Below are positions 1 through 64,000 of a stretch of 64,000 nt of DNA, one piece after another (position 1 is the stretch's first letter; the number at the start of each line of letters is the position of its first letter). The translations under genes and the position numbers were made by a program. The DNA lies in NCBI GenBank assembly GCA_964598565.1, contig CAZRCG010000009.1, positions 1,943 through 65,942 of the forward strand, given 5' to 3'. Under the pieces are notes generated by a model that saw nothing but the letters and a program-made list of their open reading frames with translations, ran no database searches and had not been told where the DNA came from. The DNA comes from an uncultured Bacteriovoracaceae bacterium. Lineage in GTDB: Bacteria; Bdellovibrionota; UBA2394.

Positions 1-2091
1 TAAGCGCGAAATTTGTTCCTCTAAATTGCGTTCTTGAATTCTTCGGACACTCTCTCGAGTAAAAATAGAGCCAGGCAGAAAGGCTTTATCAGAAAACCCT
101 CCTGCTCGACGAATCACACTGCTCAAACGCTCATTACGCGAAAACGAATAACGCCCCGGAAACTTTACCTCCCCCTCAAGCACTAAAAAATTATTAAGCT
201 CAAAATTGGGAATTCCCTGAATCAATACATTGTCTTTCGGCATCAGTTCGGGGTTATTACCATCATCCTGATTGAGCAAACTCTGCAAGTTGACCTGAAA
301 GCGATCAAACTTCAGCTGATTATTCTCAATGCTATAGCGAGCAATTTCAGCGTTGGCCAAATACGCATCTTGAGTCAAATTGCCGGCCATATAGATGAGA
401 TCTCTCAGTCTCATCCCCTCAAAATGAAGATACTCGCCCGGCTTATTCACTCTGCCTGAAATGGTAACGCGCTCTCTAAGATTGAGTTCGTCTTTCGAAA
501 AAACAACGACCTGATCACGATCTTGAAGTTCAATATTGTGAGCGCTATCGCCGCCCAGCGCTTTTTCTAAATTGACAAAAAGGGAACTTTTTTCATCTTT
601 CGGCGGACGAACTCGGATGATCTGAAGATAGTCTGTATAGGGCTCGGGTTTCAAAGCTTCAAACGACTTTAAAAGGTCCGCGACTTTCAATCCGGGACGA
701 AACTCATACGGCCCTGGTCGTTTGACATGACCTCTTAAATAGACGGTCTTGGCCATGATATCTAAAACCGGAAATACCCTGACAAAATCGCCGTCCATAA
801 GAACCTCAGATAGCGGGCTCTTTGAGATTTCTTCTGCAGAGAGCGTCGCCAGATTTTCGGGTATCATGATATCGCGTGTGACTCGCTCCTTATTTGAAAC
901 GACACGCTCTAAAGATAAGCGGCCGGCATGTCCCGAAAAGGACAAACCTCCCCCCATCATAAGCAAATCATGCAAACGAGAGTCAGCCTTTAGTTCATAG
1001 ATTGCCGGTCGTTTTATATTGCCTGCTAAAGCGGCCACAGGGCCAATGACTGGAACCAAAACGACATCTTGAGACTGCAAACGAAGGCTGGTGCTCGAAC
1101 CCTTAATTAAAAAATCATAGAGGTCCACAGTGGCAATCTCTTTGCCACCACGAACCACTTTTATCGAACGCAAGCTGCCGGTTTTCTTAATGCCACCGCC
1201 ATAAAAAAGTGCATTGATGGGGCTTGAGGTTGATGCCACTTGATAGGATCCCGGTTTTTCAACTTCTCCTACGAGCATCACTTCAATACTTCGAATCGAT
1301 TCGAACGAGAAACTCACTCTCACACCACTCATCAAGCGAGTGATGCGTTTTTCAATGGCCTGAGTCATTTCCGCATAGGTTTGTCCGACGACTTTGACCG
1401 TGCCCACTTTTGGAATGAAAATGGTTCCATCGCGTCGTACCGTAACTTTGCGGCTCAAAGAGTTTGCTCCCCAGACATTGACGGTAAAAACGTCTCCCGG
1501 GCCCATGATATAATCGGCACTGATAGGAATATTCTCTAAGGCCGTAAACGATTCGGCCGATCGATTAAATAAATTGTAGCCAAACTGTTCCAGCCTTCGT
1601 GAAACCTGCGATGGAAAGCGCCCCGAAAAAATGGTCTCAACCGTCGATCGTTCGTTACGCTCCCTTTCGCGCTGTAAGGCTCTCTCCATTTCTCGCTGTG
1701 AATCAATCATCTCTAACGAAAGCTCGGGCTGCCCAATCGATGATGATTGCTGACGACGAGCCGCTGAGTCAGCGCTCAGACGAGACTCGCTCCTCGGCAA
1801 ACCAGGGCGATCCACCCCGTCGGCGTCTGTCATCGAATCACCACCTGCCTTAGAATTTATAAGGGCTTGGCGCTTTAACAAAAGCTCCGGATCGATCTCA
1901 CTTTGCTTAAGCAAGTCATTCATCGGCGTCTGGGACAAGCCCCTCATAGGCAGCGGCTCGTCCATGCCCGCTTCAGGGGCCCAGTCTTCGAAATCAGAAT
2001 CTTCTGCAGCACGCGTTGGCGCCATAAGCAGTGGAAGCCACTGCACCGAGATCACCAGAATCAAGAATTTTAAGCACTTTTGTATCTGCAT
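1..2091 (-). CDS. SLBB-domain polysaccharide biosynthesis/export protein (Wza/KpsD-like), 3' end runs off the window
   Basis: Not on the ORF track because it has no stop in the window. Manual translation from ATG at 2091 gives MQIQKCLKFLILVISVQWL..., the Poly_export motif DYIMGPGDVFTVNVWG...VRRDGTIFIPKVGTVKV, and SLBB repeats (LVGEVEKPGSYQ, ALAGNIKRPAIYEL). Frame is also open at positions 1-30. Confidence 0.85.
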   Translation of the reverse strand, partial: MQIQKCLKFLILVISVQWLPLLMAPTRAAEDSDFEDWAPEAGMDEPLPMRGLSQTPMNDLLKQSEIDPELLLKRQALINSKAGGDSMTDADGVDRPGLPRSESRLSADSAARRQQSSSIGQPELSLEMIDSQREMERALQRERERNERSTVETIFSGRFPSQVSRRLEQFGYNLFNRSAESFTALENIPISADYIMGPGDVFTVNVWGANSLSRKVTVRRDGTIFIPKVGTVKVVGQTYAEMTQAIEKRITRLMSGVRVSFSFESIRSIEVMLVGEVEKPGSYQVASTSSPINALFYGGGIKKTGSLRSIKVVRGGKEIATVDLYDFLIKGSSTSLRLQSQDVVLVPVIGPVAALAGNIKRPAIYELKADSRLHDLLMMGGGLSFSGHAGRLSLERVVSNKERVTRDIMIPENLATLSAEEISKSPLSEVLMDGDFVRVFPVLDIMAKTVYLRGHVKRPGPYEFRPGLKVADLLKSFEALKPEPYTDYLQIIRVRPPKDEKSSLFVNLEKALGGDSAHNIELQDRDQVVVFSKDELNLRERVTISGRVNKPGEYLHFEGMRLRDLIYMAGNLTQDAYLANAEIARYSIENNQLKFDRFQVNLQSLLNQDDGNNPELMPKDNVLIQGIPNFELNNFLVLEGEVKFPGRYSFSRNERLSSVIRRAGGFSDKAFLPGSIFTRESVRRIQERNLEEQISRL

Positions 2092-2209
2092 CGTCCCAAT
2101 AATTGTCCTATTCTAAATGTGTATAAGCGAACAGACAAAAGGTGTTTTGGTCAATCTTATCGAAATACCAAATTTTACTGGCTTATTGGAACACCAGAGA
2201 CTATCGCGG

Positions 2210-3298
2210 CTACTTAAACACCAGAGACTGCCACGGCGTGGAATGACTGGATTGAGGAAGCGAGCCCTCCGTAGCACGGATCAGAGCGCAAAGCCTCTCT
2301 GGAGTGGCCTCTGGTTCGGCTACGACCCAATTGGAATTTTGAACGCTCAGCGCATTTTTCGTCTGATGGTCGTGCGTGGCAGCCGGAAAAGGAATGAAAA
2401 TGGCCGGTCTACGAAATGCCATCACTTCAAAAACCGTCATCGCCCCCGCGCGGCAAATCAGCAAATCTGCGCGCTCGTAGAAAAGAGCCATTTGATCTGA
2501 AAAGGCAAAGACCTCAGCTTCTAAGCCCTGCTGCCTATAAAACTGACGAAGCTCCTCTTCGTCTCGCTTACCTGTTTGATGCACAAATGCAATTTCAGAA
2601 AAATCCAACCGACGAGCGAGAATCAAATTCATCACCGCTTGATTTAGTCCTCGAGCTCCCTGAGAGCCTCCCACAACACCAATTACTTTAGGCGGCCACG
2701 AGTGTGCTCGCGCTTTCGATGCGGCCACTCGAAGTGTTTTGCGAATAGGTAGGTTTACCGTCTGAAATCCCGCCTGAGGAAATGCCGATAAAGCCACAGC
2801 TCCAAGCCGTCTCAAAAAACGATTGCTAAGCCCTGCATAAGAGTTTTGCTCCAAGACCCCGATGCGCGGATTATTTTTACTAACCATTTTATCGACTGGT
2901 TTACATAATAATTTGACAGGCTTTATGAAAAAGCTCCAAACGCCTCTTCGTACGAGGGCTGCAGCCACCGTGGGCGCCGAGGCATAGCCACCCACTCCAA
3001 GCACTAGGTCAGGCTGCAGCCGATGCAGTAAAAAAAAACTCTCGACAAATCCTCGAACGAAGGCCATCACACCCAAGCCCTTCGAAATCATTCCCTTGCC
3101 GAGCAAACCCTTTGCCGAAATATAGTGAAGCTGCATGCGAGAATCGGGCAACGATACGCGAGCCTCAATTCCCCATCGCGTTCCTATAAAATGTATTTGA
3201 GAGTCAGGATGATCGTCTAGAATCTCTTCGGCTACCGCCATCCCTGAAAAAAAATGACCCCCAGTGCCACCACCACAAATAAAGACCTTCATTGACAC
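2210..3298 (-). CDS. murG: UDP-GlcNAc:lipid I GlcNAc transferase MurG
   Basis: GGGTGGH, GVGGYAS, EQN, GGSQGA and ICRAGA motifs; dcw context. Confidence 0.95.
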   Translation of the reverse strand: MSMKVFICGGGTGGHFFSGMAVAEEILDDHPDSQIHFIGTRWGIEARVSLPDSRMQLHYISAKGLLGKGMISKGLGVMAFVRGFVESFFLLHRLQPDLVLGVGGYASAPTVAAALVRRGVWSFFIKPVKLLCKPVDKMVSKNNPRIGVLEQNSYAGLSNRFLRRLGAVALSAFPQAGFQTVNLPIRKTLRVAASKARAHSWPPKVIGVVGGSQGARGLNQAVMNLILARRLDFSEIAFVHQTGKRDEEELRQFYRQQGLEAEVFAFSDQMALFYERADLLICRAGAMTVFEVMAFRRPAIFIPFPAATHDHQTKNALSVQNSNWVVAEPEATPERLCALIRATEGSLPQSSHSTPWQSLVFK

Positions 3299-3344
3299 TT
3301 ATCTTAGCGGCATTGGACGCCAAGTTCAGCTAAGAAAACAACAT

Positions 3345-4367
3345 TTACCAATGAAACCAAAAAGGAAAAGACCCTAACGACACGTCTACGGATTCTTTCA
3401 AATGAGGATGTGACAGCGTCATGATGATTTCTACATCAAAACTACTTCGCAATCCTGTTGCATAAACATTCTCATAGAAAAAATTATCGGAACGGTTCCC
3501 CAGACTGGCACGGTTGGCAGGCTCCGCTTTTTTAAACGAGAAGAATACCTTGGGACTAGTCATATCGATCGGCTGAAACTCAAAGGGACATGACGTGACC
3601 ATGGATACGCCCGATTTGCCCATCAACGAGCGACAGGTGAATGAAGCCTTCGTTAAGTGCTTTTCAGATTCTTCGGTGGTGATTTGAAATGGCACAGCAA
3701 AGGCCCGTTGACGTTTGGAATCATTCGCTGCCCAAATGAGACCCTGCAAATCACCTGAAAATGTGGTGTGAATACGCATCGAGCTTTGACCTAAGGTATT
3801 TTTATAGCTTGATTCAAACCAGTGGTTGGCCTGGGCATGAGACGTCATAGTGATCAATGGATTGGCAGGATCCACTGCAAAATCAACCCACTGTATAGGT
3901 TTCGATGCGGCCAAGGCGGCAGCCAGAGGCGCCTTTTTTTTCATACGAAATACCTGCCTAATGGTTTTTGTCTGCACCACAAACGTGCCCACAATTTTGA
4001 AGTCGTTACTAAATATATCGGCCAGCACGATGGTCGGACGACAGGTGGTAGAGTTTTTTAGAGTGGCTTGACCCGCGTCGCCCTTAAGTTCCCACGCTAT
4101 AGACAGACCCTCTTCCCGGCACTGAGCATCGTGATCGGCATCCGAAAATTGAAGCTCAAAAGAAGCCGAAGCGCCGCCGTAAATATCGGTGATAGACGCA
4201 TTGTCATCTATCTCAGAGGGGATAGGAGCCGGAGTGGAATTGCCCGTAATGGGTAAAGGAACCACTCTTCTAACAGGGTCGGAGGCGTCTTCAACTCCCC
4301 CGCACGAAGAGAGCGTCACGGTGAGGACGGCTAAAAAACTGGCGGTAATTAGGACATTCGTTTTCAC
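3345..4367 (-). CDS. Hypothetical lipoprotein (340 aa)
   Basis: Signal peptide with lipobox LSS-C (MKTNVLITASFLAVLTVTLSSC); no family recognised. Confidence 0.75.
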   Translation of the reverse strand: MKTNVLITASFLAVLTVTLSSCGGVEDASDPVRRVVPLPITGNSTPAPIPSEIDDNASITDIYGGASASFELQFSDADHDAQCREEGLSIAWELKGDAGQATLKNSTTCRPTIVLADIFSNDFKIVGTFVVQTKTIRQVFRMKKKAPLAAALAASKPIQWVDFAVDPANPLITMTSHAQANHWFESSYKNTLGQSSMRIHTTFSGDLQGLIWAANDSKRQRAFAVPFQITTEESEKHLTKASFTCRSLMGKSGVSMVTSCPFEFQPIDMTSPKVFFSFKKAEPANRASLGNRSDNFFYENVYATGLRSSFDVEIIMTLSHPHLKESVDVSLGSFPFWFHW

Positions 4368-4380
4368 GCTCTAGGGCTAC

Positions 4381-4396
4381 TGCAATCATCATACCG
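4381..4396 (-). promoter_or_regulatory. Possible sigma54 -24/-12 promoter
   Basis: Minus strand CGGTAT-GATGA-TTGCA: GG and TTGC at correct spacing, but the -24 element matches consensus imperfectly. Confidence 0.3.
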
Positions 4397-4489
4397 GGCT
4401 AGAAACGGCTCAAAACACAGATCGGTGACGCTACTACGCAATCATTTCTCAGCACTTCTAGGAAAGAGGTTTGTTCACCAGTTGCCGAC

Positions 4490-5620
4490 TTACGATTTAA
4501 ACTGAGCACGACGATGAAGAGCCTGCAGGGCTCCCAGAGCGATGAGGGCTGATAAAAATGCAGAACCCCCGCTTGAGAAAAACGGAAGAGGCAAACCCTT
4601 CGTAGGTAAAAGCCCCATCGTGACCATCATATTAAGCAGGGCGGGGACGACCAGAAAAAAGGTCAATCCAATACCTAAAAAATAACCAAAATCTTCTCTC
4701 TGATTTTTTGCAATACGAAGCCCCATAAATAAAAGCCCCAAAAAAAGAGCCGTTACAACCGCAATGCCAACAACACCAAGCTCTTCTCCAAGAACAGAAA
4801 AAATAAAGTCGGTATGGGCTTCCGGTAGATAGTAGAGCTTTTGTTGACTATTACCTATACCTACGCCCGTCCAGCCTCCATTTAAAAAAGCCATGAACGA
4901 CTGGATCACTTGAAAACCGGCCCCTTGCACATCTTGAAACGGGTCTAAAAACGTTAAGACCCGCTTGGCGCGATACGCTTCGTTCATGACCACCACGGCA
5001 ACGGCCGGCAGAATTAAAATTCCAAGACCTAATAAATAGGCCATGGGAATTCCTCCCACAAACCACAGCACCAAACTTAAAGCCAAGACATTCATCGCCC
5101 CACCAAAGTCTGGCTGAAGAAGAAGAAGACCCATCAAGAGACCCGTTACAATGAGCAACGGCAAAAAACCCTTATTAAATAAATGAAGCTTATCGCTCTT
5201 AGCCACCAACGTACCCGCTAAATAAAAAACAAGTAACAGACGTACAATCTCTGAGGGCTGAAAGCGAAGAAATCCGAGGTCGAGCCATCGCTGGGCCCCT
5301 CCGCCCGTTGAACCGATACCAGGAATCATCACCAAAATGAGGAGCCCCATGCCCCCTGCCAGCAAAATCATTCGATAGCGAGCAAAGCGCTCAAGTGGCA
5401 GCTGAGCGACCACAAAATAGAGAAGCCACCCGAGGCCTAAAAATAAGAACTGCTTTTTTACGTAATAAAGAGAGTCGCCGTATTTCTGAAGCCCCATCAC
5501 CGCAGACGAACTATAGATCATCAGCAAGCCAAACGCCGACAATAACAAACCCACTACAAGAAGAGGCTTCGACGATAAACCTCCCACCACGGCCTTTGCC
5601 TTGACGCTAAAACGCTCCAC
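4490..5620 (-). CDS. ftsW: Lipid II polymerase FtsW (SEDS family)
   Basis: Multi-TM protein with RWLDLGFLRFQPSE, QPDFG, LPEAHTDFIFS and GLLPTKGLPLPFFSSGGS; between murD and murG. Confidence 0.95.
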   Translation of the reverse strand: MERFSVKAKAVVGGLSSKPLLVVGLLLSAFGLLMIYSSSAVMGLQKYGDSLYYVKKQFLFLGLGWLLYFVVAQLPLERFARYRMILLAGGMGLLILVMIPGIGSTGGGAQRWLDLGFLRFQPSEIVRLLLVFYLAGTLVAKSDKLHLFNKGFLPLLIVTGLLMGLLLLQPDFGGAMNVLALSLVLWFVGGIPMAYLLGLGILILPAVAVVVMNEAYRAKRVLTFLDPFQDVQGAGFQVIQSFMAFLNGGWTGVGIGNSQQKLYYLPEAHTDFIFSVLGEELGVVGIAVVTALFLGLLFMGLRIAKNQREDFGYFLGIGLTFFLVVPALLNMMVTMGLLPTKGLPLPFFSSGGSAFLSALIALGALQALHRRAQFKS

Positions 5621-5730
5621 TATTCTTCGACGAACTCCCCTCCAATTAGTTTAAACGCTGCTTCTAAAAAGTCTAAGAAGATTTCAGCTAAGAGCTCTTT
5701 CGCCTGGTTCGCCCGAGCAAATCGAATCAA
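5620..5730 (-). CDS. Putative 36-aa small protein MIRFARANQAKELLAEIFLDFLEAAFKLIGGEFVEE
   Basis: The TTG start overlaps the murD stop (TTGA) and the TAG stop overlaps the ftsW GTG by 1 nt, so the ORF exactly fills the gap. G-rich RBS-like sequence upstream. Below the ORF-track size cutoff. Confidence 0.5.
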   Translation of the reverse strand: MIRFARANQAKELLAEIFLDFLEAAFKLIGGEFVEE

Positions 5731-7064
5731 CTCTTCGCCCCCATAACCGATTTAAAAAAACGGCCCCGTTCTTCAAAATTCTTAAATTCGTCGAAACTGG
5801 AGCATCCGGGTGACAGCAGCAAACAGGTCGACGAAGACCACGCTTGGCTTTGACACCACTCGAGAGCCTCACGAAGAGAGCGAAAAACATGAAGCCGAGT
5901 CGTCTCGCCAGCCGGCTTACTGTTCTCGCTGACCAATGCGGGCCCAGACAATTCCTCTTTCATCGATGAATCTTGAATCTCCTCCCCATTTAGCTGCTGA
6001 ATGATGGTGTCACGAGCTTCTCCAAATACAAGTACCAAATCGCCAGCTCGAAGCGCTGACCGAAGTCTGGAAAAGTCATCTCCCTTGTCTCGGCCTCCGA
6101 GCAAAAGTACCACACCTGCATAGCGATTCTGTGCATAGCGCAGGCCATACAGTGTGGCATGAACCGTCGTGGCCTTAGAATCATCCAGACACGCGAGGCC
6201 TTGCGCACTTTCGAAAGCCTCGAGTCGATGAGGCAGCTTAGGCAGGTGCTCAAGCATCTCGGCGCTGAGCGAAAAATTCCAGTGCTGCGCTAATCTCTCT
6301 GCCAAACGACGAATGACAACCGAAAGCTCTTCTGTCTGAGAAAAATAAACACATGAAGAGCGAAACGGCTGATGATCGCGTAGCGGCCATTCCTCTTTTT
6401 CTTTCAATCGAGCAAACTCCACACCGTCGCCCATCGGTTGAACGTCCGTCGGATAACAGAGATTCTCCGCAAACCGAAGTAGATTCCATTTTGCACGATG
6501 GTAATCTGCCAGTGTGTCGTAACGATTGAGATGATCGACATCAAGGTTGAGAATAATGGCGTAATCTAAACGGGAAGTCTTTAGACGCTCACACTGATAA
6601 CTCGAAACTTCAAGAACGGCGATATCGTAATTATCGCCTGGCTTCAGGGCATGCGCCATGGCGCAACCAATATTACCTCCCACAAAAATACATTTCTCAG
6701 GCAAAGCACGCCGTAAGATTTCGCCCAGTTGATAAGTCGCCGTCGATTTGCCGTCGGTCCCCGTAATAGCAATAATGGCCCCCTTAAACCGACCGCAAAA
6801 AAAATCCAGCTCTCGCACTTCATACGACTCAAGATGCTTAAAGAAGGGACGTCTCGTATCAATGCCAGGCGAAAGAAAGACTTGGGCCGGCAAATACGGA
6901 GCCCAATCAAATGTATCAAAATTTCCATCAAGCGATTGAAAATCAGTTCCGTTCTTTCCCACCAGCAATTGGCCGGCAACTTCATCGAAGACCCAATAAT
7001 CGCCATTCACACAATTGGCGAGCGCCTGAGTTACCCGGCCCCATCCTAAAAACAGATTGGTCAT
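5727..7064 (-). CDS. murD: UDP-MurNAc-L-Ala:D-Glu ligase MurD
   Basis: ITGTDGKSTAT, VGGNIG, LEVSSYQ, LNLDVDHLNRY, DDSKATT and LLSPGCSSFDEFKNFEERG motifs. Start moved to ATG 7064 (RBS GGTGGTG) from the track's 7193. Confidence 0.93.
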   Translation of the reverse strand: MTNLFLGWGRVTQALANCVNGDYWVFDEVAGQLLVGKNGTDFQSLDGNFDTFDWAPYLPAQVFLSPGIDTRRPFFKHLESYEVRELDFFCGRFKGAIIAITGTDGKSTATYQLGEILRRALPEKCIFVGGNIGCAMAHALKPGDNYDIAVLEVSSYQCERLKTSRLDYAIILNLDVDHLNRYDTLADYHRAKWNLLRFAENLCYPTDVQPMGDGVEFARLKEKEEWPLRDHQPFRSSCVYFSQTEELSVVIRRLAERLAQHWNFSLSAEMLEHLPKLPHRLEAFESAQGLACLDDSKATTVHATLYGLRYAQNRYAGVVLLLGGRDKGDDFSRLRSALRAGDLVLVFGEARDTIIQQLNGEEIQDSSMKEELSGPALVSENSKPAGETTRLHVFRSLREALEWCQSQAWSSSTCLLLSPGCSSFDEFKNFEERGRFFKSVMGAKS

Positions 7065-7141
7065 ATGCACACCACCAAGACCCTTGTAGCACCCACTGGA
7101 TGTCACTCGACAAGACCAAATCTTTCCCTTTAGCCTGAGGC

Positions 7142-8014
7142 ATGACAACGACATTAGTGATTTCGAGTCTTTTGATCTCTCTCGGCAGCTCAAAGGTGGC
7201 CCCAGCCCCTGTAAAAACGTGGACGATTTCGAAAGGGCTCTCTAATCCTGAGTCGGCCTATTATGAGCCCGACTCCGACACTCTCTTTGTATCGTCTGTG
7301 GCTGGAAGCCCCACAGAAAAAGACGGGCGTGGTTGGATCTCAAAAGTTTCTCCCGACGGAACCATGATTAAAACGCGCTGGGTGACTGGTCTTCATGCCC
7401 CTAAGGGCATGCGAGCCTATAAGGGCGTGCTCTGGGTAACCAATATTGATGAAGTGATCAGCATCGACATTCGAAACGGCAAAGTCCTTGCAAGAGTTCC
7501 TGTCAAAGGCTCCCAATTTTTAAACGATATCGCTATTGACGCCCAAGGCGACGTTTATGTCTCGGATACGCTAGGCTCCAAAATTTTCAAAATTCGAAAC
7601 CATAAAGTAGAGGTATGGGCTGAAGGTCCAACTCTCGGCGCTCCCAACGGTCTCTTGATCGAGGGCGACAGGCTATTTGTAGCGACCTGGGGCTTACCCA
7701 AATCAGATTGGACAACCGATGAGCCGGGAACACTTTATTCCATGAACTTAACAACGCAAAAGAAACGTCGATTGGCGCCAAACGGTCTGGGTAATCTTGA
7801 TGGTCTCGAGCGCTATGAGTCAGACGGTTTTTTGGTCTCTGACTGGATGGCCGGCACTGTCTTTTATATCTCAAAAAAGAGAAAAGCTTTCCTCATTCTC
7901 GAAGGGCTCAAAAACTCAGCCGATATTGGTTATAGTTCCAAGCATGAGAGGCTCTTTGTGCCTTTGATGGGAGCCGATCGCCTAGAGGCTTACCAAGTCG
8001 CAGCGCAGTCCTAG
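7142..8014 (+). CDS. Secreted SMP-30/gluconolactonase/LRE-family beta-propeller protein
   Basis: Signal peptide; NPES, FLNDIA, PNGL and NLDGL propeller motifs. Confidence 0.8.
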   Translation: MTTTLVISSLLISLGSSKVAPAPVKTWTISKGLSNPESAYYEPDSDTLFVSSVAGSPTEKDGRGWISKVSPDGTMIKTRWVTGLHAPKGMRAYKGVLWVTNIDEVISIDIRNGKVLARVPVKGSQFLNDIAIDAQGDVYVSDTLGSKIFKIRNHKVEVWAEGPTLGAPNGLLIEGDRLFVATWGLPKSDWTTDEPGTLYSMNLTTQKKRRLAPNGLGNLDGLERYESDGFLVSDWMAGTVFYISKKRKAFLILEGLKNSADIGYSSKHERLFVPLMGADRLEAYQVAAQS

Positions 8015-8192
8015 CTTCAGGCCAACGTGGTACCAAAATTACAACAAAGTCACTTTATGCGGCTTATAGGCTTGGTATTTTTTTAGAGGAAGCCCTCCAT
8101 CGTTTTCTCCAAGGCCTGAGAGACGCCGAACATCACAACAGCAAAGTGTTGCAATATTTTTTAAGAATCTTCGCGCTCTCGCACGCGCCAGG

Positions 8193-9269
8193 TTAACGAA
8201 TTTTTAGAGCGCTCAGAGCGGCTAAAGCAAAGATAACCGAAAGAATCCAAAATCGAACAATGACTTTGGATTCAGGCCAGCCACCTAACTCGAAATGATG
8301 ATGAAGCGGCGCCATTCGAAAGATCCGCCGTTTCTTGATTTTAAAGACCCCCACTTGCAACATCACCGACAAGGCTTCTAAGACAAACAAAAATCCGGCA
8401 ATCACTAGGATGAGTTCTTTCTTTGTCAGTAACGCCACCGCACCCAAATAAGCTCCTAGTCCCAGCGCACCCACATCGCCCATAAAAATTTCAGCCGGAT
8501 GGGCATTGAACCAAAGAAAGCCAAGACCCGCCCCAATGACAGCCGCCATACCGATGGCCAACTCCCCACCTCCAGCCAAAAAGTCGAAATGCAGGTACGA
8601 TGAAAAACCAGAATGACCCGCTACATAGGCCATCACCAACAATACAAAGGCCGTGGTCATGATAGGAACAATGGCCAAACCATCCAGTCCGTCGGTCAAA
8701 TTGACCGCATTCGAAGCGCCGTTCAGAACAAGAAAGCCCCACAATAAAAACCATAGGCCAATATCAATCTGCGCTGCCTTTAAAAAGGGAAATGCTATCG
8801 TAGGCCCCAGACCTACCCACGACAATGCCAAGTAAGAAACTAGAACCGACAGCCCCCCCAACCACAGCATCTTCGCTCTAAAGCTTACGCCCTTAGAGTT
8901 TTTCTTGGTAAACTTCAAAATATCATCCACCAGTCCCACCGCACCAAACGAAATCAACGCCAGCAGGCTGATCCATACCATGCTTTCTTCGAGTCGATTG
9001 AACAACAGCACAACAACCACAATGGCGCCAATTAAAGGTAGTCCTCCCATAGCGGGAGTACCGGCTTTTTTCTTATGTGATTGAGGCCCATCGTCTCGAA
9101 TACTTTGCTGCACCTGTCGCTTGCGCAGCCAAGCGATCCAACGAGGCATCACATAGAGCACCAAAATAAAAGAAAAGAGAGCCGCCATGATGGCTCGAAA
9201 CGAAATATAGCGAAAAAGATTCGCCATCCATGAGTCAGGAAAAAAATTCTGAAGAATATAAATAAACAA
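8193..9269 (-). CDS. mraY: Phospho-N-acetylmuramoyl-pentapeptide transferase MraY
   Basis: KAGTPAMGG, NAVNLTDGLDGL, FMGDVG and MAPLHHHFE motifs. Confidence 0.97.
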   Translation of the reverse strand: MFIYILQNFFPDSWMANLFRYISFRAIMAALFSFILVLYVMPRWIAWLRKRQVQQSIRDDGPQSHKKKAGTPAMGGLPLIGAIVVVVLLFNRLEESMVWISLLALISFGAVGLVDDILKFTKKNSKGVSFRAKMLWLGGLSVLVSYLALSWVGLGPTIAFPFLKAAQIDIGLWFLLWGFLVLNGASNAVNLTDGLDGLAIVPIMTTAFVLLVMAYVAGHSGFSSYLHFDFLAGGGELAIGMAAVIGAGLGFLWFNAHPAEIFMGDVGALGLGAYLGAVALLTKKELILVIAGFLFVLEALSVMLQVGVFKIKKRRIFRMAPLHHHFELGGWPESKVIVRFWILSVIFALAALSALKIR

Positions 9270-9408
9270 GGCCTTAGTGTACCTAAAACAGGGCGGCTCA
9301 GGTCAAACAGATTGACCCAGATAAATCATAAAATTTCTGCTGTGGCGCCTGATCCAGGGGCGTCAACCGTCTCCCACATGCACCTTCGTTTGGCCTCACG
9401 ATTTAATG

Positions 9409-10974
9409 TCAACTCAAAGCGATCAAAGCATCTCGAGCTACAAGTCGATCGTCGAAAGGCTTTTTCTCACGACCCACAATCTGATAGGTCTCGTGTCCCT
9501 TACCTGCAATGAGCACAATATCGCCATCATTCGCACTTTGAACCGCTCGCTCTATGGCGCGCCGACGGTCAACCTCCACCACCAAAGGCTTAATGCGTTG
9601 AATGCCGGCCAAAATCTCTCGAACAATCAATTCAGGATCTTCCGTACGAGGATTGTCCGATGTCACATAGACCTCATCGGCATAGAGCTCCGCAATCGAA
9701 CCCATTTTAGGTCGCTTTGAACGATCTCGATCACCCCCGCAACCAAAGACAACCCTCAATTTTCCTTTCACCAGCGGTCTTAACGTGCGAAGCACATTCT
9801 CGAGTGCATCGGCGGTATGGGCGTAATCGACCAAAACGGTTTTTCCTACAGCCGTCTTTTTATTCGCTGTCGATTCTTGCAACATTTCCACTCGCTCAAG
9901 CCGACCAGGTATGGAAGGCACCGCGTCCAAGGCCCGTTGTATCGTCTTCGCAGATTGTTTAAGCGCATGGCCCATCGCCACCAGCCCCATCATATTTTCA
10001 ATATTGTGACGCCCCAGCAGCGCTGACCGATAATTTTCTCCATTGGACAATCGCCACTCACTGCCTTCCACCGTCGTTTTCCATTCAATCACATTGAGAT
10101 GCTCTCGAATCGACACGCTCTTCGAAAGCGCCGCCGGCTTTAAGGCGGGAGTCCCCTGAAAGGCCCATGTGATAAGAGACAAACCAGGTAAAACAGAAAG
10201 CTCTTCGCTCAGTCGCCACCCATAGGTCGCATCGATAGGCACGATGGCCCAGCGCTCTTTTTTGGGACTTGCCAGCAGCAATTCACTAAAAAGTTTCTTC
10301 TTCGCTTCAAAATACTTTTCCATGGTGCCGTGATAATCTAAATGCTCCGCTGTTAAGTTGGTAAAAATAGCCACGTCGAGCGATAGACCCAAGAGTCGCC
10401 TCTGATCGAGCGCATGCGAAGATGCTTCAAATACAAAGGCATTTGCCCCCTGCGCACAAAAATTATTAAAGAGCTTTTGAAAGACCGTAAAATCTGGCGT
10501 CGTCAACGACGACGAAAGACGCTGCGTTCCAAAAACTGCTTCGATCGTTCCGATACGGCCGGGATTAAGGCCCATTTCTTTTAGAAGTGCCTCCACTAAA
10601 AATGTCGTTGTTGTTTTACCGTTCGTGCCAGTGACTGCCACCGTGAGTACCTTACGTGTCGGGTCTCCATAAAAATCTCTTATCGCCAACGCCATGGCTT
10701 TCGTCGTATCGGTTACCTGAATAATAGGACAGGCCGGCTCAAAACCTTCCGGAATTTTCTCAATCACAAAAGCCACAATCGAGGGATGGTCTTGAATCGA
10801 ATTTAGAAATTCGTGACCATCGGCACTGGCCCCACGCCGCGCAAAAAATAAAACTCTTTTAGATTTATCCAAGCTTTCAAGTTGTCGGGTATCGGCGGTT
10901 AGCTCGTCAAAGTCAGTAAGCAATTCTCCCGACAACCAAAGGTTATGCTGTTTCAGAACTTCTAGAAAACCCAT
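9409..10974 (-). CDS. murE: UDP-MurNAc-tripeptide synthetase MurE (meso-DAP type)
   Basis: VTGTNGKTT, LTTPD, DYAHT, FGCGGDRD, the DAP-specificity motif DNPR, and AGKGHE. Confidence 0.96.
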   Translation of the reverse strand: MGFLEVLKQHNLWLSGELLTDFDELTADTRQLESLDKSKRVLFFARRGASADGHEFLNSIQDHPSIVAFVIEKIPEGFEPACPIIQVTDTTKAMALAIRDFYGDPTRKVLTVAVTGTNGKTTTTFLVEALLKEMGLNPGRIGTIEAVFGTQRLSSSLTTPDFTVFQKLFNNFCAQGANAFVFEASSHALDQRRLLGLSLDVAIFTNLTAEHLDYHGTMEKYFEAKKKLFSELLLASPKKERWAIVPIDATYGWRLSEELSVLPGLSLITWAFQGTPALKPAALSKSVSIREHLNVIEWKTTVEGSEWRLSNGENYRSALLGRHNIENMMGLVAMGHALKQSAKTIQRALDAVPSIPGRLERVEMLQESTANKKTAVGKTVLVDYAHTADALENVLRTLRPLVKGKLRVVFGCGGDRDRSKRPKMGSIAELYADEVYVTSDNPRTEDPELIVREILAGIQRIKPLVVEVDRRRAIERAVQSANDGDIVLIAGKGHETYQIVGREKKPFDDRLVARDALIALS

Positions 10975-10995
10975 GCCCTCAAACTAACTGACGCT

Positions 10996-12933
10996 CTACT
11001 TGAAGTAAACCTTGACCCGCTGATCGGAGGTTAACTCCTCACGCACGGCTGTACCAAAACCAATAAGGTCAAATCTCTGGCGTTCATCATCGGGAAGGCC
11101 ACGAACCTCTCTAAAAACTTCTTCAAAACTTCGTCCTATAAAACGCGAATCGCCATGAGGCACCGTTCGAACGGCCGCCGTCTCGGCATCAGACTCAGGA
11201 GTAATGCCTAGCACGCCAAGGGCGCGCGAGGCAATTCGTCGAAACGAGGGCGCCGCCACACTACCACCAGACGCCCGACCCTGGGGATCATCATAAAGAA
11301 CCAACAAAACAAAGGTAGGATCATACGCCGGCACATAGCCCACGAAACTGACGATCGATGATGTCGCCGAATAGCGTTTGATCATTTTACCACCTCGACC
11401 GGGAACATCGACCAGCTTCTGAGAGGTTCCGGTCTTTCCCGCAATTTGATAACCGGGGATTGAGGCCTGAGCGCCAGTAGCTCCGCGTTCAGTCACTTGC
11501 ACCAACATATCGGTGAGCATGCGAGCCTGATCGGCCGACAGTATTTCGCGAGTTTCAAGATTTGGTTTCCACAAGATATCGCTCTTGGTAGCGGTTCCTC
11601 CAGGGCCTACAATCTTCGAGACCAAATGAGGTGTCACCAAGTAGCCCCCGTTGGCCACGGCGGCAATCGCACGAACCAATTGAATGGCCGTCACGGCGAC
11701 ACCCTGTCCAAAGGCAATATTAGATAACTCGATGGGTCTCCACGACGAGGGATCTCGCATCAAGCCCGACGCCTCACCCGGAATATCAATTCCTGATCGA
11801 GAGCCAAATCCAAATTTCGAAATCGTCGAATGAAAGTTGTTTGCGCCCAACTTTAATCCAATTTTTGCAGACGCAATATTGGACGATACTTCCAATAAAT
11901 CTTGCAGGCTTAACCAACCATATTTTTTCTGATGAAATTCTCGAATTCGATGATTCCCCACCCGAAACTGTCCATTTTCTCCAAAAATTTGTGATTGAGG
12001 CGTCATCTTCAGATGCTCGATGGCGGCTGCCGATAATATAATTTTAAAGGTGGATCCAGGCTCGTAAACATCGGCCACAGGGCGAATACGATTAAAGTCG
12101 CTCTTTTGACGAGGGCCATCGCGAGATGCCATAGCCCAAATCTCACCCGTCTTTGGGTCCATCATGATGGCCTGCGCGCTCAAAGGATCTTTTTCTTTGA
12201 TCACTCGATCGAGCTCGTCTTCCACGAGACGTTGCAAGCGAAGATCGAGCGTGGTCTCCACACGACGGGTCTCAAACCATTCTTGATCGTAATCATCAAA
12301 GAGAAGAAGTCGACCCAAGGCATCTCGAATACCGCGCACTCGCACCCGATCGGCCGATCGCAGGTGGGAGTCATAGGTTTTTTCTAGCCCTTCAAGACCC
12401 GTCCCATCCACACCTGCCGTACCAATCAGCGGCTTGGCCAAAGATCCGTGGGGATAAACACGCTTACTTTCTTTTCGAGCATAAATGCCATCTAAAGAAA
12501 GAGCATCGATGCGCTTGGCTGTTTCATCGTCGACCTCTCGCTTCAACCAGACAAAATATTTGTCTTGAGACAACAAGTTCGTCAGTTTAGCAACAGACAT
12601 TTTCAACAGGGGCGCAAGCTTCTGTGCCGTCTTTTCGGGATGCGCGATCACTCTTGGATTAGCAAAATAACTCTTTTCAATGACCGATATCGCCAACTCC
12701 CGACCGATACGATCGACAACAGGGCCCCGGCTTGTCACACGCTCAAACGACTGGCTCTGCTGACTCATTCTTTCTTTGCCTGAGGCAAGCTTCACCAACC
12801 GTGGGTCAGGCATCACCTGAAACTGAATCGCACGAACCATCACGAAGGCAAAACCGATGGTCAAAAGACTCACAACAAAAAAGAGGCGGCCCTTTGATTT
12901 GACGCCTGGCAAAGTTCTCGGGTTTTGCCTCAT
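10996..12933 (-). CDS. ftsI: Class B penicillin-binding protein FtsI/PBP3
   Basis: N-terminal TM, RGPVVDR, EPGSTFK (SxxK), SSN (SxN) and KTGT. Confidence 0.95.
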   Translation of the reverse strand: MRQNPRTLPGVKSKGRLFFVVSLLTIGFAFVMVRAIQFQVMPDPRLVKLASGKERMSQQSQSFERVTSRGPVVDRIGRELAISVIEKSYFANPRVIAHPEKTAQKLAPLLKMSVAKLTNLLSQDKYFVWLKREVDDETAKRIDALSLDGIYARKESKRVYPHGSLAKPLIGTAGVDGTGLEGLEKTYDSHLRSADRVRVRGIRDALGRLLLFDDYDQEWFETRRVETTLDLRLQRLVEDELDRVIKEKDPLSAQAIMMDPKTGEIWAMASRDGPRQKSDFNRIRPVADVYEPGSTFKIILSAAAIEHLKMTPQSQIFGENGQFRVGNHRIREFHQKKYGWLSLQDLLEVSSNIASAKIGLKLGANNFHSTISKFGFGSRSGIDIPGEASGLMRDPSSWRPIELSNIAFGQGVAVTAIQLVRAIAAVANGGYLVTPHLVSKIVGPGGTATKSDILWKPNLETREILSADQARMLTDMLVQVTERGATGAQASIPGYQIAGKTGTSQKLVDVPGRGGKMIKRYSATSSIVSFVGYVPAYDPTFVLLVLYDDPQGRASGGSVAAPSFRRIASRALGVLGITPESDAETAAVRTVPHGDSRFIGRSFEEVFREVRGLPDDERQRFDLIGFGTAVREELTSDQRVKVYFK

Positions 12934-13205
12934 GGGACAATCACCACTTGATCAGGAGACGGCTCATCATAACCACGCTCTTTCCAGAATCCTCGAAAAG
13001 AAGCGTCCGCCAGCCGTTTACTGATTTCGGCCTGCAGTCGCAGCTGCTCTTCCCTCGCCTCACGTTCAGCCGTTTTCACCTGCTCAAATTGATAAGCCAA
13101 TGATGTGATTTCCAATCGAATCACCATCATCGACGTCCAATACGCCAGCAAGGCCAAAGCTATGACCAGAAAAATGGCCCTAATACCGAAGCGACGCTTG
13201 TTCAC
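12930..13205 (-). CDS. ftsL: Cell division protein FtsL-like
   Basis: Single TM plus coiled coil; 4-bp overlap with ftsI. Confidence 0.75.
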   Translation of the reverse strand: MNKRRFGIRAIFLVIALALLAYWTSMMVIRLEITSLAYQFEQVKTAEREAREEQLRLQAEISKRLADASFRGFWKERGYDEPSPDQVVIVP

Positions 13206-13381
13206 CTGATTTCATCCCCCCAAAAGATCATTCTATCGGGGCCCCCTGATCCGGCAAAGACAAATCGAGCTCCTACACTCGCTTTGGGTGTTCCGGGGGC
13301 AGCCCCCAGTTTAAGGCACAGTACCTTGCAAAAATCTGAGAAAACGATTTTAATTTGCTGAGTCATGGTAAGTTCCCAGTC

Positions 13382-13470
13382 GAGCGCCTCGCTCTAGCCA
13401 ACACAGTGCTAGATCGATGGGGCTCAGACGTGACATAGATTTTGTATACCTGGGTTCGGTAGCTCAGTTG
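13382..13470 (+). repeat. Copy 1 of an ~89-bp direct repeat (tRNA leader plus first 18 nt of tRNA-Met)
   Basis: Matches 13500-13587 except for a loop difference (ACAGT vs AAAC) and one substitution; ends in GGTTCGGTAGCTCAGTTG. Confidence 0.9.
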
Positions 13471-13499
13471 TCTCACCGCAGGTGAGCCAAGAAACCAGA

Positions 13500-13587
13500 G
13501 AGCGCCTCGCTCTAGCCAACAAACGCTAGATCGATGGGGCTCAGACGTGACATAGATTTTGTATGCCTGGGTTCGGTAGCTCAGTTG
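13500..13587 (+). repeat. Copy 2 of the ~89-bp direct repeat, running into the intact tRNA
   Basis: Direct alignment with 13382-13470. Confidence 0.9.
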
Positions 13588-13646
13588 GCTAGAGCGAGGG
13601 ATTCATAACCCCTAGGTCGGCAGTTCGATCCTGCCCCGAACCACCA
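13570..13646 (+). tRNA. tRNA-Met(CAT), probably elongator
   Basis: Cloverleaf: GGTTCGG/CCGAACC acceptor stem, GCTC/GAGC D-stem, TTCATAA anticodon loop, GGCAG-TTCGATC-CTGCC T-arm, encoded CCA. G1-C72 is paired, so not the initiator; Ile2 is not fully excluded. Confidence 0.93.
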
Positions 13647-13722
13647 TTTATTCGGCCCGCAGGGCCGATAAAATGAACCAGTAAGGCGTTTATACGGCTT
13701 TTTATGTTTTTGGGACCCCTTC

Positions 13723-13743
13723 GTTGCCACACCGTTGCCACAC
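13723..13743 (+). repeat. Island A left arm-type repeat (GTTGCCACAC)C(GTTGCCACAC)
   Basis: 10-mer tandem with 11-bp period; recurs at 17249-17269. Confidence 0.75.
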
Positions 13744-13877
13744 ATGAAACAGAAATCTGCCTCACCACGCGGAAAAAGTGGGGTGGAAAATCCAAAAACT
13801 TGGGTCAAAAAATGGATGGATTTCGGAGTGTTTTTAAGAATGAGTCCTGATGAATTTAGGCGCTTTTAGTGCCTTCG

Positions 13878-14640
13878 TTAAACAGAGTGAACTAGCTTGA
13901 GATGTGAATGTTTTGAATAGCAATCCAAAGCCGACTGTGGATTCTGTTGTAAGCCAGCTTGAAGTTCCGGTGGAGCCTTCAAAGGCGGGCTCTCATTCTT
14001 CGGACTTAGCGAAAAAATGCGGGCTGTATGCCGTAAGTCATGAAATCGAATAGAGCGTCTCCCCCATTCAAGAAGATCTGGTTTAAACATCCGAAACACA
14101 AAGTTATCATGTCCCACTGGATTTCCGTTCGAAGCTTGAAATATTGTTTCGTCGGCCGCGATCTTTTTCTGACGAATCAGATCCTTTAGCTCTTCAAATA
14201 ATTCTCGATTGCATGGAATACGGCGATTCTCTTTGCCCTTCGTCGGGCGAAAGATGCGCTTTAGAATATCAAACTGGCGCTGAATATGAATCAGTTCGCC
14301 ATTTTCAATAATATCGCGCGGCTTTAAGCCCCAAATTTCGCCCGCTCGGGGGCCGGCATTCAGGGCCAAAAGATAAACAACATAAATCCATCGCTTCGAA
14401 CCTTCTCGAAGATATTTCTGATTTGCGAATGAAAGAAAGCCAATCGCATCTTCCTCTGTCAAACATTGAATATCATCTCTCGTTTCTTTCAGCTGTTTAA
14501 AGCGAGCAGTCGTGACTAAAAGGAATCCGCAGTTGCTTCGCAGAAAAATTGAGAACGGAAGTGATGACATTCATTTTTCGGTTCACAGTGGAAGGGCGGA
14601 TGCCCTGAGCCAGGAACTCCGACCGGATGGTCGTCAGAAA
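13878..14640 (-). pseudogene. Tyrosine integrase pseudogene (island A)
   Basis: LNAGPRAGEI, PTKGK and FHDLRHTA motifs. Lacks the 41-aa His/Tyr segment present in the island B integrase. Frameshift near 14513 separates it from a core-binding remnant (IRPSTVNRKMNVITSVLNF). 5' end absent; upstream boundary approximate. Confidence 0.85.
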
Positions 14641-15278
14641 GCCTGGATGAAATCTATTGGGACAAAGACTGCCATATTCAGGCTTTCGGGCCAATATTCG
14701 AACAGAATTCTGTGTGGTAATAAGTGGAAACGTCAGTGTGAGAGTGGTGCCAGTGCCGTCGGTGGATTGAATTTGAAGATCGCCCTCGCACTTCGCCATG
14801 ACACGCCTCGCATGCGATAGACCCAAGCCCTCGCCATGCGGAGTCCCATAAGACCCGCCCTCAGCAAGTACCTTCTGTAAAATATCGGCGCTCATTCCAG
14901 CGCCATTGTCTCCAATCTCGATCTGAATCCGATTCGTTCCCATTGGAGCAAAAGCCTTTATACCAATGGATCCAGAGCAATTCTTTCTCAGAATAGCTGA
15001 AATCGAATTGTCGATAATATTTGAGAGAACTCGAGAGAAAGTCACAGGCGATAGCGGAACAGCGACATCTGATTCCAGTGAGTTAAGTTCGGTTTTGATT
15101 TCAATTCCTGGATGATCGGCCAGTGTCGCTCGTTTTTCTTCATCCAGAGAGAGATAGCTTCCTTGAGAGCCGTGGAGCCACGGACATCTTCTGGCTTGGT
15201 TGCGCGGCCCAGACGTAAGTCTTGAGTGATTTGTTCAATGCGATCGACCACATATTTGATCATCGAATTTTTCTTCAT
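14640..15278 (-). pseudogene. Histidine kinase fragment (HATPase_c) fused to the integrase remnant
   Basis: SNIIDNS (N box), IGDNGAGM (G1), GEGLGLS (G2), GTGTTLTLTFP. The upstream frame joins only after a shift in the AGAGAGAGA run at 15146-15154. Boundaries approximate. Confidence 0.7.
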
Positions 15279-15543
15279 CTCCGAGATCTTCGAAGAGTTT
15301 CGATCTTTTCTGAACGGCCCAAATTGTTCGTAAGCGCTACATGACTGAACCGACTTTTCGTAAAAAGATCACTGCCGCAGCGAAGAAGACGATAGTGGAA
15401 CGAGTGAAGTTTCTGTCAAAAAAGGCCCGACTTCAGAAGCTACATAATTAAGAGATAGAGATTAAACAGGCCTGCTTTCTTCAAAAAGTGGGATCGATCG
15501 GGGGCTTGACCTATGTTTCTGAAATATCCATATTTTGAGCTAC

Positions 15544-15578
15544 TTGTTTGTAACAAAAAATAGTATATAATTGTTACA
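15544..15578 (+). promoter_or_regulatory. Sigma70 promoter with overlapping inverted-repeat operator for the island A TA operon
   Basis: TTGTTT (15544-49), 16 bp, TATAAT (15566-71); inverted repeat TGTAACAA (15549-56) / TTGTTACA (15571-78); ATG at 15581. Confidence 0.6.
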
Positions 15579-15580
15579 TA

Positions 15581-16198
15581 ATGACTAGCATCGAAGCACC
15601 TAAAACTATTGAAATGACTATATTAAGTCGAATATATGGCCATGGTAGGGGTTGGTGCTTTACCCCGGGCGACTTTACGGACCTTGGCTCTTCAGAGAGC
15701 ATACGCATTTCGCTTCATCGCCTCACGAAGAAAGAGACCATACGTCGCATTAGCCATGGATTTTATGATTATCCCATCCGTCACGAAAAACTGGGGATCC
15801 TTCCCCCAAGCCCTGAAGCTATCTCTGATGCCGTGGCAAGAAGAGATCATATTCGAATTCAACCTTCAGGGGCATATGTAGCAAACTTACTGGGTCTTAC
15901 AGAACAGGTGCCAGCCAAGATAACATTTATTACAGAGGGAGCTTCAAAAACGCTCGAGGTTGGTGGCTATCGGATGGTTCTCAAGAAAACAACACCGAAG
16001 AATATGGCTCTTTCTGGACGAGTGTCTGGTCATGTTGTGCAAGCTCTCAAGTATTTTGGAAAGAATCGTATATCCCCCAATCACATCTCCCGCCTTAAAC
16101 GTCGATTGAGGCGCGAGGATAAAGACATTCTCATTCGGGACGCTGCACTGACTCCTGCGTGGATCGCGAAATTAATTCGAAATGAGATTGCGAGGTAA
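15581..16198 (+). CDS. DUF6088/AbiEi-like type IV antitoxin
   Basis: N-terminal wHTH (FTPGDFTDLGSSESIRISLHRL...RRISHGFYDYP), PSGAYVANLLGLTEQVPA; directly upstream of an AbiEii gene. Confidence 0.85.
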   Translation: MTSIEAPKTIEMTILSRIYGHGRGWCFTPGDFTDLGSSESIRISLHRLTKKETIRRISHGFYDYPIRHEKLGILPPSPEAISDAVARRDHIRIQPSGAYVANLLGLTEQVPAKITFITEGASKTLEVGGYRMVLKKTTPKNMALSGRVSGHVVQALKYFGKNRISPNHISRLKRRLRREDKDILIRDAALTPAWIAKLIRNEIAR

Positions 16199-16201
16199 CT
16201 C

Positions 16202-17218
16202 GTGGACGAATTTGCCAACCTATCAGCCGACAAATTGAAGCCCTATTTTGCGATCGCTCGTGATCAAACCAAGCTTGATGACTTTATTATTGAAAAGGAT
16301 TTTTGGGTCTGTTGGATTTTGAAAAGACTTTTTGGTTTGGACGATCTCAAAGATCATCTAATATTCAAGGGGGGAACTTCTCTATCTAAGGCGTATGGGC
16401 TCATTCACCGATTTTCAGAAGATATTGACCTGTCCATCGATCGAACCTATCTCGGATTTGTTGATGAAAAAGACCCCGCGACGAAGAGTCGAGAGAAGCG
16501 AGAAAAATTATTAAAAGACTTACGCGATGCCACGCAAAAATTTGTCCGTAACGAACTATTCCAACAACTAAAGGACAATTTTTCAGATCACTTGCGTAAG
16601 GATCTTGATTGGGCTCTTACCGTAGATCCCGACGATCCTGACCAGCAAAGTCTTCTTTTTCGATACCCATCGATTGCTGCTCGAGGTGAGTTCGCCTATT
16701 TGAAGCAAGAGATCAAACTTGAATTCGGGTCTCGAGGAGAGCTGTGGCCGTCGAAAAAAAGAAAGGTAACTTCAATTCTCGCTGAAAAAATTCCCGACGC
16801 GATGAGTGAGCCTGAGATTGAAGTGACTACCCTCGACGCCGTAAGAACATTTTGGGAGAAAGCTACGATTCTACATAAACTTCATTATTGGCCAGCGGAC
16901 AAGGCTCTTCCCACTCATCACTCGCGTCACTACTACGATATCTATTGTATTCTTGGAGCAAGGGACCCGAGCGAGTTTTTCGAATCCGTCGAGCTTCTCG
17001 AAAAAGTGGCCGAACATAAGCGTCTCTTCTTTCGATCAAGTGCCGCTCGATATGAGCTTGCAAAAAGGGGAACACTTCGATTGAAGCCTTCAGCTGCCAT
17101 CGCCAATATGCTTCACGGCGATTATGAAAGTATGTCGAACATGATTTTTGGAGAACCCCCTGCTTGGAGCGATATTGTTGAACGAATTGCATCATTCGAG
17201 GAAAGTTTTAATCATTGA
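16202..17218 (+). CDS. AbiEii/AbiGii-family nucleotidyltransferase toxin
   Basis: EKDFWVCWIL, FKGGTSLSKAYGLIHRFSEDIDL, RTFWEK and SRHYYDIY motifs. Confidence 0.92.
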   Translation: MDEFANLSADKLKPYFAIARDQTKLDDFIIEKDFWVCWILKRLFGLDDLKDHLIFKGGTSLSKAYGLIHRFSEDIDLSIDRTYLGFVDEKDPATKSREKREKLLKDLRDATQKFVRNELFQQLKDNFSDHLRKDLDWALTVDPDDPDQQSLLFRYPSIAARGEFAYLKQEIKLEFGSRGELWPSKKRKVTSILAEKIPDAMSEPEIEVTTLDAVRTFWEKATILHKLHYWPADKALPTHHSRHYYDIYCILGARDPSEFFESVELLEKVAEHKRLFFRSSAARYELAKRGTLRLKPSAAIANMLHGDYESMSNMIFGEPPAWSDIVERIASFEESFNH

Positions 17219-17248
17219 AAACAGTTGGAGATTCTATTTGGCCCTCTC

Positions 17249-17269
17249 ATTGCCACACCGTTGCCACAC
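17249..17269 (+). repeat. Island A right arm-type repeat (ATTGCCACAC)C(GTTGCCACAC)
   Basis: Same motif as 13723-13743 and also followed by TCTGCCTCAC. Confidence 0.75.
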
Positions 17270-17437
17270 ATTGGCCAGAAATTAACCGAATTCTGCCTCA
17301 CTACGCAGAACTAAAACAGTCGAACCGCCTCTCGGTTGATATTGATTATATTTTGTTACCAAGCCGTATAATCACGTTTTACGAGATCAAGAGGACCATT
17401 TGTTCGAGCACCCGAAACAAGAACGAAAAACACGACA

Positions 17438-17488
17438 GAGGGATTCATAACCCCTAGGTCGGCAGTTCGATCCTGCCCCGAACCACCA
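17438..17488 (+). repeat. att copy 1: 51-bp duplicate of the tRNA-Met 3' part
   Basis: Identical to 13596-13646, from the anticodon stem through CCA. Confidence 0.95.
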
Positions 17489-17533
17489 ACTTTACGCTGT
17501 TTCCAGACGGTTTTGGCGTTTGGGGAATGCGTC

Positions 17534-17554
17534 GATGGTACACCGATGGTACAC
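17534..17554 (+). repeat. Island B left arm-type repeat (GATGGTACAC)C(GATGGTACAC)
   Basis: 11-bp period; recurs at 20805-20825. Confidence 0.75.
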
Positions 17555-17616
17555 ATTTACCCGAAATAGACAGAATCGAACTCCAAAAAATTTTCTAAAG
17601 ATTGTGAAACTGAATT

Positions 17617-18324
17617 CTAAACATAATGGATAAGTCTGAGATGAGATGATTTTGGGTCGGTGGGACTAAAGGCCATCTCCGGTGTGACAGAAAAAACACG
17701 AGCGGCTTCTTTTATTTTTTCTGCCAGTAAATGGACATAATGGATCGTGGTTTTGATGTCCTTATGTCCGGCAATTTCTTGTACCGTTTTTAAGTCGAGC
17801 CCTGCACCCGTCATGAGAGTAATGGCCGTATGCCTCAGATCATGAAATCGGATCGGCTTTCCTCCCCAGGCCATGAGGTCAGGCTTAAAAGTTCGGTAAA
17901 TGAAATTATTGTGATCCACTGGATTTCCACATCCATTTTGGAAAAACGTTTGGTTGAAACCGAGCTTGTTCACCGCAATCAGATGCCTAAGTTCTCTTAA
18001 GAGTTCTTGATTGCAGGGCACGCGTCGATTTTCTTTTCCTTTCGTCGGCCGGAAATCCTTTTGCAGAAGATCATGCTGACGTTGAATATGGATTAGTCCC
18101 TCGCCTTCAAGCAGATCTCGGGGCTTTAATCCCCAGATCTCACCGGCTCTTAAGCCGGCATTCAAAGCCAAGAGGTAAACCACATAAATCCATCGATCCG
18201 TTTGATCCTTTGCGTATTTTTGATGAGCAAAAGAAAGAAAGCGAATGGCTTCTTCACGTTGCCCTTTCAGAAAAGGATGCCTTTTCCGGAGCTGAGCCAA
18301 TGCCTCCGATAATCTCTCCGTCAT
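17617..18324 (-). CDS. Tyrosine integrase, catalytic domain only (N-terminally truncated)
   Basis: GLRAGE (R), PTKG (K), HDLRH (HxxR), AGH and TIHY (Y) all present; only 235 aa, with no arm-binding or core-binding region. Confidence 0.85.
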   Translation of the reverse strand: MTERLSEALAQLRKRHPFLKGQREEAIRFLSFAHQKYAKDQTDRWIYVVYLLALNAGLRAGEIWGLKPRDLLEGEGLIHIQRQHDLLQKDFRPTKGKENRRVPCNQELLRELRHLIAVNKLGFNQTFFQNGCGNPVDHNNFIYRTFKPDLMAWGGKPIRFHDLRHTAITLMTGAGLDLKTVQEIAGHKDIKTTIHYVHLLAEKIKEAARVFSVTPEMAFSPTDPKSSHLRLIHYV

Positions 18325-18657
18325 TAATATAGATGACAGTTTTCAGTCGAAGTTGCGTTTCTTTGACGTGTGATTTGAAAAAATAAATTCTTCTGGTCCA
18401 ACCTCTATCTTGAACTCTTTCTTCCAGTGCAGCCAAAGGGACATCAGTGCTTAAGTTTACGAGACCCAATACGAATTGACAAAAACCTTATTCTATCAGG
18501 CTTTCCCCTATTGGGGCGTGTTTTGGTTATGTGTCATGCGTTAGACTGAGAGGAGCGATGAAGAAGTCAACCAGGGCGGTTGGTTTGGTGGTCCTGGATG
18601 CTTCAGTTTTTAAAAAAATACTTGGCGACATTTCGAGTCAAAACTCACAATAAAGAT

Positions 18658-19131
18658 ATGAAAAAAATTCCTCTTTTTATGACGTTTATAGTAACCCTCG
18701 CAACTTCTCTGTTGGCACGCGAAGGAGTTCTCGAATGTGAGCCGGGGTTATCGTTAGCGAAAGGCAATGAGAGATATATTCCTGCTCTTCCAGAGAAAAA
18801 GTTTTCTGTAGAAGTAACCAATGAAACTGAAAATTTTCAGGTAGAAAAAATTTTTTCTTCTGAAGACTTTGTCGACTCACCACGGTTTGGTGGTGTCATA
18901 AGTATCCGCCTTTATGGAGATCGCGTCCTCGATGCTTCTGAAATCATGCGGATGAGTGTAACTGTAGAGCATCTTTCTCATTCTGACCTCCATTCCGCCA
19001 AGGTTTACGCGGAAGCGGTACAGGTAGCTGATTTTGGGTCCTCTCTTGGGTTTGGGTTAAGGTCGCATCATCGACAACTCTATCGAGCTGCACTCCATTG
19101 TAATTTTCAGCCGAAGCTGGTCGATGAATAA
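18658..19131 (+). CDS. Hypothetical secreted protein (island B cargo)
   Basis: Signal peptide MKKIPLFMTFIVTLATSLLA from ATG 18658; the ORF track starts at 18580. Confidence 0.65.
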   Translation: MKKIPLFMTFIVTLATSLLAREGVLECEPGLSLAKGNERYIPALPEKKFSVEVTNETENFQVEKIFSSEDFVDSPRFGGVISIRLYGDRVLDASEIMRMSVTVEHLSHSDLHSAKVYAEAVQVADFGSSLGFGLRSHHRQLYRAALHCNFQPKLVDE

Positions 19132-19225
19132 TCGACCAGCAATCAAGGTGTTTTAAAATTTTCACCTGTGGATCGCGAGTCGCTTACTTTACTTCATTGT
19201 TTCTGAAAGCGCTCCTGTGAAGCAG

Positions 19226-20059
19226 CTAAAGTTTTTTTTCGAGAGACTCAAGAAAATTGCGGAAAGCTTCCTCAAAACGAGGCGCTTCTGCGATGTTTCC
19301 TGTAGCACTGGCCCATCCTCTTTCTAAGACGGTAAAGTTCATCTGCCGCAGTTCTTCAACAAAGTTTTGGGGAATGGGGGTATCACAATGATGAAAAGTC
19401 CTTCGAATGGCTTCTTTCAAAATCGTGGGGTCGGCTTGGGGAACGAACAAAGAAAGATCCAAAATGTCCTTTGATCGAGAGTTTAGCGCCCCGCGTGACA
19501 TTAGAGCCTGAAGCTTTTCCGCAATCATGGTTTCAAGCGGATAAACTTTCCAACTTAAATCTTCGTCTCCCAGCAGAGAATGAGTTCGGGTTTGAAGCGG
19601 CTCGGGCGTAACAGGGTCTCCAAAGCCAATATCTAAATGAATAATCTGAGCGCGCTTTAAATCGAAAAGTGGCTCTCCAATACCAGCTCTGAAAATAAAG
19701 CGCATGCCGCCATATTCCCCTTGAGTTTCAAGATCCACAGTCTCCTGAAAATGAAACCATGCGGCATCATCGATGCTGACACTTGCGGCAGTCTTTACAG
19801 TTTCAATTAAGGCGTCGCCTCGAATGTGATCTGCGAGAGCATCCAAGTCAACCGTGTAGCGAGGAGACCCATAGAGTCGCATCGCAACAAATCCACCTTT
19901 AAAGATCAGCTTCTCACTCAGCGAAGAGTTATGCAGAAGTCTTGCTAAGAGTCGCTCGATCAAAAACTCTGTCATGATATGCTGAAAAGCGACCTTCCGT
20001 TTCTGTGCAATATTGGAGAGCCGCTTATGGATGGACTTGGCTTGATCTTTTAGACTCAT
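19226..20059 (-). CDS. AbiEii-family nucleotidyltransferase toxin
   Basis: ERLLARL, IFKGG, RYTVDLD, ETMIAEKLQA and SRSKDILDL motifs. Confidence 0.92.
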   Translation of the reverse strand: MSLKDQAKSIHKRLSNIAQKRKVAFQHIMTEFLIERLLARLLHNSSLSEKLIFKGGFVAMRLYGSPRYTVDLDALADHIRGDALIETVKTAASVSIDDAAWFHFQETVDLETQGEYGGMRFIFRAGIGEPLFDLKRAQIIHLDIGFGDPVTPEPLQTRTHSLLGDEDLSWKVYPLETMIAEKLQALMSRGALNSRSKDILDLSLFVPQADPTILKEAIRRTFHHCDTPIPQNFVEELRQMNFTVLERGWASATGNIAEAPRFEEAFRNFLESLEKKL

Positions 20060-20643
20060 GCTGTAATCGCCTCCCAGTGTTTCAGTAATTGAGGAAGCAG
20101 CTTTAAATTTTTAGCTGCCGACTCCAACTTAAGAGGGGTTGTCATTTTTTGGGTGAGCGCCGTTCTCACGGCTTTCAAAGCCACTTGGAGTCCTATCTTT
20201 GATGAATATCGAAGGGCTTCAATGAGGGTGCGCTCTAAATTAGTGATTCGGTAGGTTCCGTGATCCACAATCTCCTTGTGGAGAGGAGTTTGAGCTCGTA
20301 TACATCGATATACTGGTTTCCAACTTCGTTTTGAAGGCGGCACCATGACCCAAATCTGTCTTGGAGGTTCTTCCGTAAGGCGGTAATGAAACAGAGCCGT
20401 CAGTCCCCCAATAACAGATTTTTTTCCAAGAGATTTACAGGCCACTGCAAAATCCACCTCTTCCGCTTGAAGGGAAGACTCTTTAGGAAGAAAAAGCCCG
20501 TGGCCTACTTTTTGAATGTGATCATCTTCTGCAAGTCGATAAAGGGTGCGGCTCGAGACTCCAAGCTTTTCAGCATTCTTGACAGTAATGAGTTCTAGAC
20601 CCTTGAGCTTCTTAAGAAGGGTTTCAGTCGATGGAGGGCGCAT
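20056..20643 (-). CDS. AbiEi-family type IV antitoxin
   Basis: wHTH N-terminus (AEKLGVSSRTLYRL...KVGHGLF), GGLTALFHYRLT, ITNLERTLIEA; 4-bp overlap with the toxin gene. Confidence 0.9.
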   Translation of the reverse strand: MRPPSTETLLKKLKGLELITVKNAEKLGVSSRTLYRLAEDDHIQKVGHGLFLPKESSLQAEEVDFAVACKSLGKKSVIGGLTALFHYRLTEEPPRQIWVMVPPSKRSWKPVYRCIRAQTPLHKEIVDHGTYRITNLERTLIEALRYSSKIGLQVALKAVRTALTQKMTTPLKLESAAKNLKLLPQLLKHWEAITA

Positions 20644-20711
20644 AAAACATTATGTCACAAAATATCCAAAATTTCAAAAAAATGGATACTTTGTGACATA
20701 ATGTTTTATGC
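20640..20711 (-). promoter_or_regulatory. abiE promoter inside a 22-bp perfect inverted repeat (putative AbiEi operator)
   Basis: GCATAAAACATTATGTCACAAA (20640-61) / TTTGTGACATAATGTTTTATGC (20690-711). On the minus strand, TTGAAA (20677-72), 17 bp, CATAAT (20654-49), with the ATG 5 nt later. Confidence 0.75.
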
Positions 20712-20804
20712 ACCAAAACAAATGAATTTCATAGGTTTTGATGTCTAAAATATATGAGGTGACCCCGCGTCCATAGACGACCTTGCGCCGGTGATTTTCC
20801 TGAG

Positions 20805-20825
20805 CGTGGTACACCGATGGTACAC
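20805..20825 (+). repeat. Island B right arm-type repeat (CGTGGTACAC)C(GATGGTACAC)
   Basis: Same motif as 17534-17554; both copies are followed by CCCGAAAT. Confidence 0.75.
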
Positions 20826-20942
20826 AAGATCCCGAAATTCACCGAATTTCCCCGTATCAACCAGAAGTAAAAACATAAGCTAACTCCTCAGAATAATTTA
20901 GTTTTTTGTTTAATTTCAACGACTTAGCATTTTATGTCGAAC

Positions 20943-21022
20943 GGATTCATAACCCCTAGGTCGGCAGTTCGATCCTGCCCCGAACCACCATTTATTCGGC
21001 CCGCAGGGCCGATAAAATGAAC
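20943..21022 (+). repeat. att copy 2: tRNA-Met 3' part plus 32 bp of downstream flank
   Basis: 80 bp identical to 13599-13678. Confidence 0.95.
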
Positions 21023-21025
21023 AGT

Positions 21026-21046
21026 AAGCCTCTTCGGAGGCTTTTT
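21026..21046 (+). terminator. Rho-independent terminator
   Basis: AAGCCTC-TTCG-GAGGCTT followed by TTT; lies between the att copy and a convergent gene. Confidence 0.75.
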
Positions 21047-21075
21047 AAGTTTTCGAGACCCCTTCGTTGCCCTAC

Positions 21076-22365
21076 TTAGAGTAGATTGAGAGCGGTCTTC
21101 GGTGTGCCGAGCCTGTGAGATGACAATGACAGGCCCCAGGTTTTCGCGGCGATGGTCACGATGGCTTTCATACGATGACTGTAAAGATGGTCTCGCAGCA
21201 GGCGCTCTCTGCCTGCTTTGGCAATAGCGAGACGCTGTGAATCTTCCTTCGTGTAATATCTAATTTTATCGTCTCTCTCTTCAGACGATTGGTAAGAAAC
21301 AATTTCTTGTGGTGAAAACATGATATCAAGATCTTCACGATAGTCGGTAAGTGGAAAGCCTCCTGCGCTGAGTATCAAAAGAGGACGTTCATGCACGGCA
21401 GATGCAAATTGAAACTTTGTGAAGCAAAACGACAGTTTCGAAGCCGTGAAGAGAGAATACATATGCGCTTCGTGTAGTCGAGGTGTCATGCGTTGAGAGG
21501 CCTGCACCACGGGCAAAAACGTCTTCCAATGGTCTCCGCCGTACACTTTGAGGCCGAACTGCCGTACTAAATATCGAATCGACTTTGTGAGGCGCCACCA
21601 TGAATAGTAGGTATTCAGGTAAGAATACGTTTCTTCCCATGCTGCTGCTTCAATCTCAGACAACCCAAGTTTTAAAGAGTTCAGCGTGTCTCGAAATTGA
21701 TGGCCATTGGCAATCGGTCGGCAAAAAAGATCTTCGATATGCCGATGAATGAAAGAAATGGTCGCTGGATACGAATGACAAAGCCGAACAGCCAGATTCA
21801 TTTTAAAAAAATAATCGAAGGCATCATCAGATTCGAAGGGTTCAGGGGCCGCAAAAATCTGACTTCCCACATAGGATATAGCACACGCTAGGATGCGGCG
21901 AGCCCCCGCATAACGGGGCGCATTCTGAAAATAGAAGGTAGAAGCGTCTGCAGCAATCGGCAAATGGTATGCATCTTGACCTTGATTAAGCAGAGTCTGT
22001 ACATCAGGGCGATCGACACAAAACACAATGCCATTAGCGAGTTTTCGCTTTAAGCGCCACGCTCGACGTAAGATGCCGTGATCTTGAAAATCCATGGCGT
22101 CGTGATACCAGACAACGACTTTGTATTGCTTTTGAGTAAATAGAAAGTCGTAGACCTCTCTCAGGTTGCCAGAGGGATGAATAAGATGAAAATTTCTTAA
22201 AATTAAAAAGTCAAAAGGTTCGTGCTGTTTTAGAACTGCCAATATTGCAGGGAGCTCTTGAATGGAATTTACATCGATCAGTGTGCATTCCATCTGGCTC
22301 TGCTTAAGTCCTAGCGACATAGCTAAGGACCATTTGTCTCCAAAGGTAGGAATAATACACTTCAC
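21076..22365 (-). CDS. CgeB/Glyco_trans_1_2-like glycosyltransferase
   Basis: C-terminal YGG..W, GGFPLTD, IRYY....R..IA..GRERLLRDHLYSHR pattern; paralog of the genes at 58158-61995. Start moved to GTG 22365 (RBS AGAGG). Confidence 0.8.
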   Translation of the reverse strand: MKCIIPTFGDKWSLAMSLGLKQSQMECTLIDVNSIQELPAILAVLKQHEPFDFLILRNFHLIHPSGNLREVYDFLFTQKQYKVVVWYHDAMDFQDHGILRRAWRLKRKLANGIVFCVDRPDVQTLLNQGQDAYHLPIAADASTFYFQNAPRYAGARRILACAISYVGSQIFAAPEPFESDDAFDYFFKMNLAVRLCHSYPATISFIHRHIEDLFCRPIANGHQFRDTLNSLKLGLSEIEAAAWEETYSYLNTYYSWWRLTKSIRYLVRQFGLKVYGGDHWKTFLPVVQASQRMTPRLHEAHMYSLFTASKLSFCFTKFQFASAVHERPLLILSAGGFPLTDYREDLDIMFSPQEIVSYQSSEERDDKIRYYTKEDSQRLAIAKAGRERLLRDHLYSHRMKAIVTIAAKTWGLSLSSHRLGTPKTALNLL

Positions 22366-22517
22366 CCTCTGACATTTTAGGCCTACTTGTAAATTTTCGC
22401 TATGCAATTCTGTTGACCCAGCGCTCCTTCATCGCACTCACGCACACGACGTTTTACGTTTGAGTCGGTAATAAATTTACAAGTAGGCCTCATGATGGCG
22501 TGAGACCGAGGGACTCA

Positions 22518-25500
22518 CTATCTGAACAGAGCAAGAAATCTTGAACAACCCACAGAGAGAGAACTTATAAACGCCTCTTTCGCGGGCCTCATTGAGCCGC
22601 CTGCAGAACCGCCGCTGTCATCCGAGCTTAAAAATCGTTTTCGAAACCCATTCGCGACGCTTGCCATACCGGCATAACCATGGAGGCTGGGGTCCGCTGG
22701 CGGATGTAAGAGCATATAGTCTCGCAACGACACCGCCGTACTTCGTAGCGTTTCAACACTCAAATCACGTCGAAGGCGAGCTTGGTCAACAACAGCCGCT
22801 GGGATGGACGCTTCGTGATGATGATAAAGCGCTGTTGCTTTCAAAATGACTAAAAACAACGTTTTAGCATTATTCTCAGACGATTCCTTCTCAGCTTGCA
22901 TGATCGCTTGTTGAATCTCATTTAAGATCTTTTCATAACCCAGCCTAACCTGAGCCCCTCGACCAATAATTTGCAGAGCCTTATGAAATCCGTAGAGTCC
23001 AACCCAAACTTGTAGGGCCTGAAACGACGTCACAGCGTCGGCTATTTCCCAAACATATCCAAAGCCAAAAAGCCCAATGACGGTTGTTAAAATGCCAATT
23101 GTCCACGAGGCAGCGCCCTTTTGAATGGCATTCACCGCCATTACCGCTGGCGGCTGTGAGATAGCATGACCAATGAGGCCTTCGATTTTAGTAGTTAACT
23201 GAGCATCCAAACTATCCGTGATCTCAAGATTCTTCGGGAAATCCTTTCCGTGGCGTTCGTACAAACTCGCCAAGCGGTTGCTCAGGTCGACACTAGCATG
23301 GGCCGCCTCTTTTTTGAGAGTCTCTGTAGATGATGAATCCTCTAGCTGAGCCCTACGAACCATCATTCGAAACAGAATATCGGCCAACTTACCGCGCGTT
23401 TCCGATCGGTCCGTATCGGCAACTCGAAAACCGAGCCCATTCCACACCCACCAAATGCGATAGCCCACATAGGCCCAGGCCATTGACAAAGTACCTCTGA
23501 CAAATGATCGATTGGTAATTTCGGGCAACTCTGAAATAGCCGAACGAGGCCCGTTGGCCTCTAAGGCCTCCCATCCATACGAAAGGAAAGCCAAACCCAT
23601 CGTCACGACAAAGAATATTTTAATATACTTTATCTCAGCTTCCGCGAATTTTTTGCCTAAACGAGCCACCCCTTCCCAGAATCTCAACCCCGAATAGCCC
23701 TGCAAATAGTCTTTCTCGCTCTCTGCAATGGAGGCTGCGCCCGTACGAACCAGCAAGCCCTGAATTCTCGCCACGGCAAAGTCTTCAAAATCTTCGGTAG
23801 GTCTGTAAGACTCATTAAGCTTTTGGGACTGCTCTTTGGCCCAAACCCTCACCTCTGTGGGCGCTGTAGAACTCCATAGACCGGCATTCAAGCCAACTTC
23901 GCCGACATCAAACTTTATACTTCCCAAACCAAAGAAGACCTTATCGGTGGCCACCAGATATTCGGCTCTTGCCGGATCAATCGAGCTGAACGTCGGAGAA
24001 AATATAGAACAGGGGTACGTCGTAAGCAGATCAATATACGAATTATAAAGTGAAGCATCGACAACCTCTTTCGGGACTTCGGCTCTATAGTACTCGTAGT
24101 AGCTTCTATTCTGTCCTGCGAATCTCTGAATTATGCGATCAATCAAGTTACTGCGTTTTAAGGTCTGCAGTTTCAATCGTTCTTCCTCGATCAACCCCGA
24201 GGAAATCGAACGAAGATGCTCTTGAAGATTCTGATTGTTTTGAAGACTCGTGCGCACATTGAGCAGCGATCCTTCGTCCACAACCGCAAGACCTCTATGA
24301 TGACTTTCAAGGGTATTCCACACTTCGAGAGATACAAGCGCACTTCTCTCCAGAAAGGACTTCCATTTTTGAGGCCCCAAAGATTCCTGAAGTTTTACGA
24401 AGTCTAAGCTTTCCGCTGTTTTCAGAAGTCCCTGATCGACTAAGGCAGAAAGAATCAAAGTAAGACTCGTATGGTTTGTCACAATGGAAAGAGCCTCCAT
24501 TTTCTTTTGGAGGCTAATGACATCGGGGACGGAAGCTCGATGGTCTCGATAAAGCTGAGGACTAATTCCACGACGAGCTGTTTCAATGAGTTCCTCAAAG
24601 TAATGCTCTCGAGGCGGTTCCTCCTGATGGTGCGACCGAGCCCAAAGAGACTTCACATGATGTACCGTCGCGTCAAGGTCTCGCGCCCAGAACGATTTAT
24701 ACGACTGCAATACCCTAGCAAAAAGACGAAGCGCCATAGAGTAGAATACCGTTAAACCACCGCCTATGGTTTTTGGAACCTCGTGGCCAAGCAAACGAGG
24801 GGCGAAGCCCGGAAAGAAATAACGCAAACTCCCTATGATCAAACCCGTTGCCGCCGCCATACGAAAAAGAAACTTCTGCCAATAATAGACACTGGGACCC
24901 TGTGCCCCCCCCACGGATGATAAGTCGAACGCCAAGACACGATGATCGAGATGCCTGAAAAAGTGATCGGCTGGCACCAAATGGAGCACAGAATTAATCA
25001 GGGTTGTAACCGTAAAATGTAAAGACTCCCCATATGATGTGAACGAAAGATCGCCCGACATGGCCGTTCCGACCGCCGCGACCGAAGCAATGGGTAGGGC
25101 CCCTAACCACACTATCTTTTCTCCCACATAGCGCGCTCCAGAAATACAAGACGCCGCCACATAACTCCACTTTCGCAACTTACGTTCTTCAGTAATTTCA
25201 GCCTCAAGCAAACCTACCTGGGTACTAACACGTGCCTCGAGTGAGTCAGGGGGGGGCTGAAGACGATTCGCTACTGTGGGTCTTTTTTCTGTATCGAGTG
25301 AATAAGCATAGAGATAAGCATAAAATCCGAGCATCTTTAGGAGACGGTGACTAATGAGATTGGGATCTTCTAAAGGATGTTGCTTCCACTCATCGGTTCG
25401 TGAGCCTGCCATCGCCGTCGTCATTGCGGTTTCTGCCGCAAATCGAGGCCACGCTCGTCCCCTCAATAGATGATCCACCATCTCAGGCTGAGCACCATTC

Positions 25501-26513
25501 ACCACGCCGGCCGGCGCAGAAAGAATAGGAGGAAGCTGCGAAATATCGTCAATTCGCTGAGCTAAGTTGGTACGAGCCAACATGATCTCAGCGTGGGTTC
25601 TGCCAGAAAGCGCAATTTCAGCTAATAAAATCGTGTCTTCCACATAGAATTTATCGCCGATTTGACGGCCTACAAGAATATCGCCGTAACGCAAAGACTG
25701 ACGTAGGACAGCAAGTGTTTCTGGGTTGCCGTGAAAAAGCTCGCTCTTCTTGACAGCATCAAAAAATTCCAGATGCACGTCAGCATCTATGGTCTGCGCC
25801 TGCGAAATAAGTGAGGAGACGATCGTCCTTACAAAGCCCACCGCGGTCGGCCCGCCATCTCCAAAGCTATTGGCTTGAAAGAGAAATTCTCGGGGCATGA
25901 GAACACTTAAGAAGTCTCCGTTTTTCAAAAGAATATGAATATGCTGATCATCATGAAGAACACTCTGCACCCCTGGAATCTCGAAGGTCTGAGTATAAGC
26001 CACCCCTCGCGGCAGAGGCCTACCCTGACAAGACACAAGCTTGATTCGCAATCGAGAAGGTTGATTGTTTTGCTCAGGAACAATCTCTATTTTAATATCG
26101 TCTTTTAAACTCCAGTTCAGTGGAGGATTCACATAGTCTGCATTGGGCTCCCCTAGAGTCCATTGGTTGATCAGATTACCCTGCTTATTGTAAAGTTCGA
26201 CGATCTGTCCCAACATATAATGAGGGTCAATTCTCGCAATCGCAGAATCTCGCCCGGCGGCACGATCTCGCTTCATTTGCAGTTCTGCGATTTTTGCAGC
26301 GTCGCCCGACAGGGGCTGCGTGAGAAACGAAAGGGCATTCTCTATCAACGGGGGTGATGCGGCGGCCGCTCCAGAGCCTTCAATCAAAAACGTCTCGGCG
26401 TTCGACCCAGACGTTTCCGCCCAGGTTGAAAAAGGAGAAAAAACCAAAGCAAACAGGAGAAGATTACAGATAATAGAGAAAAGAGACGATTTTCTGATAA
26501 GTCTTATACTCAT
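22518..26513 (-). CDS. Large hypothetical exported multi-TM protein (1331 aa)
   Basis: Long ORF with Sec-type signal peptide and several hydrophobic segments; no family recognised. Confidence 0.8.
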   Translation of the reverse strand: MSIRLIRKSSLFSIICNLLLFALVFSPFSTWAETSGSNAETFLIEGSGAAAASPPLIENALSFLTQPLSGDAAKIAELQMKRDRAAGRDSAIARIDPHYMLGQIVELYNKQGNLINQWTLGEPNADYVNPPLNWSLKDDIKIEIVPEQNNQPSRLRIKLVSCQGRPLPRGVAYTQTFEIPGVQSVLHDDQHIHILLKNGDFLSVLMPREFLFQANSFGDGGPTAVGFVRTIVSSLISQAQTIDADVHLEFFDAVKKSELFHGNPETLAVLRQSLRYGDILVGRQIGDKFYVEDTILLAEIALSGRTHAEIMLARTNLAQRIDDISQLPPILSAPAGVVNGAQPEMVDHLLRGRAWPRFAAETAMTTAMAGSRTDEWKQHPLEDPNLISHRLLKMLGFYAYLYAYSLDTEKRPTVANRLQPPPDSLEARVSTQVGLLEAEITEERKLRKWSYVAASCISGARYVGEKIVWLGALPIASVAAVGTAMSGDLSFTSYGESLHFTVTTLINSVLHLVPADHFFRHLDHRVLAFDLSSVGGAQGPSVYYWQKFLFRMAAATGLIIGSLRYFFPGFAPRLLGHEVPKTIGGGLTVFYSMALRLFARVLQSYKSFWARDLDATVHHVKSLWARSHHQEEPPREHYFEELIETARRGISPQLYRDHRASVPDVISLQKKMEALSIVTNHTSLTLILSALVDQGLLKTAESLDFVKLQESLGPQKWKSFLERSALVSLEVWNTLESHHRGLAVVDEGSLLNVRTSLQNNQNLQEHLRSISSGLIEEERLKLQTLKRSNLIDRIIQRFAGQNRSYYEYYRAEVPKEVVDASLYNSYIDLLTTYPCSIFSPTFSSIDPARAEYLVATDKVFFGLGSIKFDVGEVGLNAGLWSSTAPTEVRVWAKEQSQKLNESYRPTEDFEDFAVARIQGLLVRTGAASIAESEKDYLQGYSGLRFWEGVARLGKKFAEAEIKYIKIFFVVTMGLAFLSYGWEALEANGPRSAISELPEITNRSFVRGTLSMAWAYVGYRIWWVWNGLGFRVADTDRSETRGKLADILFRMMVRRAQLEDSSSTETLKKEAAHASVDLSNRLASLYERHGKDFPKNLEITDSLDAQLTTKIEGLIGHAISQPPAVMAVNAIQKGAASWTIGILTTVIGLFGFGYVWEIADAVTSFQALQVWVGLYGFHKALQIIGRGAQVRLGYEKILNEIQQAIMQAEKESSENNAKTLFLVILKATALYHHHEASIPAAVVDQARLRRDLSVETLRSTAVSLRDYMLLHPPADPSLHGYAGMASVANGFRKRFLSSDDSGGSAGGSMRPAKEAFISSLSVGCSRFLALFR

Positions 26514-26668
26514 ACGATATTGCTAACCCTCAACTTGAAGCTATAAACAACCCCTGCGCCACACGAAGCATCAAGGGCCGCTTAGAATCTGTCCATGTAC
26601 AAATGAGACTTTGCTAATCGATCGTCATTTAATAGTCAATGAGGTTCGGATGCCCGAGATCTGGCCCT

Positions 26669-29287
26669 TCAAGGTTTTGCAATCCACCGCAGCTTTAAGG
26701 GATCAAAAGTATGAGTTTCAGGGCGCGCGTTAGACCGAACCCATTTCCAAGACTCCCTGTCGAAATCATAAGTTTGATCCCATTCCTCGACACTCGGGGT
26801 CTCAGGCGCTCGATTCAACTCGAGGAGTCTCTTTAGGTATTCTTGCCGCTGCTTATGCTCCCAGTAAATTCTCTGAAATCGCCCTAACAAACTTCGCGGC
26901 GTTTCAAATAGAGCAGCGTCAACGTCGATCTCAGCCATCGTCAACTTTAAGCGCTCCGTCATAAGCTTCTCAAAAAGACTTTGGTAATTAGTCCCGCTTA
27001 GCTGTCTGTCTCGATAGCGCTTCAATCGCTCCACCCTTTTCTCTGCCGCAGGAGTCGCTAGAACAGGGCGCTCAATCATTTCGTCCATTCTCAAAAACAT
27101 AAGAGCTTCTCCAGCCATTCTAGCATTGTAAGCTTGAGGTAGGTCTTCCTCACTCACAGAGTCTGCCAATGCCTTTTGATCTGGATACTTCTTAAAATAC
27201 TCTTCCCAAGATAATTGATCAGCCTCCAAAACGCCCACTTGTCGAGTTTTCGCAAAAACCTTATACCACGCCGTGCGGTTCATATTTTTTTCTGAAGAAA
27301 TGAGATAATGGCCTCCCTCTCGTAGTACCGGATCGAGGTACAAAAACTGAGGGTGATTGGGATTGTTCAAAAATTCGTAGTTCATAAGGGGATCATTGAA
27401 GAATCGTGTATACGCCAACGGGTAATATCGATGATTCATAATCATCTTGTTCTGAACATACAGAGGGTCAAAATTATAATTGTCGTCGGTGATCCCCATG
27501 GGGATCACCATTTCTTGGGCGTATTGCAGACGGCGATGGGGATAATCACGAACGACTTCTTCTAGATAAGGGATGAGCTCGTAAGCCAATCGAGCTTCAT
27601 GTTCCAACAGATCGTGAAAAAGTTGATTGACGGTTGAGCCCTTCCCAGCTGTTGAACGGACAAGAAAATCTAAGTGACGGTTCTCAGCGTCGCCGTTGTG
27701 AAGAGGGCTAAAACTCTGCGCTACCAAAACGTCAGGATACATAAGGCTTTCCGCATCATGGTCTTCTACGCCCTGATACTGCAGGCTAGTAAAAAAAGCT
27801 TGAACGAGACAATCCCTACCTCCACAGCTCCGCCCCCAAAACGCAAAAGGGGCATCGCTGTTTCCTATCTGTCGAACATTCCTAGATAAATTCATATAAA
27901 AGGCGGCCCTTTGAGAAAAACTTTGATCCCTCTGAAACGATATACTTGGGCGAGGCGGTGCGCCCGGCCTGTTCACTGAAAGAGCTCGCATCCCAAAACC
28001 GCCATGACTATCTTGAAAGGGCGCCAGAACTTTGCCAAAGCTGAGAGCATTCGAAATATTGGCGCCTGTACCGTGACCAAAGACCACGATCAATTGAGCA
28101 TCCTTCAGGTCGAGGCCTTGCGTCGTTAAAATCGACGTACCCACCTTGTCCCAATAATTGAATTGGCCGTAGCCAGGCACTTTAACTGAGACCAAACCCT
28201 CGTCTGCCAAAAACACAGCGCGATATTTTTCTTCTTCGACCATGAAATGTGAAGACTGATCAACATGGAATGCTTTACGATAAAGCTCTAGGTAGCGATT
28301 TCGATCGTCTGAATTCGTTTCCTCGGCATTTATAGCGTCATTCAATCTCTGCAACGAAAATTTTTGTTCCAGCATCCTAACAAAATTTCGTAAATGGTTG
28401 ACCACCTGCCCACTAAGCGGATGCTCCCACGTTTCAGGTCCCAGAGGATTTTGGTAGTCGAGTCTCAACTGATGGATAGCTCCTCCCGGTTGATTCAAAA
28501 GGGTCCACGCGACTTCAGACTCCTCTGCGGCCATAAGTTCTGCCAGTTTGCGAACAACCTTCGCTTCTTTAATGGCACCCCTCTTCCCTTCAGACACTTG
28601 CCGCACTTCCGCGTCTACCGAAGCAGAAATATCGGGAAATAGAGTATAAAGTTTCTCTCTCTCAGCCTTTTCGGCGTCATAGCGTGAGCTAAGATCATTC
28701 AACTCGGAATCAATAGATTTTAATTCACGCGATCTGCTTTCAGATTCTTCTTGGCTCGCTGGTGGGGGCCCCTGCAAAACTCTTCGCCTTTCAAACAAGG
28801 GGTCGCGTGCACGAGCAAACAATCGAACTTTCATTTGAACGACGGCCTCATAGGCAGTCGCCCACTCTCGTGCTTTTTTTATGAAGGCCTCTTTCAGGGG
28901 ATGCTTCAGCCTAGGGAGGATCTGATTGAGAACGGCTCTCTCTAAGCCATGGCGTAGATCAATAGGCGTGATTTCTTCAATCTGATCCTGCAAAGACGCG
29001 CTACCAACCTCCAAATTCAATAGTCCTAGAGGAACTATAGCAGGTCTCCTGGCGCCGCTGGGCTGTGAAAGCCAATGATTCTGAATACGAATGAGTTCCT
29101 CTGTTCTGGCTAGCTCAGCCCTCATGGACAGACTTCTAAGGACTTTGGAGCATGCGCCCCCGGGTGAAAAGACTTTGGCACGCCAAGGCTCCCCCGACAG
29201 AGGCCCTGAAGACAAGCCACAAACGACAAAGCAAATTACCAAAGGCCGTGGCAATGCACGTCCCAACAAACTAATATATAAATTCAT
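26669..29287 (-). CDS. Exported protein with coiled-coil N-terminus and alpha/beta-hydrolase-like domain (872 aa)
   Basis: Signal-like N-terminus; VVFGHGTG, nucleophile elbow WGRSCGG (GxSxG), candidate Asp (GITDD) and His (EGGHY). Confidence 0.6.
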   Translation of the reverse strand: MNLYISLLGRALPRPLVICFVVCGLSSGPLSGEPWRAKVFSPGGACSKVLRSLSMRAELARTEELIRIQNHWLSQPSGARRPAIVPLGLLNLEVGSASLQDQIEEITPIDLRHGLERAVLNQILPRLKHPLKEAFIKKAREWATAYEAVVQMKVRLFARARDPLFERRRVLQGPPPASQEESESRSRELKSIDSELNDLSSRYDAEKAEREKLYTLFPDISASVDAEVRQVSEGKRGAIKEAKVVRKLAELMAAEESEVAWTLLNQPGGAIHQLRLDYQNPLGPETWEHPLSGQVVNHLRNFVRMLEQKFSLQRLNDAINAEETNSDDRNRYLELYRKAFHVDQSSHFMVEEEKYRAVFLADEGLVSVKVPGYGQFNYWDKVGTSILTTQGLDLKDAQLIVVFGHGTGANISNALSFGKVLAPFQDSHGGFGMRALSVNRPGAPPRPSISFQRDQSFSQRAAFYMNLSRNVRQIGNSDAPFAFWGRSCGGRDCLVQAFFTSLQYQGVEDHDAESLMYPDVLVAQSFSPLHNGDAENRHLDFLVRSTAGKGSTVNQLFHDLLEHEARLAYELIPYLEEVVRDYPHRRLQYAQEMVIPMGITDDNYNFDPLYVQNKMIMNHRYYPLAYTRFFNDPLMNYEFLNNPNHPQFLYLDPVLREGGHYLISSEKNMNRTAWYKVFAKTRQVGVLEADQLSWEEYFKKYPDQKALADSVSEEDLPQAYNARMAGEALMFLRMDEMIERPVLATPAAEKRVERLKRYRDRQLSGTNYQSLFEKLMTERLKLTMAEIDVDAALFETPRSLLGRFQRIYWEHKQRQEYLKRLLELNRAPETPSVEEWDQTYDFDRESWKWVRSNARPETHTFDPLKLRWIAKP

Positions 29288-29311
29288 TTTCCACCACTAA
29301 CCCAAACTGAA

Positions 29312-29329
29312 TTGATAATGCGTTATCAA
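29312..29329. promoter_or_regulatory. Palindromic operator-like site TTGATAA-N4-TTATCAA
   Basis: Perfect 7-bp inverted repeat in a divergent intergenic region. Confidence 0.3.
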
Positions 29330-29493
29330 GCCAACGTCAAGAAATCGCCTCGCTTGGGAAAATAAAAAATGCGATAGCTCAGACGAGGGACTCAAATTTC
29401 TACGAGCTCACGATGCCTATCAACAAATAAAGTTGCGGGGTTTCATTTCTACGTTTTGAACTTGATCTCTGAAACTCTGTAAGCGAACCCTAA

Positions 29494-30480
29494 ATGATGA
29501 CCGTTGCGATGCTTATCGTGGGAGGACTAATTTTATTGATCTTAGGGGGGGATTTTCTAGTGAAGGGAGCCTCTCAGATCGCATCGATTTTACGAATCTC
29601 CCCCATGATCATTGGATTGACGGTGGTCGCTTTCGGAACGAGTTCCCCCGAACTTGCAGTCAGCCTTGCCGCGGCTCTGAAAGGAAATGCCGATATTGCC
29701 GTCGCGAACGTTGTTGGCTCGAGTATCTTTAACGTCCTTTTCATTTTAGGCATCTCCGCATGCCTCTTTCCTTTGATCATTCACTCGGCCATGATTCGTC
29801 GCGAGGTTCCTATCATGGTTGCCTCTTCCATTCTTTTATGGATCATGGCCTGGGGAGGCACGATTTCTTCGCTCGAGGGGCTTTTTCTTTTTGCAGGCGT
29901 CTTTATATATACAGCGTGGCTCATTCGCTCGGCCCGCAAAGAGCAGAAAACAAAATCTGAGTTAAACCGAGAATCTAAAGAACTCTTCGAACCGATACGA
30001 AAGCAGAAGCCGAAGCTACCTCGCTCTATTTTTTTTGTCGCCGCCGGTTTAGCAATGATCATGTTTGGGGCAGACTGGCTGGTTAAAGGCGCCATTGAAA
30101 TTGCTTTGCGCCTGGGCGTCAGTGAGGTCGTCATTGGCTTGACCATCGTCGCCGCTGGCACCTCACTGCCCGAGGTCGTCGCCTCCGTGATGGCGACGAT
30201 TCGAGGAGAGCGTGATATCGCGGTGGCTAATGCAATTGGAAGTAATATCTATAATATCCTTGCGATTGCCGGCCTCTCGTCGTTAATCACTCCCGGAGGA
30301 CTCACGGTCTCCCAGCAGCTTTTACGTTTTGATATTCCGGTTATGGTAGTGGCCGCCTCACTTTGCTTGCCCTTTTTTTACTCTCGAAAGACATTATCCA
30401 GACTGGAAGGCGTCTTCTTTCTCTGCTTTTACGTTGCCTATACGTGTTACGTTCTCATGAAGGCCACTAACGTTGTTTAA
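29494..30480 (+). CDS. Calcium/sodium antiporter (YrbG-like, CaCA family)
   Basis: Two alpha repeats, VAFGTSSPE and VAAGTSLPE, plus GSNIYNI. Confidence 0.92.
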   Translation: MMTVAMLIVGGLILLILGGDFLVKGASQIASILRISPMIIGLTVVAFGTSSPELAVSLAAALKGNADIAVANVVGSSIFNVLFILGISACLFPLIIHSAMIRREVPIMVASSILLWIMAWGGTISSLEGLFLFAGVFIYTAWLIRSARKEQKTKSELNRESKELFEPIRKQKPKLPRSIFFVAAGLAMIMFGADWLVKGAIEIALRLGVSEVVIGLTIVAAGTSLPEVVASVMATIRGERDIAVANAIGSNIYNILAIAGLSSLITPGGLTVSQQLLRFDIPVMVVAASLCLPFFYSRKTLSRLEGVFFLCFYVAYTCYVLMKATNVV

Positions 30481-30556
30481 GTCGCCTCCGGCGAAGCCGA
30501 CAACGCTGCGATGCACGAGCCGCTACCGCACATGCTCTGCTTATCGTTGTTTAAAG

Positions 30557-30629
30557 TGGGCCCACCGCGACTCGAACGCAGATTAGCGGATTAGGAATCC
30601 ACCGTTTTATCCTGTTAAACTATGGGCCC
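30557..30629 (-). tRNA. tRNA-Arg(CCT)
   Basis: GGGCCCA/TGGGCCC acceptor stem, GTTT/AAAC D-stem, TTCCTAA loop, CTGCG-TTCGAGT-CGCGG T-arm; CCA not encoded. Confidence 0.9.
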
Positions 30630-30692
30630 CAAAAAAAAGGGCAAGCCAGAAAATAACTATTTATCGAGGAAGAGCCTATCCAAAAAGTGGCG

Positions 30693-31220
30693 TTAAAGTG
30701 AAAGCCTTTCGAAGACGAAAATATGACCGTCGGACACAACTTGGAGAAAGCCATCCACGATCCCAACAGATGACAGTGTCTTTAAAGACTCACGAAACAT
30801 AGTCTTTTGAACCTCGAGCTCTCGCTCAAAGTCGACAAAACATCGCTGAAACGTATTTGATGACTCTTGGAAGCCCCCCAGTACTTTATTCTCACCTTGT
30901 GATTGAAGCACGATGGCACCTGAACATTCGGGGGCCGACTCATCGATGACGACATGAAACGACGTCGCCTCTGTGGCGAAATCCCCATCAACGGCCGACA
31001 AGACCCATGAACCTTTCACTAACGATCGATCGGCTGGAACCTGAGAGACAATCGTGTCGCCTAAAGAATCTGCCTGGTGGGGCAGGGAATCAGAACTACC
31101 ACAGGCCATCGCAAAGACCGACAGGCTGATAATCACAGCCATCCAAAGTACCCATGAATAGGGGCGACGACCTTGGGCTGTCATCGAAATATTGTCGGTT
31201 TGTATACGAGAAGTCTTCAT
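30693..31220 (-). CDS. Hypothetical lipoprotein, possibly META-domain-like
   Basis: Lipobox FAMA-C; LVKGSWVLSAVDG resembles the start of a META domain. True start may be 31184. Confidence 0.55.
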   Translation of the reverse strand: MKTSRIQTDNISMTAQGRRPYSWVLWMAVIISLSVFAMACGSSDSLPHQADSLGDTIVSQVPADRSLVKGSWVLSAVDGDFATEATSFHVVIDESAPECSGAIVLQSQGENKVLGGFQESSNTFQRCFVDFERELEVQKTMFRESLKTLSSVGIVDGFLQVVSDGHIFVFERLSL

Positions 31221-31241
31221 AGCACTTGGGATGAGTAAAAC

Positions 31242-31257
31242 TGCAAGCGATATGCCA
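31242..31257 (-). promoter_or_regulatory. Sigma54 -24/-12 promoter
   Basis: Minus strand TGGCAT-ATCGC-TTGCA, near consensus with exact spacing, directly upstream of the lipoprotein gene. Confidence 0.55.
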
Positions 31258-31378
31258 GAAAGCTATTAAGAAAATGTCAATAATCTCAAACCATTGTACC
31301 AAGATATGCCTGACAATTTTGGTCCATGTGCATTCTTTTACATAGATTTCCTCCTGGGACATTGCGTATTTTTCGTGG

Positions 31379-31945
31379 GTGACCCCCTCGCCGATGCCTT
31401 TCGAAGACCTTAAAGCTCTCATAGCGAGCCGTAGAACTGTAAAAGACTTTGACGGTCGTGCCGTCTCAGAAGACATTGTCTCAAGCCTCTTAGAGCTCGC
31501 GGTTTGCGCACCCAACCATCATCGAAATGCCCCATGGTTTTTTCGCATCATGATGCAAGAAAGTGTTCGGCGATGGGTTCAATCATTAAAAGCAGAACTC
31601 TCAGAATCAGACTTTACGCCCCTGCAAAAAACGATACAGAAACTAGAAAAGGTCGGCGCCATTATTCACGTGAGTTCCCGCCAAGATGCTGCGGCTCATG
31701 TGACCCGCGAAAATTATGCGGCGTGTGCGGCCGCCACTTATGCCCTCATGCTGGGAGCGCGAGCCTTTGGACTACATTCATTTTGGAGCACTAGTAAAAT
31801 TTGTGATCTTCGAGAGACAAGACACTTTCTTAGCGTTAAAGATGATGAAGACTTGGTGGGAATGATATGGCTCGGCTACGGAACCGCCCCGATGGCGCCA
31901 GCCCGAGTGCCACCGACTGAGCGAAGCCAATGGTTTCACACTTAG
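31379..31945 (+). CDS. Nitroreductase family protein
   Basis: SRRTVKDF, APNHHRNAPW, GLHSFWST and GMIWLGY motifs. Confidence 0.88.
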   Translation: MTPSPMPFEDLKALIASRRTVKDFDGRAVSEDIVSSLLELAVCAPNHHRNAPWFFRIMMQESVRRWVQSLKAELSESDFTPLQKTIQKLEKVGAIIHVSSRQDAAAHVTRENYAACAAATYALMLGARAFGLHSFWSTSKICDLRETRHFLSVKDDEDLVGMIWLGYGTAPMAPARVPPTERSQWFHT

Positions 31946-31993
31946 AGAGTGTTTTTAAGCCTTTCGCAAGACCTCATCGGGTAAGGAGTTATT

Positions 31994-32923
31994 ATGGACA
32001 CACAAATTAAGTCGACCGAAGATACGGCTACCGCTCAACCTCAAGAATCCTTCGCTCTCAAAAACCCCTTAGAACGACTGGAGTCCATTCGCAGTAAATC
32101 TTCGAACGAGCTATTGTCTGAGATCGAAGTGCGACTGCAAGCGAATCCGGAATTTTCGCGCCGCATTGCCTCAGACGAAGGGGGTATGGGATTTGTGGAA
32201 CTAGAAGACTCTTGGGGCTGGGAGGGAACGATTTGTAATACAGCCCGCATTTCGGCGTCGAACAAACGCGTAAAACCGGGAGATACTCTCACCGAGGCGG
32301 ATAAAAATTTATTGTATCATCTCTTGAAACAAAATCACGGCACACCTTTTGAACGAATCTATTTTCACTTTCGGGTTATTTGTCCGCAATTTGTTATGAA
32401 GCAGTGGCTGCGTCATCGCATATCCTCATTTAATGAATATTCCATGCGCTATCGAACCGGCATTCATTCATTTTATGTTCCCGGCATCGAAGCTCGTAAA
32501 GTAAATGGCTTTGAGGTTATGACGCATGAAGAACTCGCTGAGTACTGCGACCTTCTTGAGAAAAATTATCGATTCTATGCTGATATGTACGAACGCATTT
32601 CGAAGCGAATTGGTGAGGCCGAAAAGAACGGACTCATTCCAGATCTTGGTTCTATGGGGGGGCGAAATCCCTACCGTGGCCGCGCCCGTGAACTACTGCG
32701 CAATGTGATGCCGATGGCAAGTTATACCGATATGTACTGGACAGTCAATTTTAGATCGCTGATGAACTTTATGAGTTTGCGATGTGGCAAGCCTCTAAAT
32801 GACGAAGAAGATGCGCAATTTGAAATTCGAGAGTACGCCAATACCATTTTTGACTTTTTCCAAAAAAAGTATCCCTTCTTGGCCGAGATTATGATGAGAG
32901 TTTTAAACGAGCGGCATGTCTAA
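31994..32923 (+). CDS. thyX: FAD-dependent thymidylate synthase ThyX
   Basis: HGTPFE, RHRISSFNEYSMRY (RHRx7S), NFRSLMNF..LR and AQFEIR. Confidence 0.93.
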   Translation: MDTQIKSTEDTATAQPQESFALKNPLERLESIRSKSSNELLSEIEVRLQANPEFSRRIASDEGGMGFVELEDSWGWEGTICNTARISASNKRVKPGDTLTEADKNLLYHLLKQNHGTPFERIYFHFRVICPQFVMKQWLRHRISSFNEYSMRYRTGIHSFYVPGIEARKVNGFEVMTHEELAEYCDLLEKNYRFYADMYERISKRIGEAEKNGLIPDLGSMGGRNPYRGRARELLRNVMPMASYTDMYWTVNFRSLMNFMSLRCGKPLNDEEDAQFEIREYANTIFDFFQKKYPFLAEIMMRVLNERHV

Positions 32924-35315
32924 GACAGCGACCCCATCCTCTGGCTCATCTCGAGAGACGCCCATGATGAAACAATGGGCCGAGCTAAAGGCTAAAGCCG
33001 GCTCCGCTCTGCTCTTTTTTAGACTGGGTGACTTTTATGAGCTTTTTGAAGAAGATGCGCTGAAGGCGGCTCCACTCTTGGGCGTGACACTGACGTCGAG
33101 AAATTCCAAGGCCGACACCAAAGACGCCATCCCTCTTTGCGGAATTCCCGTTTCTCAACTCGAGCTTTACCTACCTCGCCTGCTCGATCGAAATTTGAAA
33201 GTCGCTTTAGCCGAACAAGTTGAAGAGCCGCAACCAGGAAAGACTCTTGTGCGCCGAGAAATTGTTCAGTGGTTTACGCCGGGAATGCGTCTTTTACGAG
33301 GCGATGATCGTATTCATTTGGTCGCCGTGATCGACCACCAGGGTCGCGATTGGTCGCTTGCGGCTTGTGACATAGCCACTGGCCACTTAACGCTCGATAC
33401 ACAGACTTCGTGGGAAGCTCTTCTCAGCAAAATCCAAGAGTTGAACATTAAAGATCTTCGATGGAATCTACCCATGCCCGAACATTCATTGACTCTGTTT
33501 CACGAAGAAGCCCCTTATGTCGACGAATCTGAATGGAATGGTCTTCTTCTGAGAGGCTTTGGCGTTTCGTCTACACAAGACCTACCTCCTCTTTCTCGCT
33601 TATATCGCAAGACACTTGCCCAGCTACTGAGAGTGATCGAAGAAGCGCATCCCCGCGAACGCCTTCGTTTTCTGCATCCACAGCTCAGCATCGATAATGT
33701 CTGGATGAGTCAGGCCACAAAAAAAAATCTCCATCTTTTTGAGCCAGACGGCTTGTCGCTCTTTGATATCTTAAACCATTGTATGACCGCCTGTGGACGT
33801 CGAACCCTAAAACAGTGGATGAATCATCCCATTCGCCACAAAGATCACTTGAAGTCACGACAAACCACGGTGGCCTTTTTTAAATCTCGAACGACCGAAC
33901 GAACACTTCTCAGGAAGAAACTCTCACAGATACTTGATCTTCACCGCCTGCTACGACGACGCCGAACCCCGCGTGAAATTTTGTCGTTCGCCGACAGCCT
34001 AAAAGCGGGTATCTCCACCGCACTCCTTCTGCAAAGTCCGATTCCATTGTTACAACAATTTTCGACACTCTCAGACTCCTTACGAAGTCTGGGCGATGAA
34101 CTTGAGCGCTGCATTGAACCCCATCAACGGTCTTTAGAGGCCTCTTCCCTTGAGCCTCAAATCGCTCGGGGAGTGCATCCCATCATCGACGAACTGCGAG
34201 CAATTCGAGACGACTCTCGCTCTCTTTTAATGCAGCTCGAAGCCCGATTGAGAGACTCCTTGGGGATTTCGAGTTTGAAAATAAAATTTCATCAAACCTT
34301 TGGATATGTCATTGAGATAACCGCAGCTCACAAATCAAAAATTCCCGACTCTGCAAAACGAATTCAGAGTCTCACGAACGGTGAACGTTTTAAAACAGAT
34401 GAACTTGAGGCTCTTGAGCAACAAATTTTAAGCTGCACAAGCCGTCTACAAGACGCTGAAGACGCTGAGTGGAGCCGACTGAATGAAGCCATAGAAGCTC
34501 ATTATTCATCACTCATTTCTTGGCTCGATATTTTAGGGCAGATCGACGCCGCTCAAAGCTTGGCCGACGTTTCCTCCCATTATAATTGGACAACGCCTCA
34601 TACCTGCGAACAGCGCCAGACTCTCTTACTCACGCAGGCAAAACATCCTCTCGTACGCGGCCAATTTATTCCGTTCGATCTGTCGATGTCGCCCGGACAA
34701 CTGCAGGTTCTTTTGCTAACAGGCCCCAATATGGCTGGAAAGAGCACGGTATTAAGAACCGTTTGCCTCATGGCTTACCTACATCAAATCGGCTGCGATT
34801 TACCTGCTCAGTCTGCTTCGCTCAGTCTCTTTGACCGAATTCTCTGCCGCATGGGCGCTTCGGATGATTTAACAAACGGTCAAAGTACCTTTCTTTTTGA
34901 AATGCGTGAAGTGGCCAGTATTTTGCAAGGGGCCAGTGAAGAATCTCTGCTGGCTTTTGACGAAATCGGGCGAGGCACGTCTACGTTTGATGGTATGAGC
35001 CTTTCGTGGGCTGTAACTAAACATGTCGCCGGCTTGGGGGCTCTTTCTTTAATGGCAACTCACTATTTAGAACTCGCAGAGCTTGAGGCGCTTGTGCCTA
35101 CGCTTCGCGCTTATCATTTAGGCGTTGAGCTTACAGACAATAAACTGATCTTTACTCGTGAGCTTTTGTCGGGACCCGCATCGAGAAGTTACGGCATTCA
35201 TGTGGCTCGCATGGCCGATCTTCCAGAGTCAATTTTACAAGTCGCCGAAGACAAATTGAGAGAATTTGAACGAAAGCGAGCTCAGCGAATCCCAGTTCTA
35301 GAGCTGTGGTCTTAA
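32916..35315 (+). CDS. mutS: DNA mismatch repair protein MutS
   Basis: TPMMKQW..FFRLGDFYELF, GPNMAGKST, DEIGRGTSTFDG and SYGIHVARMA. Confidence 0.93.
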   Translation: MSKTATPSSGSSRETPMMKQWAELKAKAGSALLFFRLGDFYELFEEDALKAAPLLGVTLTSRNSKADTKDAIPLCGIPVSQLELYLPRLLDRNLKVALAEQVEEPQPGKTLVRREIVQWFTPGMRLLRGDDRIHLVAVIDHQGRDWSLAACDIATGHLTLDTQTSWEALLSKIQELNIKDLRWNLPMPEHSLTLFHEEAPYVDESEWNGLLLRGFGVSSTQDLPPLSRLYRKTLAQLLRVIEEAHPRERLRFLHPQLSIDNVWMSQATKKNLHLFEPDGLSLFDILNHCMTACGRRTLKQWMNHPIRHKDHLKSRQTTVAFFKSRTTERTLLRKKLSQILDLHRLLRRRRTPREILSFADSLKAGISTALLLQSPIPLLQQFSTLSDSLRSLGDELERCIEPHQRSLEASSLEPQIARGVHPIIDELRAIRDDSRSLLMQLEARLRDSLGISSLKIKFHQTFGYVIEITAAHKSKIPDSAKRIQSLTNGERFKTDELEALEQQILSCTSRLQDAEDAEWSRLNEAIEAHYSSLISWLDILGQIDAAQSLADVSSHYNWTTPHTCEQRQTLLLTQAKHPLVRGQFIPFDLSMSPGQLQVLLLTGPNMAGKSTVLRTVCLMAYLHQIGCDLPAQSASLSLFDRILCRMGASDDLTNGQSTFLFEMREVASILQGASEESLLAFDEIGRGTSTFDGMSLSWAVTKHVAGLGALSLMATHYLELAELEALVPTLRAYHLGVELTDNKLIFTRELLSGPASRSYGIHVARMADLPESILQVAEDKLREFERKRAQRIPVLELWS

Positions 35316-35322
35316 AAAAATC

Positions 35323-35742
35323 ATGGCGTCACTTGGCAAAGTTTACGACCTTCAATCACTTTTTCATCGATTAAATGAACGCTATTTTGACAATAAAATA
35401 GCGGCAACGGTGCAGTGGTCTTCCCGAAATCCACTCGCCGCTCGACGAAGCATTGTTCTCGGAACCTATCAATCTAAGTCGAATAAAATCACTCTTTCTA
35501 AGCGCTTGGACCAACCCCACGTCCCCCTTTTTTTTGTTGAGTTCGTCTTGTTTCATGAAATGCTCCATGCCCTGTTTCCCCGTGAAAAACATCGCATGCA
35601 TACCGAAAAATTTAGGCAGTTTGAAAGAATCTTTCCAGACTACGAGCGAGCTATCCGATGGGAAAAAGAGAATATTAAACTCCTCATGCAGCCCAAACAG
35701 ACGTCGCTTTTTTTCGGTGGGCTTCTGGCGCTTAGAAGATAG
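35323..35742 (+). CDS. SprT-like zinc metallopeptidase
   Basis: FHEMLH (HExxH) followed by HTEKF. Confidence 0.75.
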   Translation: MASLGKVYDLQSLFHRLNERYFDNKIAATVQWSSRNPLAARRSIVLGTYQSKSNKITLSKRLDQPHVPLFFVEFVLFHEMLHALFPREKHRMHTEKFRQFERIFPDYERAIRWEKENIKLLMQPKQTSLFFGGLLALRR

Positions 35743-35834
35743 CTCTGTCGCCGAAGCCCTAAAAGCAGAGTGATGATGCATCTACAAAATCAAACCCATT
35801 GCCAAGATGTCCCGATACCTTCACCGAGAAGGCC

Positions 35835-37538
35835 TTAGAGTGGAATAGGCTCTGTGGATTTCGGAAGACTGAGCGGGCTTTTTGCCAACGGAATTGTGAA
35901 GCAAAAAACGGTCTCCTGATCATTAGAACGCTCTAACCAGATTCTGCCGCCTTGGCTCGCCACTAAGGTCTTCGCTATATACAGGCCCAATCCCGTACCC
36001 GAAGTGCCCCGCTTGGAGCTCCATTTCAAAAATCGATTGAACAAGTAGGGCTTAAATTCATCTGGGATACGTGGACCTTTATTGCTCACTCTTAAGCATG
36101 CAAACGACGTATCAACAACAGCTTCCACATAGACCGATTTCTGAGGTGTGGCATATTTGACGGCATTGCCCACAATATTAACGAGAATTTGAATCATCCG
36201 CTCTCGATCGCAACGAACGATGAGCTCCACAGGAGTCGTATGAAATTCCAAAGTTAACTTTTTTGTGTCGGCCATGGGTCTCAAAATATCTATGGCTTCT
36301 TTCACAATGGGATAAAGAGCATGATCCTGAATCTCCAGTGAGATTGCACCTGCGCGAATACCTTCAGCATCTAAAAAGGTGTTCAACAAGCTTAGCAGCC
36401 GATCCGTCGTCGCCGCTGTCTGTGCGATCGTTTTTAGAATTTTGGGCTTAGGCTCGCCCACTTCAACCATTGTTGCCAATAGTTCAGTGGCCATACGGAT
36501 GGACCCCAAGGGGCTTTTCAATTCATGCGAACTGATCTCTAAGATATCTTGTCTCGCTCTGACAGCCCGCTGGGTCATCTTAAATAATCGCATCATATGC
36601 TTTTGGACTCGGTCGCGCTCTTCGATCACCGACGCAAATATAAGAAGACATACGGTTGTTATACTTAAAAAAATCGCAATCTGAATGATTGCCCAGCCCC
36701 CCGACAAAAAGAGAAACTGGGCTCGCCCAGAATATTCGGCAAGCAGGCAGCCTCCGGCCACAATAAAGTTTGCCAAGACCGCACTCGCCATACGTCCTCG
36801 AAAAACTGCCCAAACTACAAAGGGGTAAATTACATAGATTTGAAAATAATAACTCAGGGCATCAGGCAAGATTCTCGAAAAAATCACCCATGATACCACG
36901 ATAAAAACCCCCATCGAAACAAGGGCCTTTTGGTTCTTAAATGATTTCTGAAAAACGCGCTGGCGAGAAAATGGCAATAAAATAAGGGGCGTCACTATAA
37001 GAATACCCAGACAGTCGCCTGCAAACCAGGCCGCCAAATTCTCTAGATATTTACCAGATTCCGTCACTCCCGTTAGGGTTGAAGCAGAAACCCCTAGAAA
37101 AGCTCCCATCAAAGGCCCTAAGCCTCCAGCTACTGCAAGAAAGAAAATGACTCCTTTTACATTTCGCAGTGAAAGAGAAAACCACTTGCTCTGTTTCAAG
37201 ACGACAGACACGATCGTAAGATAAATGGCCGGCGGTAACGCGGTTGCAAATGAACCTACGAACGAAACATCTGAAACATAAGAGTTTGCAAAAGCCCCGA
37301 CAAAAATACTCACACATACCCAAGGCGTAAAAAGAAGGCTCATGGCCAATGCCCATCCTGACGCGGGCCAGATAACGCCAACAAAATTATTCACCAACGA
37401 GTGATGAAAACTCCACTGGGCCATTAAAAAGTAGACCGTCGCTACAACCACCAAAAACATAAACTGTTGGTATCGCTCCCAGTCGTCATAGGGAGACCGT
37501 CTCAGCGTATATCTTTCTTCATGATGGCGACTGCTCAT
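35835..37538 (-). CDS. MASE1-domain sensor histidine kinase
   Basis: Multi-TM MASE1 motifs (IWPASG, WFAGDCLGILIVTP); SHELKSPL, NAVKY, GTGLGL. Confidence 0.9.
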   Translation of the reverse strand: MSSRHHEERYTLRRSPYDDWERYQQFMFLVVVATVYFLMAQWSFHHSLVNNFVGVIWPASGWALAMSLLFTPWVCVSIFVGAFANSYVSDVSFVGSFATALPPAIYLTIVSVVLKQSKWFSLSLRNVKGVIFFLAVAGGLGPLMGAFLGVSASTLTGVTESGKYLENLAAWFAGDCLGILIVTPLILLPFSRQRVFQKSFKNQKALVSMGVFIVVSWVIFSRILPDALSYYFQIYVIYPFVVWAVFRGRMASAVLANFIVAGGCLLAEYSGRAQFLFLSGGWAIIQIAIFLSITTVCLLIFASVIEERDRVQKHMMRLFKMTQRAVRARQDILEISSHELKSPLGSIRMATELLATMVEVGEPKPKILKTIAQTAATTDRLLSLLNTFLDAEGIRAGAISLEIQDHALYPIVKEAIDILRPMADTKKLTLEFHTTPVELIVRCDRERMIQILVNIVGNAVKYATPQKSVYVEAVVDTSFACLRVSNKGPRIPDEFKPYLFNRFLKWSSKRGTSGTGLGLYIAKTLVASQGGRIWLERSNDQETVFCFTIPLAKSPLSLPKSTEPIPL

Positions 37539-37550
37539 CAGTTACCTCAT

Positions 37551-38156
37551 CTACATCGGAATTACAGAGTTGAATAATTCAGCACGGCTTTTGACCGCGC
37601 ATTTTGAAAATATATTTGAGATATGCGTTTTAACCGTCTTGATTGATACGGAACGCAGCTGGGCAATTTCAAGCGACGAAAGCCCCTTCAATAAAAGTTC
37701 AGCAATAATTTTTTCGGTATCAGACAATCGATGTTCATCAAAAAATCGTTCGGCGATACCATGAAGGCCACGAGGTTCGTCCCAAATATTATCCAAAGCA
37801 ATCTTTAGTTGCTTCGATGTAAAAGGTTTCTCCAATAAATATAGAGCTCCTCGATTGGTCGCTTCTTTAGCGACCTCAGAATGCAGGTGGCCTGTCATCG
37901 CAATCACGGGCAAACCTTTGGCATTGGCTTTCGATACAACGTCTAGCCCTTCTGGGATTCTCTCTTCGTTCAAATAAATATCGGTAATGACTGCGTGGTA
38001 CGAACGCTCCATTATTAAATGGCTGGCCTCTTCTAGATTCCCTGCCATCTCAACTTCTGCCTTAAAAATATCGCAGTGATAGACAATCCAGTCTCGTAAA
38101 ATTGGATCATCTTCAACGACAAGAACCCGCCCTCGATTTATCTCTCGTTTGTCCAT
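37551..38156 (-). CDS. Response regulator (REC plus LuxR HTH)
   Basis: VEDD, ITDIYL, KPF; LSDTEK...EIAQLRSVSIKTVKTHISNIFSK. Confidence 0.92.
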   Translation of the reverse strand: MDKREINRGRVLVVEDDPILRDWIVYHCDIFKAEVEMAGNLEEASHLIMERSYHAVITDIYLNEERIPEGLDVVSKANAKGLPVIAMTGHLHSEVAKEATNRGALYLLEKPFTSKQLKIALDNIWDEPRGLHGIAERFFDEHRLSDTEKIIAELLLKGLSSLEIAQLRSVSIKTVKTHISNIFSKCAVKSRAELFNSVIPM

Positions 38157-38334
38157 GGAAAGCCCCTCTTGGCGCTATTTGCTTCGATTGTCAATGGCGG
38201 ACTGTAGGACCTAGGACTGATGACACTCTGAGACGGGGCGCTTAGAAGTGGGGTGTCTTGACAAGGGATGAATGGATGAAGGAGCAGAGTGGGTGAGAAG
38301 CCACGAGGTCAAGATGAAGGGAATTGGGTGAAGT

Positions 38335-38910
38335 GTGGATGAAAGGATTATAAAGATGTCAGATGTTGTTCCGCTCAACCAAACACGCAAACCTAAGTTA
38401 ACAACTGTAGGAGAAAGCAGCAGCCCTAAAAATACTTTTCGATCGCCAGAGATTTATGACGATTATGAATGGCTCAACCAAACGAAAGCGGTGGATGTAC
38501 TAAAAAAACGCACCTTGGCGGTATCGGATGCTTCCGAAACTTCACTGACATCAGATCTAATCGACCATGTTTTACAGAACTTACCTCCCATTCCCATCGT
38601 TACCAGGCAAGGAGCTTTCGCCGGATGCATTTCTGGATCTAAACTATCAAAGTGGTTTTGGGGAGTGGTTCGAAAGTTAGTGGAGCAACCTTTGACCGTG
38701 AATGATTTAACAGAGATGACCGTTCAGATTAAAGAATTAATAGCGCCTTACAATGCGCCGTCGATTAGCCCAAGCACCTCTTTGAGAGCAACCCTGCGAC
38801 TCTTAGCACATCGAGGCTCCACGTTTTTGCCGGTTGAAAAAAATACAGAATTTCTTGGCCTTATTACAAGCGATGAGATTGTTAAAGCGCTCTGTCGAAG
38901 AGGATCCTAG
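38335..38910 (+). CDS. CBS-domain protein
   Basis: PSISPSTSLRATLRLL...LPV....FLGLITSDEIV; start may be ATG 38356. Confidence 0.7.
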   Translation: MDERIIKMSDVVPLNQTRKPKLTTVGESSSPKNTFRSPEIYDDYEWLNQTKAVDVLKKRTLAVSDASETSLTSDLIDHVLQNLPPIPIVTRQGAFAGCISGSKLSKWFWGVVRKLVEQPLTVNDLTEMTVQIKELIAPYNAPSISPSTSLRATLRLLAHRGSTFLPVEKNTEFLGLITSDEIVKALCRRGS

Positions 38911-38919
38911 TAAACAAAC

Positions 38920-39043
38920 CATTCTCCCTGAGGCGAGGTCCGCGTTCGTCGCATCACTCAGCGCACACTTTTGTGTGCTGATCTTCCCTAAACCCCGCCT
39001 ATTTCCCAAAACACGGAATGCGGGCCTCACCTCAGGGAGAATG
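38920..39043. other. 124-nt long-stem inverted-repeat structure between convergent genes
   Basis: 28-bp arms at 38920-38947 and 39016-39043 (25 Watson-Crick pairs); inner hairpin GCACAC-TTTT-GTGTGC. Confidence 0.7.
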
Positions 39044-39235
39044 ATCTTTCAAATTCTGCTTCTCACGTACAAGATTCTCGAAGCTTTCTCTCTGTATCGC
39101 CATCGACGCTGTTGAAAAATCGTCCCGCAATTTTCGAATGAAGGAAGCCGTCAGAAAACCTGCCAATAGCAATAGTATAACGACTAAAATTTGAAGGCGA
39201 CCTTGCGTCATAATCTCCTTGTTCGCTTGAGTCAT
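39032..39235 (-). CDS. Small single-TM hypothetical protein (67 aa)
   Basis: One hydrophobic helix; last gene of the tatA operon. Confidence 0.6.
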   Translation of the reverse strand: MTQANKEIMTQGRLQILVVILLLLAGFLTASFIRKLRDDFSTASMAIQRESFENLVREKQNLKDHSP

Positions 39236-39238
39236 AAA

Positions 39239-39676
39239 CTACTTTTTCGAATGTCCCAATTGGTCCACAAGGTCATTAAATTGAGCAACGAGGTCTTTGA
39301 ACAAATCGTCTTTGCGAGTTTCCCATCGCTCAAGTTTGCCCTTCTGCTGGCATTTATTGAGATGCTTTGAAAGCGAAAACAAAGGTCCGGCAATTCTGCG
39401 ACTGAAAAAGATAGCCTGAAGTGCGGCAACGAGAAGCAAAATCACCACAAAACAAAAGGTGATGAGAACTCCAAGCTGCATATGTTTGTGAATCAAGTCG
39501 ACAAAAGTCTGGCTGAGCAGACCGGCTAAGTTCATGAGTTCTTGCATGAGAACTTTGAACCACAGATAAAGCCCCACTCCAAAAATTGACAGAAAGAGCG
39601 CAGTATAGAGAACAAAATTAAAAATAAACCAGCGTTGAAAGAGCGCTAAGACAACAAGTTGCTTTCGAGCTCTCAC
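39239..39676 (-). CDS. Two-TM membrane protein with HAMP-like tail
   Basis: Two TM helices then SRRIAGPLFSL...RKDDLFKDLVAQFN; 4-bp overlap with tatA. Confidence 0.7.
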   Translation of the reverse strand: MRARKQLVVLALFQRWFIFNFVLYTALFLSIFGVGLYLWFKVLMQELMNLAGLLSQTFVDLIHKHMQLGVLITFCFVVILLLVAALQAIFFSRRIAGPLFSLSKHLNKCQQKGKLERWETRKDDLFKDLVAQFNDLVDQLGHSKK

Positions 39677-39897
39677 GCCGCACCATCTTTAGGGTCTTTG
39701 GTAGAATCCTCAGATGAGGGCTTCTTATCGTCCTTCACAGGCGTCACATCGATAGAATCTTTCTCTTTCATAGCCTTCTTAAAATTTCGAATTCCTTGAC
39801 CAATGCCAGCCCCTAATTGAGGCAACTTCGAAGCCCCAAAAAGCAAAACCATGATCGCCAGTAAAATAATAAGTTCTGTTGTTCCAATTCCAAACAT
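39673..39897 (-). CDS. tatA: Twin-arginine translocase subunit TatA/E
   Basis: MFGIGTTELIILLAIMVLLFGASKLPQLGAGIGQGIRNFKKAM. Confidence 0.95.
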   Translation of the reverse strand: MFGIGTTELIILLAIMVLLFGASKLPQLGAGIGQGIRNFKKAMKEKDSIDVTPVKDDKKPSSEDSTKDPKDGAA

Positions 39898-40077
39898 GGG
39901 CAAGTCTCCCTTGGCTTTATTCTATCGCGTCTTTCACAAAAAGAGGCCCCTCATTGACGAAGGTCAGCCCTCTGTTTGAAGAGCCCCTTCAGAATGATTT
40001 CTATGCCGCGGCATGTCACGAAAAACACTCAATAAAATTAGAGGCTTCCTTTACACTATTCTAAAGGATCTCATTGC

Positions 40078-42489
40078 ATGCAACCAACACTTCGCATCCA
40101 AAAACCAGCACGTCCGCTTTTGGCAGTCATTCTCACCGTCTCAGGCGCGTTTCTAACGTTAAGTCTTGCCACCTACGAGCCGCGCGACCCTTCTCTCAAT
40201 GTCGCTGTCTCAAAAGTCGATACAATTCATAACGCCGGTGGGCTCATTGGTTCGTGGCTTAGTGATTTTCTGATTCACAGCTTTGGTCTGGTGGCTTATG
40301 GCTTAGCGTTGGGACTCTTGTTTTTTGGTGTAGGCCTTTTTCGATCGAAGACTTATCTGTTGCAAGAGACTGTTTCGGCGAGAAAAAGTTCGTGGCATTT
40401 ACCCGTAGGTCTCACCCTACTGCTCGTTTTTTCTTCCACTCTTCTGTCGTTGCTTTCGTGGCGTATTTTTGGAGAAATTCCTCTCGGCGGAATCATCGGC
40501 TACTGGGTCGCCCAAGCTGGAATTTTTTGTTTCAGCACCACCGGCACCACTTTGGTTTCGGCGGGTGCTCTGTGGGCCTCCTTTATTTTGCTGTCTGATC
40601 GTATTTCCTTACCTGCGTTTTTTAACCCAGAAAGATTCGCTTCGGGATTAAATCTGGTGAAAGAGCGCTGCGCTGCACTGATCTCTACGTGGAAAAAACC
40701 GACAGCCGAAAAGACTCCTTCCGTTCACCGAGGCTCGGAACTGTGGGGACGAAAGTCTGTAACTGATCTCAAGTCTGTGTCTAACGAGAAGACTCACGAT
40801 GAAGCGACGCCACCAAAGAAGGCAGCGGCCATTCTTCCGTTATTCTCTCGAGCCTCTTCCACACCAGCAGAAAATAGCGACCGAGTACTCTTGCTGGATA
40901 GAGCTCCGAAAAAGGAACCCACCAAAAGATCTGCATTTGATTTACCCTCACTCGACTGTCTCGACATCAATGTCGAGCGGCATTTTGAAGTGTCGAGAGA
41001 CGAACTGATCGCTAATTCAAAGACGCTCGAACAAAAACTATTAGATTTCGGAGTCGAAGGCCGCGTCACTAATATTCATCCTGGCCCTATCATCACGCTT
41101 TATGAATTTGAGCCTGCTCCGGGCGTCAAAGTTAAAAATGTGCTGAATCTAACGGACGATTTGAAATTAGCATTGCGCTCTCAAAGCATTCGAATCATAG
41201 CGCCTATTCCAGGAAGAGCCGCTATTGGCATTGAAATTCCAAATCCGAGACGTCAAACTGTTCTCTTAAGAGAGTTGCTATCATCCGTTCTCTTTCAAAA
41301 TTCGCCTTCCAAGCTCGCTATGGCTATGGGCAAAACAACATCGGGCGATGCTTATATTGCGGATCTGGCAAAGATGCCTCATCTGCTGATTGCAGGGGCA
41401 ACAGGATCTGGAAAGTCTGTGGGTCTTAATGCCTTAGTGGTCAGCCTTCTTTATAAGTGCAATCCCGATGAGTTGAAATTCATCATGATTGATCCGAAGA
41501 TGCTCGAACTGTCGGTTTACGAAGGAATTCCTCATTTATTACTGCCCGTGGTTACAGATCCAAAGAAAGCAGCGCGAGCGTTGGCCTGGGCTGTTAAAGA
41601 AATGGAGAGACGTTACCGCCTGATTTCATCGTTGGGGGCACGCAATCTAAAATCGTACAATGATAAAGTAGAGCGGCTCTCTGCAGATGAGCTTAAGAAA
41701 GAGCTGGAGCGTACGGCGAAAACAGAAGAAGCCGCCAGCGCCATTGTCGATGTCACCGATACAGATGATGCGGCCACAGAAGAAGCGCAGAAAGCAGCGC
41801 TGACCGAAGCTGGCTTAGATCACTATGTGCAGCTGCCTTATATCGTGATCGTTATCGATGAGTTAGCCGATCTTATTATGGTGGCGGCTCGAGATGTAGA
41901 AGAAAGCATCGCTCGTTTAGCTCAAATGGCTCGAGCGGCGGGCATTCACTTGATCATTGCGACGCAAAGGCCCTCTGTCGACGTCATCACAGGCGTTATA
42001 AAAGCGAATCTACCCACACGCTGCGCTTTTCAAGTGGCCTCAAAAGTTGATAGTCGCACGATTATTGATACGAATGGTGCGGAGAATCTCATTGGCGAAG
42101 GGGATATGCTTTTCTTACCCCCTGGAACAAGTCGTTTAGAAAGACTCCATGGGCCTTTCATCTCTGAAGACGAGATCGCGAAAGTTGTTCGCTTTTTGAA
42201 GAACCAACGAACTCCTGATTACAGTGCTGAGATCGATATTGAAGAGCGACCCGATGCCGAGAGCGAAGCTCTCGAAGATTTTGATGATCAACTCTATGAT
42301 CAGGCTCTTCAGGTCGTGTTTGAGACACGCAGTCCTTCAGCGTCGATGCTGCAACGACGCCTCCGAGTAGGATACAATCGAGCGGCTCGCATGATTGAAC
42401 GCATGGAGCGTGAAGGCATTGTCAGCTCTCCATTAGCTGGCGGAAAAGGTCGCGAACTTCTCGTCTCAAGCTCTGCTGTTGACTCTTAG
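40078..42489 (+). CDS. ftsK: DNA translocase FtsK
   Basis: 4TM N-domain, GATGSGKS, IDELADL, QRPSVDVITG and gamma domain LQRRLRVGYNRAAR. Confidence 0.97.
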   Translation: MQPTLRIQKPARPLLAVILTVSGAFLTLSLATYEPRDPSLNVAVSKVDTIHNAGGLIGSWLSDFLIHSFGLVAYGLALGLLFFGVGLFRSKTYLLQETVSARKSSWHLPVGLTLLLVFSSTLLSLLSWRIFGEIPLGGIIGYWVAQAGIFCFSTTGTTLVSAGALWASFILLSDRISLPAFFNPERFASGLNLVKERCAALISTWKKPTAEKTPSVHRGSELWGRKSVTDLKSVSNEKTHDEATPPKKAAAILPLFSRASSTPAENSDRVLLLDRAPKKEPTKRSAFDLPSLDCLDINVERHFEVSRDELIANSKTLEQKLLDFGVEGRVTNIHPGPIITLYEFEPAPGVKVKNVLNLTDDLKLALRSQSIRIIAPIPGRAAIGIEIPNPRRQTVLLRELLSSVLFQNSPSKLAMAMGKTTSGDAYIADLAKMPHLLIAGATGSGKSVGLNALVVSLLYKCNPDELKFIMIDPKMLELSVYEGIPHLLLPVVTDPKKAARALAWAVKEMERRYRLISSLGARNLKSYNDKVERLSADELKKELERTAKTEEAASAIVDVTDTDDAATEEAQKAALTEAGLDHYVQLPYIVIVIDELADLIMVAARDVEESIARLAQMARAAGIHLIIATQRPSVDVITGVIKANLPTRCAFQVASKVDSRTIIDTNGAENLIGEGDMLFLPPGTSRLERLHGPFISEDEIAKVVRFLKNQRTPDYSAEIDIEERPDAESEALEDFDDQLYDQALQVVFETRSPSASMLQRRLRVGYNRAARMIERMEREGIVSSPLAGGKGRELLVSSSAVDS

Positions 42490-42519
42490 AGCGCAGCAGA
42501 AATTTTTGATTTATCAGGG

Positions 42520-43287
42520 TTAAAACGGTTTGGAAGAAATCGGCCACAACCAAAGGTCGTGCTTCGACGATAGATTCGATATCAGTTCGTTCGAGCCCTT
42601 CAGCTCGTAGTTGCCAGACGACACGACCAGTTTCAATTTTGTTTTTGTAGTGGGTACGGAAGGCACTGTCAGAAAAAAGGGAATTCCCGGATGCCGTTCT
42701 ACCAAATCACGACTTGCTAAGGCCACCGACACAGATTCAGCGGCCCAAGAAATAAGGCGCCCTTCAGAAAAATATCCGACAAACGGAAAGCTTTGCCTTA
42801 ACTGATGGAAAGACCCTTCCAAATCGGATGAACTTCGCTCGGTACCTTCATAACGTACCGTATCCCAATACAACTTCGACTCCGTATCAAAGGCTCTAAA
42901 AATAAGATGTTGATCGCGATCTTCATCGACCCAAAACACGAGTTTCGTCTCAGCAGCCAATGAATTTAAAAGACTGATTTGCGACGGTTCATCATAGACA
43001 CGATCAAAAGATTGACACTCTAAGCCCCAAACATTGTCGATGGCTTTTCTCACAGACAGCAATACGTCAGATCGTACTCGTGAGGAGCGGCCTAAAACAC
43101 AAAATAAAGATTCTGGGGAAGATGACTCTAAAGACTCCTCGCCCCGAAGACCCTCAGAACTGCAAAGAGTAAACGCCCCTAGAATCAACGCTAAGATCTT
43201 AAAACCACTGAATATTCTCTTGCTCTCAACCTTATCTCCTCTCCATACTATCGAGGTGAGGAGATTGCAGTCTCTTAAATGGGTCAT
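42520..43287 (-). CDS. Hypothetical protein, probably exported; start uncertain
   Basis: Long ORF with a signal-like hydrophobic segment near the N-terminus. Confidence 0.55.
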   Translation of the reverse strand: MTHLRDCNLLTSIVWRGDKVESKRIFSGFKILALILGAFTLCSSEGLRGEESLESSSPESLFCVLGRSSRVRSDVLLSVRKAIDNVWGLECQSFDRVYDEPSQISLLNSLAAETKLVFWVDEDRDQHLIFRAFDTESKLYWDTVRYEGTERSSSDLEGSFHQLRQSFPFVGYFSEGRLISWAAESVSVALASRDLVERHPGIPFFLTVPSVPTTKTKLKLVVSSGNYELKGSNELISNLSSKHDLWLWPISSKPF

Positions 43288-44068
43288 TGTTCAGACCACT
43301 CCTTCGTCGCGTGCGCTCTGCCTCAAGGATATCCTACATAAAAAATTTCCTCAGCATTCTTTTTCGTACTTTGATACAAAGAGCAAACGGCAAGAGCTTA
43401 GATCTGCCCATGGCATTGTCTTTGAACTAAAAAATCTGAATCCCAAGACCTTACGCAGGGCAGATACGCTGCTACAACAACTCGGTCGCATTCCTCGCAT
43501 TTTAATTGTGACACCCGAGGGATACCAGATCCTCACCAAAAGACATCCTCTTTGGATTGATCATAGCCTCATTATTTTAAGTGAAACGGCTAGTTTGGAC
43601 TATTTGCTTCATATTCCGCGTTTAATTCAAGAGGTCATCAATAAACGTGATCTTAAACGACAAAACGAAGAACTCCGAAAGATGATCAATGATAAAGTGC
43701 AAGAAATCTTCAAGAGTGGCACAGACGGCGTCTTAGATGAATTGATGGACGATACCCATCCCCCTCCCTGCCGCATTAAAGTTACCATGCGACGCTGGCA
43801 GGCTACGTCTCGGAGGCTTGGCTCGGCGATGGCCCAAAGCACTCTTTTTGAAACTCTTCACCAAACGATTGCCCAATCGGTACGACAGGGGGACCGCATT
43901 CTGCATGCGAAAGAGAATGAGTTTTTAATTTTTTTGGACAAAACCTCCAAGCCCCAACTGGAGCGGTGTAGAAAGCGTATCGAAGCCGCTCTGGCGCAAG
44001 TCTCTCTTTGGGCGAATGACAAACCAATTCCCTGCCCTTTTGAGGTTGTCACGATTGCCGATCATTGA
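43265..44068 (+). CDS. Degenerate GGDEF-domain protein with intact I-site and receiver-like N-domain
   Basis: RQGD, 5 aa, KENEF at 43883-43924. Start placed at TTG 43265 after GAGGTGAGGAG; the track start at 43034 overlaps the divergent gene. Confidence 0.7.
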   Translation: MQSLKWVIVQTTPSSRALCLKDILHKKFPQHSFSYFDTKSKRQELRSAHGIVFELKNLNPKTLRRADTLLQQLGRIPRILIVTPEGYQILTKRHPLWIDHSLIILSETASLDYLLHIPRLIQEVINKRDLKRQNEELRKMINDKVQEIFKSGTDGVLDELMDDTHPPPCRIKVTMRRWQATSRRLGSAMAQSTLFETLHQTIAQSVRQGDRILHAKENEFLIFLDKTSKPQLERCRKRIEAALAQVSLWANDKPIPCPFEVVTIADH

Positions 44069-44093
44069 GTAAGCCTTTAGACTTTGTAAGTGA

Positions 44094-44171
<78 letters not shown>

Positions 44172-44283
44172 TGACTGACAAGGACACAAGGACACAACAG
44201 ACGCTCTACACCATTAAGTGGGGCAGAGCTATCATCCGGCCGTCTCTCAAACTATTATCCCGTCAAAGAGAAATTTTGGGGCT

Positions 44284-45720
44284 TTATATTTTTTGACGAT
44301 CCGCAGCACCCCATGTTGTAGGGCTCCCTGAAATGAAATCCCACAGACCAAGCAAACGATGATAGGCAGTAAACTGCCGAAAACCTAGAGGCTCGAAAAA
44401 AGCCGCCAATAATAAGACGAAGAGATATTTGATTCGCTGATATTTATGATAAGCTCCTTCTTCGATAAGCACCGCCCCCATCGACATGAGTACGGAGAAA
44501 AAAATATCGACCATAAAAAGTAAAATAACGAGTTCCCACTGCACCCATCCGAGCGCGAACCCCACCAGAACGACCGCATAGGCACCCAGTTCGAAAATCG
44601 GCCCCAAGAGTTCAAAGATAATAAAATAGGGAAAGGCAAAAAATCCCGTCAACCCAAAGCGCTTATTAAAGAGCATACGACGATGGACAAGCAGTGATTC
44701 AGCAAGACCTCTCTGCCATCGTCGACGCTGTCTCGCCAGGCTGGCCCAATCTTCGGGAACCTGAGTCCAACAAATAGGGTCAGGTATGAATGCGATACGC
44801 TGAGACAAGTCTTCGCGACCAATAGTATGGCGCAAGCGCAAGACGAGTTCCATATCTTCTCCCACCGTAGAGTCCAGAAAGCCGCCGATATCCATAACGA
44901 GACGGCGATTGAATACACCAAAGGCCCCCGAGATAATGAGCGTACAGTCAAAATAATTCCATCCAATGCGACCAAACAGAAAGGCTCGCAAGTATTCCAC
45001 TACCTGAATGAGAACAATAGGCTTTCGAGATATCCCCACTTGAACGATTCGCCCGTTCTCGACGCGAGATCCATTCAGCGGTCTCACTGTGCCCCCAGAA
45101 GCAATCACGGTTTCGGACTCTTCGATAAACGGCAGCGCCACTTTCACGAGAGCATCATCATCAAGAACTGAGTCGCAATCGACGGAGCAAAATAGGTCGT
45201 ATTGTGCAAAGCCAAGCCCCACATTGATAGAGTCCGCTTTGCCGCCATGACTTTTATCGATGACTATTAAATTGCGATAAAAGCGTGATCGATAAACTCC
45301 TCGAACGGTGCTTTTCGACAAACGGTTATCATAAAACAGTTCTGCTTTCTCAAGGCCAAAAAACTCTTTCAGCTTCTGCATCGTATCATCGCGAGACTCG
45401 TCGTTGACGACGATGACCTCATGAGCCGGATAATTAAGACTGAGAAATGAGAGCGTCGCTTCGACAATACCGGCTGACTCATTGTGGGCCGGCGCAATAA
45501 TAGAGATGGGAGGCCCTAAATCATGGGTTCGAACCCATATCGATCGGATCATAGGATGCGCCACCATCGCGCGGCGCACGACGAAAAATGAGACAATTAA
45601 TAGAACTAAATTGATAAGGTTGCTGATAGAAAAATAGACAATCAGTAGAATCGCGACCCAGTGAAACATGGCCGGCCAAAAGGAGTTCTCAAAGAGGACA
45701 TACAGGCTTTCGTCAAACAT
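44284..45720 (-). CDS. Processive GT2 glycosyltransferase (PgaC/IcaA/chitin-synthase-like)
   Basis: VNDES, HGGKADSIN, DCDS (DxD), GEDME and QRRRW (QxxRW); flanking TM helices. Start ATG 45720 overlaps the HEAT gene stop. Confidence 0.9.
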   Translation of the reverse strand: MFDESLYVLFENSFWPAMFHWVAILLIVYFSISNLINLVLLIVSFFVVRRAMVAHPMIRSIWVRTHDLGPPISIIAPAHNESAGIVEATLSFLSLNYPAHEVIVVNDESRDDTMQKLKEFFGLEKAELFYDNRLSKSTVRGVYRSRFYRNLIVIDKSHGGKADSINVGLGFAQYDLFCSVDCDSVLDDDALVKVALPFIEESETVIASGGTVRPLNGSRVENGRIVQVGISRKPIVLIQVVEYLRAFLFGRIGWNYFDCTLIISGAFGVFNRRLVMDIGGFLDSTVGEDMELVLRLRHTIGREDLSQRIAFIPDPICWTQVPEDWASLARQRRRWQRGLAESLLVHRRMLFNKRFGLTGFFAFPYFIIFELLGPIFELGAYAVVLVGFALGWVQWELVILLFMVDIFFSVLMSMGAVLIEEGAYHKYQRIKYLFVLLLAAFFEPLGFRQFTAYHRLLGLWDFISGSPTTWGAADRQKI

Positions 45721-46774
45721 ATCGAATATCATTTCCGACGAGATCAAAAGCCATTCTCTGAACTTCTGCCGACTCATCTTCAAGTGCGGCCTGTGCAAAA
45801 TGCTTCCAGTTGGGATCTTGTAAGCTTCTCAGCGACTCTAATGCTTGTCGTCGAACAGCAGGAGTGGCGTGCTTCAACATAGGTCGAATCATCACAAAAG
45901 CTCCTTCGGCGTTCATGGCCGACAGCGCACCCATAGACTCGACCACCACCAAGTCGTCGGCACTCAGTAAGAGTTGACGCAAAAGAGGAATGGACTGCCG
46001 AGCTTGAAGTCGACCCAAAACACGAATGGCGATACTGGCGATATAAGGGTCATAGCATTCTTGAACAAAGTGAATTAAGGAGTCGATTTCTTCACGACCA
46101 ATATTTGTCATGACTTCGGCAAAGACATCTCGGCGGGCAGGAGCCCGGCGACTCAGCGTCGAGAGAATTCGCTCGGTTTTACGTTCGAATTTCATACGAG
46201 AGAGTGCTCGCAGCGCCGCAATGGCAACCAGATCGTTGCGATCTTCAATCTTTAAAAGTAAATGGTCTACCGTCTCACGCTGCACGAAGGACTCTAAGCG
46301 AATCACGGCACTCAAGCGTCGCCACCAGAAGAACGATCTTAAGAGTCGATAGTCCATGGCATCAAAACGTAGTCCTTTATAAAACGAGAATAATCGCAGG
46401 CGCTCAGCGTCATTTTTGCTGATCTCAGCGAGTTCTACAAGATAGCGCCTGAAAAAGAAAATTTCGCCTTTCTGATATCGAATCACATAAAATAATTGTG
46501 ATAAGAGATCAAAATCTCCCAGAGTCACATGGGGCGGTTGACGACTTAAAATAGCCGCAAAGCTACGCCGTCTACGCGAATCATCCAATCGAATCGCACG
46601 TCGAGCTAATCGAGACGCGACTGCAAAAATGAAAAATGTAGCGAGCAGAGACGCAAAACTCAAGAGAACGAGAAGAACCAGGCTGAGAAAATGAGCATGC
46701 TGGCTTAGACCCAAGGCAGCTTCTAGGGCTTCTGTTTGTCGTCGGATCTCATCCCAAAGGTTCAGAAAATCCAT
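45713..46774 (-). CDS. Membrane-anchored HEAT-repeat protein
   Basis: N-terminal TM; repeats such as VAIAALRAL, VVVESMGAL, VRRQALESL and VQRMAFDL. Start ATG 46774. Confidence 0.85.
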   Translation of the reverse strand: MDFLNLWDEIRRQTEALEAALGLSQHAHFLSLVLLVLLSFASLLATFFIFAVASRLARRAIRLDDSRRRRSFAAILSRQPPHVTLGDFDLLSQLFYVIRYQKGEIFFFRRYLVELAEISKNDAERLRLFSFYKGLRFDAMDYRLLRSFFWWRRLSAVIRLESFVQRETVDHLLLKIEDRNDLVAIAALRALSRMKFERKTERILSTLSRRAPARRDVFAEVMTNIGREEIDSLIHFVQECYDPYIASIAIRVLGRLQARQSIPLLRQLLLSADDLVVVESMGALSAMNAEGAFVMIRPMLKHATPAVRRQALESLRSLQDPNWKHFAQAALEDESAEVQRMAFDLVGNDIRYV

Positions 46775-47706
46775 TGAAATCCCCCGCCCCCTTGAACTTC
46801 TTGTCGACGACGCCCCCCATACCATTCAACGTCAGCGATTAAAGCCCAATGCTGCGAGAGATCCAAACGCAGCATCCCTCCATAGCGATGAAAGCGGTCG
46901 GTGACGCCATCGCCTTCGTCGGATTTGCCTCCTCCAGCTCGCAAGGCCACACGCCACGATCGAAAGGGCACGGACACTTCGCCTGCGCCGGCTACAGCCA
47001 TCACGGGCTTCAAAAGCCAATCGCTGCGTAGTGTCCATGAAAGGATGTCGAACTCATGGCTCCAAGTCGCCACAACAACCCAGGTATTGTCGGCAGCGTA
47101 ATCTTGAAAACGCAGCCCCAACCCTAAATCACCAACCTTCGGCACAACCCAGTGCGTATGTAATCCCCAGAGACTCTGACTCCAAAAATCAGCCTTCAAG
47201 GTCATAGCCGCCTCAGTCTCCACATAAAAACGAGGACTCACCACCCAGGTGGGCAAAATTCCGACGCGATGATCTTGGAGCGTTTCACTGTCATAGTGAC
47301 GATAATCATTTTCGTAGTACAATCCGAGACGATTCGGCCCCAGTACTCTAGCACCCACATCTAAACGGCCCCGATGGTCGTAGCGAGAAATAGAGTGATC
47401 TACAAAGGCATAGCGTGCGCCCAGCGAAAAACGACTGAGTCTCTTAGTCAAAAGGCGCTCTAAACTTGGATCATTCAGTGGAGAACGCAGCAGTTGGCTC
47501 GCTAAATGCAACGCCTCACGGGTTCGTCCGGCCTGCCATAAAATTTGGTGTCTCAGAACAAGAGCTTCGATCTCTCCCGCTCTTTCAGACTCAAAACAAT
47601 CCGAACTCTGCAAAGCCTGATCTAAAAGACCCTGATGCCATAAGCGCCTAACCGAGTCGACACTCGGGCACGACACGCTCACTAAACCAAAGAAAATGAG
47701 AATCAC
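46762..47706 (-). CDS. Outer-membrane beta-barrel protein, YaiO-like, with TPR-like N-terminus
   Basis: Signal peptide, helical N-part, alternating beta-strand pattern, C-terminal aromatic FQWIF; in an operon with the HEAT and GT2 genes. Confidence 0.65.
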   Translation of the reverse strand: MILIFFGLVSVSCPSVDSVRRLWHQGLLDQALQSSDCFESERAGEIEALVLRHQILWQAGRTREALHLASQLLRSPLNDPSLERLLTKRLSRFSLGARYAFVDHSISRYDHRGRLDVGARVLGPNRLGLYYENDYRHYDSETLQDHRVGILPTWVVSPRFYVETEAAMTLKADFWSQSLWGLHTHWVVPKVGDLGLGLRFQDYAADNTWVVVATWSHEFDILSWTLRSDWLLKPVMAVAGAGEVSVPFRSWRVALRAGGGKSDEGDGVTDRFHRYGGMLRLDLSQHWALIADVEWYGGRRRQEVQGGGGFQWIF

Positions 47707-47799
47707 CCTAACTCTAAGTCTAGGCTGAAGCGTTCAGGACCTCAATCGCTGCCACAAAAATGAGAGACGCTAGTGAGTTTAATGTTCTAAAATAGTCTG

Positions 47800-48315
47800 A
47801 TGCTCTACTCCATCGCCGCTGCCATACTACTCGTCATGACACAGGACAAAAGTTCGACTCCTAACGTCGAAACATTCTTTCAAAACCTCACCATTAAAAG
47901 CCTTCACCTCGTCGACGATTTTTATGACGCTGATGCCGTGCTGGTAGACCCGCTTGGGGAGCATCGCGGCCTATCTAATATTAAGGCCTATTATAAAAAT
48001 CTCTACGAGAACCTAGAGGTTATTCATTTTGATTTTCACGGCAAAATGGTCGGCCCCTCGGAGGGCGTCTATTTTTGGACCATGACCTATGAACATCCGC
48101 GCATCAATGGCGGTCGTGAGGTTCGGGTGGAGGGAAATTCTCATGTTCGCATTTCGCCGAAATCAAAAAAAGTGACCTACCATCGCGATACCTTTGATAT
48201 GGGCGCAATGATTTATGAACATATTCCTGTTCTGGGTTGGATCATTTCTTCCATAAAAAAGAAGATGAAAGGAGAGCCTATTTTTCCGAATCTCCGTGAG
48301 TTGTTTGGACGATGA
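47800..48315 (+). CDS. NTF2/SnoaL-like domain protein
   Basis: FYDADAVLVDPLGEHRG, WTMTYEHPRI, YHRDTFD. Confidence 0.85.
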   Translation: MLYSIAAAILLVMTQDKSSTPNVETFFQNLTIKSLHLVDDFYDADAVLVDPLGEHRGLSNIKAYYKNLYENLEVIHFDFHGKMVGPSEGVYFWTMTYEHPRINGGREVRVEGNSHVRISPKSKKVTYHRDTFDMGAMIYEHIPVLGWIISSIKKKMKGEPIFPNLRELFGR

Positions 48316-48321
48316 CCCTCT

Positions 48322-48741
48322 ATGATAAATAACGACACATGGCAGCGTCTGACTCAGCGTCTTGATGCCGCGGGTCTTGCCGAGAAAGATTTTAAAGAGC
48401 ATTTTGTGCGTAGCTCCGGCAAGGGGGGCCAGAACGTCAACAAAGTCTCGACCTGTGTTTTTTTAAAGCATCTCCCCACCTCGCTGGAGGTAAAATGTCA
48501 AAAAACTCGCTCCCAAGCCGACAACCGATATTTTGCGCGAGAATTGATGCTGCAGAAATTCTTAGCGCTGAACAAGAAACAAAAAACCGAAGCCGATTTT
48601 GAACGCTACAAAATACGCAAGCAGAAACAGCGTCGATCGAGGCGCGCCCAACAAAAAATCTTGGATGATAAGAAACAACACTCGCAAAAAAAGAATTCTC
48701 GCCGTAACCGTTCATTTCACTTGCCCGGCTCTTCTGACTGA
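48322..48741 (+). CDS. arfB: Ribosome rescue factor ArfB (RF-1 peptidyl-tRNA hydrolase domain)
   Basis: FVRSSGKGGQNVNKVST, RSQADNR and a basic C-terminal tail. Confidence 0.85.
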   Translation: MINNDTWQRLTQRLDAAGLAEKDFKEHFVRSSGKGGQNVNKVSTCVFLKHLPTSLEVKCQKTRSQADNRYFARELMLQKFLALNKKQKTEADFERYKIRKQKQRRSRRAQQKILDDKKQHSQKKNSRRNRSFHLPGSSD

Positions 48742-48803
48742 TGGCAGTTTGATGAAGGTTTAAGTTACAAAGATACGAGTTTGATCGTTTCTGGGAGGGA
48801 TTC

Positions 48804-50300
48804 ATGGGCCACTGGCGGCTTTTCGTCTGCTGTTTGTGTGTGGGGATTCAACCATCGTTAGCGAAAGAGATTTCGTCATCCTCTGAGGATAGTTTTAGGA
48901 AGTCTATTGTTAGTGATCGCAGTTCTTCACGGCACGTCATGAGAGCCCCCGACTCTCAATGTGGCATCTATATTCGATGGTTTTCAGAGATGGGACCTTT
49001 AGGAGACTACCAAGGGCCCCTCGGAGACGAGGGAACCACCGCGGCGGTCGCTACGATTCACTCAATGTTTCAGAACTATGCCGCTCTCGAGCAGGCGCGC
49101 GACAATTTAGAAAACGCTTCGCAAATTGAAACCGCTAGAATTGAAGCAATGGACTCAGCGCCGATTAAACTAATAACCAATGGCCAAATGGAACAAGAAG
49201 ACGAAGCTCCACTAAAACAAGTGGCTGAAGCGCTTGCCTCGAGCCTCACGGAAGATCGAAAGCGATGGCCCGAAACAATCGAAGTTTATGCCATCGGCAT
49301 TCCGTGGCCTAAAGATCAAGGCGGTCCTATCGTCGACCGACTTCAGAGAAAAATAGATGAAGCCGGACTTTCACAATTGGTTAAAGTGCGCAAAGTACGT
49401 CGGCCCTCCTCGACAGGGCTCGCCCGAATTTACGAAGAAATTGTGTACTTTGCGTTTCCCATACCCTCTGAAGACTACGACAAGCCCACGAAGGCTGAAA
49501 CAAAAACAGGTTGGCAGTCGTTCGTAACAAGCAGTGGCATCACCATGACACTTCAAACCGCATTCTTTGGTTTGACAGGATTTGCTAGTGCGGTCATGAA
49601 CGGTGTGTTTAGCTATGTCACAACGTTCAATCGACCGACCTGGAACAACTACTACGCTAAGCACAAAACATCCGCTGAGGCATGGATCCGTCAATTTTGG
49701 ATGAATACCTATTTTGGCGCGGGTATTTACTGGGCCACCAAGTTTTTTAGCGGCGGAACAAGCGATGTTTTCAAAGTACTAACCGAAATGGCGACTCTAT
49801 CGGGATGGAGTCACTATTTCGTCAGCAAGCTTCACTCTAATCTGATCGGGACCGGCTGGAGAAAACCTCTCGAAACAGGCAGTCAACTTTGGATTCAGAA
49901 AGAAGCGGCCGAGGGTCGGGGTGAAGAAGCCCGGGCCATTGCCGCTACCATTCGAAAATGGGCCACCATTTTCTCCACTAATATGTGGGCTTTTTCACTC
50001 ATTCTCTCTGAAGCCACGAGTTTACCGCTTTTCACCTCTTTAGAAAATATGCTTGGAGTTAATCTGTCGTGGTTGGGGGGAAAAGTTAGCATTTTAGCTT
50101 GGGATTTTAATCTTGGTCATGTCGGACTTATTTTTTCTGCGGCAGTCTTTGGCACACTCGCTAAGTACCCCGAATACTACCGCCTGGCCGAACAGAGTTT
50201 TCGTCGCGAAAAATGGGCCAAGGTTCGAGCCTATTTTGAAAAGCTTTGGATAAAAATAGGAGAGGGCTATGTGCAATCGGCTCCGCCGTATCTGCCCTAG
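48804..50300 (+). CDS. Hypothetical exported/membrane protein (498 aa)
   Basis: Signal peptide plus several hydrophobic segments in the C-terminal half. Confidence 0.7.
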   Translation: MGHWRLFVCCLCVGIQPSLAKEISSSSEDSFRKSIVSDRSSSRHVMRAPDSQCGIYIRWFSEMGPLGDYQGPLGDEGTTAAVATIHSMFQNYAALEQARDNLENASQIETARIEAMDSAPIKLITNGQMEQEDEAPLKQVAEALASSLTEDRKRWPETIEVYAIGIPWPKDQGGPIVDRLQRKIDEAGLSQLVKVRKVRRPSSTGLARIYEEIVYFAFPIPSEDYDKPTKAETKTGWQSFVTSSGITMTLQTAFFGLTGFASAVMNGVFSYVTTFNRPTWNNYYAKHKTSAEAWIRQFWMNTYFGAGIYWATKFFSGGTSDVFKVLTEMATLSGWSHYFVSKLHSNLIGTGWRKPLETGSQLWIQKEAAEGRGEEARAIAATIRKWATIFSTNMWAFSLILSEATSLPLFTSLENMLGVNLSWLGGKVSILAWDFNLGHVGLIFSAAVFGTLAKYPEYYRLAEQSFRREKWAKVRAYFEKLWIKIGEGYVQSAPPYLP

Positions 50301-50500
50301 AGCTCTGCCGATGCGCCTAACCATGTCCCAGCACATGGCCCTGTCGCCGAAGCACTATTTGGAGTGACTTTAATGGTGACGGATTTCTAGGCATTTCGGT
50401 TCCACAATCTACTTCCAACTATGTTTCTCTATTCGTCCAAGATAAGTTGAGCCTTCACCGCCTCGATAACATTTGATAGATCGACTCAAATCCCACCCAC

Positions 50501-50989
50501 CTACAGTCTCACTTTTAAACGGCCAGAACTTATCGATTCTGTATAGATAGTTGTCGCCATCACTTCGAGCTGAATTGGCTTTAAATCAGGAAAATCGCTA
50601 TCAAAACCCACGTCGACAGTGCGTCCAGACAAGTTTTCAGAACAGGCCCATTTCCAGCGCGCTCTCAAATCTTGGTGAGCCTCATCGTAGTTTTTGTCTG
50701 CCATAGTATCTACCAAAGTGCAAGACTTGGGCAAGGTCACATAATTTTCTATATTCTGCTGCAATCGCTCTAAAGCCGATAAAGGGCCCTTCTTAGGCTT
50801 CATCATCTTCTCACTAGCCTGCAAACGAAACTCTAAAGAGGAGCTGACCTTCGAGCCTTCTTTCTTCACCTCTAACTCGACGACAAGAGTTGCAAACAAG
50901 ACACTCTTGGACATATTCCGTTTCTTTAATTCATTGGACTCCTTTAATTTTTTGGACGTCTCTGAGTCTTTTGATTTCTCTGATTTCAT
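50501..50989 (-). CDS. Hypothetical protein, weakly DUF2796/ZrgA-like
   Basis: C-terminal HQDLRARWKWAC...FPDLKPIQLEV resembles the ZrgA pattern; no His-rich N-terminus. Confidence 0.4.
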   Translation of the reverse strand: MKSEKSKDSETSKKLKESNELKKRNMSKSVLFATLVVELEVKKEGSKVSSSLEFRLQASEKMMKPKKGPLSALERLQQNIENYVTLPKSCTLVDTMADKNYDEAHQDLRARWKWACSENLSGRTVDVGFDSDFPDLKPIQLEVMATTIYTESISSGRLKVRL

Positions 50990-50993
50990 TGCC

Positions 50994-52412
50994 TTAACCC
51001 CCTCGAGCTACGGGAAGCTCCAAACTGATTCTAAGGCCTGGTTTCAAATTCGTAAAATGAATCGGTATAGAAGCTAGTCGACAAATCTCTCGACAGAGAT
51101 TTAAGCCAATTCCCAAGCCAGAAACGGGGGCAGAATGAGGATCATTCATGATCTGAATAACGTCATCGGAAACGCCAGGGCCACGATCCACGATATCCAC
51201 TCCCACTAAGAGGGAACTCTTCGAATAGATATAAATCTCAGGCTTGGATTTCTCGCCGCCGTGCTTCACGCTATTGCGAATGAAATTATCGATCAACAGT
51301 GAAAATAGATCTGGGTCCATGGTCACCATCGGTAGAGACTCCGATAAATGTACTGCCACCTCCGCTCGATAATTCTTGCGAAAATCTTTCGATAGGTCGG
51401 AGAACACCTCCGACAAAGAAACCGCTTTAGGTCGATACGATTGACCCGCCCGATCTCGCTGAGCCAACTCTAAAATCGTGTTGATAATCTGATCGATCTT
51501 CTTAATATCGGAGGCAAATACTTTCAGCATAGCCTCGTAGTCTTCACAACTCTTACTTGAGTATCCCGCCGTTTCAATCTCCCCGAGCATCATCGTCAAC
51601 GGTGTGCGAACCTCGTGGGCGATGAATCGAGCCAGAGATTGGTTGGCAATCGACGACCGCTGAACGCGACTAATCAAATTATTGGCCGCCTCTACAATCT
51701 CATCTAAAAAGTCGCCATCTTTGGTCTCCGGCAAACTCCTCCAAAGTTTTAGTTCTCGATCTTTTAATTGACGCATCTCTTCGGCGACAAACCGAATAGG
51801 TCTAAAAATTCTTCCGGCAATTACATTGGAGACAACCAACATTCCGAGCAGAAGTACAAAAAGCACCATCAAATAGGGTACTATAGATTCCATCAGCACC
51901 TCCATCACACGTGGAAGCGGTTGGCTCATTTGAACAATGCGTCGCTCGCCGGTGGCCAAACGATAACTCGCACGAAAAGTTACATAGTTGCGACTCGTTT
52001 CGATAAAGCGACTGTGGTCGTCATCGAGAGAAAGACCCTCGTCGAGAAATCGAATCTCGTCGTGAGGAAAATTACTGTACATCAAAATGCCAAACTCATC
52101 GAAAATTCGAATAATTCGATAAAGTCGAGTAATCGACAAAACGCCCCTCAAAATACTGGGCAATTTTTCATGCTCATCAAAAACATTAAGATCTTGCAGA
52201 CCAATGCTCACCAGTCGTTCGGTCGTTTGTTCGAGATCTTTTTTGGTGTCTTCGCGAATATTGCTTAATAATATAGCGGTAGATACAGACATGACCAAAA
52301 GGCATGCCGCCGCCGATACAGACCAAAGTATTAAAGTAAGTCGAAACGTGAGCGATGTTCTATTCGCCCGAGGTAATCGAAGCCAACGAATACCCCACTC
52401 CTCTCTTGGCAT
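50994..52412 (-). CDS. Sensor histidine kinase (2TM-HAMP-HisKA-HATPase)
   Basis: AHEVRTPL, NSVKH, DRGPG, GLGIGL. Confidence 0.92.
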   Translation of the reverse strand: MPREEWGIRWLRLPRANRTSLTFRLTLILWSVSAAACLLVMSVSTAILLSNIREDTKKDLEQTTERLVSIGLQDLNVFDEHEKLPSILRGVLSITRLYRIIRIFDEFGILMYSNFPHDEIRFLDEGLSLDDDHSRFIETSRNYVTFRASYRLATGERRIVQMSQPLPRVMEVLMESIVPYLMVLFVLLLGMLVVSNVIAGRIFRPIRFVAEEMRQLKDRELKLWRSLPETKDGDFLDEIVEAANNLISRVQRSSIANQSLARFIAHEVRTPLTMMLGEIETAGYSSKSCEDYEAMLKVFASDIKKIDQIINTILELAQRDRAGQSYRPKAVSLSEVFSDLSKDFRKNYRAEVAVHLSESLPMVTMDPDLFSLLIDNFIRNSVKHGGEKSKPEIYIYSKSSLLVGVDIVDRGPGVSDDVIQIMNDPHSAPVSGLGIGLNLCREICRLASIPIHFTNLKPGLRISLELPVARGG

Positions 52413-53061
52413 GAATCAACGATACCCTATTTTCGAAATTAATCTTCTTTTTTAGACGCCCCACCGTAACATCCACCAAATTAGAACCGGGATCGAAATT
52501 CATACTCCAAACTTTCTGCAGAAGCTCAGCGCGGGTGAATATTCGCTGGGGCGCCGACATGAGTGTCGCCAATAAACGAAACTCCTTTGAGCTAAGATCA
52601 ATGACCATGGTGGAACGCATCACTTTTTGTGTCGGAAAATCGATGGTAAGATCCTCATAGTGAAGCTCTCGACCCGAGCTTGCGGAAGGATCTTGAAGCG
52701 TCTGACGAGCTAAGTTTCTGACTCGCGCCACAAGCTCTTCGATATGGAATGGTTTTCCCAGATAGTCATCGGCTCCTTGCTCTAAGCCATCTACCTTCTG
52801 GTCGACTTCAGAGAGTGCACTTAAAATCAAAATTTTCAGGTGAGGATGCAATTTGCGCAGTCGGGGTAGCAAGGTCAGGGTGTCCTGGCTTCCTAAAAGT
52901 CTGTCGAGGACCACAACGTCAAAATCGTGGAGTTGAAGCGCCACTTCGACTTCGTCAAACTGAGACAGAGAATCGACCGTCATACCAGCCTGCTCTAACC
53001 CCATGGTAATAAACCGCTGAACTCTAGGCTCATCTTCGACGAGTAATATTTTCATCGTCAT
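52360..53061 (-). CDS. OmpR-family response regulator (CusR/CzcR-like)
   Basis: MKILLVEDE, VLDRLL, GADDYLGKPF, wHTH with NLVDVTVGRLKKKI and RGVGY. Confidence 0.93.
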   Translation of the reverse strand: MTMKILLVEDEPRVQRFITMGLEQAGMTVDSLSQFDEVEVALQLHDFDVVVLDRLLGSQDTLTLLPRLRKLHPHLKILILSALSEVDQKVDGLEQGADDYLGKPFHIEELVARVRNLARQTLQDPSASSGRELHYEDLTIDFPTQKVMRSTMVIDLSSKEFRLLATLMSAPQRIFTRAELLQKVWSMNFDPGSNLVDVTVGRLKKKINFENRVSLIHAKRGVGYSLASITSGE

Positions 53062-53285
53062 GGACTCCAATCTTAGTGCTGAATGCATCAGGGAGCAAGC
53101 TTGTGACATCGTAAGAATATCTCCTATTTTTCTGCCTTTTTCCCATCCTCGCGGAGGCCAAAACCCAGCACCTCGAGGGAGGTTGGGAGGAGGCCGACTT
53201 AAATTTGGGCACCTCCTCCCGATGGGACAGGGCTTTCAAAGAAAATAACTATAAAAGTAGTCTAACGATCAAAAGGGACACAATG

Positions 53286-53312
53286 ATGACAGCGCCGTGA
53301 CAAGGCTGTCAT
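53286..53312. promoter_or_regulatory. Putative OmpR/PhoB-type operator
   Basis: Minus strand TTGTCAC-GGCG-CTGTCAT (11-bp direct repeat), plus the inverted pair ATGACAGC / GCTGTCAT. Confidence 0.4.
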
Positions 53313-53317
53313 AGTGT

Positions 53318-54337
53318 TTGGGCATGGACCCGTCTTATACGCCACCGCGAAGCTCAACTTTCTGCATTGATTTGAGAGAGTCAGACTATGAAACCCTTAA
53401 GATATCGATCGATCTAATGACGAGGATTCATAAAAGTCCCTGCTTTTTGGGCATTCACGAAATATCTTGGAGTCCTCAAGAGCAAATTTTAGAAGTGGGC
53501 ACAGAAACGAGTGAAATCTACAACCACAACTTCGATCGCGCCCGTACCCAAGATCAAGCATTCAAAACTCAAAGTGTGCAGATTCATTTCAAAACCAAAG
53601 AGACGGCTTATTCCATAAGCCAGGCGATTACAGATTTTTTGTCGACTTTAAAAGACTTGGGTCCCCAACGTAAGACACTCGTTGTGCGCGAAATTCCCCA
53701 CGAAGACTGGAATCGTAAGTGGTCAGAGGCCTTTGACGGTTGTGACGTCGAGCCTTACTGGTCGATTCGCACGTCAGATTCTCCACGACCGAGACGCGAC
53801 GGTACGATAGCTCTCATTATTAATCCTAGCGTTGGCTTTGGTTCTGGCAGTCATCCAACGACCGCCCTCTGCTTACGCCAAATCGGCGACTGGGGTAATA
53901 CTTTAGCCAATAGCGCTTTCTTGGATTTTGGAAGCGGCTCAGGCATTCTGGCCATCGCGGCAGCCAAACGTGGGGCTCACGTTGACGCGGTCGAAATTGA
54001 TGGAATGGCCTTAGAAAATGCTCGGGATAATGCCGCCCTTAACGATCTTGAGAATCCTATTCAATTTTTTGAGACGATTCCAGAGACAATCCCGCCGCGA
54101 ACCTATCACTTTATCGTAGCGAATATTTTAGCCGTTACACTAAAATCAGTCGCCCCCACTCTAGCCAAACGCCTCACGGTCGGCGGAAAGCTGGCGCTAG
54201 GCGGCCTCTTAAAAAATCAGGCCGATGAAGTACTTGATGCGTATAAGCAAGCGTTTCACTCCGTAGGTCATACAATTCGCGGGTCTTTACGATTTCAGGA
54301 AGACTGGGCTCTGCTAGTGATTGAATTCGCCGAATGA
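53318..54337 (+). CDS. prmA: Ribosomal protein L11 methyltransferase PrmA
   Basis: EDWNRKW, GFGSGSHPTT, LDFGSGSGILAIAA, VANILA. Confidence 0.9.
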   Translation: MGMDPSYTPPRSSTFCIDLRESDYETLKISIDLMTRIHKSPCFLGIHEISWSPQEQILEVGTETSEIYNHNFDRARTQDQAFKTQSVQIHFKTKETAYSISQAITDFLSTLKDLGPQRKTLVVREIPHEDWNRKWSEAFDGCDVEPYWSIRTSDSPRPRRDGTIALIINPSVGFGSGSHPTTALCLRQIGDWGNTLANSAFLDFGSGSGILAIAAAKRGAHVDAVEIDGMALENARDNAALNDLENPIQFFETIPETIPPRTYHFIVANILAVTLKSVAPTLAKRLTVGGKLALGGLLKNQADEVLDAYKQAFHSVGHTIRGSLRFQEDWALLVIEFAE

Positions 54338-55667
54338 TTTCGCTAGGGCTGTAGTCATGGGCTGGGGATTATGGACACTTCTTCTGACCGCCTCGATCAA
54401 CCAGGCTTCCAACAAACATAGTTCAACTAGTCCTGTTTCGACGGTAGAGGCTTCGCCGCTGCCTGTTCACGAAACTCAGTCGCAACGAATTCACTCTCAA
54501 CTTCTGAAAGTTAATCAAGCCCTCTTGAGAATTGATGAGGGTGTGGAACCGTGCCTCACGCAGCCTTGTCAGAAAGAACGTCATTATATTGCTGACGAGA
54601 TCGCCTCACAGAGTCTGATCTGGGAAGACCTCTGGCTTCCCCAGAGAACGATCGCGCTCAGAAGCCTTCGACGCATTCTTCGAAATCCTGGGCGAATTTC
54701 TAACAGAGATTCATTCGATGTAAAAGATGAGCTCGTATGGCATTCATTTGAATTAACGCTGCGCGAATCTCAATCGCTGTTTCCGTGGCTTCGCCGTCTT
54801 CAGACAGACCCTCAGCTTTTTGAAGTTATAAGACGTTTCTGGAATATAGGGGGCGTGGAACTTGCATTTCTGCAATTTGAGTTGAGTCGTCACATGAGCA
54901 TCCGAGATTCGTACGATGATATCTCAAAAGATCCTCTTCTACAGAGGTTAAGCCGCCGAATGGCGCAGCTAAGCTCTTCTGTGGGAGTTGCCTATGAAGA
55001 CACTCTCGCACTTTTCTTACAGGCTGAAGAGACAAGCTTCGGATTATCGACCTCTACCGACGAAGTTCAAAGCTACCAAACGATCATGATGATTCGTAAC
55101 CTAGCTCGACTTTACACACTTAAAATTATGCTTGCTGACGCAGAGATTTTTGACGATGCATTTCATCGTACCGCAAGCCGGTTTGAGAACAATCTTCAGA
55201 GCCTCTCTAAGCTCATCGTTCGATTTAATGAAATTACCCTCGGAGTGAGTGGACTGAAGAATCTCTATGGAATTGAAAGACGATCGCGCTCTCTGCCCTT
55301 AGAAGTTCCCTCGCTCGAGTGGGACATCTCGCTGGCCAGTTTCTGGAGTAAAACGATCGATACCGTCGCCTCGGTCTATGGTTATTCGCTGGGTCGAGCG
55401 AGCTTTGGTCTTTTGGCAGCAGGCACATTGGCATCGGCCCCTCAGTGGCTTCACATATACAAAGAAACGACCTTGTTTGATATTTGGAGCCATCATAAGG
55501 CGCGCCGCCTACAAGACAGACTCACCGCAATAGAAGAAAATGATCGGATTTTTCAAGCCCTTCAGAAACAACGAGAATCCATTTTACTCCGGCTGCGAAA
55601 AAACTTTGTAGGACACAAAAGAAAGCTTGAGGCTGAGCTGCAAAATCTCCTACAACAAGACTATTAG
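54321..55667 (+). CDS. Hypothetical helical exported protein with hydrophobic segment and C-terminal coiled coil
   Basis: 448-aa ORF overlapping the prmA end; start may be ATG 54357. Confidence 0.7.
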   Translation: MNSPNDFARAVVMGWGLWTLLLTASINQASNKHSSTSPVSTVEASPLPVHETQSQRIHSQLLKVNQALLRIDEGVEPCLTQPCQKERHYIADEIASQSLIWEDLWLPQRTIALRSLRRILRNPGRISNRDSFDVKDELVWHSFELTLRESQSLFPWLRRLQTDPQLFEVIRRFWNIGGVELAFLQFELSRHMSIRDSYDDISKDPLLQRLSRRMAQLSSSVGVAYEDTLALFLQAEETSFGLSTSTDEVQSYQTIMMIRNLARLYTLKIMLADAEIFDDAFHRTASRFENNLQSLSKLIVRFNEITLGVSGLKNLYGIERRSRSLPLEVPSLEWDISLASFWSKTIDTVASVYGYSLGRASFGLLAAGTLASAPQWLHIYKETTLFDIWSHHKARRLQDRLTAIEENDRIFQALQKQRESILLRLRKNFVGHKRKLEAELQNLLQQDY

Positions 55668-55693
55668 GTCATTTCTGTAGGAGGGGTTTTAGA

Positions 55694-56416
55694 ATGTGTC
55701 ATTTCATCAAAGTATCTGTAATAAGCTTATTCTTAGGAGGCATGATCGTACCGACCCTCCGTGCCGACAATGCGATGGACGATCGCCCTTATAAAAAAGA
55801 GCTGATAGAATTCATTGCTCTGCTCAACGAGTATGTGGCTGTCGCAGGCCCTGGCAATACCGCGATCACTCGCGATGCGGTCGCCGCAATGAAGCCCCTA
55901 AGTCGAAAAATCGCGACATTCTATTTTGATAAAGTGACTAAAGATAAATCCCTGGGCGATACCTTGATTGAGGCATTCGTCTCGATGGTCGCTGAGAATC
56001 CTCATCTCAATGAAGAATTCGTATTTCTGGGCAATGCCTTTGTAGAGCTGGCTTTAGAGATTCTATCGACAAAGAATAGGCGTGGCCCCACCAACACTTA
56101 TAAAGCGACCAAGATTGGAGCCGTCACTGGCATTGTAGTGGGCACGCTTATCATTATTGTAATGAAAGGAAGCGTTGGCGGTCTTATCACCGGAGGGCTG
56201 GTCGCCGCTGGCGCAATTGGAATCGGATTTTTGATTGGTCAATCCTCGACCACGATTTTGCGTGTCGATCCAAGAGTTCAAACAGCCGAAGATTTTAATG
56301 CGCGCTTTAAGAGTGGTCGCGACCTGGTCAACTATCGACTACCTCTGGCTCTTTTGCAGAGATTGCCATCTACGAATGGAGTTGAATTCACCCACGGAGT
56401 CGAGTTCGCGCAATGA
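55694..56416 (+). CDS. Hypothetical exported protein with glycine-zipper hairpin
   Basis: Signal peptide; GAVTGIVVG...GGLITGGLVAAGAIGIG; RBS GGAGG. Confidence 0.75.
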   Translation: MCHFIKVSVISLFLGGMIVPTLRADNAMDDRPYKKELIEFIALLNEYVAVAGPGNTAITRDAVAAMKPLSRKIATFYFDKVTKDKSLGDTLIEAFVSMVAENPHLNEEFVFLGNAFVELALEILSTKNRRGPTNTYKATKIGAVTGIVVGTLIIIVMKGSVGGLITGGLVAAGAIGIGFLIGQSSTTILRVDPRVQTAEDFNARFKSGRDLVNYRLPLALLQRLPSTNGVEFTHGVEFAQ

Positions 56417-57129
56417 TGGCCCTGTGGCTCTTACTGGTAGCAAGCCCTTCTTTGGAGGCCTATTTACCATCGGATCCCCTGGACCAAGAATCAGACTTTG
56501 CGTTTTACTGGGGTGATTTTTTATTCAATGCGTATCCAGACTATCCAACTAACAATCCGGACTATCCAACTAATAAACCAAACTTTCCGACAAAAAAAAA
56601 TGCGCCGCTAGATCAGACAAACTCTGTCAACGTAGAGCCTCGAGCACTTTATCCGATGAAATCCCTTATCATTCAAGAACTAGCGGCCAGCGTCCTCGAT
56701 GCTACGTCACGGCATCAGTTGCAGAGTCGATTAAGATTGATTCATAAAGCCCATGAAGATTCTGTCCGAAACGGAGCCCCTGAAATATCCAAAGACGTAT
56801 GGCTAGCTCTTGACGGCGAATTAAATTTGCAGTGGTCAGCTATTTTGGCCCCTCCTCCGGCCGATTCGAAAGGCGCGACGAGAGGCAACTCTGAATCCAC
56901 CCGAGAGAAATCATGGCTTGGCGCCGGATTAGTTTATCTCAGCGGTTTGAGTCCTATGGTGCCGTTAGCACGCGGGCTTCTATCATTGAAATATTCTCGC
57001 GATAAATCGAAAGTAGCGTTGCCAAGAGACGATAAAGATCTCTCAAGATCTTATTCCGCTAAAAGTGACTACTTTGGATTCTTGTTATCCGATCTACGAC
57101 TTGGGGAGGATCTTGCCCATGATGAGTAA
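56413..57129 (+). CDS. Hypothetical exported protein with Pro-rich heptad repeats
   Basis: Signal peptide; PDYPTNN-PDYPTNK-PNFPTKK; ATGA overlap with the previous gene. Confidence 0.7.
   Translation: MMALWLLLVASPSLEAYLPSDPLDQESDFAFYWGDFLFNAYPDYPTNNPDYPTNKPNFPTKKNAPLDQTNSVNVEPRALYPMKSLIIQELAASVLDATSRHQLQSRLRLIHKAHEDSVRNGAPEISKDVWLALDGELNLQWSAILAPPPADSKGATRGNSESTREKSWLGAGLVYLSGLSPMVPLARGLLSLKYSRDKSKVALPRDDKDLSRSYSAKSDYFGFLLSDLRLGEDLAHDE
56534..56596 (+). repeat. Three degenerate 21-bp in-frame tandem repeats
   Basis: ATCCAGACTATCCAACTAACA / ATCCGGACTATCCAACTAATA / AACCAAACTTTCCGACAAAAA. Confidence 0.8.
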
Positions 57130-58078
57130 TATTCTTTTTTTAGCGCTTATTTTACAGTCGAATTCTGAGGCCGCGTCTTCGAAGCCTCTTTCTTCTGAAT
57201 TTGAATTTGCTCCCTTTATTGAGTCCGACCTTCCAGAAGAAGATCGCCTTTTATTGGAAGCCTCCCTTGCACGTTTATTGCGCATGCAACGTAAGACATC
57301 GGCGGCACCGAACTCTTCCTCCTCAACCAACACCAACGACGGCAGTCATTCAGAACCTAGGGTGGGAACCTTGGGGACAGACTCCGAGCCTGAAGAACAA
57401 AGTTTGGAGGAGCTTGTCCTGGAGACACTGGAACGTGCTCAAGAAGATCAGCGAAAGCGTCTTAGCCAAGAAGAACTACGCCGTTTGGAAGCCGCCCTAA
57501 AGAACGATAGAGTCATCTTGATAGCCCTGGAAAAATTTTTGGCCGCGCCTTTTGATCCTGATAGCCCTTCTCAAAAGCCTGAGTTCTTGAGGGCTGAAGG
57601 ACACCTGATTAATCTACTTTTTTTTGCGCCAGAAACCTCATCGAATCGTCGACATTTTATTGTAAGCCACTATCGTTTGCGCCAGCCCGACGCGCTTTTG
57701 CGTTTTGCTCATTTTGAAAAAGTGATGCAAGCGCGCTATGACGAGCATGCTGTTCGGCATAAAGGACGCGAAAAGGTCATAGCGGGTTTAATCACGGTGG
57801 CCGGAACAGCCGCTGGCCTCTGGATTGGATGGCGCTATTATAAAAGCCCTGTGGCTGCCGATGCTCGACTGCCCGCCGTGCAAAAAATTCTCCGCCATAT
57901 AGCTGTCGTGGGTCTGCCGGTTTTGGGATACAAACTGGGCTCCACGTTTTCGGTGGAGTGGGCGCCCCTCTTGAACGGATACCTCTCACCGCCTAAAGAA
58001 TCGTTTAGCAATGATCCTCTCTACAATTATGGGGATTTAAGCGAGCTCATTCTTCTGGACCAGGAACTTAGCCAGTAG
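57119..58078 (+). CDS. Hypothetical exported protein with two C-terminal hydrophobic helices
   Basis: Signal MMSNILFLALILQSNSEA from ATG 57119; hydrophobic VIAGLITVAGTAAGLWIGW and IAVVGLPVLGYKLG. Confidence 0.72.
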   Translation: MMSNILFLALILQSNSEAASSKPLSSEFEFAPFIESDLPEEDRLLLEASLARLLRMQRKTSAAPNSSSSTNTNDGSHSEPRVGTLGTDSEPEEQSLEELVLETLERAQEDQRKRLSQEELRRLEAALKNDRVILIALEKFLAAPFDPDSPSQKPEFLRAEGHLINLLFFAPETSSNRRHFIVSHYRLRQPDALLRFAHFEKVMQARYDEHAVRHKGREKVIAGLITVAGTAAGLWIGWRYYKSPVAADARLPAVQKILRHIAVVGLPVLGYKLGSTFSVEWAPLLNGYLSPPKESFSNDPLYNYGDLSELILLDQELSQ

Positions 58079-58157
58079 CTTCAACGTTAGGTATAACACA
58101 TTAAACAGCTGACTTTGGTAGTGGTGGGGCCGGCAAAGATATTACGACAACAGCCCC

Positions 58158-59441
58158 TTAAACTCGCCCTAGAAGGGTCTTTGCGCGATGACTGATAAGA
58201 TGTCTTTCACGAAGGACCTTCTGCCCCAAAGTCGAAACCGATCGGCGAGCCTCTGGGTTGTTTAAATAGAGATCGATCTTCGCATGTAAGTCATCGGTAT
58301 TCTTAAATGACTCGAGGCCTCCTTCTGGAAAAAATTCAATCGCCACAGATGGCCGGTCTGTCAGAGGAAATCCGCCATACGCTAGCACTTTCAGTGGCCG
58401 TTCATGCAGAGCCTGACGAAAGGACCACTTCGTAAAACAAAGCTGAATCTTGGCATGTCGAAATGATCTCTTGAGATCGTCTTCTGAGAGTCTCGGGCCC
58501 TGATGACTCAAGGTCGGCAGCAAAAAATTTTTCCACTCCTGCCCCCCATAGCATTTGAGACCCTTTGGAATAAGCGTCGTCATGACAGACAGCATCTGCC
58601 TCCAAGAGTATAGAATCTCGAGCCGTCCTCGCATTTGCACTAAAGCCAGCTTCCAATCGTCGGGCAAAAGCAGCGCCATCGACTTTTCAGCACTCTCTCG
58701 GGCTCTAAGAAATTGAAGTGGCTCTGTATAATCTCCGCTCATGAAAGCAAGTAATACAGGTTGAAGCTGCCTCAAAACAGAATCGCTGGAGGAGGCTTTA
58801 AACCCATAATCCGGGAAGTGCTTTAGATGATTCAGAAACTCTAGAGCAAATAACTGCGCAAACCCTTCGGTTCGATCGCCTTCAGTTAAGAGTGGAAATT
58901 GAATTTGTCGATTGGGAGTTCCGATAAAAACGAGATCATCACGAAATGAGGGCTCGCTGGATAAGCTCATCGATGCCGACTGTTCGTACGGGATGCTCAC
59001 CGTATTGTCGCCAATTAACCACTCATCGGGAATGCCTAGTGGTAAGTAAGACGCCTGATATCCAAGATCTTTGAAAATCGCTTCGTGTTCGTGGTCAACC
59101 ACGAGAAAATGAAAGTTCTTAGGCCACTGCCCACCTATCAAACGGCGAAGCCACTCGGGGCTGCCCGACGCAAAGGGATTCTCCCAGTACCAGGAATAGA
59201 TTTTTTGGTTTTCTTCAAGGAGTCGGTCTAGAAGAAAGGTTCGATCAGGCCAAAAATCAAAACAATACGTGCAGTGCGTAACCCAAAAATCATAACGCTG
59301 ACGGATCACCGTCTCGACCTTAGACCACAATTGACCAGGGCCTAAAACAATACGCGTGACGTGATGACCCTCTCTTTCGAAGGCCTTCGCAAGTCCTTCC
59401 ATAAGAGGCTCATTCTGCCATATCAGCATGGCAATTTTCAT
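58158..59441 (-). CDS. CgeB-like glycosyltransferase
   Basis: YGGQEW, LHERP, GGFPLTD, RHLISHRA. Confidence 0.82.
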   Translation of the reverse strand: MKIAMLIWQNEPLMEGLAKAFEREGHHVTRIVLGPGQLWSKVETVIRQRYDFWVTHCTYCFDFWPDRTFLLDRLLEENQKIYSWYWENPFASGSPEWLRRLIGGQWPKNFHFLVVDHEHEAIFKDLGYQASYLPLGIPDEWLIGDNTVSIPYEQSASMSLSSEPSFRDDLVFIGTPNRQIQFPLLTEGDRTEGFAQLFALEFLNHLKHFPDYGFKASSSDSVLRQLQPVLLAFMSGDYTEPLQFLRARESAEKSMALLLPDDWKLALVQMRGRLEILYSWRQMLSVMTTLIPKGLKCYGGQEWKNFLLPTLSHQGPRLSEDDLKRSFRHAKIQLCFTKWSFRQALHERPLKVLAYGGFPLTDRPSVAIEFFPEGGLESFKNTDDLHAKIDLYLNNPEARRSVSTLGQKVLRERHLISHRAKTLLGRV

Positions 59442-60745
59442 TAAAGAGGTCCTGCCTCGATCGTGCCGATATTTCTACCTCTTAGAATGTTATGGAACGA
59501 CTTTAACAGCTGTTTCACTCGCTGGTCGAATCCATGATCTTTTTGAACTCTTTGAAAGGCGCGCTCACTATAGGCCGTTCGAAGGTCTGGTTTCGCCAGA
59601 AAATAATCTACCTTCTCCAATAGGTCGTCGACCGACGAATACGAAATCATTTCGTCCGATGAAAAACAGTCTGCTAAGCCAGAACGAGCATCGGTTAAGG
59701 CAAACCCTTTGCAAGCGGCAATAAGAAAGGGTCTCTCATGTACGGCAGTTCGAAACTGCCATTTTGTATGACACAAGTTGATGGGTGACTGGCTGAAGAC
59801 ATGACACAGTTCTTCATGGCTAAGCTTAGGACTTTGCCATGAATAAGACCCTAAATACTTCTGAGCCCATTCGTCACCGCCAAAGACCCGAATATCTTTT
59901 TCTTTTAAGCACCACAAAAGATCATTTAAAATCCACCACGAGTAAAAAAAGTCAAAACGCGAAAAGAATATTAACACTTCTCTATAGCTCACAGGGTGCA
60001 GGTCTCGCAGAGCTTGGTCGAGTAAATGAGATCGATGAACTTCAAATGCGTCTCGAGTCCACGTCGTTGTTTCTAACAGGTCAATGAGAATATCCCTCAC
60101 TCGAAGAAGATCTTTCCGATAGACTTCCTGTGGTAGCAGCCCCATCCGAGTCTGTCGTGCGAATGCTGAAAAATCGTGAAAGAGATGCTTACAGTGATTG
60201 AAACGAAGCTCGTATCGAGATTGATTAGGAGAATCCACCGCGGTCTTTGGCTTCCCCACAAAAGAAATTGTAGGAACTTCTAAATGCTTCGGCAATGGTT
60301 CACCCACAGGTTTATAGATGTCTAAGTCGACTCCAATTGGAATAAGATGTGTAACGGCGCCGAGCTTTATAAGCTCCTCTTGATGATACGCATCCACAAC
60401 AATAAATAGATCAAAGGGTGGGAGGCGCCCCGAATGAAACCGGCTCACCATCGAGTAAGACCCGGAGGCCCAAGGACTGTCCCAGTACCAAGAGACCATG
60501 GGAATTCCTAAAGTCTTAAGACCCTCTTCTAATTCTTGTCCTTCTTTCACTTGAATATCGAAAGCGTAGGAGTTGTGAGTGAGAATGACATGGGGCTGAA
60601 ACGTTTTGACGAGGTCTAGCACGCAGGCATGCCTGATATCTTCACTTACGTCGATACGTAAGACGTCGACACCTTCTTGCTTGAAGGCACGCTCTATCGA
60701 ACTCATAATAGCTTCTTGATTCCAAACAAGAAGGGCTACTTTCAT
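59441..60745 (-). CDS. CgeB-like glycosyltransferase
   Basis: FGGDEW, VHERP, GFALTD, DHGFDQRV. Confidence 0.82.
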   Translation of the reverse strand: MKVALLVWNQEAIMSSIERAFKQEGVDVLRIDVSEDIRHACVLDLVKTFQPHVILTHNSYAFDIQVKEGQELEEGLKTLGIPMVSWYWDSPWASGSYSMVSRFHSGRLPPFDLFIVVDAYHQEELIKLGAVTHLIPIGVDLDIYKPVGEPLPKHLEVPTISFVGKPKTAVDSPNQSRYELRFNHCKHLFHDFSAFARQTRMGLLPQEVYRKDLLRVRDILIDLLETTTWTRDAFEVHRSHLLDQALRDLHPVSYREVLIFFSRFDFFYSWWILNDLLWCLKEKDIRVFGGDEWAQKYLGSYSWQSPKLSHEELCHVFSQSPINLCHTKWQFRTAVHERPFLIAACKGFALTDARSGLADCFSSDEMISYSSVDDLLEKVDYFLAKPDLRTAYSERAFQRVQKDHGFDQRVKQLLKSFHNILRGRNIGTIEAGPL

Positions 60746-61995
60746 AGATAGCCTTTCAATACATTCATCAAATCGAGTGCTCTAGAATCGTAGGTCATAC
60801 GATTCTGTACCCACTGACGACACTGAGCTTGAACCTTCTCTCTCTCTCGAGAGTTCATTAAGAAAAAAGAAACTTTTTCTTTCGCTTCTTCCTTGCAGGT
60901 ATAAACGAAAGACGGTTGATCTCCATAAGACTCGGTGAGGTCCTGCTTATCATCGGTTACTGCAAAACCACCCGATCCAAAAATCAAAATCGGTCTTTCG
61001 TGAATGCCGTTAATAAATTGCTGCTTGGTATAGCAGAAGCTTACACCAGCCGATGAAAAGCAGTCGTCGAGCTCCTTTTGAGAGAGCCATCGACTCGATT
61101 TTGATGCTGCCTCCCCCAGATGCCAATTCCACTTGGTCGATCCATACACCTCCAAGCCGAGAGGCTGAAGCTCCGATAGATAGTCACTCATCTGTCCGTA
61201 GGAGAAGATCATATCCACTCGACCCGCCAACAGTAAGATTAGCCTATAGAAACCCGCTGGCACCTTACCCCTTATTCGAGCCATAAATGCATCAAACGCT
61301 CGGCGATAGTCGCGAACGGGAGCATTCATGGTATCAAAAACAGGGTGAATCTGCCGATCAATCAGCTCAAGCCCAGTCTCCACCCATCGATTCTCCAGAC
61401 CCAAAGCCCCTTGTTTCTCAAGCACCAAGGCCTTAAGCTCCGATAAAAACACACCATGAAAAAAATCCTTACGCTTCGTCGTGGTATCAATGGCTTGATG
61501 CACATCTTCCCACGGTTTTCCGACAAAGGCGACTTTGTTTCGAAAGGAAGAACGCTCGGAAGGTTTCCTTTCCAGGACACTAGCGTCTACTGCCAACGGA
61601 AAATAATGCGCACGCAAACCTCTCTCCGTCAGCGCTGGAATCCAGCCAGAATCTGTGACGAGATGAATAAGATGTTGTGGGTAAGGGCCAAACACATGCT
61701 CGTTAATTCGTTGCATGCGGCCGCTTGAAAAAGGACTATCCAAGAACCAAACAAAAATAGGTTTATTCATTTCCCTGAAAACAAGCTCTAAATCCTGCCC
61801 ACAAGAACGAAGCTCATCGAAAAAGTAAAGATTGTGCGTTAGAACCGCGTCAAAATTATTGTCTAAAATAATTTTTTTTAATGCTTCTGGTGAATGGCTA
61901 TCGACGACATCACACTCATGGCCTAGTTTTCTCCATGAGTTCGCAAGATGCGTTATATGAAGCTCTTGATGCGATCTCAAAAAAAGAATCTTCAT
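60742..61995 (-). CDS. CgeB-like glycosyltransferase
   Basis: YGSTKW, IHERP, GGFAVTD, MTYDSRA; start ATG 61995 (ATGA overlap). Confidence 0.82.
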   Translation of the reverse strand: MKILFLRSHQELHITHLANSWRKLGHECDVVDSHSPEALKKIILDNNFDAVLTHNLYFFDELRSCGQDLELVFREMNKPIFVWFLDSPFSSGRMQRINEHVFGPYPQHLIHLVTDSGWIPALTERGLRAHYFPLAVDASVLERKPSERSSFRNKVAFVGKPWEDVHQAIDTTTKRKDFFHGVFLSELKALVLEKQGALGLENRWVETGLELIDRQIHPVFDTMNAPVRDYRRAFDAFMARIRGKVPAGFYRLILLLAGRVDMIFSYGQMSDYLSELQPLGLEVYGSTKWNWHLGEAASKSSRWLSQKELDDCFSSAGVSFCYTKQQFINGIHERPILIFGSGGFAVTDDKQDLTESYGDQPSFVYTCKEEAKEKVSFFLMNSREREKVQAQCRQWVQNRMTYDSRALDLMNVLKGYL

Positions 61996-63107
61996 CCCTG
62001 CTTCCACGCATCCACAACATGTTGGCCGAAACTTCGAATATCATTCTCTGTCAATGAAAATGAGGATGCCAGCCAGAATCCGCGTTTTGAAACAGATATC
62101 GCCTGGCTAAAATTCTCAAGACCAGCTTGGTAGGGCTTTTGCGTGGCAAGACAAAACCAAAATCGTCGATATCCATAGTGTAAGCCCGTCAATATAGCTT
62201 CCAGTTTTTCTGGTTGTTCGCAGAGACAATCAGTCCATTGACGGTACTCTCCCGCTTCAGAATCATCTAAAAATTTAAGATCGGCAATGCCTGCCCACGC
62301 ACTTCGATAGATGGCATCACGGAGTTTGGCCTGATCAAGTCGACCGGCGAGTTTCTGCATCTGTCCACATCCCAGAGCGGCTTGAAGATTCGTCAGCTTA
62401 AAATTAAATCCAAGCTCCGGGTGGAGATCATTGCCTCCGGTACCACGACGCGGTCGCCCCTGATCTTTTAAAGCCACCGCGCGTTCATAAAGAGAGCGAT
62501 CGTTGGTTACAATCATTCCACCTTGCCCTGTGGTGACCGTCTTATTCGACGAAAACGAGAAAGCTCCTGCGAGACCAAATGTGCCAAGCTTGCGACCGCG
62601 AAACGACGACCCCAAGGCTTCGGCAGAATCACAAATGAGAATCAAACCTTTTTCTTTGCAGAAGGGCTCAAAAAAATCATAGGCCGCTCCTCGTCCATTA
62701 ATATCGACCGTTACGATGGCCTTGGTTCGAGCACTCAGAGACTTCTTGACGAGGTCGGGGTCTAAACCGAAACGATGGGGTTCAATATCGACCAACTTAA
62801 CGGTAGCTCCTGTGAGTCTTACAGCGTTGGCTGTTGCAATAAAAGTTAAGGCCGGCACGATGACCTCATCCCCCGAGCCAATACCTGCCGCCATCAAACT
62901 TAATGCGATAGCAGCCGTGCCGCTCGTGACAGCAACGGCGTACGAGCTGCCGACGGTCGATTTAATTTCATTCTCAAATCGAGTGGTCCACTCTCCTTCA
63001 TTGAGATACCCACTATCTAAAACCGATAGAACAAAGTCTCGTTCAATAGAATTTGTTTCAGGCTGGTACCAAGGTATATCTCGCCGGCCCTCTGCGTTTA
63101 GTTTCAT
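61992..63107 (-). CDS. DegT/DnrJ/EryC1/StrS PLP-dependent sugar aminotransferase (perosamine-synthase-like)
   Basis: TSGTAAI, TFIATANAV, CDSAEALGS, SFSSNKTVTTGQGG, GFNFKLTNLQAA; start ATG 63107. Confidence 0.93.
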   Translation of the reverse strand: MKLNAEGRRDIPWYQPETNSIERDFVLSVLDSGYLNEGEWTTRFENEIKSTVGSSYAVAVTSGTAAIALSLMAAGIGSGDEVIVPALTFIATANAVRLTGATVKLVDIEPHRFGLDPDLVKKSLSARTKAIVTVDINGRGAAYDFFEPFCKEKGLILICDSAEALGSSFRGRKLGTFGLAGAFSFSSNKTVTTGQGGMIVTNDRSLYERAVALKDQGRPRRGTGGNDLHPELGFNFKLTNLQAALGCGQMQKLAGRLDQAKLRDAIYRSAWAGIADLKFLDDSEAGEYRQWTDCLCEQPEKLEAILTGLHYGYRRFWFCLATQKPYQAGLENFSQAISVSKRGFWLASSFSLTENDIRSFGQHVVDAWKQG

Positions 63108-63718
63108 GGGCCCGTCCTTTTTATAGGCCTTGCAGGAACGCCGACAACACAAGCTCCCGACTCAACATCGCCGGTTACCACAGCTCCAGCACCGATAATG
63201 ACATCAGATCCCACTCGACAACGAGGTAAGATGATCGCGCCGGCGCCTATATAAACTCTGTCTCCCACGACGACATTCCCCAGGAGAAGTGCCGATGGAG
63301 CGATGGTGCAGAAATCGCCTACTCGACAATCGTGATGCACAACCGAATTGACATTGAGCTTACATAGTTTTCCAATGTGCGCGCCTGCCATTACCTTCGC
63401 TGCCATTTGAACAATTGAGCCTTCGCCGACTACAGCAGATGGAGAGATGAAGGCTTCTAGTGATATCAGCGTCGCAAACGAGCCTTGATAAATCTCAAAA
63501 AGTCGAACTTTGAGACTGCAGGGATCAATCGCCATAGCAACTTGTAAGCTGGAGATTTTGTCTCTCATGTTTACAAAATCCCCATCGCCCCCTAAGGCTA
63601 AGAAGTCTAAAATGGGCGTGCTTACGTGAGGATCAAAAAATCCCTTCACATCATAGTCAAGACTACGCGCTAACTCTAGAATTTCTTTGTCGGCACTAAC
63701 AACTGCAAGAGGCTTCAT
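63104..63718 (-). CDS. NeuD/PglD-family sugar acetyltransferase
   Basis: Hexapeptide left-handed beta-helix, VVHHDC, GVPAR. Confidence 0.9.
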   Translation of the reverse strand: MKPLAVVSADKEILELARSLDYDVKGFFDPHVSTPILDFLALGGDGDFVNMRDKISSLQVAMAIDPCSLKVRLFEIYQGSFATLISLEAFISPSAVVGEGSIVQMAAKVMAGAHIGKLCKLNVNSVVHHDCRVGDFCTIAPSALLLGNVVVGDRVYIGAGAIILPRCRVGSDVIIGAGAVVTGDVESGACVVGVPARPIKRTGP

Positions 63719-63720
63719 CG

Positions 63721-64000
63721 TTAGGCATCCAGTATTCTAGCTGTGGGAAGTGGGCTGATAAAGTGTCCTTTAAACCCTTTTCTTCGAAGATTTGTTTGCA
63801 GCTCCTCAGAAATATGCCACGAAAATAAAAGGGCATAGTCTGGCTGATCGTCATAAAGCTTAGACTCATCAACCACTGCAATACGCGTACCCGGAATGAA
63901 CTTGTTTACTTTAGGAGAGGTTTTGACCTCATAGATGCAATCGATGAGTCCGTCATCAAGCCCCACATAATTGATGAGTGTTGACGCCCTTGAAGGGGCG
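63721..64000 (-). CDS. NDP-hexose C-methyltransferase, C-terminal part (5' end outside the window)
   Basis: APSRASTLINYVG...KVNKFIPGTRI.V...PDYALLFSWHISEE...GHFISPLP. Confidence 0.85.
   Translation of the reverse strand, partial: APSRASTLINYVGLDDGLIDCIYEVKTSPKVNKFIPGTRIAVVDESKLYDDQPDYALLFSWHISEELQTNLRRKGFKGHFISPLPTARILDA

Follow-up and report, generated by a model that had tools for sequence, protein, structure and literature searches.

Few loci are as conserved and as heavily used as transfer RNA genes, which are also known landing sites of large mobile elements. Integrative elements that target tRNA genes, such as prophages and islands with tyrosine integrases, enter a tRNA gene, restore it and leave an outer partial copy behind, and the eukaryotic Dada transposons are analogous in idea. 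In integron attC sites and the attP of the CTX phage, an imperfect inverted repeat on one strand folds into a duplex that mimics the double-stranded target site and bears additional unpaired or branched features, and its arms stay after integration. A further group, the tRNA-linked repeats (TLRs), lies downstream of the genes, within tRNA operons, and repeats the tRNA 3′ end in the sense orientation, without an antisense arm or a conserved inserted hairpin. TLRs of Escherichia coli are mentioned in the literature (PMC8144298), and at the RNA level, pairing of a 5′ leader with the 3′ end has been described to inhibit RNase P (PMC9433436).

The locus considered here lies in a 64,000-nt stretch of contig CAZRCG010000009.1 (the window) from an uncultured member of the Bacteriovoracaceae, a family of predatory bacteria; the genome is denoted G000, and all features below are given in window coordinates on the + strand. 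An intact elongator tRNA-Met(CAT) gene occupies 13570-13646 (ARAGORN; Rfam tRNA, 63.4 bits). By elimination it is the only elongator tRNA-Met gene of the genome, because the other CAT tRNAs are an initiator, an initiator fragment and an Ile2-like tRNA, an assignment that we take from general knowledge of identity elements. The original prediction held that the 16-nt sequence CCTCGCTCTAGCCAAC, present at 13387-13402 and again at 13505-13520, is the exact reverse complement of 13584-13599 in this tRNA (D-loop, D-stem 3′ strand and start of the anticodon stem), and this is correct. The sequence has three matches in the window, with 0.02 expected from shuffles, and chance is ruled out. Among all 44 tRNAs of the genome, the longest antisense match within the 300 nt upstream is usually 5-8 nt, the exceptions besides tRNA-Met (16 nt) being tRNA-Pro(CGG) with 14 nt and tRNA-Ser(GCT) with 12 nt; the upstream sense match of tRNA-Met is 18 nt long over a background of 5-10 nt for the tRNAs of the genome. 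The two local hairpins described at the outset are also present, GAGCG-CCT-CGCTC at 13382-13394 and 13500-13512, and TCTAGC/GCTAGA with its GCTAGA partner at 13408-13413 and 13525-13530. What had been missed is that both copies of CCTCGCTCTAGCCAAC lie inside a direct repeat with a period of 117-118 nt (13382-13403 is identical to 13500-13521, and 13408-13473 closely matches 13525-13590), that this repeat also doubles tRNA nt 1-18 (13453-13470), and that it holds an extra hairpin, CTCACC-GCA-GGTGAG, at 13472-13486. Further downstream, and separate from these repeats, two classical islands follow tRNA-Met, with 51-52 nt repeats of its 3′ end at 17438-17488 and 20943-20994.

The 16-nt sequence is the inverted arm of a non-coding repeated unit of ~118 nt, of which the window holds 1.7 in tandem. 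The upstream unit is a truncated one whose first bases, GAGCG (13382), adjoin the leader behind the likely native promoter; it is devoid of the tRNA 5′ copy, the core hairpin (H1) and the linker that characterize complete units. The same truncated first unit is found at two other loci (L072 in G006 and L078 in G009). Within it, the first copy of hairpin H2 (13382-13394) is formed by GAGCG, which repeats the sense D-stem 3′ strand, by CCT and by CGCTC; it overlaps the first antisense arm (13387-13402), the reverse complement of tRNA nt 15-30. A third, sense-like copy, GCTAGATCGATGGG, corresponds to tRNA nt 19-32 with two changes (13408-13421) and pairs with the antisense arm as hairpin H3; in the predicted fold of the leader alone, 13408-13421 is paired with 13382-13402. 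A leader copy that resembles the native leader of the orthologous gene in G001, a genome of the same genus, closes the unit (13422-13452). The complete unit then begins with a copy of tRNA nt 1-18, GGTTCGGTAGCTCAGTTG, that ends in the D-loop (13453-13470), followed by H1, T-CTCACC-GCA-GGTGAG-CC (13471-13488), and by the purine/A-rich linker AAGAAACCAGA (13489-13499), which is aligned in all units. Next comes the second H2 (13500-13512), whose GAGCG at 13500-13504 again repeats the sense D-stem 3′ strand and is closed by CCT-CGCTC, the first eight bases of the second antisense arm (13505-13520; tRNA nt 30-15). A diverged sense copy of nt 19-32 (GCTAGATCGATGGG; GCTAGAtCGAtGGG) at 13525-13538 and a leader at 13539-13569 lead directly into the intact gene.

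A putative native promoter of tRNA-Met can be read upstream of both units, with TTGCAA at 13326-13331, a 17-nt spacer and TTTAAT at 13349-13354. A strict scan found no promoter-like site on the + strand in 13100-13900, and it missed this one because the -10 element has no A at its second position. The motif CTTGCAAAA...TTTTAAT also stands upstream of the G001 orthologue, which is free of the module, and occurs in G008 and G012. As the only recognizable promoter lies upstream of both copies and is kept in the sister species, co-transcription of the module with the tRNA is likely. The alternative that H1 and its linker themselves supply a promoter (TTGTCN, 17 nt, TAAATA) fits G012, G008 and G010 and fails in G009 and in the window.

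A BLAST comparison of the region with relatives revealed the same layout, in two units, before tRNA-Met in another genus (G012), and the middle of the unit also matched upstream of other tRNAs. Two covariance models were built, one from eight units (R1) and one of H1 and the linker alone (R2). With R1, the unit at 13460-13522 of the window (C9:15402-15464) reaches 76.7 bits (E = 5e-18), and with R2 it reaches 32.8 bits, its H1 being the best R2 match in the genome. It has all the parts by which the family is defined, namely a partial copy of the cognate tRNA, H1, the linker, a short sense piece, the antisense arm and the intact tRNA. R1 has 59 matches in 13 of the 14 genomes of the family, nearly all of them 12-70 nt upstream of a tRNA on the same strand; the second match in the genome of the window precedes tRNA-Pro(CGG). 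Modules stand before about 15 kinds of tRNA gene: Val(GAC, TAC), Arg(TCT, TCG, ACG), Met, the Ile2-like CAT tRNA, Ile(GAT), Pro(CGG, GGG, TGG), Asp, His, Thr, Lys(CTT, TTT), Phe and Leu(CAA). Altogether they amount to more than 45 loci and more than 60 copies, with 0-30 copies per genome (none by R1 in G001, at least 19 in G012).

Each unit starts with the first 16-19 nt of its own tRNA, including the acceptor strand, and ends with the antisense of the D-arm. The sense copy matches its own tRNA exactly over a median of 16 nt, compared to a mean of 7 nt for other tRNAs, and the antisense arm over a median of 13 nt compared to 7 nt, ties being due to isoacceptors that share a D-arm. The antisense arm accordingly carries TAGCC at Met, TAACC at Val and Ile, and TATCCAGC at Arg. 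Relatives thus keep the complementarity, and the one-off template-switch inversion that had been raised as the competing explanation of the tRNA-Met locus is not borne out. In the window and at every locus with a detected tRNA, the gene-proximal copy restores an intact gene.

In this form the module is specific to the Bacteriovoracaceae, and it belongs to an apparently undescribed family of modules at tRNA arms. R1 found no match in 287 genomes of other families in the phylum, and a search for the arms only, with any insert of 25-55 nt between them, matched 8 of the 14 family genomes, none of 387 others in the phylum and no control. When the exact pattern was sought in one genome for each of 185,579 species, the only matches were family members, that is, named Bacteriovoracaceae metagenome-assembled genomes and one labelled Bradymonadales, a record identical with G009. 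Two metagenome contigs from outside the family (L169 and L191) repeat the design upstream of tRNA-Val(TAC), with a hairpin that is longer and of another type; therefore the design is not unique to the lineage, though the H1-type hairpin is. These two were the only true modules among 74 loci from a metagenome scan for GAGCG..CGCTCTAGCCAAC, a poorly chosen pattern whose remaining matches were nearly all ordinary tRNA genes on the other strand or coding DNA. Phage and plasmid collections gave no match in a BLAST search with one unit. Rfam returned only tRNA (RF00005) for 12500-14500 at E values up to 1, and only tRNA for six related loci at the gathering threshold, while a literature search found no description of the layout.

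H1 does not derive from the local tRNA, and the alignment argues that it is a real hairpin. Across 35 distinct sequences 98.1% of the cells are paired, all six pairs show compensatory changes, and 52 cells are changed on both sides; no shuffle out of 500 reached the observed share paired, number of both-side changes or covariation score, and slid controls paired in 30-41% of cells. In a separate count, 259 of 270 pairs were Watson-Crick. The apex CC-GAA-GG, a T before the stem and the purine-rich linker are kept. In G000, only seven hairpins with a CC-GAA/TTC-GG apex were found, of which two adjoin tRNAs, and an abundance of the REP kind was rejected. Around H1, the pairings P1 (GTTG/CAAC) and H2 (GAGC/GCTC) hold in 100% of cells over eight units, which is expected of arms that come from the same tRNA. 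Between the sister species G010 and G013, none of 36 stem bases of H1 has changed in our own count, and the loops, linker and antisense arms have. This hints at selection on resident copies, and thus at a host-level role, although self-correction of a palindrome could have the same result. The ratio of G·T to A·C mismatches, as a test of RNA strand versus DNA, was uninformative (6 vs. 3). The identity of H1 plus linker is higher within a genome at different tRNAs (0.654) than between genera at the same tRNA (0.608, p = 0.004), and the latter value is on a par with that between genera at different tRNAs (0.596). This pattern, too, favours an origin at the level of DNA, in a test whose pairs are non-independent and dominated by G012.

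Several observations point to events at the level of DNA. At the tRNA-Met locus, the module is present in 2 of the 14 family genomes (G000 and G012); in G001 the locus consists of promoter, leader and tRNA only, and G008 is also without the module. Tandem arrays of identical or near-identical units occur, with three identical 105-nt units before Arg(TCT) in G009, two 95-nt units before Phe and three 131-nt units of the Asp type. The spacer between Thr(TGT) and Gly(TCC) in G000 carries a mirror-image 3′ form of the module, in which the trailer and an antisense T-arm are followed by a turn, the 5′ strand of the T-stem in sense orientation, hairpins, a second tRNA 3′ end (sense) and a trailer copy, and its H1-type hairpin, CCGACC-GAA-GGTCGG, lies on the strand opposite to the tRNA. 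R2 located six further 3′ forms after Leu, Pro(GGG) and Trp genes, one of them a triple array, and in all six the tRNA is on the strand opposite to H1 and downstream of it. Rotating the DNA two-fold turns the 5′ form into the 3′ form; hence the core takes its polarity from the geometry of the gene end, irrespective of which way the tRNA is transcribed. At L026, the antisense arm carries a second H1, inverted and nested head-to-head, as if that arm had once been a target itself. In G001, H1-like hairpins without duplication occupy two other loops, one in a hairpin unrelated to tRNA and the other the T-loop of a sequence that resembles tRNA-Leu.

These features are best explained if the module is a lineage-specific, gene-less unit of DNA that is inserted or duplicated at tRNA arms, a tentative reading of the sequences to which we assign a probability of roughly 45%. 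Under this model, the module would enter a tRNA arm that forms a hairpin, at its loop; on the sense strand this would be the D-arm, and on the other strand the T-arm or variable arm. The displaced gene end would stay outside, and a fresh copy would be carried or created inside; the interrupted gene end would be regenerated on the inner side, so the essential tRNA would survive. The order of a unit from the outside towards the gene is the gene end copied up to the loop of the first arm (here leader plus tRNA nt 1-18), then H1, whose stem encloses a GNA-type loop, and the purine-rich linker, which together replace the remainder of the D-loop, then the next sense bases (GAGCG), a turn of 2-7 nt, the full antisense arm, the leader copy and the intact gene. 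A circle of one unit, running from H1 to the leader and tRNA nt 1-18 and inserted after nt 18, would give exactly the observed order. Arrays could arise by repeated entry or by slippage between duplicated ends. As a single strand, the sense pieces and the antisense arm of one unit may pair into a duplex that copies the tRNA arm and from which H1 branches off; thanks to the inverted arm within the unit, one strand could thus mimic its target when folded. For tRNA-Met, the consequence would be a transcript with a leader of ~215 nt whose antisense segments are largely masked by local hairpins, and any influence on tRNA maturation would probably be a side effect, at most a modulation.

The insertion-module reading has weak points. 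One is the acquisition of arms that match a new tRNA. The outermost unit begins at H2 without H1 at three loci, including the tRNA-Met locus of G000, and a later deletion has to be assumed there. The constancy of the H1 stems between sister species also counts against this reading. Contigs from four metagenome runs, one of them from another study, confirm the sequence and show the filled arrangement only, with no empty site, joint or copy-number variant. Finally, no enzyme is linked to the module. Genes with the Pfam domain Y1_Tnp are present in 10 of the 14 family genomes and absent from G000, and five paralogues in G012 are flanked by the inverted ends GGGGTCAGAG, unrelated to H1, with no R2 match on their contigs; reverse transcriptase genes (RVT_1) are sporadic, occurring in only 5 of the 14 genomes. 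An origin by reverse transcription of mature tRNA was dropped because the outer copies continue into leader or trailer DNA and carry no CCA.

Compared with the systems outlined at the beginning, the module is closest in logic to tRNA-targeting integrative elements, with which it shares an intact gene, an outer partial direct repeat of the tRNA and tandem arrays, which in those elements result from repeated entry. It differs in that it is only ~95-130 nt long, is free of genes, an integrase included, is found at the 5′ side of tRNA genes (in the D-loop) and not just at the 3′ side, and has an inverted arm copy and a conserved hairpin, both of which the att sites of such elements lack. The two copies of tRNA nt 1-18 are not the attL and attR of an integrase element, as they are 117 nt apart with no open reading frame between them. 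The likeness to attC and CTX attP is one of design only: the target is a tRNA arm and not attI or dif, and the side branch is a full covarying hairpin. TLRs also place partial tRNA repeats in the flanks, sometimes in tandem, but the module has a 5′ copy upstream, an antisense arm and an inserted hairpin and was not classed with them. With REP/BIME sequences and their RAYT transposases, and with the hairpins of IS200/IS605, it has in common a short non-coding hairpin, a conserved base before the stem, lineage-specificity and a presumed handling as single strand. Unlike REP/BIME, modules are not scattered between genes by the hundred (there are three in G000); they keep to tRNA arms, and their target is both duplicated and inverted; the absence of Y1_Tnp from G000 and Y1 ends in the family that are unrelated to H1 also led to the rejection of a REP/RAYT origin. 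A miniature inverted-repeat transposable element was discarded likewise, since the inverted arms are copies of the local tRNA and not element-specific ends, the duplication spans 18 to more than 54 nt including leader, the core is ~65% identical and no parent insertion sequence was found. Masked-antisense leaders, such as attenuators and engineered RNase P riboswitches, share the principle that alternative leader pairings decide processing; in this case, however, there is no Rfam family, and the spread and mirror forms are unlike a vertically kept regulator.

An alternative possibility is that the module acts as an RNA element in cis, in which the antisense arm would pair either with the sense pieces of the module, leaving the tRNA free, or with the nascent D-arm, blocking the cloverleaf and impairing RNase P, and in which H1 would be a sensor or protein-binding part that sets the balance. 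The modelled energies allow this. In the minimum-energy RNA fold of 13358-13646 (-115.5 kcal/mol, z -4.6), 13505-13520 pairs with the tRNA D-arm over 16 bp, a duplex worth -31.4 kcal/mol by itself; if the cloverleaf is imposed and the leader is left to its local hairpins, the same RNA reaches a nearly equal -111.8 kcal/mol. In the leader alone (-82.0 kcal/mol), both antisense copies lie in local hairpins, the second one paired with its flanking sense pieces. A cis switch is therefore physically possible, because misfold and cloverleaf differ by only 3.7 kcal/mol in silico, a predicted gap that tRNA tertiary structure and the order of co-transcriptional folding could overturn. The position of the promoter, which in G000 precedes the entire module and in G012 immediately precedes the outer copy, also agrees with such a role, as do the strong covariation of H1, its conservation between sister species and the fact that the antisense arm always adjoins its cognate tRNA. 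However, if read in the direction in which the tRNA is transcribed, H1 and linker are reverse-complemented in the 3′ forms, whose RNA would therefore differ. The presence of the module is patchy even at a single-copy essential tRNA, some units are truncated and others form identical tandem arrays, Rfam offers no match, no RNA run contains the stretch, and in orthologous pairs the antisense arms have gained mismatches to an invariant tRNA that are not compensated, for example at Arg-TCG in G010 and G013. Overall, a dedicated cis-acting RNA is unlikely, and an effect on RNA could be a secondary consequence of an inserted module. Of the original prediction, the two mutually exclusive folds are thus thermodynamically plausible, but a dedicated switch on tRNA-Met supply is unsupported: the module occurs at about 15 kinds of tRNA gene and yet is absent from the Met locus in 12 of the 14 family genomes, its own sense arms mask the antisense, it forms tandem arrays and mirror versions with the core hairpin on the other strand, and its antisense arms accumulate uncompensated mismatches in sister species.

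It has also been suggested that the first copy acts in trans, for which no support was found, and that the inverted repeat extrudes a hairpin; cruciform extrusion is unlikely with arms 63-181 nt apart. In a broader form of the former idea, the module would be a decoy, as RNA or DNA, in which a small gene or mimic of the D-arm binds a factor that recognizes such arms, such as a toxin that cleaves tRNAs, an enzyme that modifies them or an integrase, or it would be an antisense RNA directed at unfolded tRNA. A single unit can indeed fold into a duplex D-arm copy with an H1 branch, and the genes that modules adjoin, those for tRNAs, are hot spots of integration, tRNA-Met itself having two islands at its 3′ end. 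Yet no unit has a promoter or terminator of its own, every copy is specific for its cognate tRNA and lies in cis to it, older copies show a decayed arm, and crossover by the integrases of the downstream islands occurs between the anticodon arm and the 3′ end and not in the D-loop, all of which makes the decoy improbable. More improbable still is a local replication accident without element or function, by template switching at the quasi-palindrome of the D-arm or by a small tandem inversion duplication. The zig-zag of sense, antisense and sense segments (GAGCG, antisense 30 to 15, GCTAGAtCGAtGGG) does resemble copy, inverted copy and copy again by strand switching, but over 45 loci in 13 genomes have this conserved H1 and linker in common, the local tRNA is not the template of H1, and a sense-plus-antisense layout devoid of H1 was found in none of the 14 family genomes.

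If the insertion-module reading holds, a tiny module without any protein recognizes tRNA arms by structure and copies part of its target in both orientations while the gene survives. This would be a new route of genome remodelling and a possible origin of tRNA-linked repeats and tRNA introns. A bolder version, which we consider doubtful, is that the module represents a new kind of genetic element devoid of genes, a folded single strand of ~100-130 nt that mimics a tRNA arm by its own sense and antisense arms, enters the loop of that arm by means of a host enzyme or some other enzyme and rebuilds the gene end, with the masked antisense arm later co-opted to tune pre-tRNA folding. If the RNA reading is true, the module would be a natural case of masked-antisense control of tRNA maturation, which to our knowledge has so far been known only from engineered systems. 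In either case, more than 60 copies, two covariance models and clear filled and empty orthologous sites in the Bacteriovoracaceae provide objects on which these possibilities can be tested.

Two further tRNA genes of the bacterium's own genome are accompanied by modules, the non-coding units built around the conserved core hairpin H1. Upstream of tRNA-Pro(CGG) (contig C6:110978-111090), this genome carries a second 5' module, with CCCACC-GAA-GGTGGG as its H1, and an extra short tRNA 5'-end fragment is found directly upstream of it. Outside the window, the spacer between tRNA-Thr(TGT) and tRNA-Gly(TCC) (contig C2:376494-376633) holds a mirror-image 3' module made up of the T-arm in antisense, a short sense segment, two hairpins that overlap, and copies of both the tRNA-Thr 3' end and the trailer. 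On contig C8, a 12-nt antisense match to the D-loop of tRNA-Ser(GCT) (the GGTTTAAGCCTT region) is positioned about 55 nt 5' of that gene at 119242; this match is borderline for chance, and neither H1 nor a sense copy accompanies it.

Further observations come from other genomes of the family and from metagenomes. Two tRNA loci of the family genome G009 have module arrays that are preceded by a conserved element some 85 nt long, GTGTGG.TC.AAT.CCACTCGAGAAGCGCAG.GACGCAGCCGCC.AAGC...GGCCTTTAG.GACACTCCCG (L065:520-600 and L093). In G001, a genome of the same genus, H1-type hairpins occur inside loops at two sites (L090:340-450 and L091:460-530), with duplication at neither. For one of these hairpins the loop is the T-loop in a sequence that resembles tRNA-Leu(TAA) and is not called by ARAGORN; the other hairpin lies in the loop enclosed by a non-tRNA inverted repeat (GCGACTC/GAGTCGC). 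Two metagenome contigs (JAEEGI010000382.1 and JAEEGL017434407.1) share the layout of the Bacteriovoracaceae modules 5' of tRNA-Val(TAC), in the order tRNA nucleotides 1-18, hairpin, linker, GAGCGCC-turn-antisense arm and sense-like piece, but the inserted hairpin is different and longer. A further family genome, G012, encodes five paralogous Y1 transposase-like proteins (L116-L120) of about 191-199 aa (MPR.HRIRQYEFPYSVTTRCNN...), whose genes are flanked by the inverted ends GGGGTCAGAG. These genes look like an active IS-like family with no kinship to the tRNA modules.

On its 3' side, the tRNA-Met gene is followed by two islands in succession (window 13647-20994). The repeats at the island ends (17438-17488 and 20943-20994; 51-52 nt) are exact copies of the 3' part of tRNA-Met from the anticodon arm onward. 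Just within the first island, CGTTGCCACAC is present twice in tandem (13722-13743), and these copies may be arm-type binding sites for that island's integrase. The start of contig C4 has a partial initiator tRNA copy (315-388), in which the stretch from the anticodon arm through the 3' terminus, roughly the final 53 nt of the call, matches the initiator tRNA of contig C13; this copy is possibly another integration repeat. The two islands are the product of classical integrase-type integration and are distinct from the module 5' of tRNA-Met.

What the first reader, a model, noticed from the sequence alone, without database searches (positions are those of the whole stretch)
13570..21075. Tandem array of minimal 'integrase stub + AbiE' islands at one tRNA-Met
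Two consecutive islands (~3.8 and ~3.5 kb) are delimited by tRNA 3' copies starting at the anticodon arm. Each has a closely related but broken tyrosine integrase at the tRNA-proximal end and an intact type IV TA at the distal end. The two TA pairs belong to different subfamilies (DUF6088-type vs classical AbiEi-type) and are oppositely oriented. Almost all other cargo is gone, while att sites, arm repeats and TA promoters are intact. Either TA addiction protected only these modules during decay, or these are non-autonomous defence cassettes mobilised in trans that accumulate as a tRNA-anchored defence array. AbiE systems are established abortive-infection and stabilisation modules.
Basis: partly seen in the sequence, partly recalled or inferred. 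Interest (0 to 1): 0.75.

Follow-up and report, generated by a model that had tools for sequence, protein, structure and literature searches.

The report
Decayed tRNA islands retaining AbiE modules
Behind one tRNA gene lie the remains of at least three integrated mobile elements, two of them cut down to a dead integrase plus an intact AbiE toxin-antitoxin/phage-defence pair; it is a clean example of a known decay-and-accretion process, not a new kind of system.

Summary
An intact tRNA(CAT) gene (13570-13646) is followed by two exact 48-nt copies of its 3' part (17441-17488, 20943-20990). These bound islands of 3842 and 3502 bp. Each island has a broken tyrosine integrase next to the tRNA-proximal att site and an intact AbiEi/AbiEii pair at the far end. 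Each also has its own arm-type repeats at both ends.

- Intact relatives of the integrases are 380-390 aa. Three of them with about 10 kb of sequence in hand beside the gene all sit at the ends of conjugative elements with type IV secretion genes.
- The integrase lesions differ between the islands: 5' truncations at different points, a frameshift, a 123-nt deletion of the catalytic tyrosine box, and a junction with a histidine-kinase fragment.
- The right edge of the array (20991-21071) is itself a truncated integrase-proximal arm of a third element.

The best reading is successive integration of related elements, deletional decay to att-flanked remnants (the known "CIME" state), and survival of the AbiE modules. 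Present mobilisation could not be tested: the public runs are kept only as k=31 contigs, shorter than the 48-nt core. This is a new member of a known kind, of modest interest.

The parts
13570..13646 (+). Intact tRNA gene with CAT anticodon (called Met; elongator Met versus Ile2 not resolved). Its 3' 48 nt (13599-13646) are the att core of attL.
   Evidence: ARAGORN; repeat family D1.
13647..13760 (+). Integrase-proximal (P') arm of island 1. It has a 33-nt hairpin segment (13647-13679), a second hairpin (13683-13700), a T-rich/CCTTCGT motif, then arm-type sites TGCCACAC-CGT-TGCCACAC (13725-13743).
   Evidence: Sequence. Alignment with the P' arms of intact relatives (A3). 8-mer map.
13878..14683 (-). 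Integrase 1 pseudogene. Homology to the intact relative P0002 starts at its residue ~99 (window ~14683). It has a +1 frameshift near 14513 and a 123-nt in-frame deletion after ~14024 that removes box II with the catalytic Tyr. The arm-binding N-domain is absent.
   Evidence: Pfam; protein alignment A1; tblastn; DNA alignment.
14684..15278 (-). Cargo remnants of island 1. A HATPase_c (histidine-kinase C-terminal) fragment is fused upstream of the integrase remnant in ORF 14497-15045. A 78-aa ORF lies at 15042-15278. No HisKA part is left.
   Evidence: Pfam HATPase_c E=6e-17; frame reading.
15550..15577 (+). Operator-like inverted repeat GTAACAA-N14-TTGTTAC. It spans a TATATAAT box just upstream of the abiEi_1 start codon.
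   Evidence: Sequence. Function inferred from AbiEi autoregulation described.
15581..16198 (+). AbiEi antitoxin of the DUF6088 type (205 aa), intact.
   Evidence: Pfam DUF6088 E=1.8e-44; PADLOC AbiEi PDLC02226 E=8e-66.
16202..17218 (+). AbiEii nucleotidyltransferase toxin (338 aa), full length. It carries the motif I/II sequence FKGGTSLSKAYGLIHRFSEDIDL.
   Evidence: Pfam AbiEii E=1.3e-41; PADLOC PDLC02289 E=5e-100; the listed homologues of 331-380 aa cover 91-100% of it.
17251..17269 (+). Arm-type sites TGCCACAC-CGT-TGCCACAC of the distal (P) arm of island 1.
17441..17488 (+). Second att core: an exact copy of the tRNA 3' 48 nt. It is the junction between island 1 and island 2.
17489..17616 (+). 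P' arm of island 2, with a hairpin-like segment, a T-rich motif and arm-type sites TGGTACAC-CGA-TGGTACAC (17536-17554).
17617..18324 (-). Integrase 2 stub (235 aa). The catalytic domain has all conserved catalytic residues. Homology to full-length relatives starts at their residue ~175 (window ~18255). The arm-binding and core-binding domains are missing.
   Evidence: Pfam; 380-390 aa relatives; alignments.
18580..19131 (+). Intact ORF of 183 aa (probably ~157 aa from the internal MKK start) with a signal-peptide-like N-terminus. Function unknown; cargo of island 2.
   Evidence: ORF list; no Pfam, PADLOC or NCBIfam hit.
19226..20059 (-). AbiEii toxin 2 (277 aa), intact. Motifs: FKGGFVAMRLYGSPRYTVDLD, KLQALMSR, KDILD.
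   Evidence: Pfam; PADLOC PDLC02288; PDB 9hlo_B E=1e-26; motifs.
20056..20643 (-). Classical AbiEi antitoxin 2 (195 aa). It overlaps the toxin gene by 4 nt.
   Evidence: PADLOC AbiEi PDLC02225 E=1e-28. Pfam AbiEi_4 and AbiEi_1 match only below their curated cut-offs (24.2 bits against 25; 20.6 against 22.2). Overlap.
20637..20714 (.). Palindrome with 32-nt arms (94% complementary). It encloses a promoter-like TTGAAA-17-CATAAT for abiE_2 and is a candidate AbiEi operator.
20807..20825 (+). Arm-type sites TGGTACAC-CGA-TGGTACAC of the distal (P) arm of island 2.
20943..20990 (+). Third att core: an exact copy of the tRNA 3' 48 nt.
20991..21071 (+). Remnant of the P' arm of a third element. It has the same 33-nt hairpin segment as island 1, a second hairpin with compensatory changes (21026-21043) and the family motif TTTTAAGTTTTCGAGACCCCTTCGT. 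It breaks off inside the first arm-type site (TGCC), 4 nt before the stop codon of the glycosyltransferase-like ORF (21076-22407).
   Evidence: Alignment A3. 0/80 versus 11/50 differences, Fisher p=1.3e-5. Terminator-like hairpin.

Best explanation
A family of ~385-aa tyrosine integrases has three domains (arm-binding, core-binding and catalytic). It uses the 3' part of tRNA genes as its attachment site. The elements carrying them bring their own copy of the tRNA 3' end, a hairpin and paired 8-mer arm sites.

At least three related but distinct elements of this family, most likely ICEs or their derivatives, integrated one after another at this tRNA(CAT) gene. This produced the layout tRNA - island 1 - core - island 2 - core - remnant 3.

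Deletions, plus one frameshift, then removed the excisionase-like gene, the transfer genes and parts of the integrases. What remains are att-flanked, non-autonomous remnants, i.e. the CIME state. The third element was deleted down to about 80 nt.

In both surviving islands the AbiE operon at the integrase-distal end stayed intact. Each operon consists of an AbiEi autorepressor/antitoxin and an AbiEii nucleotidyltransferase toxin, with an operator-like palindrome over its promoter. The likely reason is that losing an AbiE pair is counter-selected, either by addiction (stabilisation) or by loss of abortive-infection defence, or both.

**Shown here:** the anatomy, the lesions, the intactness of the AbiE pairs, and the ICE context of intact relatives.

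**Inferred:** the order of events, that the ancestors of these two islands were full ICEs, and that selection on the TA modules explains their survival.
For: **att architecture.** There are three exact cores. Island-specific arm sites lie at both ends of each island. The P' arm layout is shared with elements that have intact integrases (A3).

**Integrase lesions.** Full-length relatives are 380-390 aa. Integrase 1 has lost residues 1-98, has a +1 frameshift and has lost 41 aa including the catalytic Tyr. Integrase 2 has lost residues 1-~174. The lesions differ between the islands, and one junction is with a kinase pseudogene.

**Contexts of intact relatives.**
- L089, L093 and L005 carry TraC/TraG/TrbI/coupling-protein or relaxase genes next to the integrase and a tRNA-Met.
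- L092, the nearest intact relative of integrase 1 in the searches, shares the HTH_17-like small ORF and the 518-aa ORF with the L089 ICE.
- None of these genes is left in the window.

**Third remnant.**

**AbiE pairs intact.**

**Depth.** Both islands are present in essentially every genome copy: depth 28.7 and 27.2 against flanks of 30.6 and 29.1.

**Composition.** Island GC is 43-46% against 48-50% in the left flank (the dcw genes); the sequence to the right is intermediate, 45-50%.

**Literature.**
- The three-step route of integration, decay to CIME and accretion is described in PMC5704250.
- AbiE stabilises plasmids (PMC3985639).
- AbiE stabilises an ICE (PMC11062541).

**Similar decayed units elsewhere.** L085 has an N-truncated integrase with MazE/PIN. 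L086-88 have an integrase stub island next to an integrase-less DUF6088-AbiEii unit at a tRNA-fMet.
Against: - The distal ends of the intact ICE relatives were not in hand. It is therefore not shown that such ICEs carry AbiE next to their far att site.
- The nearest AbiEii_1 homologues (53-55% identity) lie in unrelated contexts.
- With only two islands, survival of the TA pairs could be chance.
- Cores and arm sites are perfectly preserved. This fits recent decay but equally fits continued use.
- No related genome was available to show the empty or differently filled site.
- The order of units rests on the contig as given. The public k=31 unitigs break at every core.
Confidence: 0.75

Rival explanations
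1. The islands are still-mobile, non-autonomous defence cassettes (functional CIMEs). A cognate integrase and excisionase, supplied by an incoming or resident ICE of the same family, excises and re-integrates them or carries them along by accretion. The tRNA locus would then act as an array that collects defence modules.
For: - All three cores are exact, and each island keeps paired arm-type sites at both ends.
- L092 shows a P arm - core - P' arm junction almost identical to island 1's arms next to an intact integrase. Cognate helpers therefore exist in nature.
- Other small stub-plus-TA units exist (L085, L086-88).
- Cis-mobilisation of CIMEs is documented.
Against: - The two islands have different arm sites, so they would need two different helpers.
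- There is no family integrase in the window.
- There is no integrase gene at 80% or more nucleotide identity in the three metagenomes.
- The truncation points and junk (kinase fragment, frameshift) look like accidents, not a conserved cassette design.
- Depth gives no hint of extra copies or loss.
- The AbiE relatives are not linked to this integrase family.
Confidence: 0.15
2. Integrase 2 (235 aa, catalytic domain only, all catalytic residues present) is a working minimal recombinase, like the ~200-aa FimB/FimE type. Island 2 would then be an autonomous mini-element.
For: - The ORF is open and the catalytic residues are conserved.
- Weak matches to tyrosine-type DNA invertase models cover most of the protein.
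- Several independent stubs in metagenomes begin near the same domain boundary, residues 169-185.
Against: - Homology stops abruptly at residue ~175 of relatives, and unrelated sequence lies upstream.
- The island keeps arm-type sites that need the missing N-domain.
- The stub starts are spread over residues 94-203, and the sample is biased by the query used.
- Some stubs are frameshifted or flanked by fragments.
Confidence: 0.04
3. The array is an assembly artefact. The units are joined in the wrong order across the repeated core, or one or both 'islands' are really separate circular molecules collapsed into the chromosome path.
For: In the k=31 unitig graph the three in-edges and three out-edges of the core cannot be paired. 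The island 2 unitig (3514 nt) is exactly the unique part plus 30 nt at each end.
Against: - The core is only 48 nt (80 nt for the outer pair), which ordinary reads span, and the 115-kb contig runs through it.
- Depths of islands and flanks are equal.
- The islands have no replication genes.
- The same low-depth pieces occur in two further samples.
Confidence: 0.05

Closest known systems
Cis-mobilizable elements (CIMEs) and tandem accretion at att sites (ICESt1-related elements of Streptococcus thermophilus; reviewed in PMC5704250)
   Same: - The units are flanked by attL/attR-type sites at the 3' end of a target gene.
- They have lost working integration and transfer genes.
- They lie in tandem with related units.
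- They are explained by integration, decay and further integration into a resident att site.
   Different: - The host is an uncultured lineage, with MutS only 51% identical to a Bacteriovoracaceae MAG.
- The target is a tRNA(CAT) gene.
- No intact element is present in the array.
- Mobilisation is untested.
AbiE type IV toxin-antitoxin / abortive infection systems (Lactococcus, Streptococcus agalactiae; PMC3985639)
   Same: - A bicistronic abiEi-abiEii operon with close or overlapping genes.
- A DUF1814 nucleotidyltransferase toxin with motifs I-IV (pair 2) or I-III (pair 1).
- Inverted repeats over the promoter.
   Different: - Pair 1 uses a DUF6088-type antitoxin, and its motif IV reads RHYYD rather than +DxxD.
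- Toxicity, neutralisation and phage resistance were not tested.
TA modules that stabilise integrated elements (AbiE + SezAT of ICESsuHN105, PMC11062541; MosAT of SXT and SgiAT of SGI1, as cited)
   Same: An AbiE-type module sits on an integrative element of ICE ancestry. The proposed role is to prevent loss of the element.
   Different: Here the element that the TA would stabilise has itself decayed, so only the TA and the att sites remain. In ICESsuHN105 AbiEi also binds oriT, and no oriT is recognisable here.
Integron cassette arrays
   Same: A superficial likeness: short units in series at one site, each bounded by recombination sites, with TA cassettes known to stabilise large arrays (from general knowledge).
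   Different: - There is no integron integrase with a Pc promoter and attI.
- There are no attC hairpin sites.
- Each unit carries its own integrase remnant and lambda-type arms, and the units are 3.5-3.8 kb.
- NCBIfam integron-integrase scores are far below cut-off.

Membership tests
CIME (cis-mobilizable element) in a tandem array | Flanked by attL and attR sites generated by site-specific integration | tested here: met
   There are three exact 48-nt cores, with island-specific arm-type sites inside both ends of each island.
CIME (cis-mobilizable element) in a tandem array | No functional integration/excision or transfer genes | tested here: met
   - Integrase 1 lacks the N-domain, is frameshifted and lacks the catalytic Tyr.
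- Integrase 2 lacks the arm- and core-binding domains.
- No excisionase-like, relaxase or T4SS gene is present.

Loss of function is judged from sequence only.
CIME (cis-mobilizable element) in a tandem array | Derived from an ICE or IME by deletion | tested here: inconclusive
   Intact relatives of the integrase sit at the ends of T4SS-bearing ICEs. The direct ancestors of these two islands are not available.
CIME (cis-mobilizable element) in a tandem array | Can be excised or transferred when a related element supplies the functions | not testable with these tools
   The public runs are kept as k=31 contigs, shorter than the 48-nt core.
AbiE type IV TA / Abi system | Adjacent AbiEi (wHTH antitoxin) and AbiEii (DUF1814 NTase) genes in one operon | tested here: met
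   Pfam and PADLOC hits for both pairs. Pair 1 has a 3-nt gap between its genes and pair 2 a 4-nt overlap.
AbiE type IV TA / Abi system | NTase motifs I-IV needed for toxicity | tested here: met
   - Pair 2: GG-x14-DLD, KLQALMSR, KDILD.
- Pair 1: GG-x15-DID, KATILHKL, and RHYYD in place of +DxxD, so motif IV is only partly matched.

Sequences are; motif definitions are.
AbiE type IV TA / Abi system | Autoregulation through inverted repeats in the promoter | tested here: inconclusive
   Inverted repeats overlap promoter-like hexamers upstream of both operons. Binding was not tested.
AbiE type IV TA / Abi system | Toxin toxicity, neutralisation by the antitoxin, phage resistance or stabilisation | not testable with these tools
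   Needs expression and phage-challenge experiments.
tRNA-targeting tyrosine integrase of integrative (conjugative) elements | Full three-domain protein with catalytic R-K-H-R-H-Y | tested here: not met
   Both copies are truncated, and integrase 1 also lacks H and Y. They are remnants of members, not working members.
Integron | IntI integrase, attI, and attC-bounded promoterless cassettes | tested here: not met
   The integron-integrase models score 44 and 30 bits against cut-offs of 265 and 435. The repeats are tRNA 3' copies, not attC sites. The TA operons have their own promoters.

The most novel reading that the evidence does not exclude
The tRNA(CAT) locus is a working, integron-like collector. 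ICE-family integrases arriving in the cell would shuffle small att-flanked AbiE/TA cassettes in and out in trans or in cis, so the array's defence content would turn over without the cassettes encoding any recombinase of their own.
Probability: 0.1. Interest if true: 0.6.

Novelty: new member of a known kind. Interest (0 to 1): 0.3.

Why it matters
This is a well-resolved natural example of how integrated conjugative elements erode. The integrase, excisionase and transfer genes go, while the att sites, arm sites and an addictive or defensive AbiE module stay, and new elements stack on top.

It shows that stand-alone AbiE pairs found next to tRNA genes in poorly sampled lineages can be the last surviving genes of ICEs.

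It also offers two sets of matched att and arm sites with a known intact cognate integrase in metagenomes (P0002). These could be used to test cis/trans mobilisation of such remnants.

It does not reveal a new mechanism.

Tried and rejected
1. **Survey of the locus in related genomes.** A scan of 185,579 species genomes with FtsI found only a 27%-identical hit. The lineage has no close genome, as the best MutS hits are 51-53% identical.
2. **Circles, empty sites and turnover.** The three runs that hold the locus are kept as k=31 contigs that break at the 48-nt core. The only 'joint' reported (17481 to 13640) is the core + hairpin unitig shared by attL and the right end, so it is not evidence for a circle.
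3. **Helper integrase.** None is in the window. No contig at 80% or more nucleotide identity is in X1-X3.
4. **Prophage origin.** The best IMG/VR relatives are at most 32% identical, so this was rejected.
5. **The metagenome scan with the integrase profile.** This gave only four close loci.
6. **Is AbiE a dedicated cargo of this integrase family?** The two nearest AbiEii_1 homologues lie in unrelated contexts. Only L086-88 link a DUF6088-AbiEii pair (40-42% identity) to a family att array.
7. **The 159-aa ORF before the L086 stub as a split integrase N-terminus.** There was no similarity to P0002, so this was rejected.
8. **Kinase fragment related to kinases near other stubs (L086, L096).** Only 34% identity to L096, and no hit at E<=1e-5 to L086, so no link.
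9. **RNA evidence.** No RNA runs are available.

Full report
**Observation**

ARAGORN places an intact tRNA with anticodon CAT at 13570-13646 on the + strand. The last 48 nt of this gene, from the anticodon stem through CCA, recur exactly at 17441-17488 and 20943-20990. A 32-nt part of the repeat has three matches in the window, against none in 100 shuffles. The copies bound two units of 3842 and 3502 bp.

- A Phage_integrase fragment lies on the minus strand next to the tRNA-proximal end of each unit (13878-14570 and 17617-18324).
- An AbiE pair lies at the far end of each unit.
- Unit 1 has a DUF6088-type AbiEi (15581-16198) with AbiEii (16202-17218) on the + strand.
- Unit 2 has a classical AbiEi (20056-20643) with AbiEii (19226-20059) on the - strand.

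Each unit has its own pair of 8-mers with an 11-nt period near both ends. TGCCACAC lies at 13725/13736 and 17251/17262. TGGTACAC lies at 17536/17547 and 20807/20818. All are on the + strand, and neither motif occurs elsewhere on that strand in the 64 kb.

**How the integrases are broken**

A search with integrase 2 found 350 relatives, and nearly all of the best ones are 380-390 aa. These have three parts: an N-terminal segment of ~65 aa, a core-binding domain (weak Phage_int_M/Int_N/SAM-like hits, residues ~68-160) and the catalytic domain (residues ~171-355). Protein and DNA alignments show the following.
- Integrase 1 matches its nearest intact relative found, P0002, only from residue ~99 (window ~14683).
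- Integrase 1 has a one-base insertion near 14513 that shifts the frame.
- Integrase 1 lacks 41 codons that hold the second His and the catalytic Tyr.
- Upstream of residue 99, the integrase 1 reading frame continues into a HATPase_c fragment of a histidine kinase with no HisKA part.
- Integrase 2 matches relatives only from residue ~175 (window ~18255). Its catalytic residues are all present, but both DNA-binding domains are gone.

The two remnants are 67% identical to each other. They are broken at different places and in different ways.

**What the intact relatives are**

Three intact relatives with about 10 kb of sequence in hand beside the integrase all lie at the end of conjugative elements.
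- L089 (P0007) has TraC, TraG P-loop and TrbI genes. The same integrase lies next to a tRNA-fMet gene in L091, and the 3' part of that tRNA lies at the end of L089.
- L093 (P0006) has TrbC, a TraG-type coupling protein and a Replic_Relax relaxase.
- L005 has TraG, TrbI and a coupling-protein-like ATPase next to tRNA-fMet.

In these elements the integrase gene is preceded by a small ORF of 84-105 aa, with weak HTH_17 (excisionase-type) matches in the two that were scanned (L092, L089). In L089 and L092 a 518-aa ORF lies further upstream. L092, the contig of P0002, has the same two genes. Neither gene has any trace in the window.

No relative above 32% identity exists in IMG/VR, so a prophage origin is unlikely. 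The family also targets tRNA-Arg(TCT) in L001 and L008.

**att-site anatomy and a third element**

I aligned the sequence that follows the tRNA 3' end in both islands with that in four elements carrying intact integrases. They share one layout: tRNA end, a hairpin, a T-rich stretch ending in CCTYCG(A/T), then two 8-mers separated by 3 nt (A3). This is the element-borne, integrase-proximal arm.

The sequence to the right of the third core (20991-21071) has the same layout and stops inside the first 8-mer (TGCC), 4 nt before the stop codon of a glycosyltransferase-like ORF. Compared with island 1's arm, the first 80 nt (core plus a 33-nt hairpin segment absent from other family members) show 0 differences. 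The next 50 nt show 11, mostly compensatory changes in the second hairpin (Fisher p=1.3e-5).

I read this as the stump of a third element, related to island 1, whose body was deleted. So the array records at least three integrations, and the right boundary is a deletion scar, not the original chromosome.

L092 carries a P arm - core - P' arm junction. Its P' arm is close to island 1's and carries nearly the same arm sites (TGCCGCAC/TGCCACAC), and 15 of the 16 bases of its P arm next to the core match island 1's, all beside an intact integrase. Cognate working elements therefore exist in nature.

**The AbiE modules**

- Both pairs hit AbiEi/AbiEii models strongly and belong to different sub-models.
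- AbiEii_1 is full length relative to thousands of homologues.
- AbiEii_2 matches the solved AbiGII/AbiEii chain 9hlo_B.
- The NTase motifs defined by Dy et al. (PMC3985639) are present, with a variant motif IV in pair 1.
- Both operons have inverted repeats over promoter-like hexamers. Pair 1 has GTAACAA-N14-TTGTTAC across a TATATAAT box at 15550-15577. Pair 2 has a palindrome with 32-nt arms at 20637-20714 that encloses TTGAAA-17-CATAAT. This is what AbiEi autoregulation requires.

AbiE has been shown to give phage resistance and to stabilise plasmids. It has also been shown to stabilise an ICE (PMC11062541).

**Population and context**

- MutS is at most 53% identical to anything in the protein collection, and the best named hit is a Bacteriovoracaceae MAG.
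- A scan of species genomes with FtsI found no relative, so the locus cannot be compared across relatives.
- In the metagenome that holds the genome at ~29x, island depths (28.7, 27.2) equal flank depths (30.6, 29.1). The islands are therefore present in essentially all cells.
- These runs are kept as k=31 contigs that break at the core, so neither circles nor empty sites can be seen.
- No other integrase gene at 80% or more nucleotide identity occurs in the three runs, and none of the family occurs in the window.
- Island GC is 43-46% against 48-50% in the left flank; the sequence to the right is intermediate at 45-50%.

**Interpretation**

The evidence fits the three-step route described for tandem integrated elements: integration, decay to a CIME that keeps attL and attR, then accretion of further elements (PMC5704250). 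Several features argue for accident rather than design.
- The lesions are idiosyncratic.
- There is a kinase pseudogene junction.
- The excisionase-like and transfer genes are lost.
- The third unit is reduced to ~80 nt.

The remaining integrase frames have no stop codons apart from the one frameshift, and the cores and arm sites are perfect. This suggests that decay was recent and driven by deletion.

Survival of both AbiE operons is best explained by counter-selection of their loss through addiction, defence or both. With two cases, that remains an inference.

Comparable decayed units exist elsewhere.
- L085 is a 3.4-kb unitig with a 244-aa integrase stub, a MazE/PIN pair and a DUF2971 gene.
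- L086-88, at a tRNA-fMet of a groundwater deltaproteobacterial MAG, hold an integrase-stub island next to an integrase-less unit with DUF6088-AbiEii (40-42% identical to pair 1) and an AEP-TOTE helicase. They have their own GTGGACC arm repeats.

**Rivals**

- *Still-mobilisable cassettes.* This is not excluded because the sites are intact. However, the two islands would need different helpers, no helper was found, and the AbiE relatives are not tied to this integrase family.
- *A working minimal integrase 2.* This is unlikely because homology ends abruptly and the retained arm sites need the missing domain.
- *An assembly artefact.* This is unlikely given equal depths and a core shorter than a read, but raw reads were not available to check.

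**Verdict**

The finding is real and well described, and the anatomy is richer than first read. It belongs to a known kind: CIME-like remnants in tandem at a tRNA, with TA modules as survivors.

Noticed in passing
window 13382-13590: There is a ~117-nt tandem duplication just upstream of the tRNA (13382-13473 and 13500-13590, 97-100% identical). Each copy ends with the first ~19-21 nt of the tRNA. Each copy also contains an inverted 16-nt copy of tRNA positions 15-30 (CCTCGCTCTAGCCAAC at 13387 and 13505). It may be a scar of another rearrangement or integration at the 5' side of the gene.
   Followed up: partly
window 14497-15278: A histidine-kinase pseudogene (HATPase_c only, no HisKA) is fused in frame to the integrase 1 remnant. 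A 78-aa ORF with no family match lies upstream.
   Followed up: partly
window 22518-29287: Two very large ORFs (1331 aa and 872 aa, minus strand) lie just beyond the array with no Pfam match at all. It is unclear whether they are native or cargo of the deleted third element. No fourth core copy exists in the window.
   Followed up: no
L086 7590-16440 (also L087, L088): In a groundwater deltaproteobacterial MAG, a tRNA-fMet is followed by two further 3'-copies, and 146 nt are repeated at 95% identity. One copy lies upstream of the tRNA itself and the other upstream of the second core, and each has arm-type GGTCCACC repeats at its outer end. An element arm therefore also lies on the 5' side of the tRNA. 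The L087 variant has an IS66 insertion.
   Followed up: partly
L085 1-3400: A 3.4-kb unitig carries MazE + PIN, a 190-aa ORF, a DUF2971 protein and a 244-aa N-truncated family integrase. Its first 30 nt look like the reverse complement of a tRNA T-arm/anticodon-arm piece. It is another stub-plus-TA mini island.
   Followed up: partly
L092 1690-1906: Next to the intact integrase P0002 lies a P arm - core - P' arm junction with no tRNA 5' half. This is either an excised circular form or an inner junction of another array. The core differs from the window's by compensatory changes in the anticodon and T stems, so the host is a related but different species.
   Followed up: partly
L001 1560-11470: A tRNA-Arg(TCT) has a family integrase on its 3' side. 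A 46-nt copy of its 5' half lies 9.5 kb away. Between them are a different 350-aa integrase, an HTH_17 gene and a DnaB_C/AAA_25 gene. This element seems to duplicate the 5' half of the tRNA.
   Followed up: no
proteins P0001, P0040, P0053, P0058, P0069, P0109: Six of fifteen integrase stubs found in metagenomes begin within residues 169-185 of the full-length protein, at the core-binding/catalytic domain boundary. The sample is biased by the query and by gene calling, so this may mean nothing.
   Followed up: partly
window 19704-19873: Contigs in two runs match a ~170-nt stretch of abiEii_2 and then run on into unlike sequence. One skips 103 nt (19735 to 19839), at depths (6.5 and 14.2) that differ from the host genome. 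Another organism in the same community carries a related abiEii.
   Followed up: no

Follow-up and report, generated by a model that had tools for sequence, protein, structure and literature searches.

An orphan four-gene operon of exported proteins with predicted glycine-rich hairpins in a small lineage of uncultured bacteria

Four tandem genes of an uncultured bacterium, here called P1 to P4, lie in the 64,000-nucleotide stretch of DNA that we analysed (the window), and raise the question of whether their exported products attack foreign membranes or serve the cell that makes them. An earlier note had offered both readings, an alpha-pore-forming toxin and a hetero-oligomeric membrane complex; we find the toxin unsupported, while the complex fits better. 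P1-P4 are real, co-directional and translationally coupled open reading frames, recovered exactly where they had been noted on the plus strand (Table 1). The tight coupling that had been claimed was likewise verified: P1 and P2 are separated by 26 nt, P2 and P3 overlap at an ATGA, and P3 and P4 overlap by 11 nt with the gene caller's ATG for P4, or by 65 nt with the GTG at 57065 chosen earlier. The starts of P1 and P4 are now placed at the ATG codons of the gene caller. An alternative start of P1, TTG 54321, is located within the end of prmA. Strong Shine-Dalgarno sites precede P2 (AGGAGG, 9 nt 5' of the ATG) and P4 (GGGGAGG). This genome has one copy of the module, whose G+C content equals that of its surroundings. 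No small membrane-protein gene adjoins the cluster on either strand, here or in the relatives, and neither an immunity-like gene nor dedicated secretion genes were found near it.

Table 1. Positions of the P1-P4 genes, their conserved or membrane-related elements, and the GGDEF-like gene in the window.
Feature	Position	Strand	Description and basis
Degenerate-GGDEF protein	43265..44068	+	tblastn on genome, alignment, synteny table
P1	54357..55667	+	exported, predicted all-helical protein; ORF; gene-caller product 436 aa, ATG 54357
P1 conserved cysteine loop	54540..54575	+	family motif G..PC....CQ..K; P1 alignment
P1 second conserved loop	55230..55286	+	family motif DLEYGVVGLxNFxSxxNP; P1 alignment
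P2	55694..56416	+	240 aa; ORF and P2 alignment
P2 Gly-rich two-helix hydrophobic hairpin	56114..56242	+	aa 141-183; Kyte-Doolittle and Hessa scans
P3	56413..57129	+	238 aa; ORF; paralogous to P2 and P4, with an aberrant form here
21-bp tandem repeat in P3	56534..56588	+	2.6 copies; Tandem Repeats Finder
P3 remaining weakly hydrophobic segment	56914..56988	+	aa 168-192; alignment and Hessa scan
P4	57119..58078	+	319 aa by gene caller, ATG 57119
P4 hairpin region	57776..57973	+	alignment, AF2 model, Hessa scan

The signal-like N-termini described earlier conform to the Sec pattern in all four proteins and their families, with a basic n-region, a hydrophobic core and an alanine at -1. All-helical bodies are predicted for P1 and P4, the two proteins modelled, and the hydrophobic or glycine-rich strings quoted at the outset are present in all four. 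The proposal of one common architecture holds for P2, P3 and P4, the families of which follow the plan of a Sec-type signal peptide, a helical domain, a glycine-rich two-helix hairpin and an acidic tail, but not for P1, which showed no relationship to P2-P4 in profile comparison and no membrane-grade segment in a Hessa-scale scan. Primary similarity among the four is low, as had been remarked; hhalign nevertheless connects P3 with P4 (probability 99.2%), P2 with P3 (97.2%) and P2 with P4 (93.9%), in alignments that extend past the hairpin, and on these profiles P2, P3 and P4 are ancient paralogues. The helical domains of P2 and P3 comprise only ~100 residues, in family members of 180-255 aa, and the hairpins are situated 35-60 residues from the C-terminus. 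Their hydrophobic helices are marginal (summed Hessa values +0.6 to +3), such that stable insertion in the inner membrane is not assured, and the P2-P4 alignments display an atypical basic cluster on the presumed periplasmic side of the first hairpin helix.

P1 consists of a signal peptide followed by an all-helical body with two invariant cysteines, and its AF2 model (pLDDT 74.8) is made of helices throughout, the C-terminal one spanning ~60 residues. Residues G74, C78 and C83 are invariant in the cysteine loop of the P1 family alignment, as are G308, G311 and N314 in the second loop, the motif of which is degenerate in this genome. The model places a beta-bridge at residue 75 of the cysteine loop, with residue 309 of the second loop as its probable partner. 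In P2, the helical domain carries an LGNAF motif and is preceded by the signal peptide and followed by the hairpin and the C-terminal tail. P3 has here lost the second of the two hydrophobic segments of its family and gained an insertion, and no alternative frame restores the missing helix; the tandem repeat encodes PDYPTN-type repeats that are absent from the 13 other P3 sequences, hence an insertion specific to this genome. P4 proceeds from its signal peptide through a Ser/Asn-rich low-complexity stretch to a helical core, the hairpin (a first hydrophobic helix at aa 220-238, a basic loop and a weaker second helix at aa 260-285) and an acidic tail. Its AF2 model is all-helical and confident at the core, ~aa 110-240, and partly confident overall (pLDDT 63.6).

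The order P1-P2-P3-P4, conservation of which had been proposed as a check, is retained in every one of the 14 genomes, from 11 genera, in the class-rank group to which this genome belongs, with differing flanks and with P1 orthologues in the 13 relatives, and the arrangement is thus beyond chance. As the earlier note had suspected, the proteins fall in no recognisable family: P1-P4 of the window have no relative in Pfam, NCBIfam, PHROG, PADLOC or the PDB, and no phage or defence family matched them. With the P2 profile, a search of 1.84 billion cluster representatives recovered no more than 42 proteins, and judged from such searches the module is apparently confined to one small uncultured bacterial lineage, the relatives of which are labelled in NCBI as Bdellovibrionota, Deltaproteobacteria or Bradymonadales MAGs. 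Within this lineage it appears to be vertically inherited, and dN/dS values of ~0.03-0.05, obtained for P2-P5 from the two most closely related genomes, indicate strong purifying selection.

How do these features compare with known pore formers? Co-occurrence of the genes is established and three of the four proteins are interrelated, but none is related to a known pore former by profile or, for P1 and P4, by fold, leaving the claim of an alpha-pore-forming toxin unsupported. Foldseek searches of the PDB with the P1 and P4 models produced nothing significant and no match at E<0.3; AhlB, SmhB and ClyA ranked at noise level (E 1.6-6.3, TM 0.11-0.15, the P4 model being partly confident). ClyA/HBL-type Pfam families were absent at E<=1 both from the matches of the four window proteins and from the families listed for members of the P2, P3 and P4 alignments. 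ClyA-type alpha-pore-forming toxins carry a central hydrophobic element between long helices, in subunits of ~300-400 aa folded as an elongated helical bundle with a head domain. P2 and P3 do not fit this description in size or layout, with a C-proximal rather than central hairpin. The module does recall AhlABC, SmhABC, Hbl, Nhe and MakABE, systems of tandem all-helical components, some with a hydrophobic two-helix element, whose paralogous subunits act together. Yet it departs from tripartite ClyA-family toxins in its shorter subunits, its hairpin on the C-terminal side, the missing sequence or fold match, and its universal and seemingly vertical distribution within one lineage. With the Colicin domain PF01024, the module shares a helical domain, then a hydrophobic hairpin of Ala/Gly-rich helices close to the C-terminus and a short last segment; P1-P4 however have a Sec signal and lack translocation and receptor domains as well as an immunity gene. 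The best PF01024 score, 18.8 bits against a threshold of 23.4, came from one of the 14 P4 proteins, with no other P4 member matching at E<=10. Alignment of the P2, P3 and P4 profiles to ten colicin pore domains by hhalign covered 34-59 hairpin columns only, instead of the whole ten-helix domain, at a probability of 0.9-3.8%, and the assignment was rejected.

An exported multi-component permeabilising system could still be envisaged, in which soluble P2-P4 would insert glycine-zipper hairpins into the membrane of prey or competitors and create a pore, aided by P1, representing a new alpha-helical pore former. The signal peptides on all four proteins, the three tandem paralogous subunits reminiscent of tripartite toxins, the Bdellovibrionota label on the relatives' records and the marginal, glycine-rich hairpins, as expected of segments hidden in a soluble form, are congruent with this idea. 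The analysis gave no sign of a predatory host. Moreover, glycine-zipper motifs occur in helical, membrane-active regions of membrane-depolarising antibacterial toxins such as the T7SS substrate EsxX (PMC12744356). Toxins of this kind are however delivered by T6SS or T7SS and paired with immunity genes, whereas P1-P4 are Sec-exported core genes of their lineage with neither feature adjacent. Sec would furthermore bring a pore former active in the periplasm to the producer's own inner membrane, and a universal, single-copy, vertical module under purifying selection contrasts with the typically patchy distribution of toxins. Together with the small P2/P3 domains, the C-proximal hairpin, the rejected Colicin domain and the lack of likeness to ClyA, Hbl, Nhe, Ahl, Smh and YaxAB types, this renders a permeabilising role improbable. 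Even less is to be expected of the full claim that uncultured Bdellovibrionota attack the membranes of prey or competitors with three paralogous glycine-zipper subunits and a helper, Sec-exported and unrelated in sequence and fold to ClyA, colicin and YaxAB types. A location in the outer membrane, with the hairpins in its inner leaflet organising or protecting it under stress in the manner of SlyB, PCP or YiaD, is similarly hard to credit. Eight of the 14 P3 hairpins do match glycine-zipper models of Pfam at E<=1, one of them above the PF05433 cut-off (25.2 versus 24.2 bits), NCBIfam gives weak matches to the glycine-zipper part of the YiaD, TagQ and PdsO lipoproteins, and marginal hydrophobicity would permit escape from the inner membrane. 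The PF05433 clan, including SlyB/PCP, the Rickettsia 17-kDa antigen and part of YiaD, indeed has a comparable short glycine-rich two-helix hairpin with (G/A)xxxG spacing. Nearly all these matches are nonetheless below cut-off and span ~40 residues of low-complexity glycine-rich sequence, P2 and P4 members hardly match, and the window's own P3 does not match at all. Proteins of this clan are outer-membrane lipoproteins, while P2-P4 place a large N-terminal helical domain before the hairpin and have no lipobox cysteine after their signal peptides in the family alignments, which leaves them without the known route to the outer membrane.

The genes around the module offer another lead. Synteny suggests an ancestral order of GGDEF-like gene, P1-P4, NfeD1b, short NfeD and FloA, the genes being on one strand and closely spaced in most relatives: the GGDEF-like gene lies 34-142 nt before P1 in 8 of the 13 relatives, and 8 of the 13 have nfeD 17-50 nt after the module, on the same strand. 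The GGDEF-like protein has KENEF with an RxxD five residues upstream, and this combination of degenerate GGDEF and intact RxxD is conserved across the group. P1-P4 might accordingly serve the NfeD-FloA flotillin system as clients or accessory subunits, controlled by the c-di-GMP-receptor-like neighbour and functional only with those partners. This we regard as unlikely: nfeD-floA is non-adjacent in five of the 13 relatives as well as here, where it is found ~15.6 kb downstream of the module, beyond the window, with the GGDEF-like gene ~10 kb off P1, and the four-gene unit stays intact regardless. The linkage, broken in several genomes including this one, may thus be inherited synteny only. Flotillin domains, as in FloA and QmcA, are moreover usually cytoplasmic, whereas the domains of P1-P4 are predicted to be periplasmic. 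Five complete genomes representing other families of the phylum yielded neither FloA nor a similar cluster adjoining the GGDEF-like homologues. This genome is also the most diverged of all in the module, with identities for P1 to P4 of 17, 22, 23 and 19% compared to medians of 24, 33, 35 and 36% in the relatives, while the control proteins GGDEF-like, NfeD and FloA are not outliers. Profile scores of 141 and 262 bits, against 219-252 and 324-385 in the relatives, agree with this, as do the altered P3 and the degenerate conserved motifs of P1 and P4. Relaxed constraint, with the module losing function here and the genes decaying in still open frames, would account for such a pattern. We nevertheless consider it a minor possibility, as all four frames are intact with good Shine-Dalgarno sites, preserved overlaps and retained signal peptides, and a concerted change of partners explains the data equally well; the joint divergence of P1-P4 with the controls spared fits co-evolving partners.

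Weighing these alternatives, we find it quite plausible that P1-P4 constitute a lineage-specific, vertically inherited hetero-oligomeric complex of the cell's own envelope, the topology, physical interactions and role of which we infer as follows. P2-P4 would be exported by their Sec signal peptides, which place the helical domains in the periplasm, and anchored in a membrane, most likely the inner one, by the C-proximal glycine-zipper-type hairpin, with the acidic tail returning to the periplasm. P1 would be a soluble, all-helical periplasmic protein, probably disulfide-bonded, strongly conserved at one tip and with a long helix at the C-terminus. The glycine-rich hairpins of the three paralogues may pack together in the membrane, with P1 docking on the periplasmic domains, giving a fixed complex that would act as structure or scaffold. 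The putative ancestral partners, a c-di-GMP-receptor-like degenerate GGDEF protein and NfeD-FloA, suggest a role in organising the membrane or maintaining the envelope and not a secreted toxin, with the caveat of the broken linkage described above. The arrangement resembles the MICOS core, where the glycine-rich hairpin protein Mic10 oligomerises alongside the coiled-coil Mic60, in that hairpins with both ends non-cytoplasmic meet a larger helical partner on that side; no sequence relationship was seen, and the comparison is an analogy only.

P1-P4 represent a well-supported orphan operon, useful for annotation and a candidate for structural work. Should the four proteins assemble into a single complex, a little-known, uncultured group of class rank would have an envelope structure that defines the lineage, in which three paralogous glycine-zipper hairpin proteins act with a periplasmic partner. 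The module's apparent ancestral association with a c-di-GMP-receptor-like protein and flotillin/NfeD provides a testable lead on membrane organisation in such bacteria.

Four plus-strand ORFs, here P1 to P4 from the most upstream, occupy 54321-58078 of the window. P1 and P4 each have two possible starts, and as their products in the protein collection are of 436 and 319 aa, ATG 54357 (P1, 20 nt past the prmA stop) and ATG 57119 (P4) are the likely ones. The tight coupling claimed in an earlier note is indeed present throughout: P1 and P2 are separated by a gap of 26 nt, with AGGAGG ahead of P2, P2 and P3 share an ATGA overlap, and P4, preceded by GGGGAGG, overlaps P3 by 11 nt. The G+C content of the genes (0.46-0.49) is the same as that of the surroundings, and a scan for consensus promoters and terminators recovered none beyond the shuffled expectation.

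Gene order was assessed in the class-rank group holding the study genome (14 genomes, one family, 11 genera). The order P1-P2-P3-P4 is kept in 14/14 genomes, with overlaps or short gaps, and the conservation that the note had named as a check is thus borne out. The flanking genes differ among genomes and the order is constant, so what stays fixed is the four-gene unit. Just upstream of P1, most relatives (loci L014-L024) carry a GGDEF-like gene, and in 8 of the 13 nfeD (NfeD1b type), a short nfeD and floA are found downstream of P4 within 17-50 nt. In the study genome the GGDEF-like gene stands apart from P1, nfeD-floA lies ~15.6 kb downstream of P4, beyond the window, and prmA and a glycosyltransferase-like gene block are now interposed between the module and its former neighbours. 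This block, which parts P4 from nfeD-floA, is common to the study genome and the same-genus genome (35-56% identity). SCP2 sterol-carrier-like and phosphoribosyltransferase genes come after floA in one relative and directly after P4 in two (L016, L017, L025), and it looks as if nfeD-floA was excised or moved as one block. Elsewhere in the window, genes for a histidine kinase and a response regulator come before one for a 162-aa protein that matches ZrgA (zinc uptake) below threshold (23.8 vs 27.4 bits); the three may form a metal-responsive unit. A 498-aa orphan ORF, hydrophobic at its N-terminus and in stretches of its C-terminal half, gave no family match.

Coordinates of the features discussed (window positions unless a locus or contig is named)
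Feature	Position	Strand	Remark
P1	54321 or 54357 to 55667	+	ORF
P2	55694-56416	+	ORF
P3	56413-57129	+	ORF
P4	57065 or 57119 to 58078	+	ORF
Fifth, P2-like gene (P5)	L015:2799-3452	-	relative
Fifth, P2-like gene (P5)	L020:8105-8785	+	relative
Fifth, P2-like gene (P5)	L023:8199-8879	+	relative
GGDEF-like gene	43265-44068	+	
498-aa orphan ORF	48804-50300	+	
Histidine kinase, response regulator, 162-aa protein	50501-53109	-	
Three tandem paralogous genes	58158-62007	-	~420-434 aa, C-terminal Glyco_trans_1_2-like domain
Aminotransferase-like gene	61992-63152		after the trio
M48-type metallopeptidase gene	G000 contig C5:85326-86366		outside the window

In three genomes (G004, G010, G013) P4 is followed by a fifth gene, a P2-like paralogue whose N-terminal region is shortened. 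For the closest genome pair, P2-P5 gave dN/dS of 0.03-0.05, with dS saturated, and these are functional genes under purifying selection; the dN of P1 and P4 was about twice that of the neighbours. A general description of the four as fast-evolving orphan genes was rejected, since among the relatives P1-P4 diverge at about the rate of their neighbours and the outliers are the study genome's copies only.

The note had ascribed the same architecture to all four proteins, which holds for P2, P3 and P4 and fails for P1. P3 and P4 are clear paralogues by profile-profile comparison (probability 99.2%, E 2e-19), and P2 is related to both P3 (97.2%) and P4 (93.9%), with alignments that cover the hairpin and run on into the helical domain; P1 showed no relationship to P2-P4. 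In the alignments, P2-P4 start with a signal peptide of the Sec type (a basic start, then a hydrophobic core and A at -1, with E, Q or D frequently next), followed by a helical domain of ~100-130 residues, a hairpin of two Gly/Ala-rich hydrophobic helices with a loop between, and an acidic C-terminal tail (GEDFI...DL in P2, DPIDGxEDLRDLLD in P4). The hairpin helices sum to +0.6 to +3 in a crude addition of Hessa-scale values and are thus just marginally hydrophobic. P1 combines a signal peptide with two invariant cysteines inside a G..PC....CQ..K loop, a further conserved loop (DLEYGVVGLxNFxSxxNP) and, at the C-terminus, a long helix. The cysteine pair is in keeping with a location in the periplasm or outside the cell, and in the P1 model residues 75 and 309 are isolated beta-bridge residues, which suggests that the two loops may meet at one tip. 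A Hessa-scale scan of P1 yielded no candidate membrane segment past the N-terminus, and the hydrophobic segment quoted for it in the note is not membrane-grade by this sum.

No recognized family had been seen in the note, and searches of Pfam, NCBIfam, PHROGs and PADLOC likewise gave no meaningful match for the window's P1-P4; typical relatives had none over cut-off in these databases except one P3 hairpin (PF05433). PDB sequence-profile searches with the family alignments (A1-A4) returned chance-level matches, all at E>=0.03, including coiled-coil designs and, for the P3 family, a glucosyltransferase domain segment (E 0.11). A P2 profile recovered 42 proteins, all of 95-270 aa, from 1.84 billion cluster representatives, and no distant family appeared. 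The NCBI labels of the relatives read Bdellovibrionota, Deltaproteobacteria or Bradymonadales bacterium, and every labelled one is a MAG; nothing in the analysis gave evidence on predation by these bacteria. When 400 genomes of the phylum beyond the group were searched with the P3 profile, nothing but the Gly-rich hairpin of a ~350-aa M48 peptidase was matched, and across 35 genomes from other families of the phylum similar proteins (~330-390 aa) made up most of the matches; we rejected these as distant P3 homologues, the likeness of the hairpin being compositional. An M48-type metallopeptidase gene of genome G000, whose product is picked up by the P3 profile through its hairpin, encodes a HEIGH motif, a lipoprotein-like N-terminus and an embedded Gly-rich two-helix hairpin. 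Against glycine-zipper models, 8 of 14 P3 hairpins match at E<=1, one just over the PF05433 cut-off, and NCBIfam gave weak matches to YiaD-type lipoproteins, in their glycine-zipper part. This is the sole recurrent similarity, and it names a type of hairpin, not a function.

The study genome's own copy is aberrant. Its P1, P2, P3 and P4 have mean identities of 17, 22, 23 and 19% to the others, against medians of 24, 33, 35 and 36% among the other genomes, a gap that is absent from three control proteins (study genome vs others: GGDEF-like 33 vs 35%, NfeD 50 vs 53%, FloA 76 vs 77%). Its P3 has a 21-bp tandem repeat insertion coding for PDYPTN-type repeats and a charged stretch in place of the second hydrophobic helix; no other reading frame encodes the missing helix, and a frameshift was consequently rejected as the cause. 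The conserved motifs of P1 and P4 are degenerate in the alignments. All four proteins changed jointly, which is consistent with co-evolution of partners or with relaxed constraint on the module.

The note had offered two readings, a multi-component pore-forming toxin and a hetero-oligomeric membrane complex, of which the latter fits better. A secreted pore former is the less probable alternative and has no positive support. The marginal hydrophobicity and glycine zippers of the hairpins are traits also described for some membrane-active toxins (PMC12744356), however neither an immunity gene nor a secretion system is found near the module, Sec export would expose the producer itself, and the module is inherited vertically and universal in the group. 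The AlphaFold models of P1 (pLDDT 74.8, pTM 0.60) and P4 (pLDDT 63.6, confident core approximately residues 110-240), both all-helical, were used for fold searches. Foldseek gave nothing below E 0.3 against the PDB for either, and no significant match for P1 in the viral library BFVD. The ClyA-family similarity envisaged in the note did not emerge: AhlB, SmhB and ClyA appeared at E 1.6-6.3 and TM 0.11-0.15, amid axonemal coiled coils and GPCRs, which for these predicted models is noise. Nor did a colicin fold. The P4 of the same-genus genome matched Colicin (PF01024) over 167/185 positions at 18.8 bits, below cut-off, no other P4 of the group matched, and hhalign of the P2, P3 and P4 alignments against ten colicin pore domains, taken from bacteriocin gene pieces of public Col-type plasmids, gave probabilities of 0.9-3.8%, confined to the hairpin. 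A Colicin domain in P4 was thus rejected.

The core-gene behavior, the invariant four-gene unit, the three paralogous hairpin subunits with an exported partner and the concerted divergence together favor a resident hetero-oligomeric envelope complex, with interaction and function inferred. In the simplest topology, Sec export followed by the hydrophobic hairpin would yield inner-membrane proteins with both ends periplasmic. This topology is consistent with the positive charge of the P4 loop and with the acidic tails, but not with the basic cluster ahead of the first hairpin helix.

The degenerate GGDEF protein, a candidate c-di-GMP receptor conserved group-wide, has KENEF or KEDEF where GGDEF would stand and RxSD five residues upstream. 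Next to its gene, on the upstream side, four more lineage-specific families recur in relatives (loci L014-L025) (~390, 120-170, 160 and 230 aa). They have no Pfam match and are dispersed over contigs C3, C4, C5 and C9 in the study genome. Neither FloA nor P1-P4-like ORFs beside GGDEF-like genes were found in five complete genomes from other families. For the envelope complex, the ancestral neighbours, namely the degenerate GGDEF protein with intact RxxD and NfeD-FloA, suggest, through a loose linkage, a role in membrane organisation or envelope maintenance.
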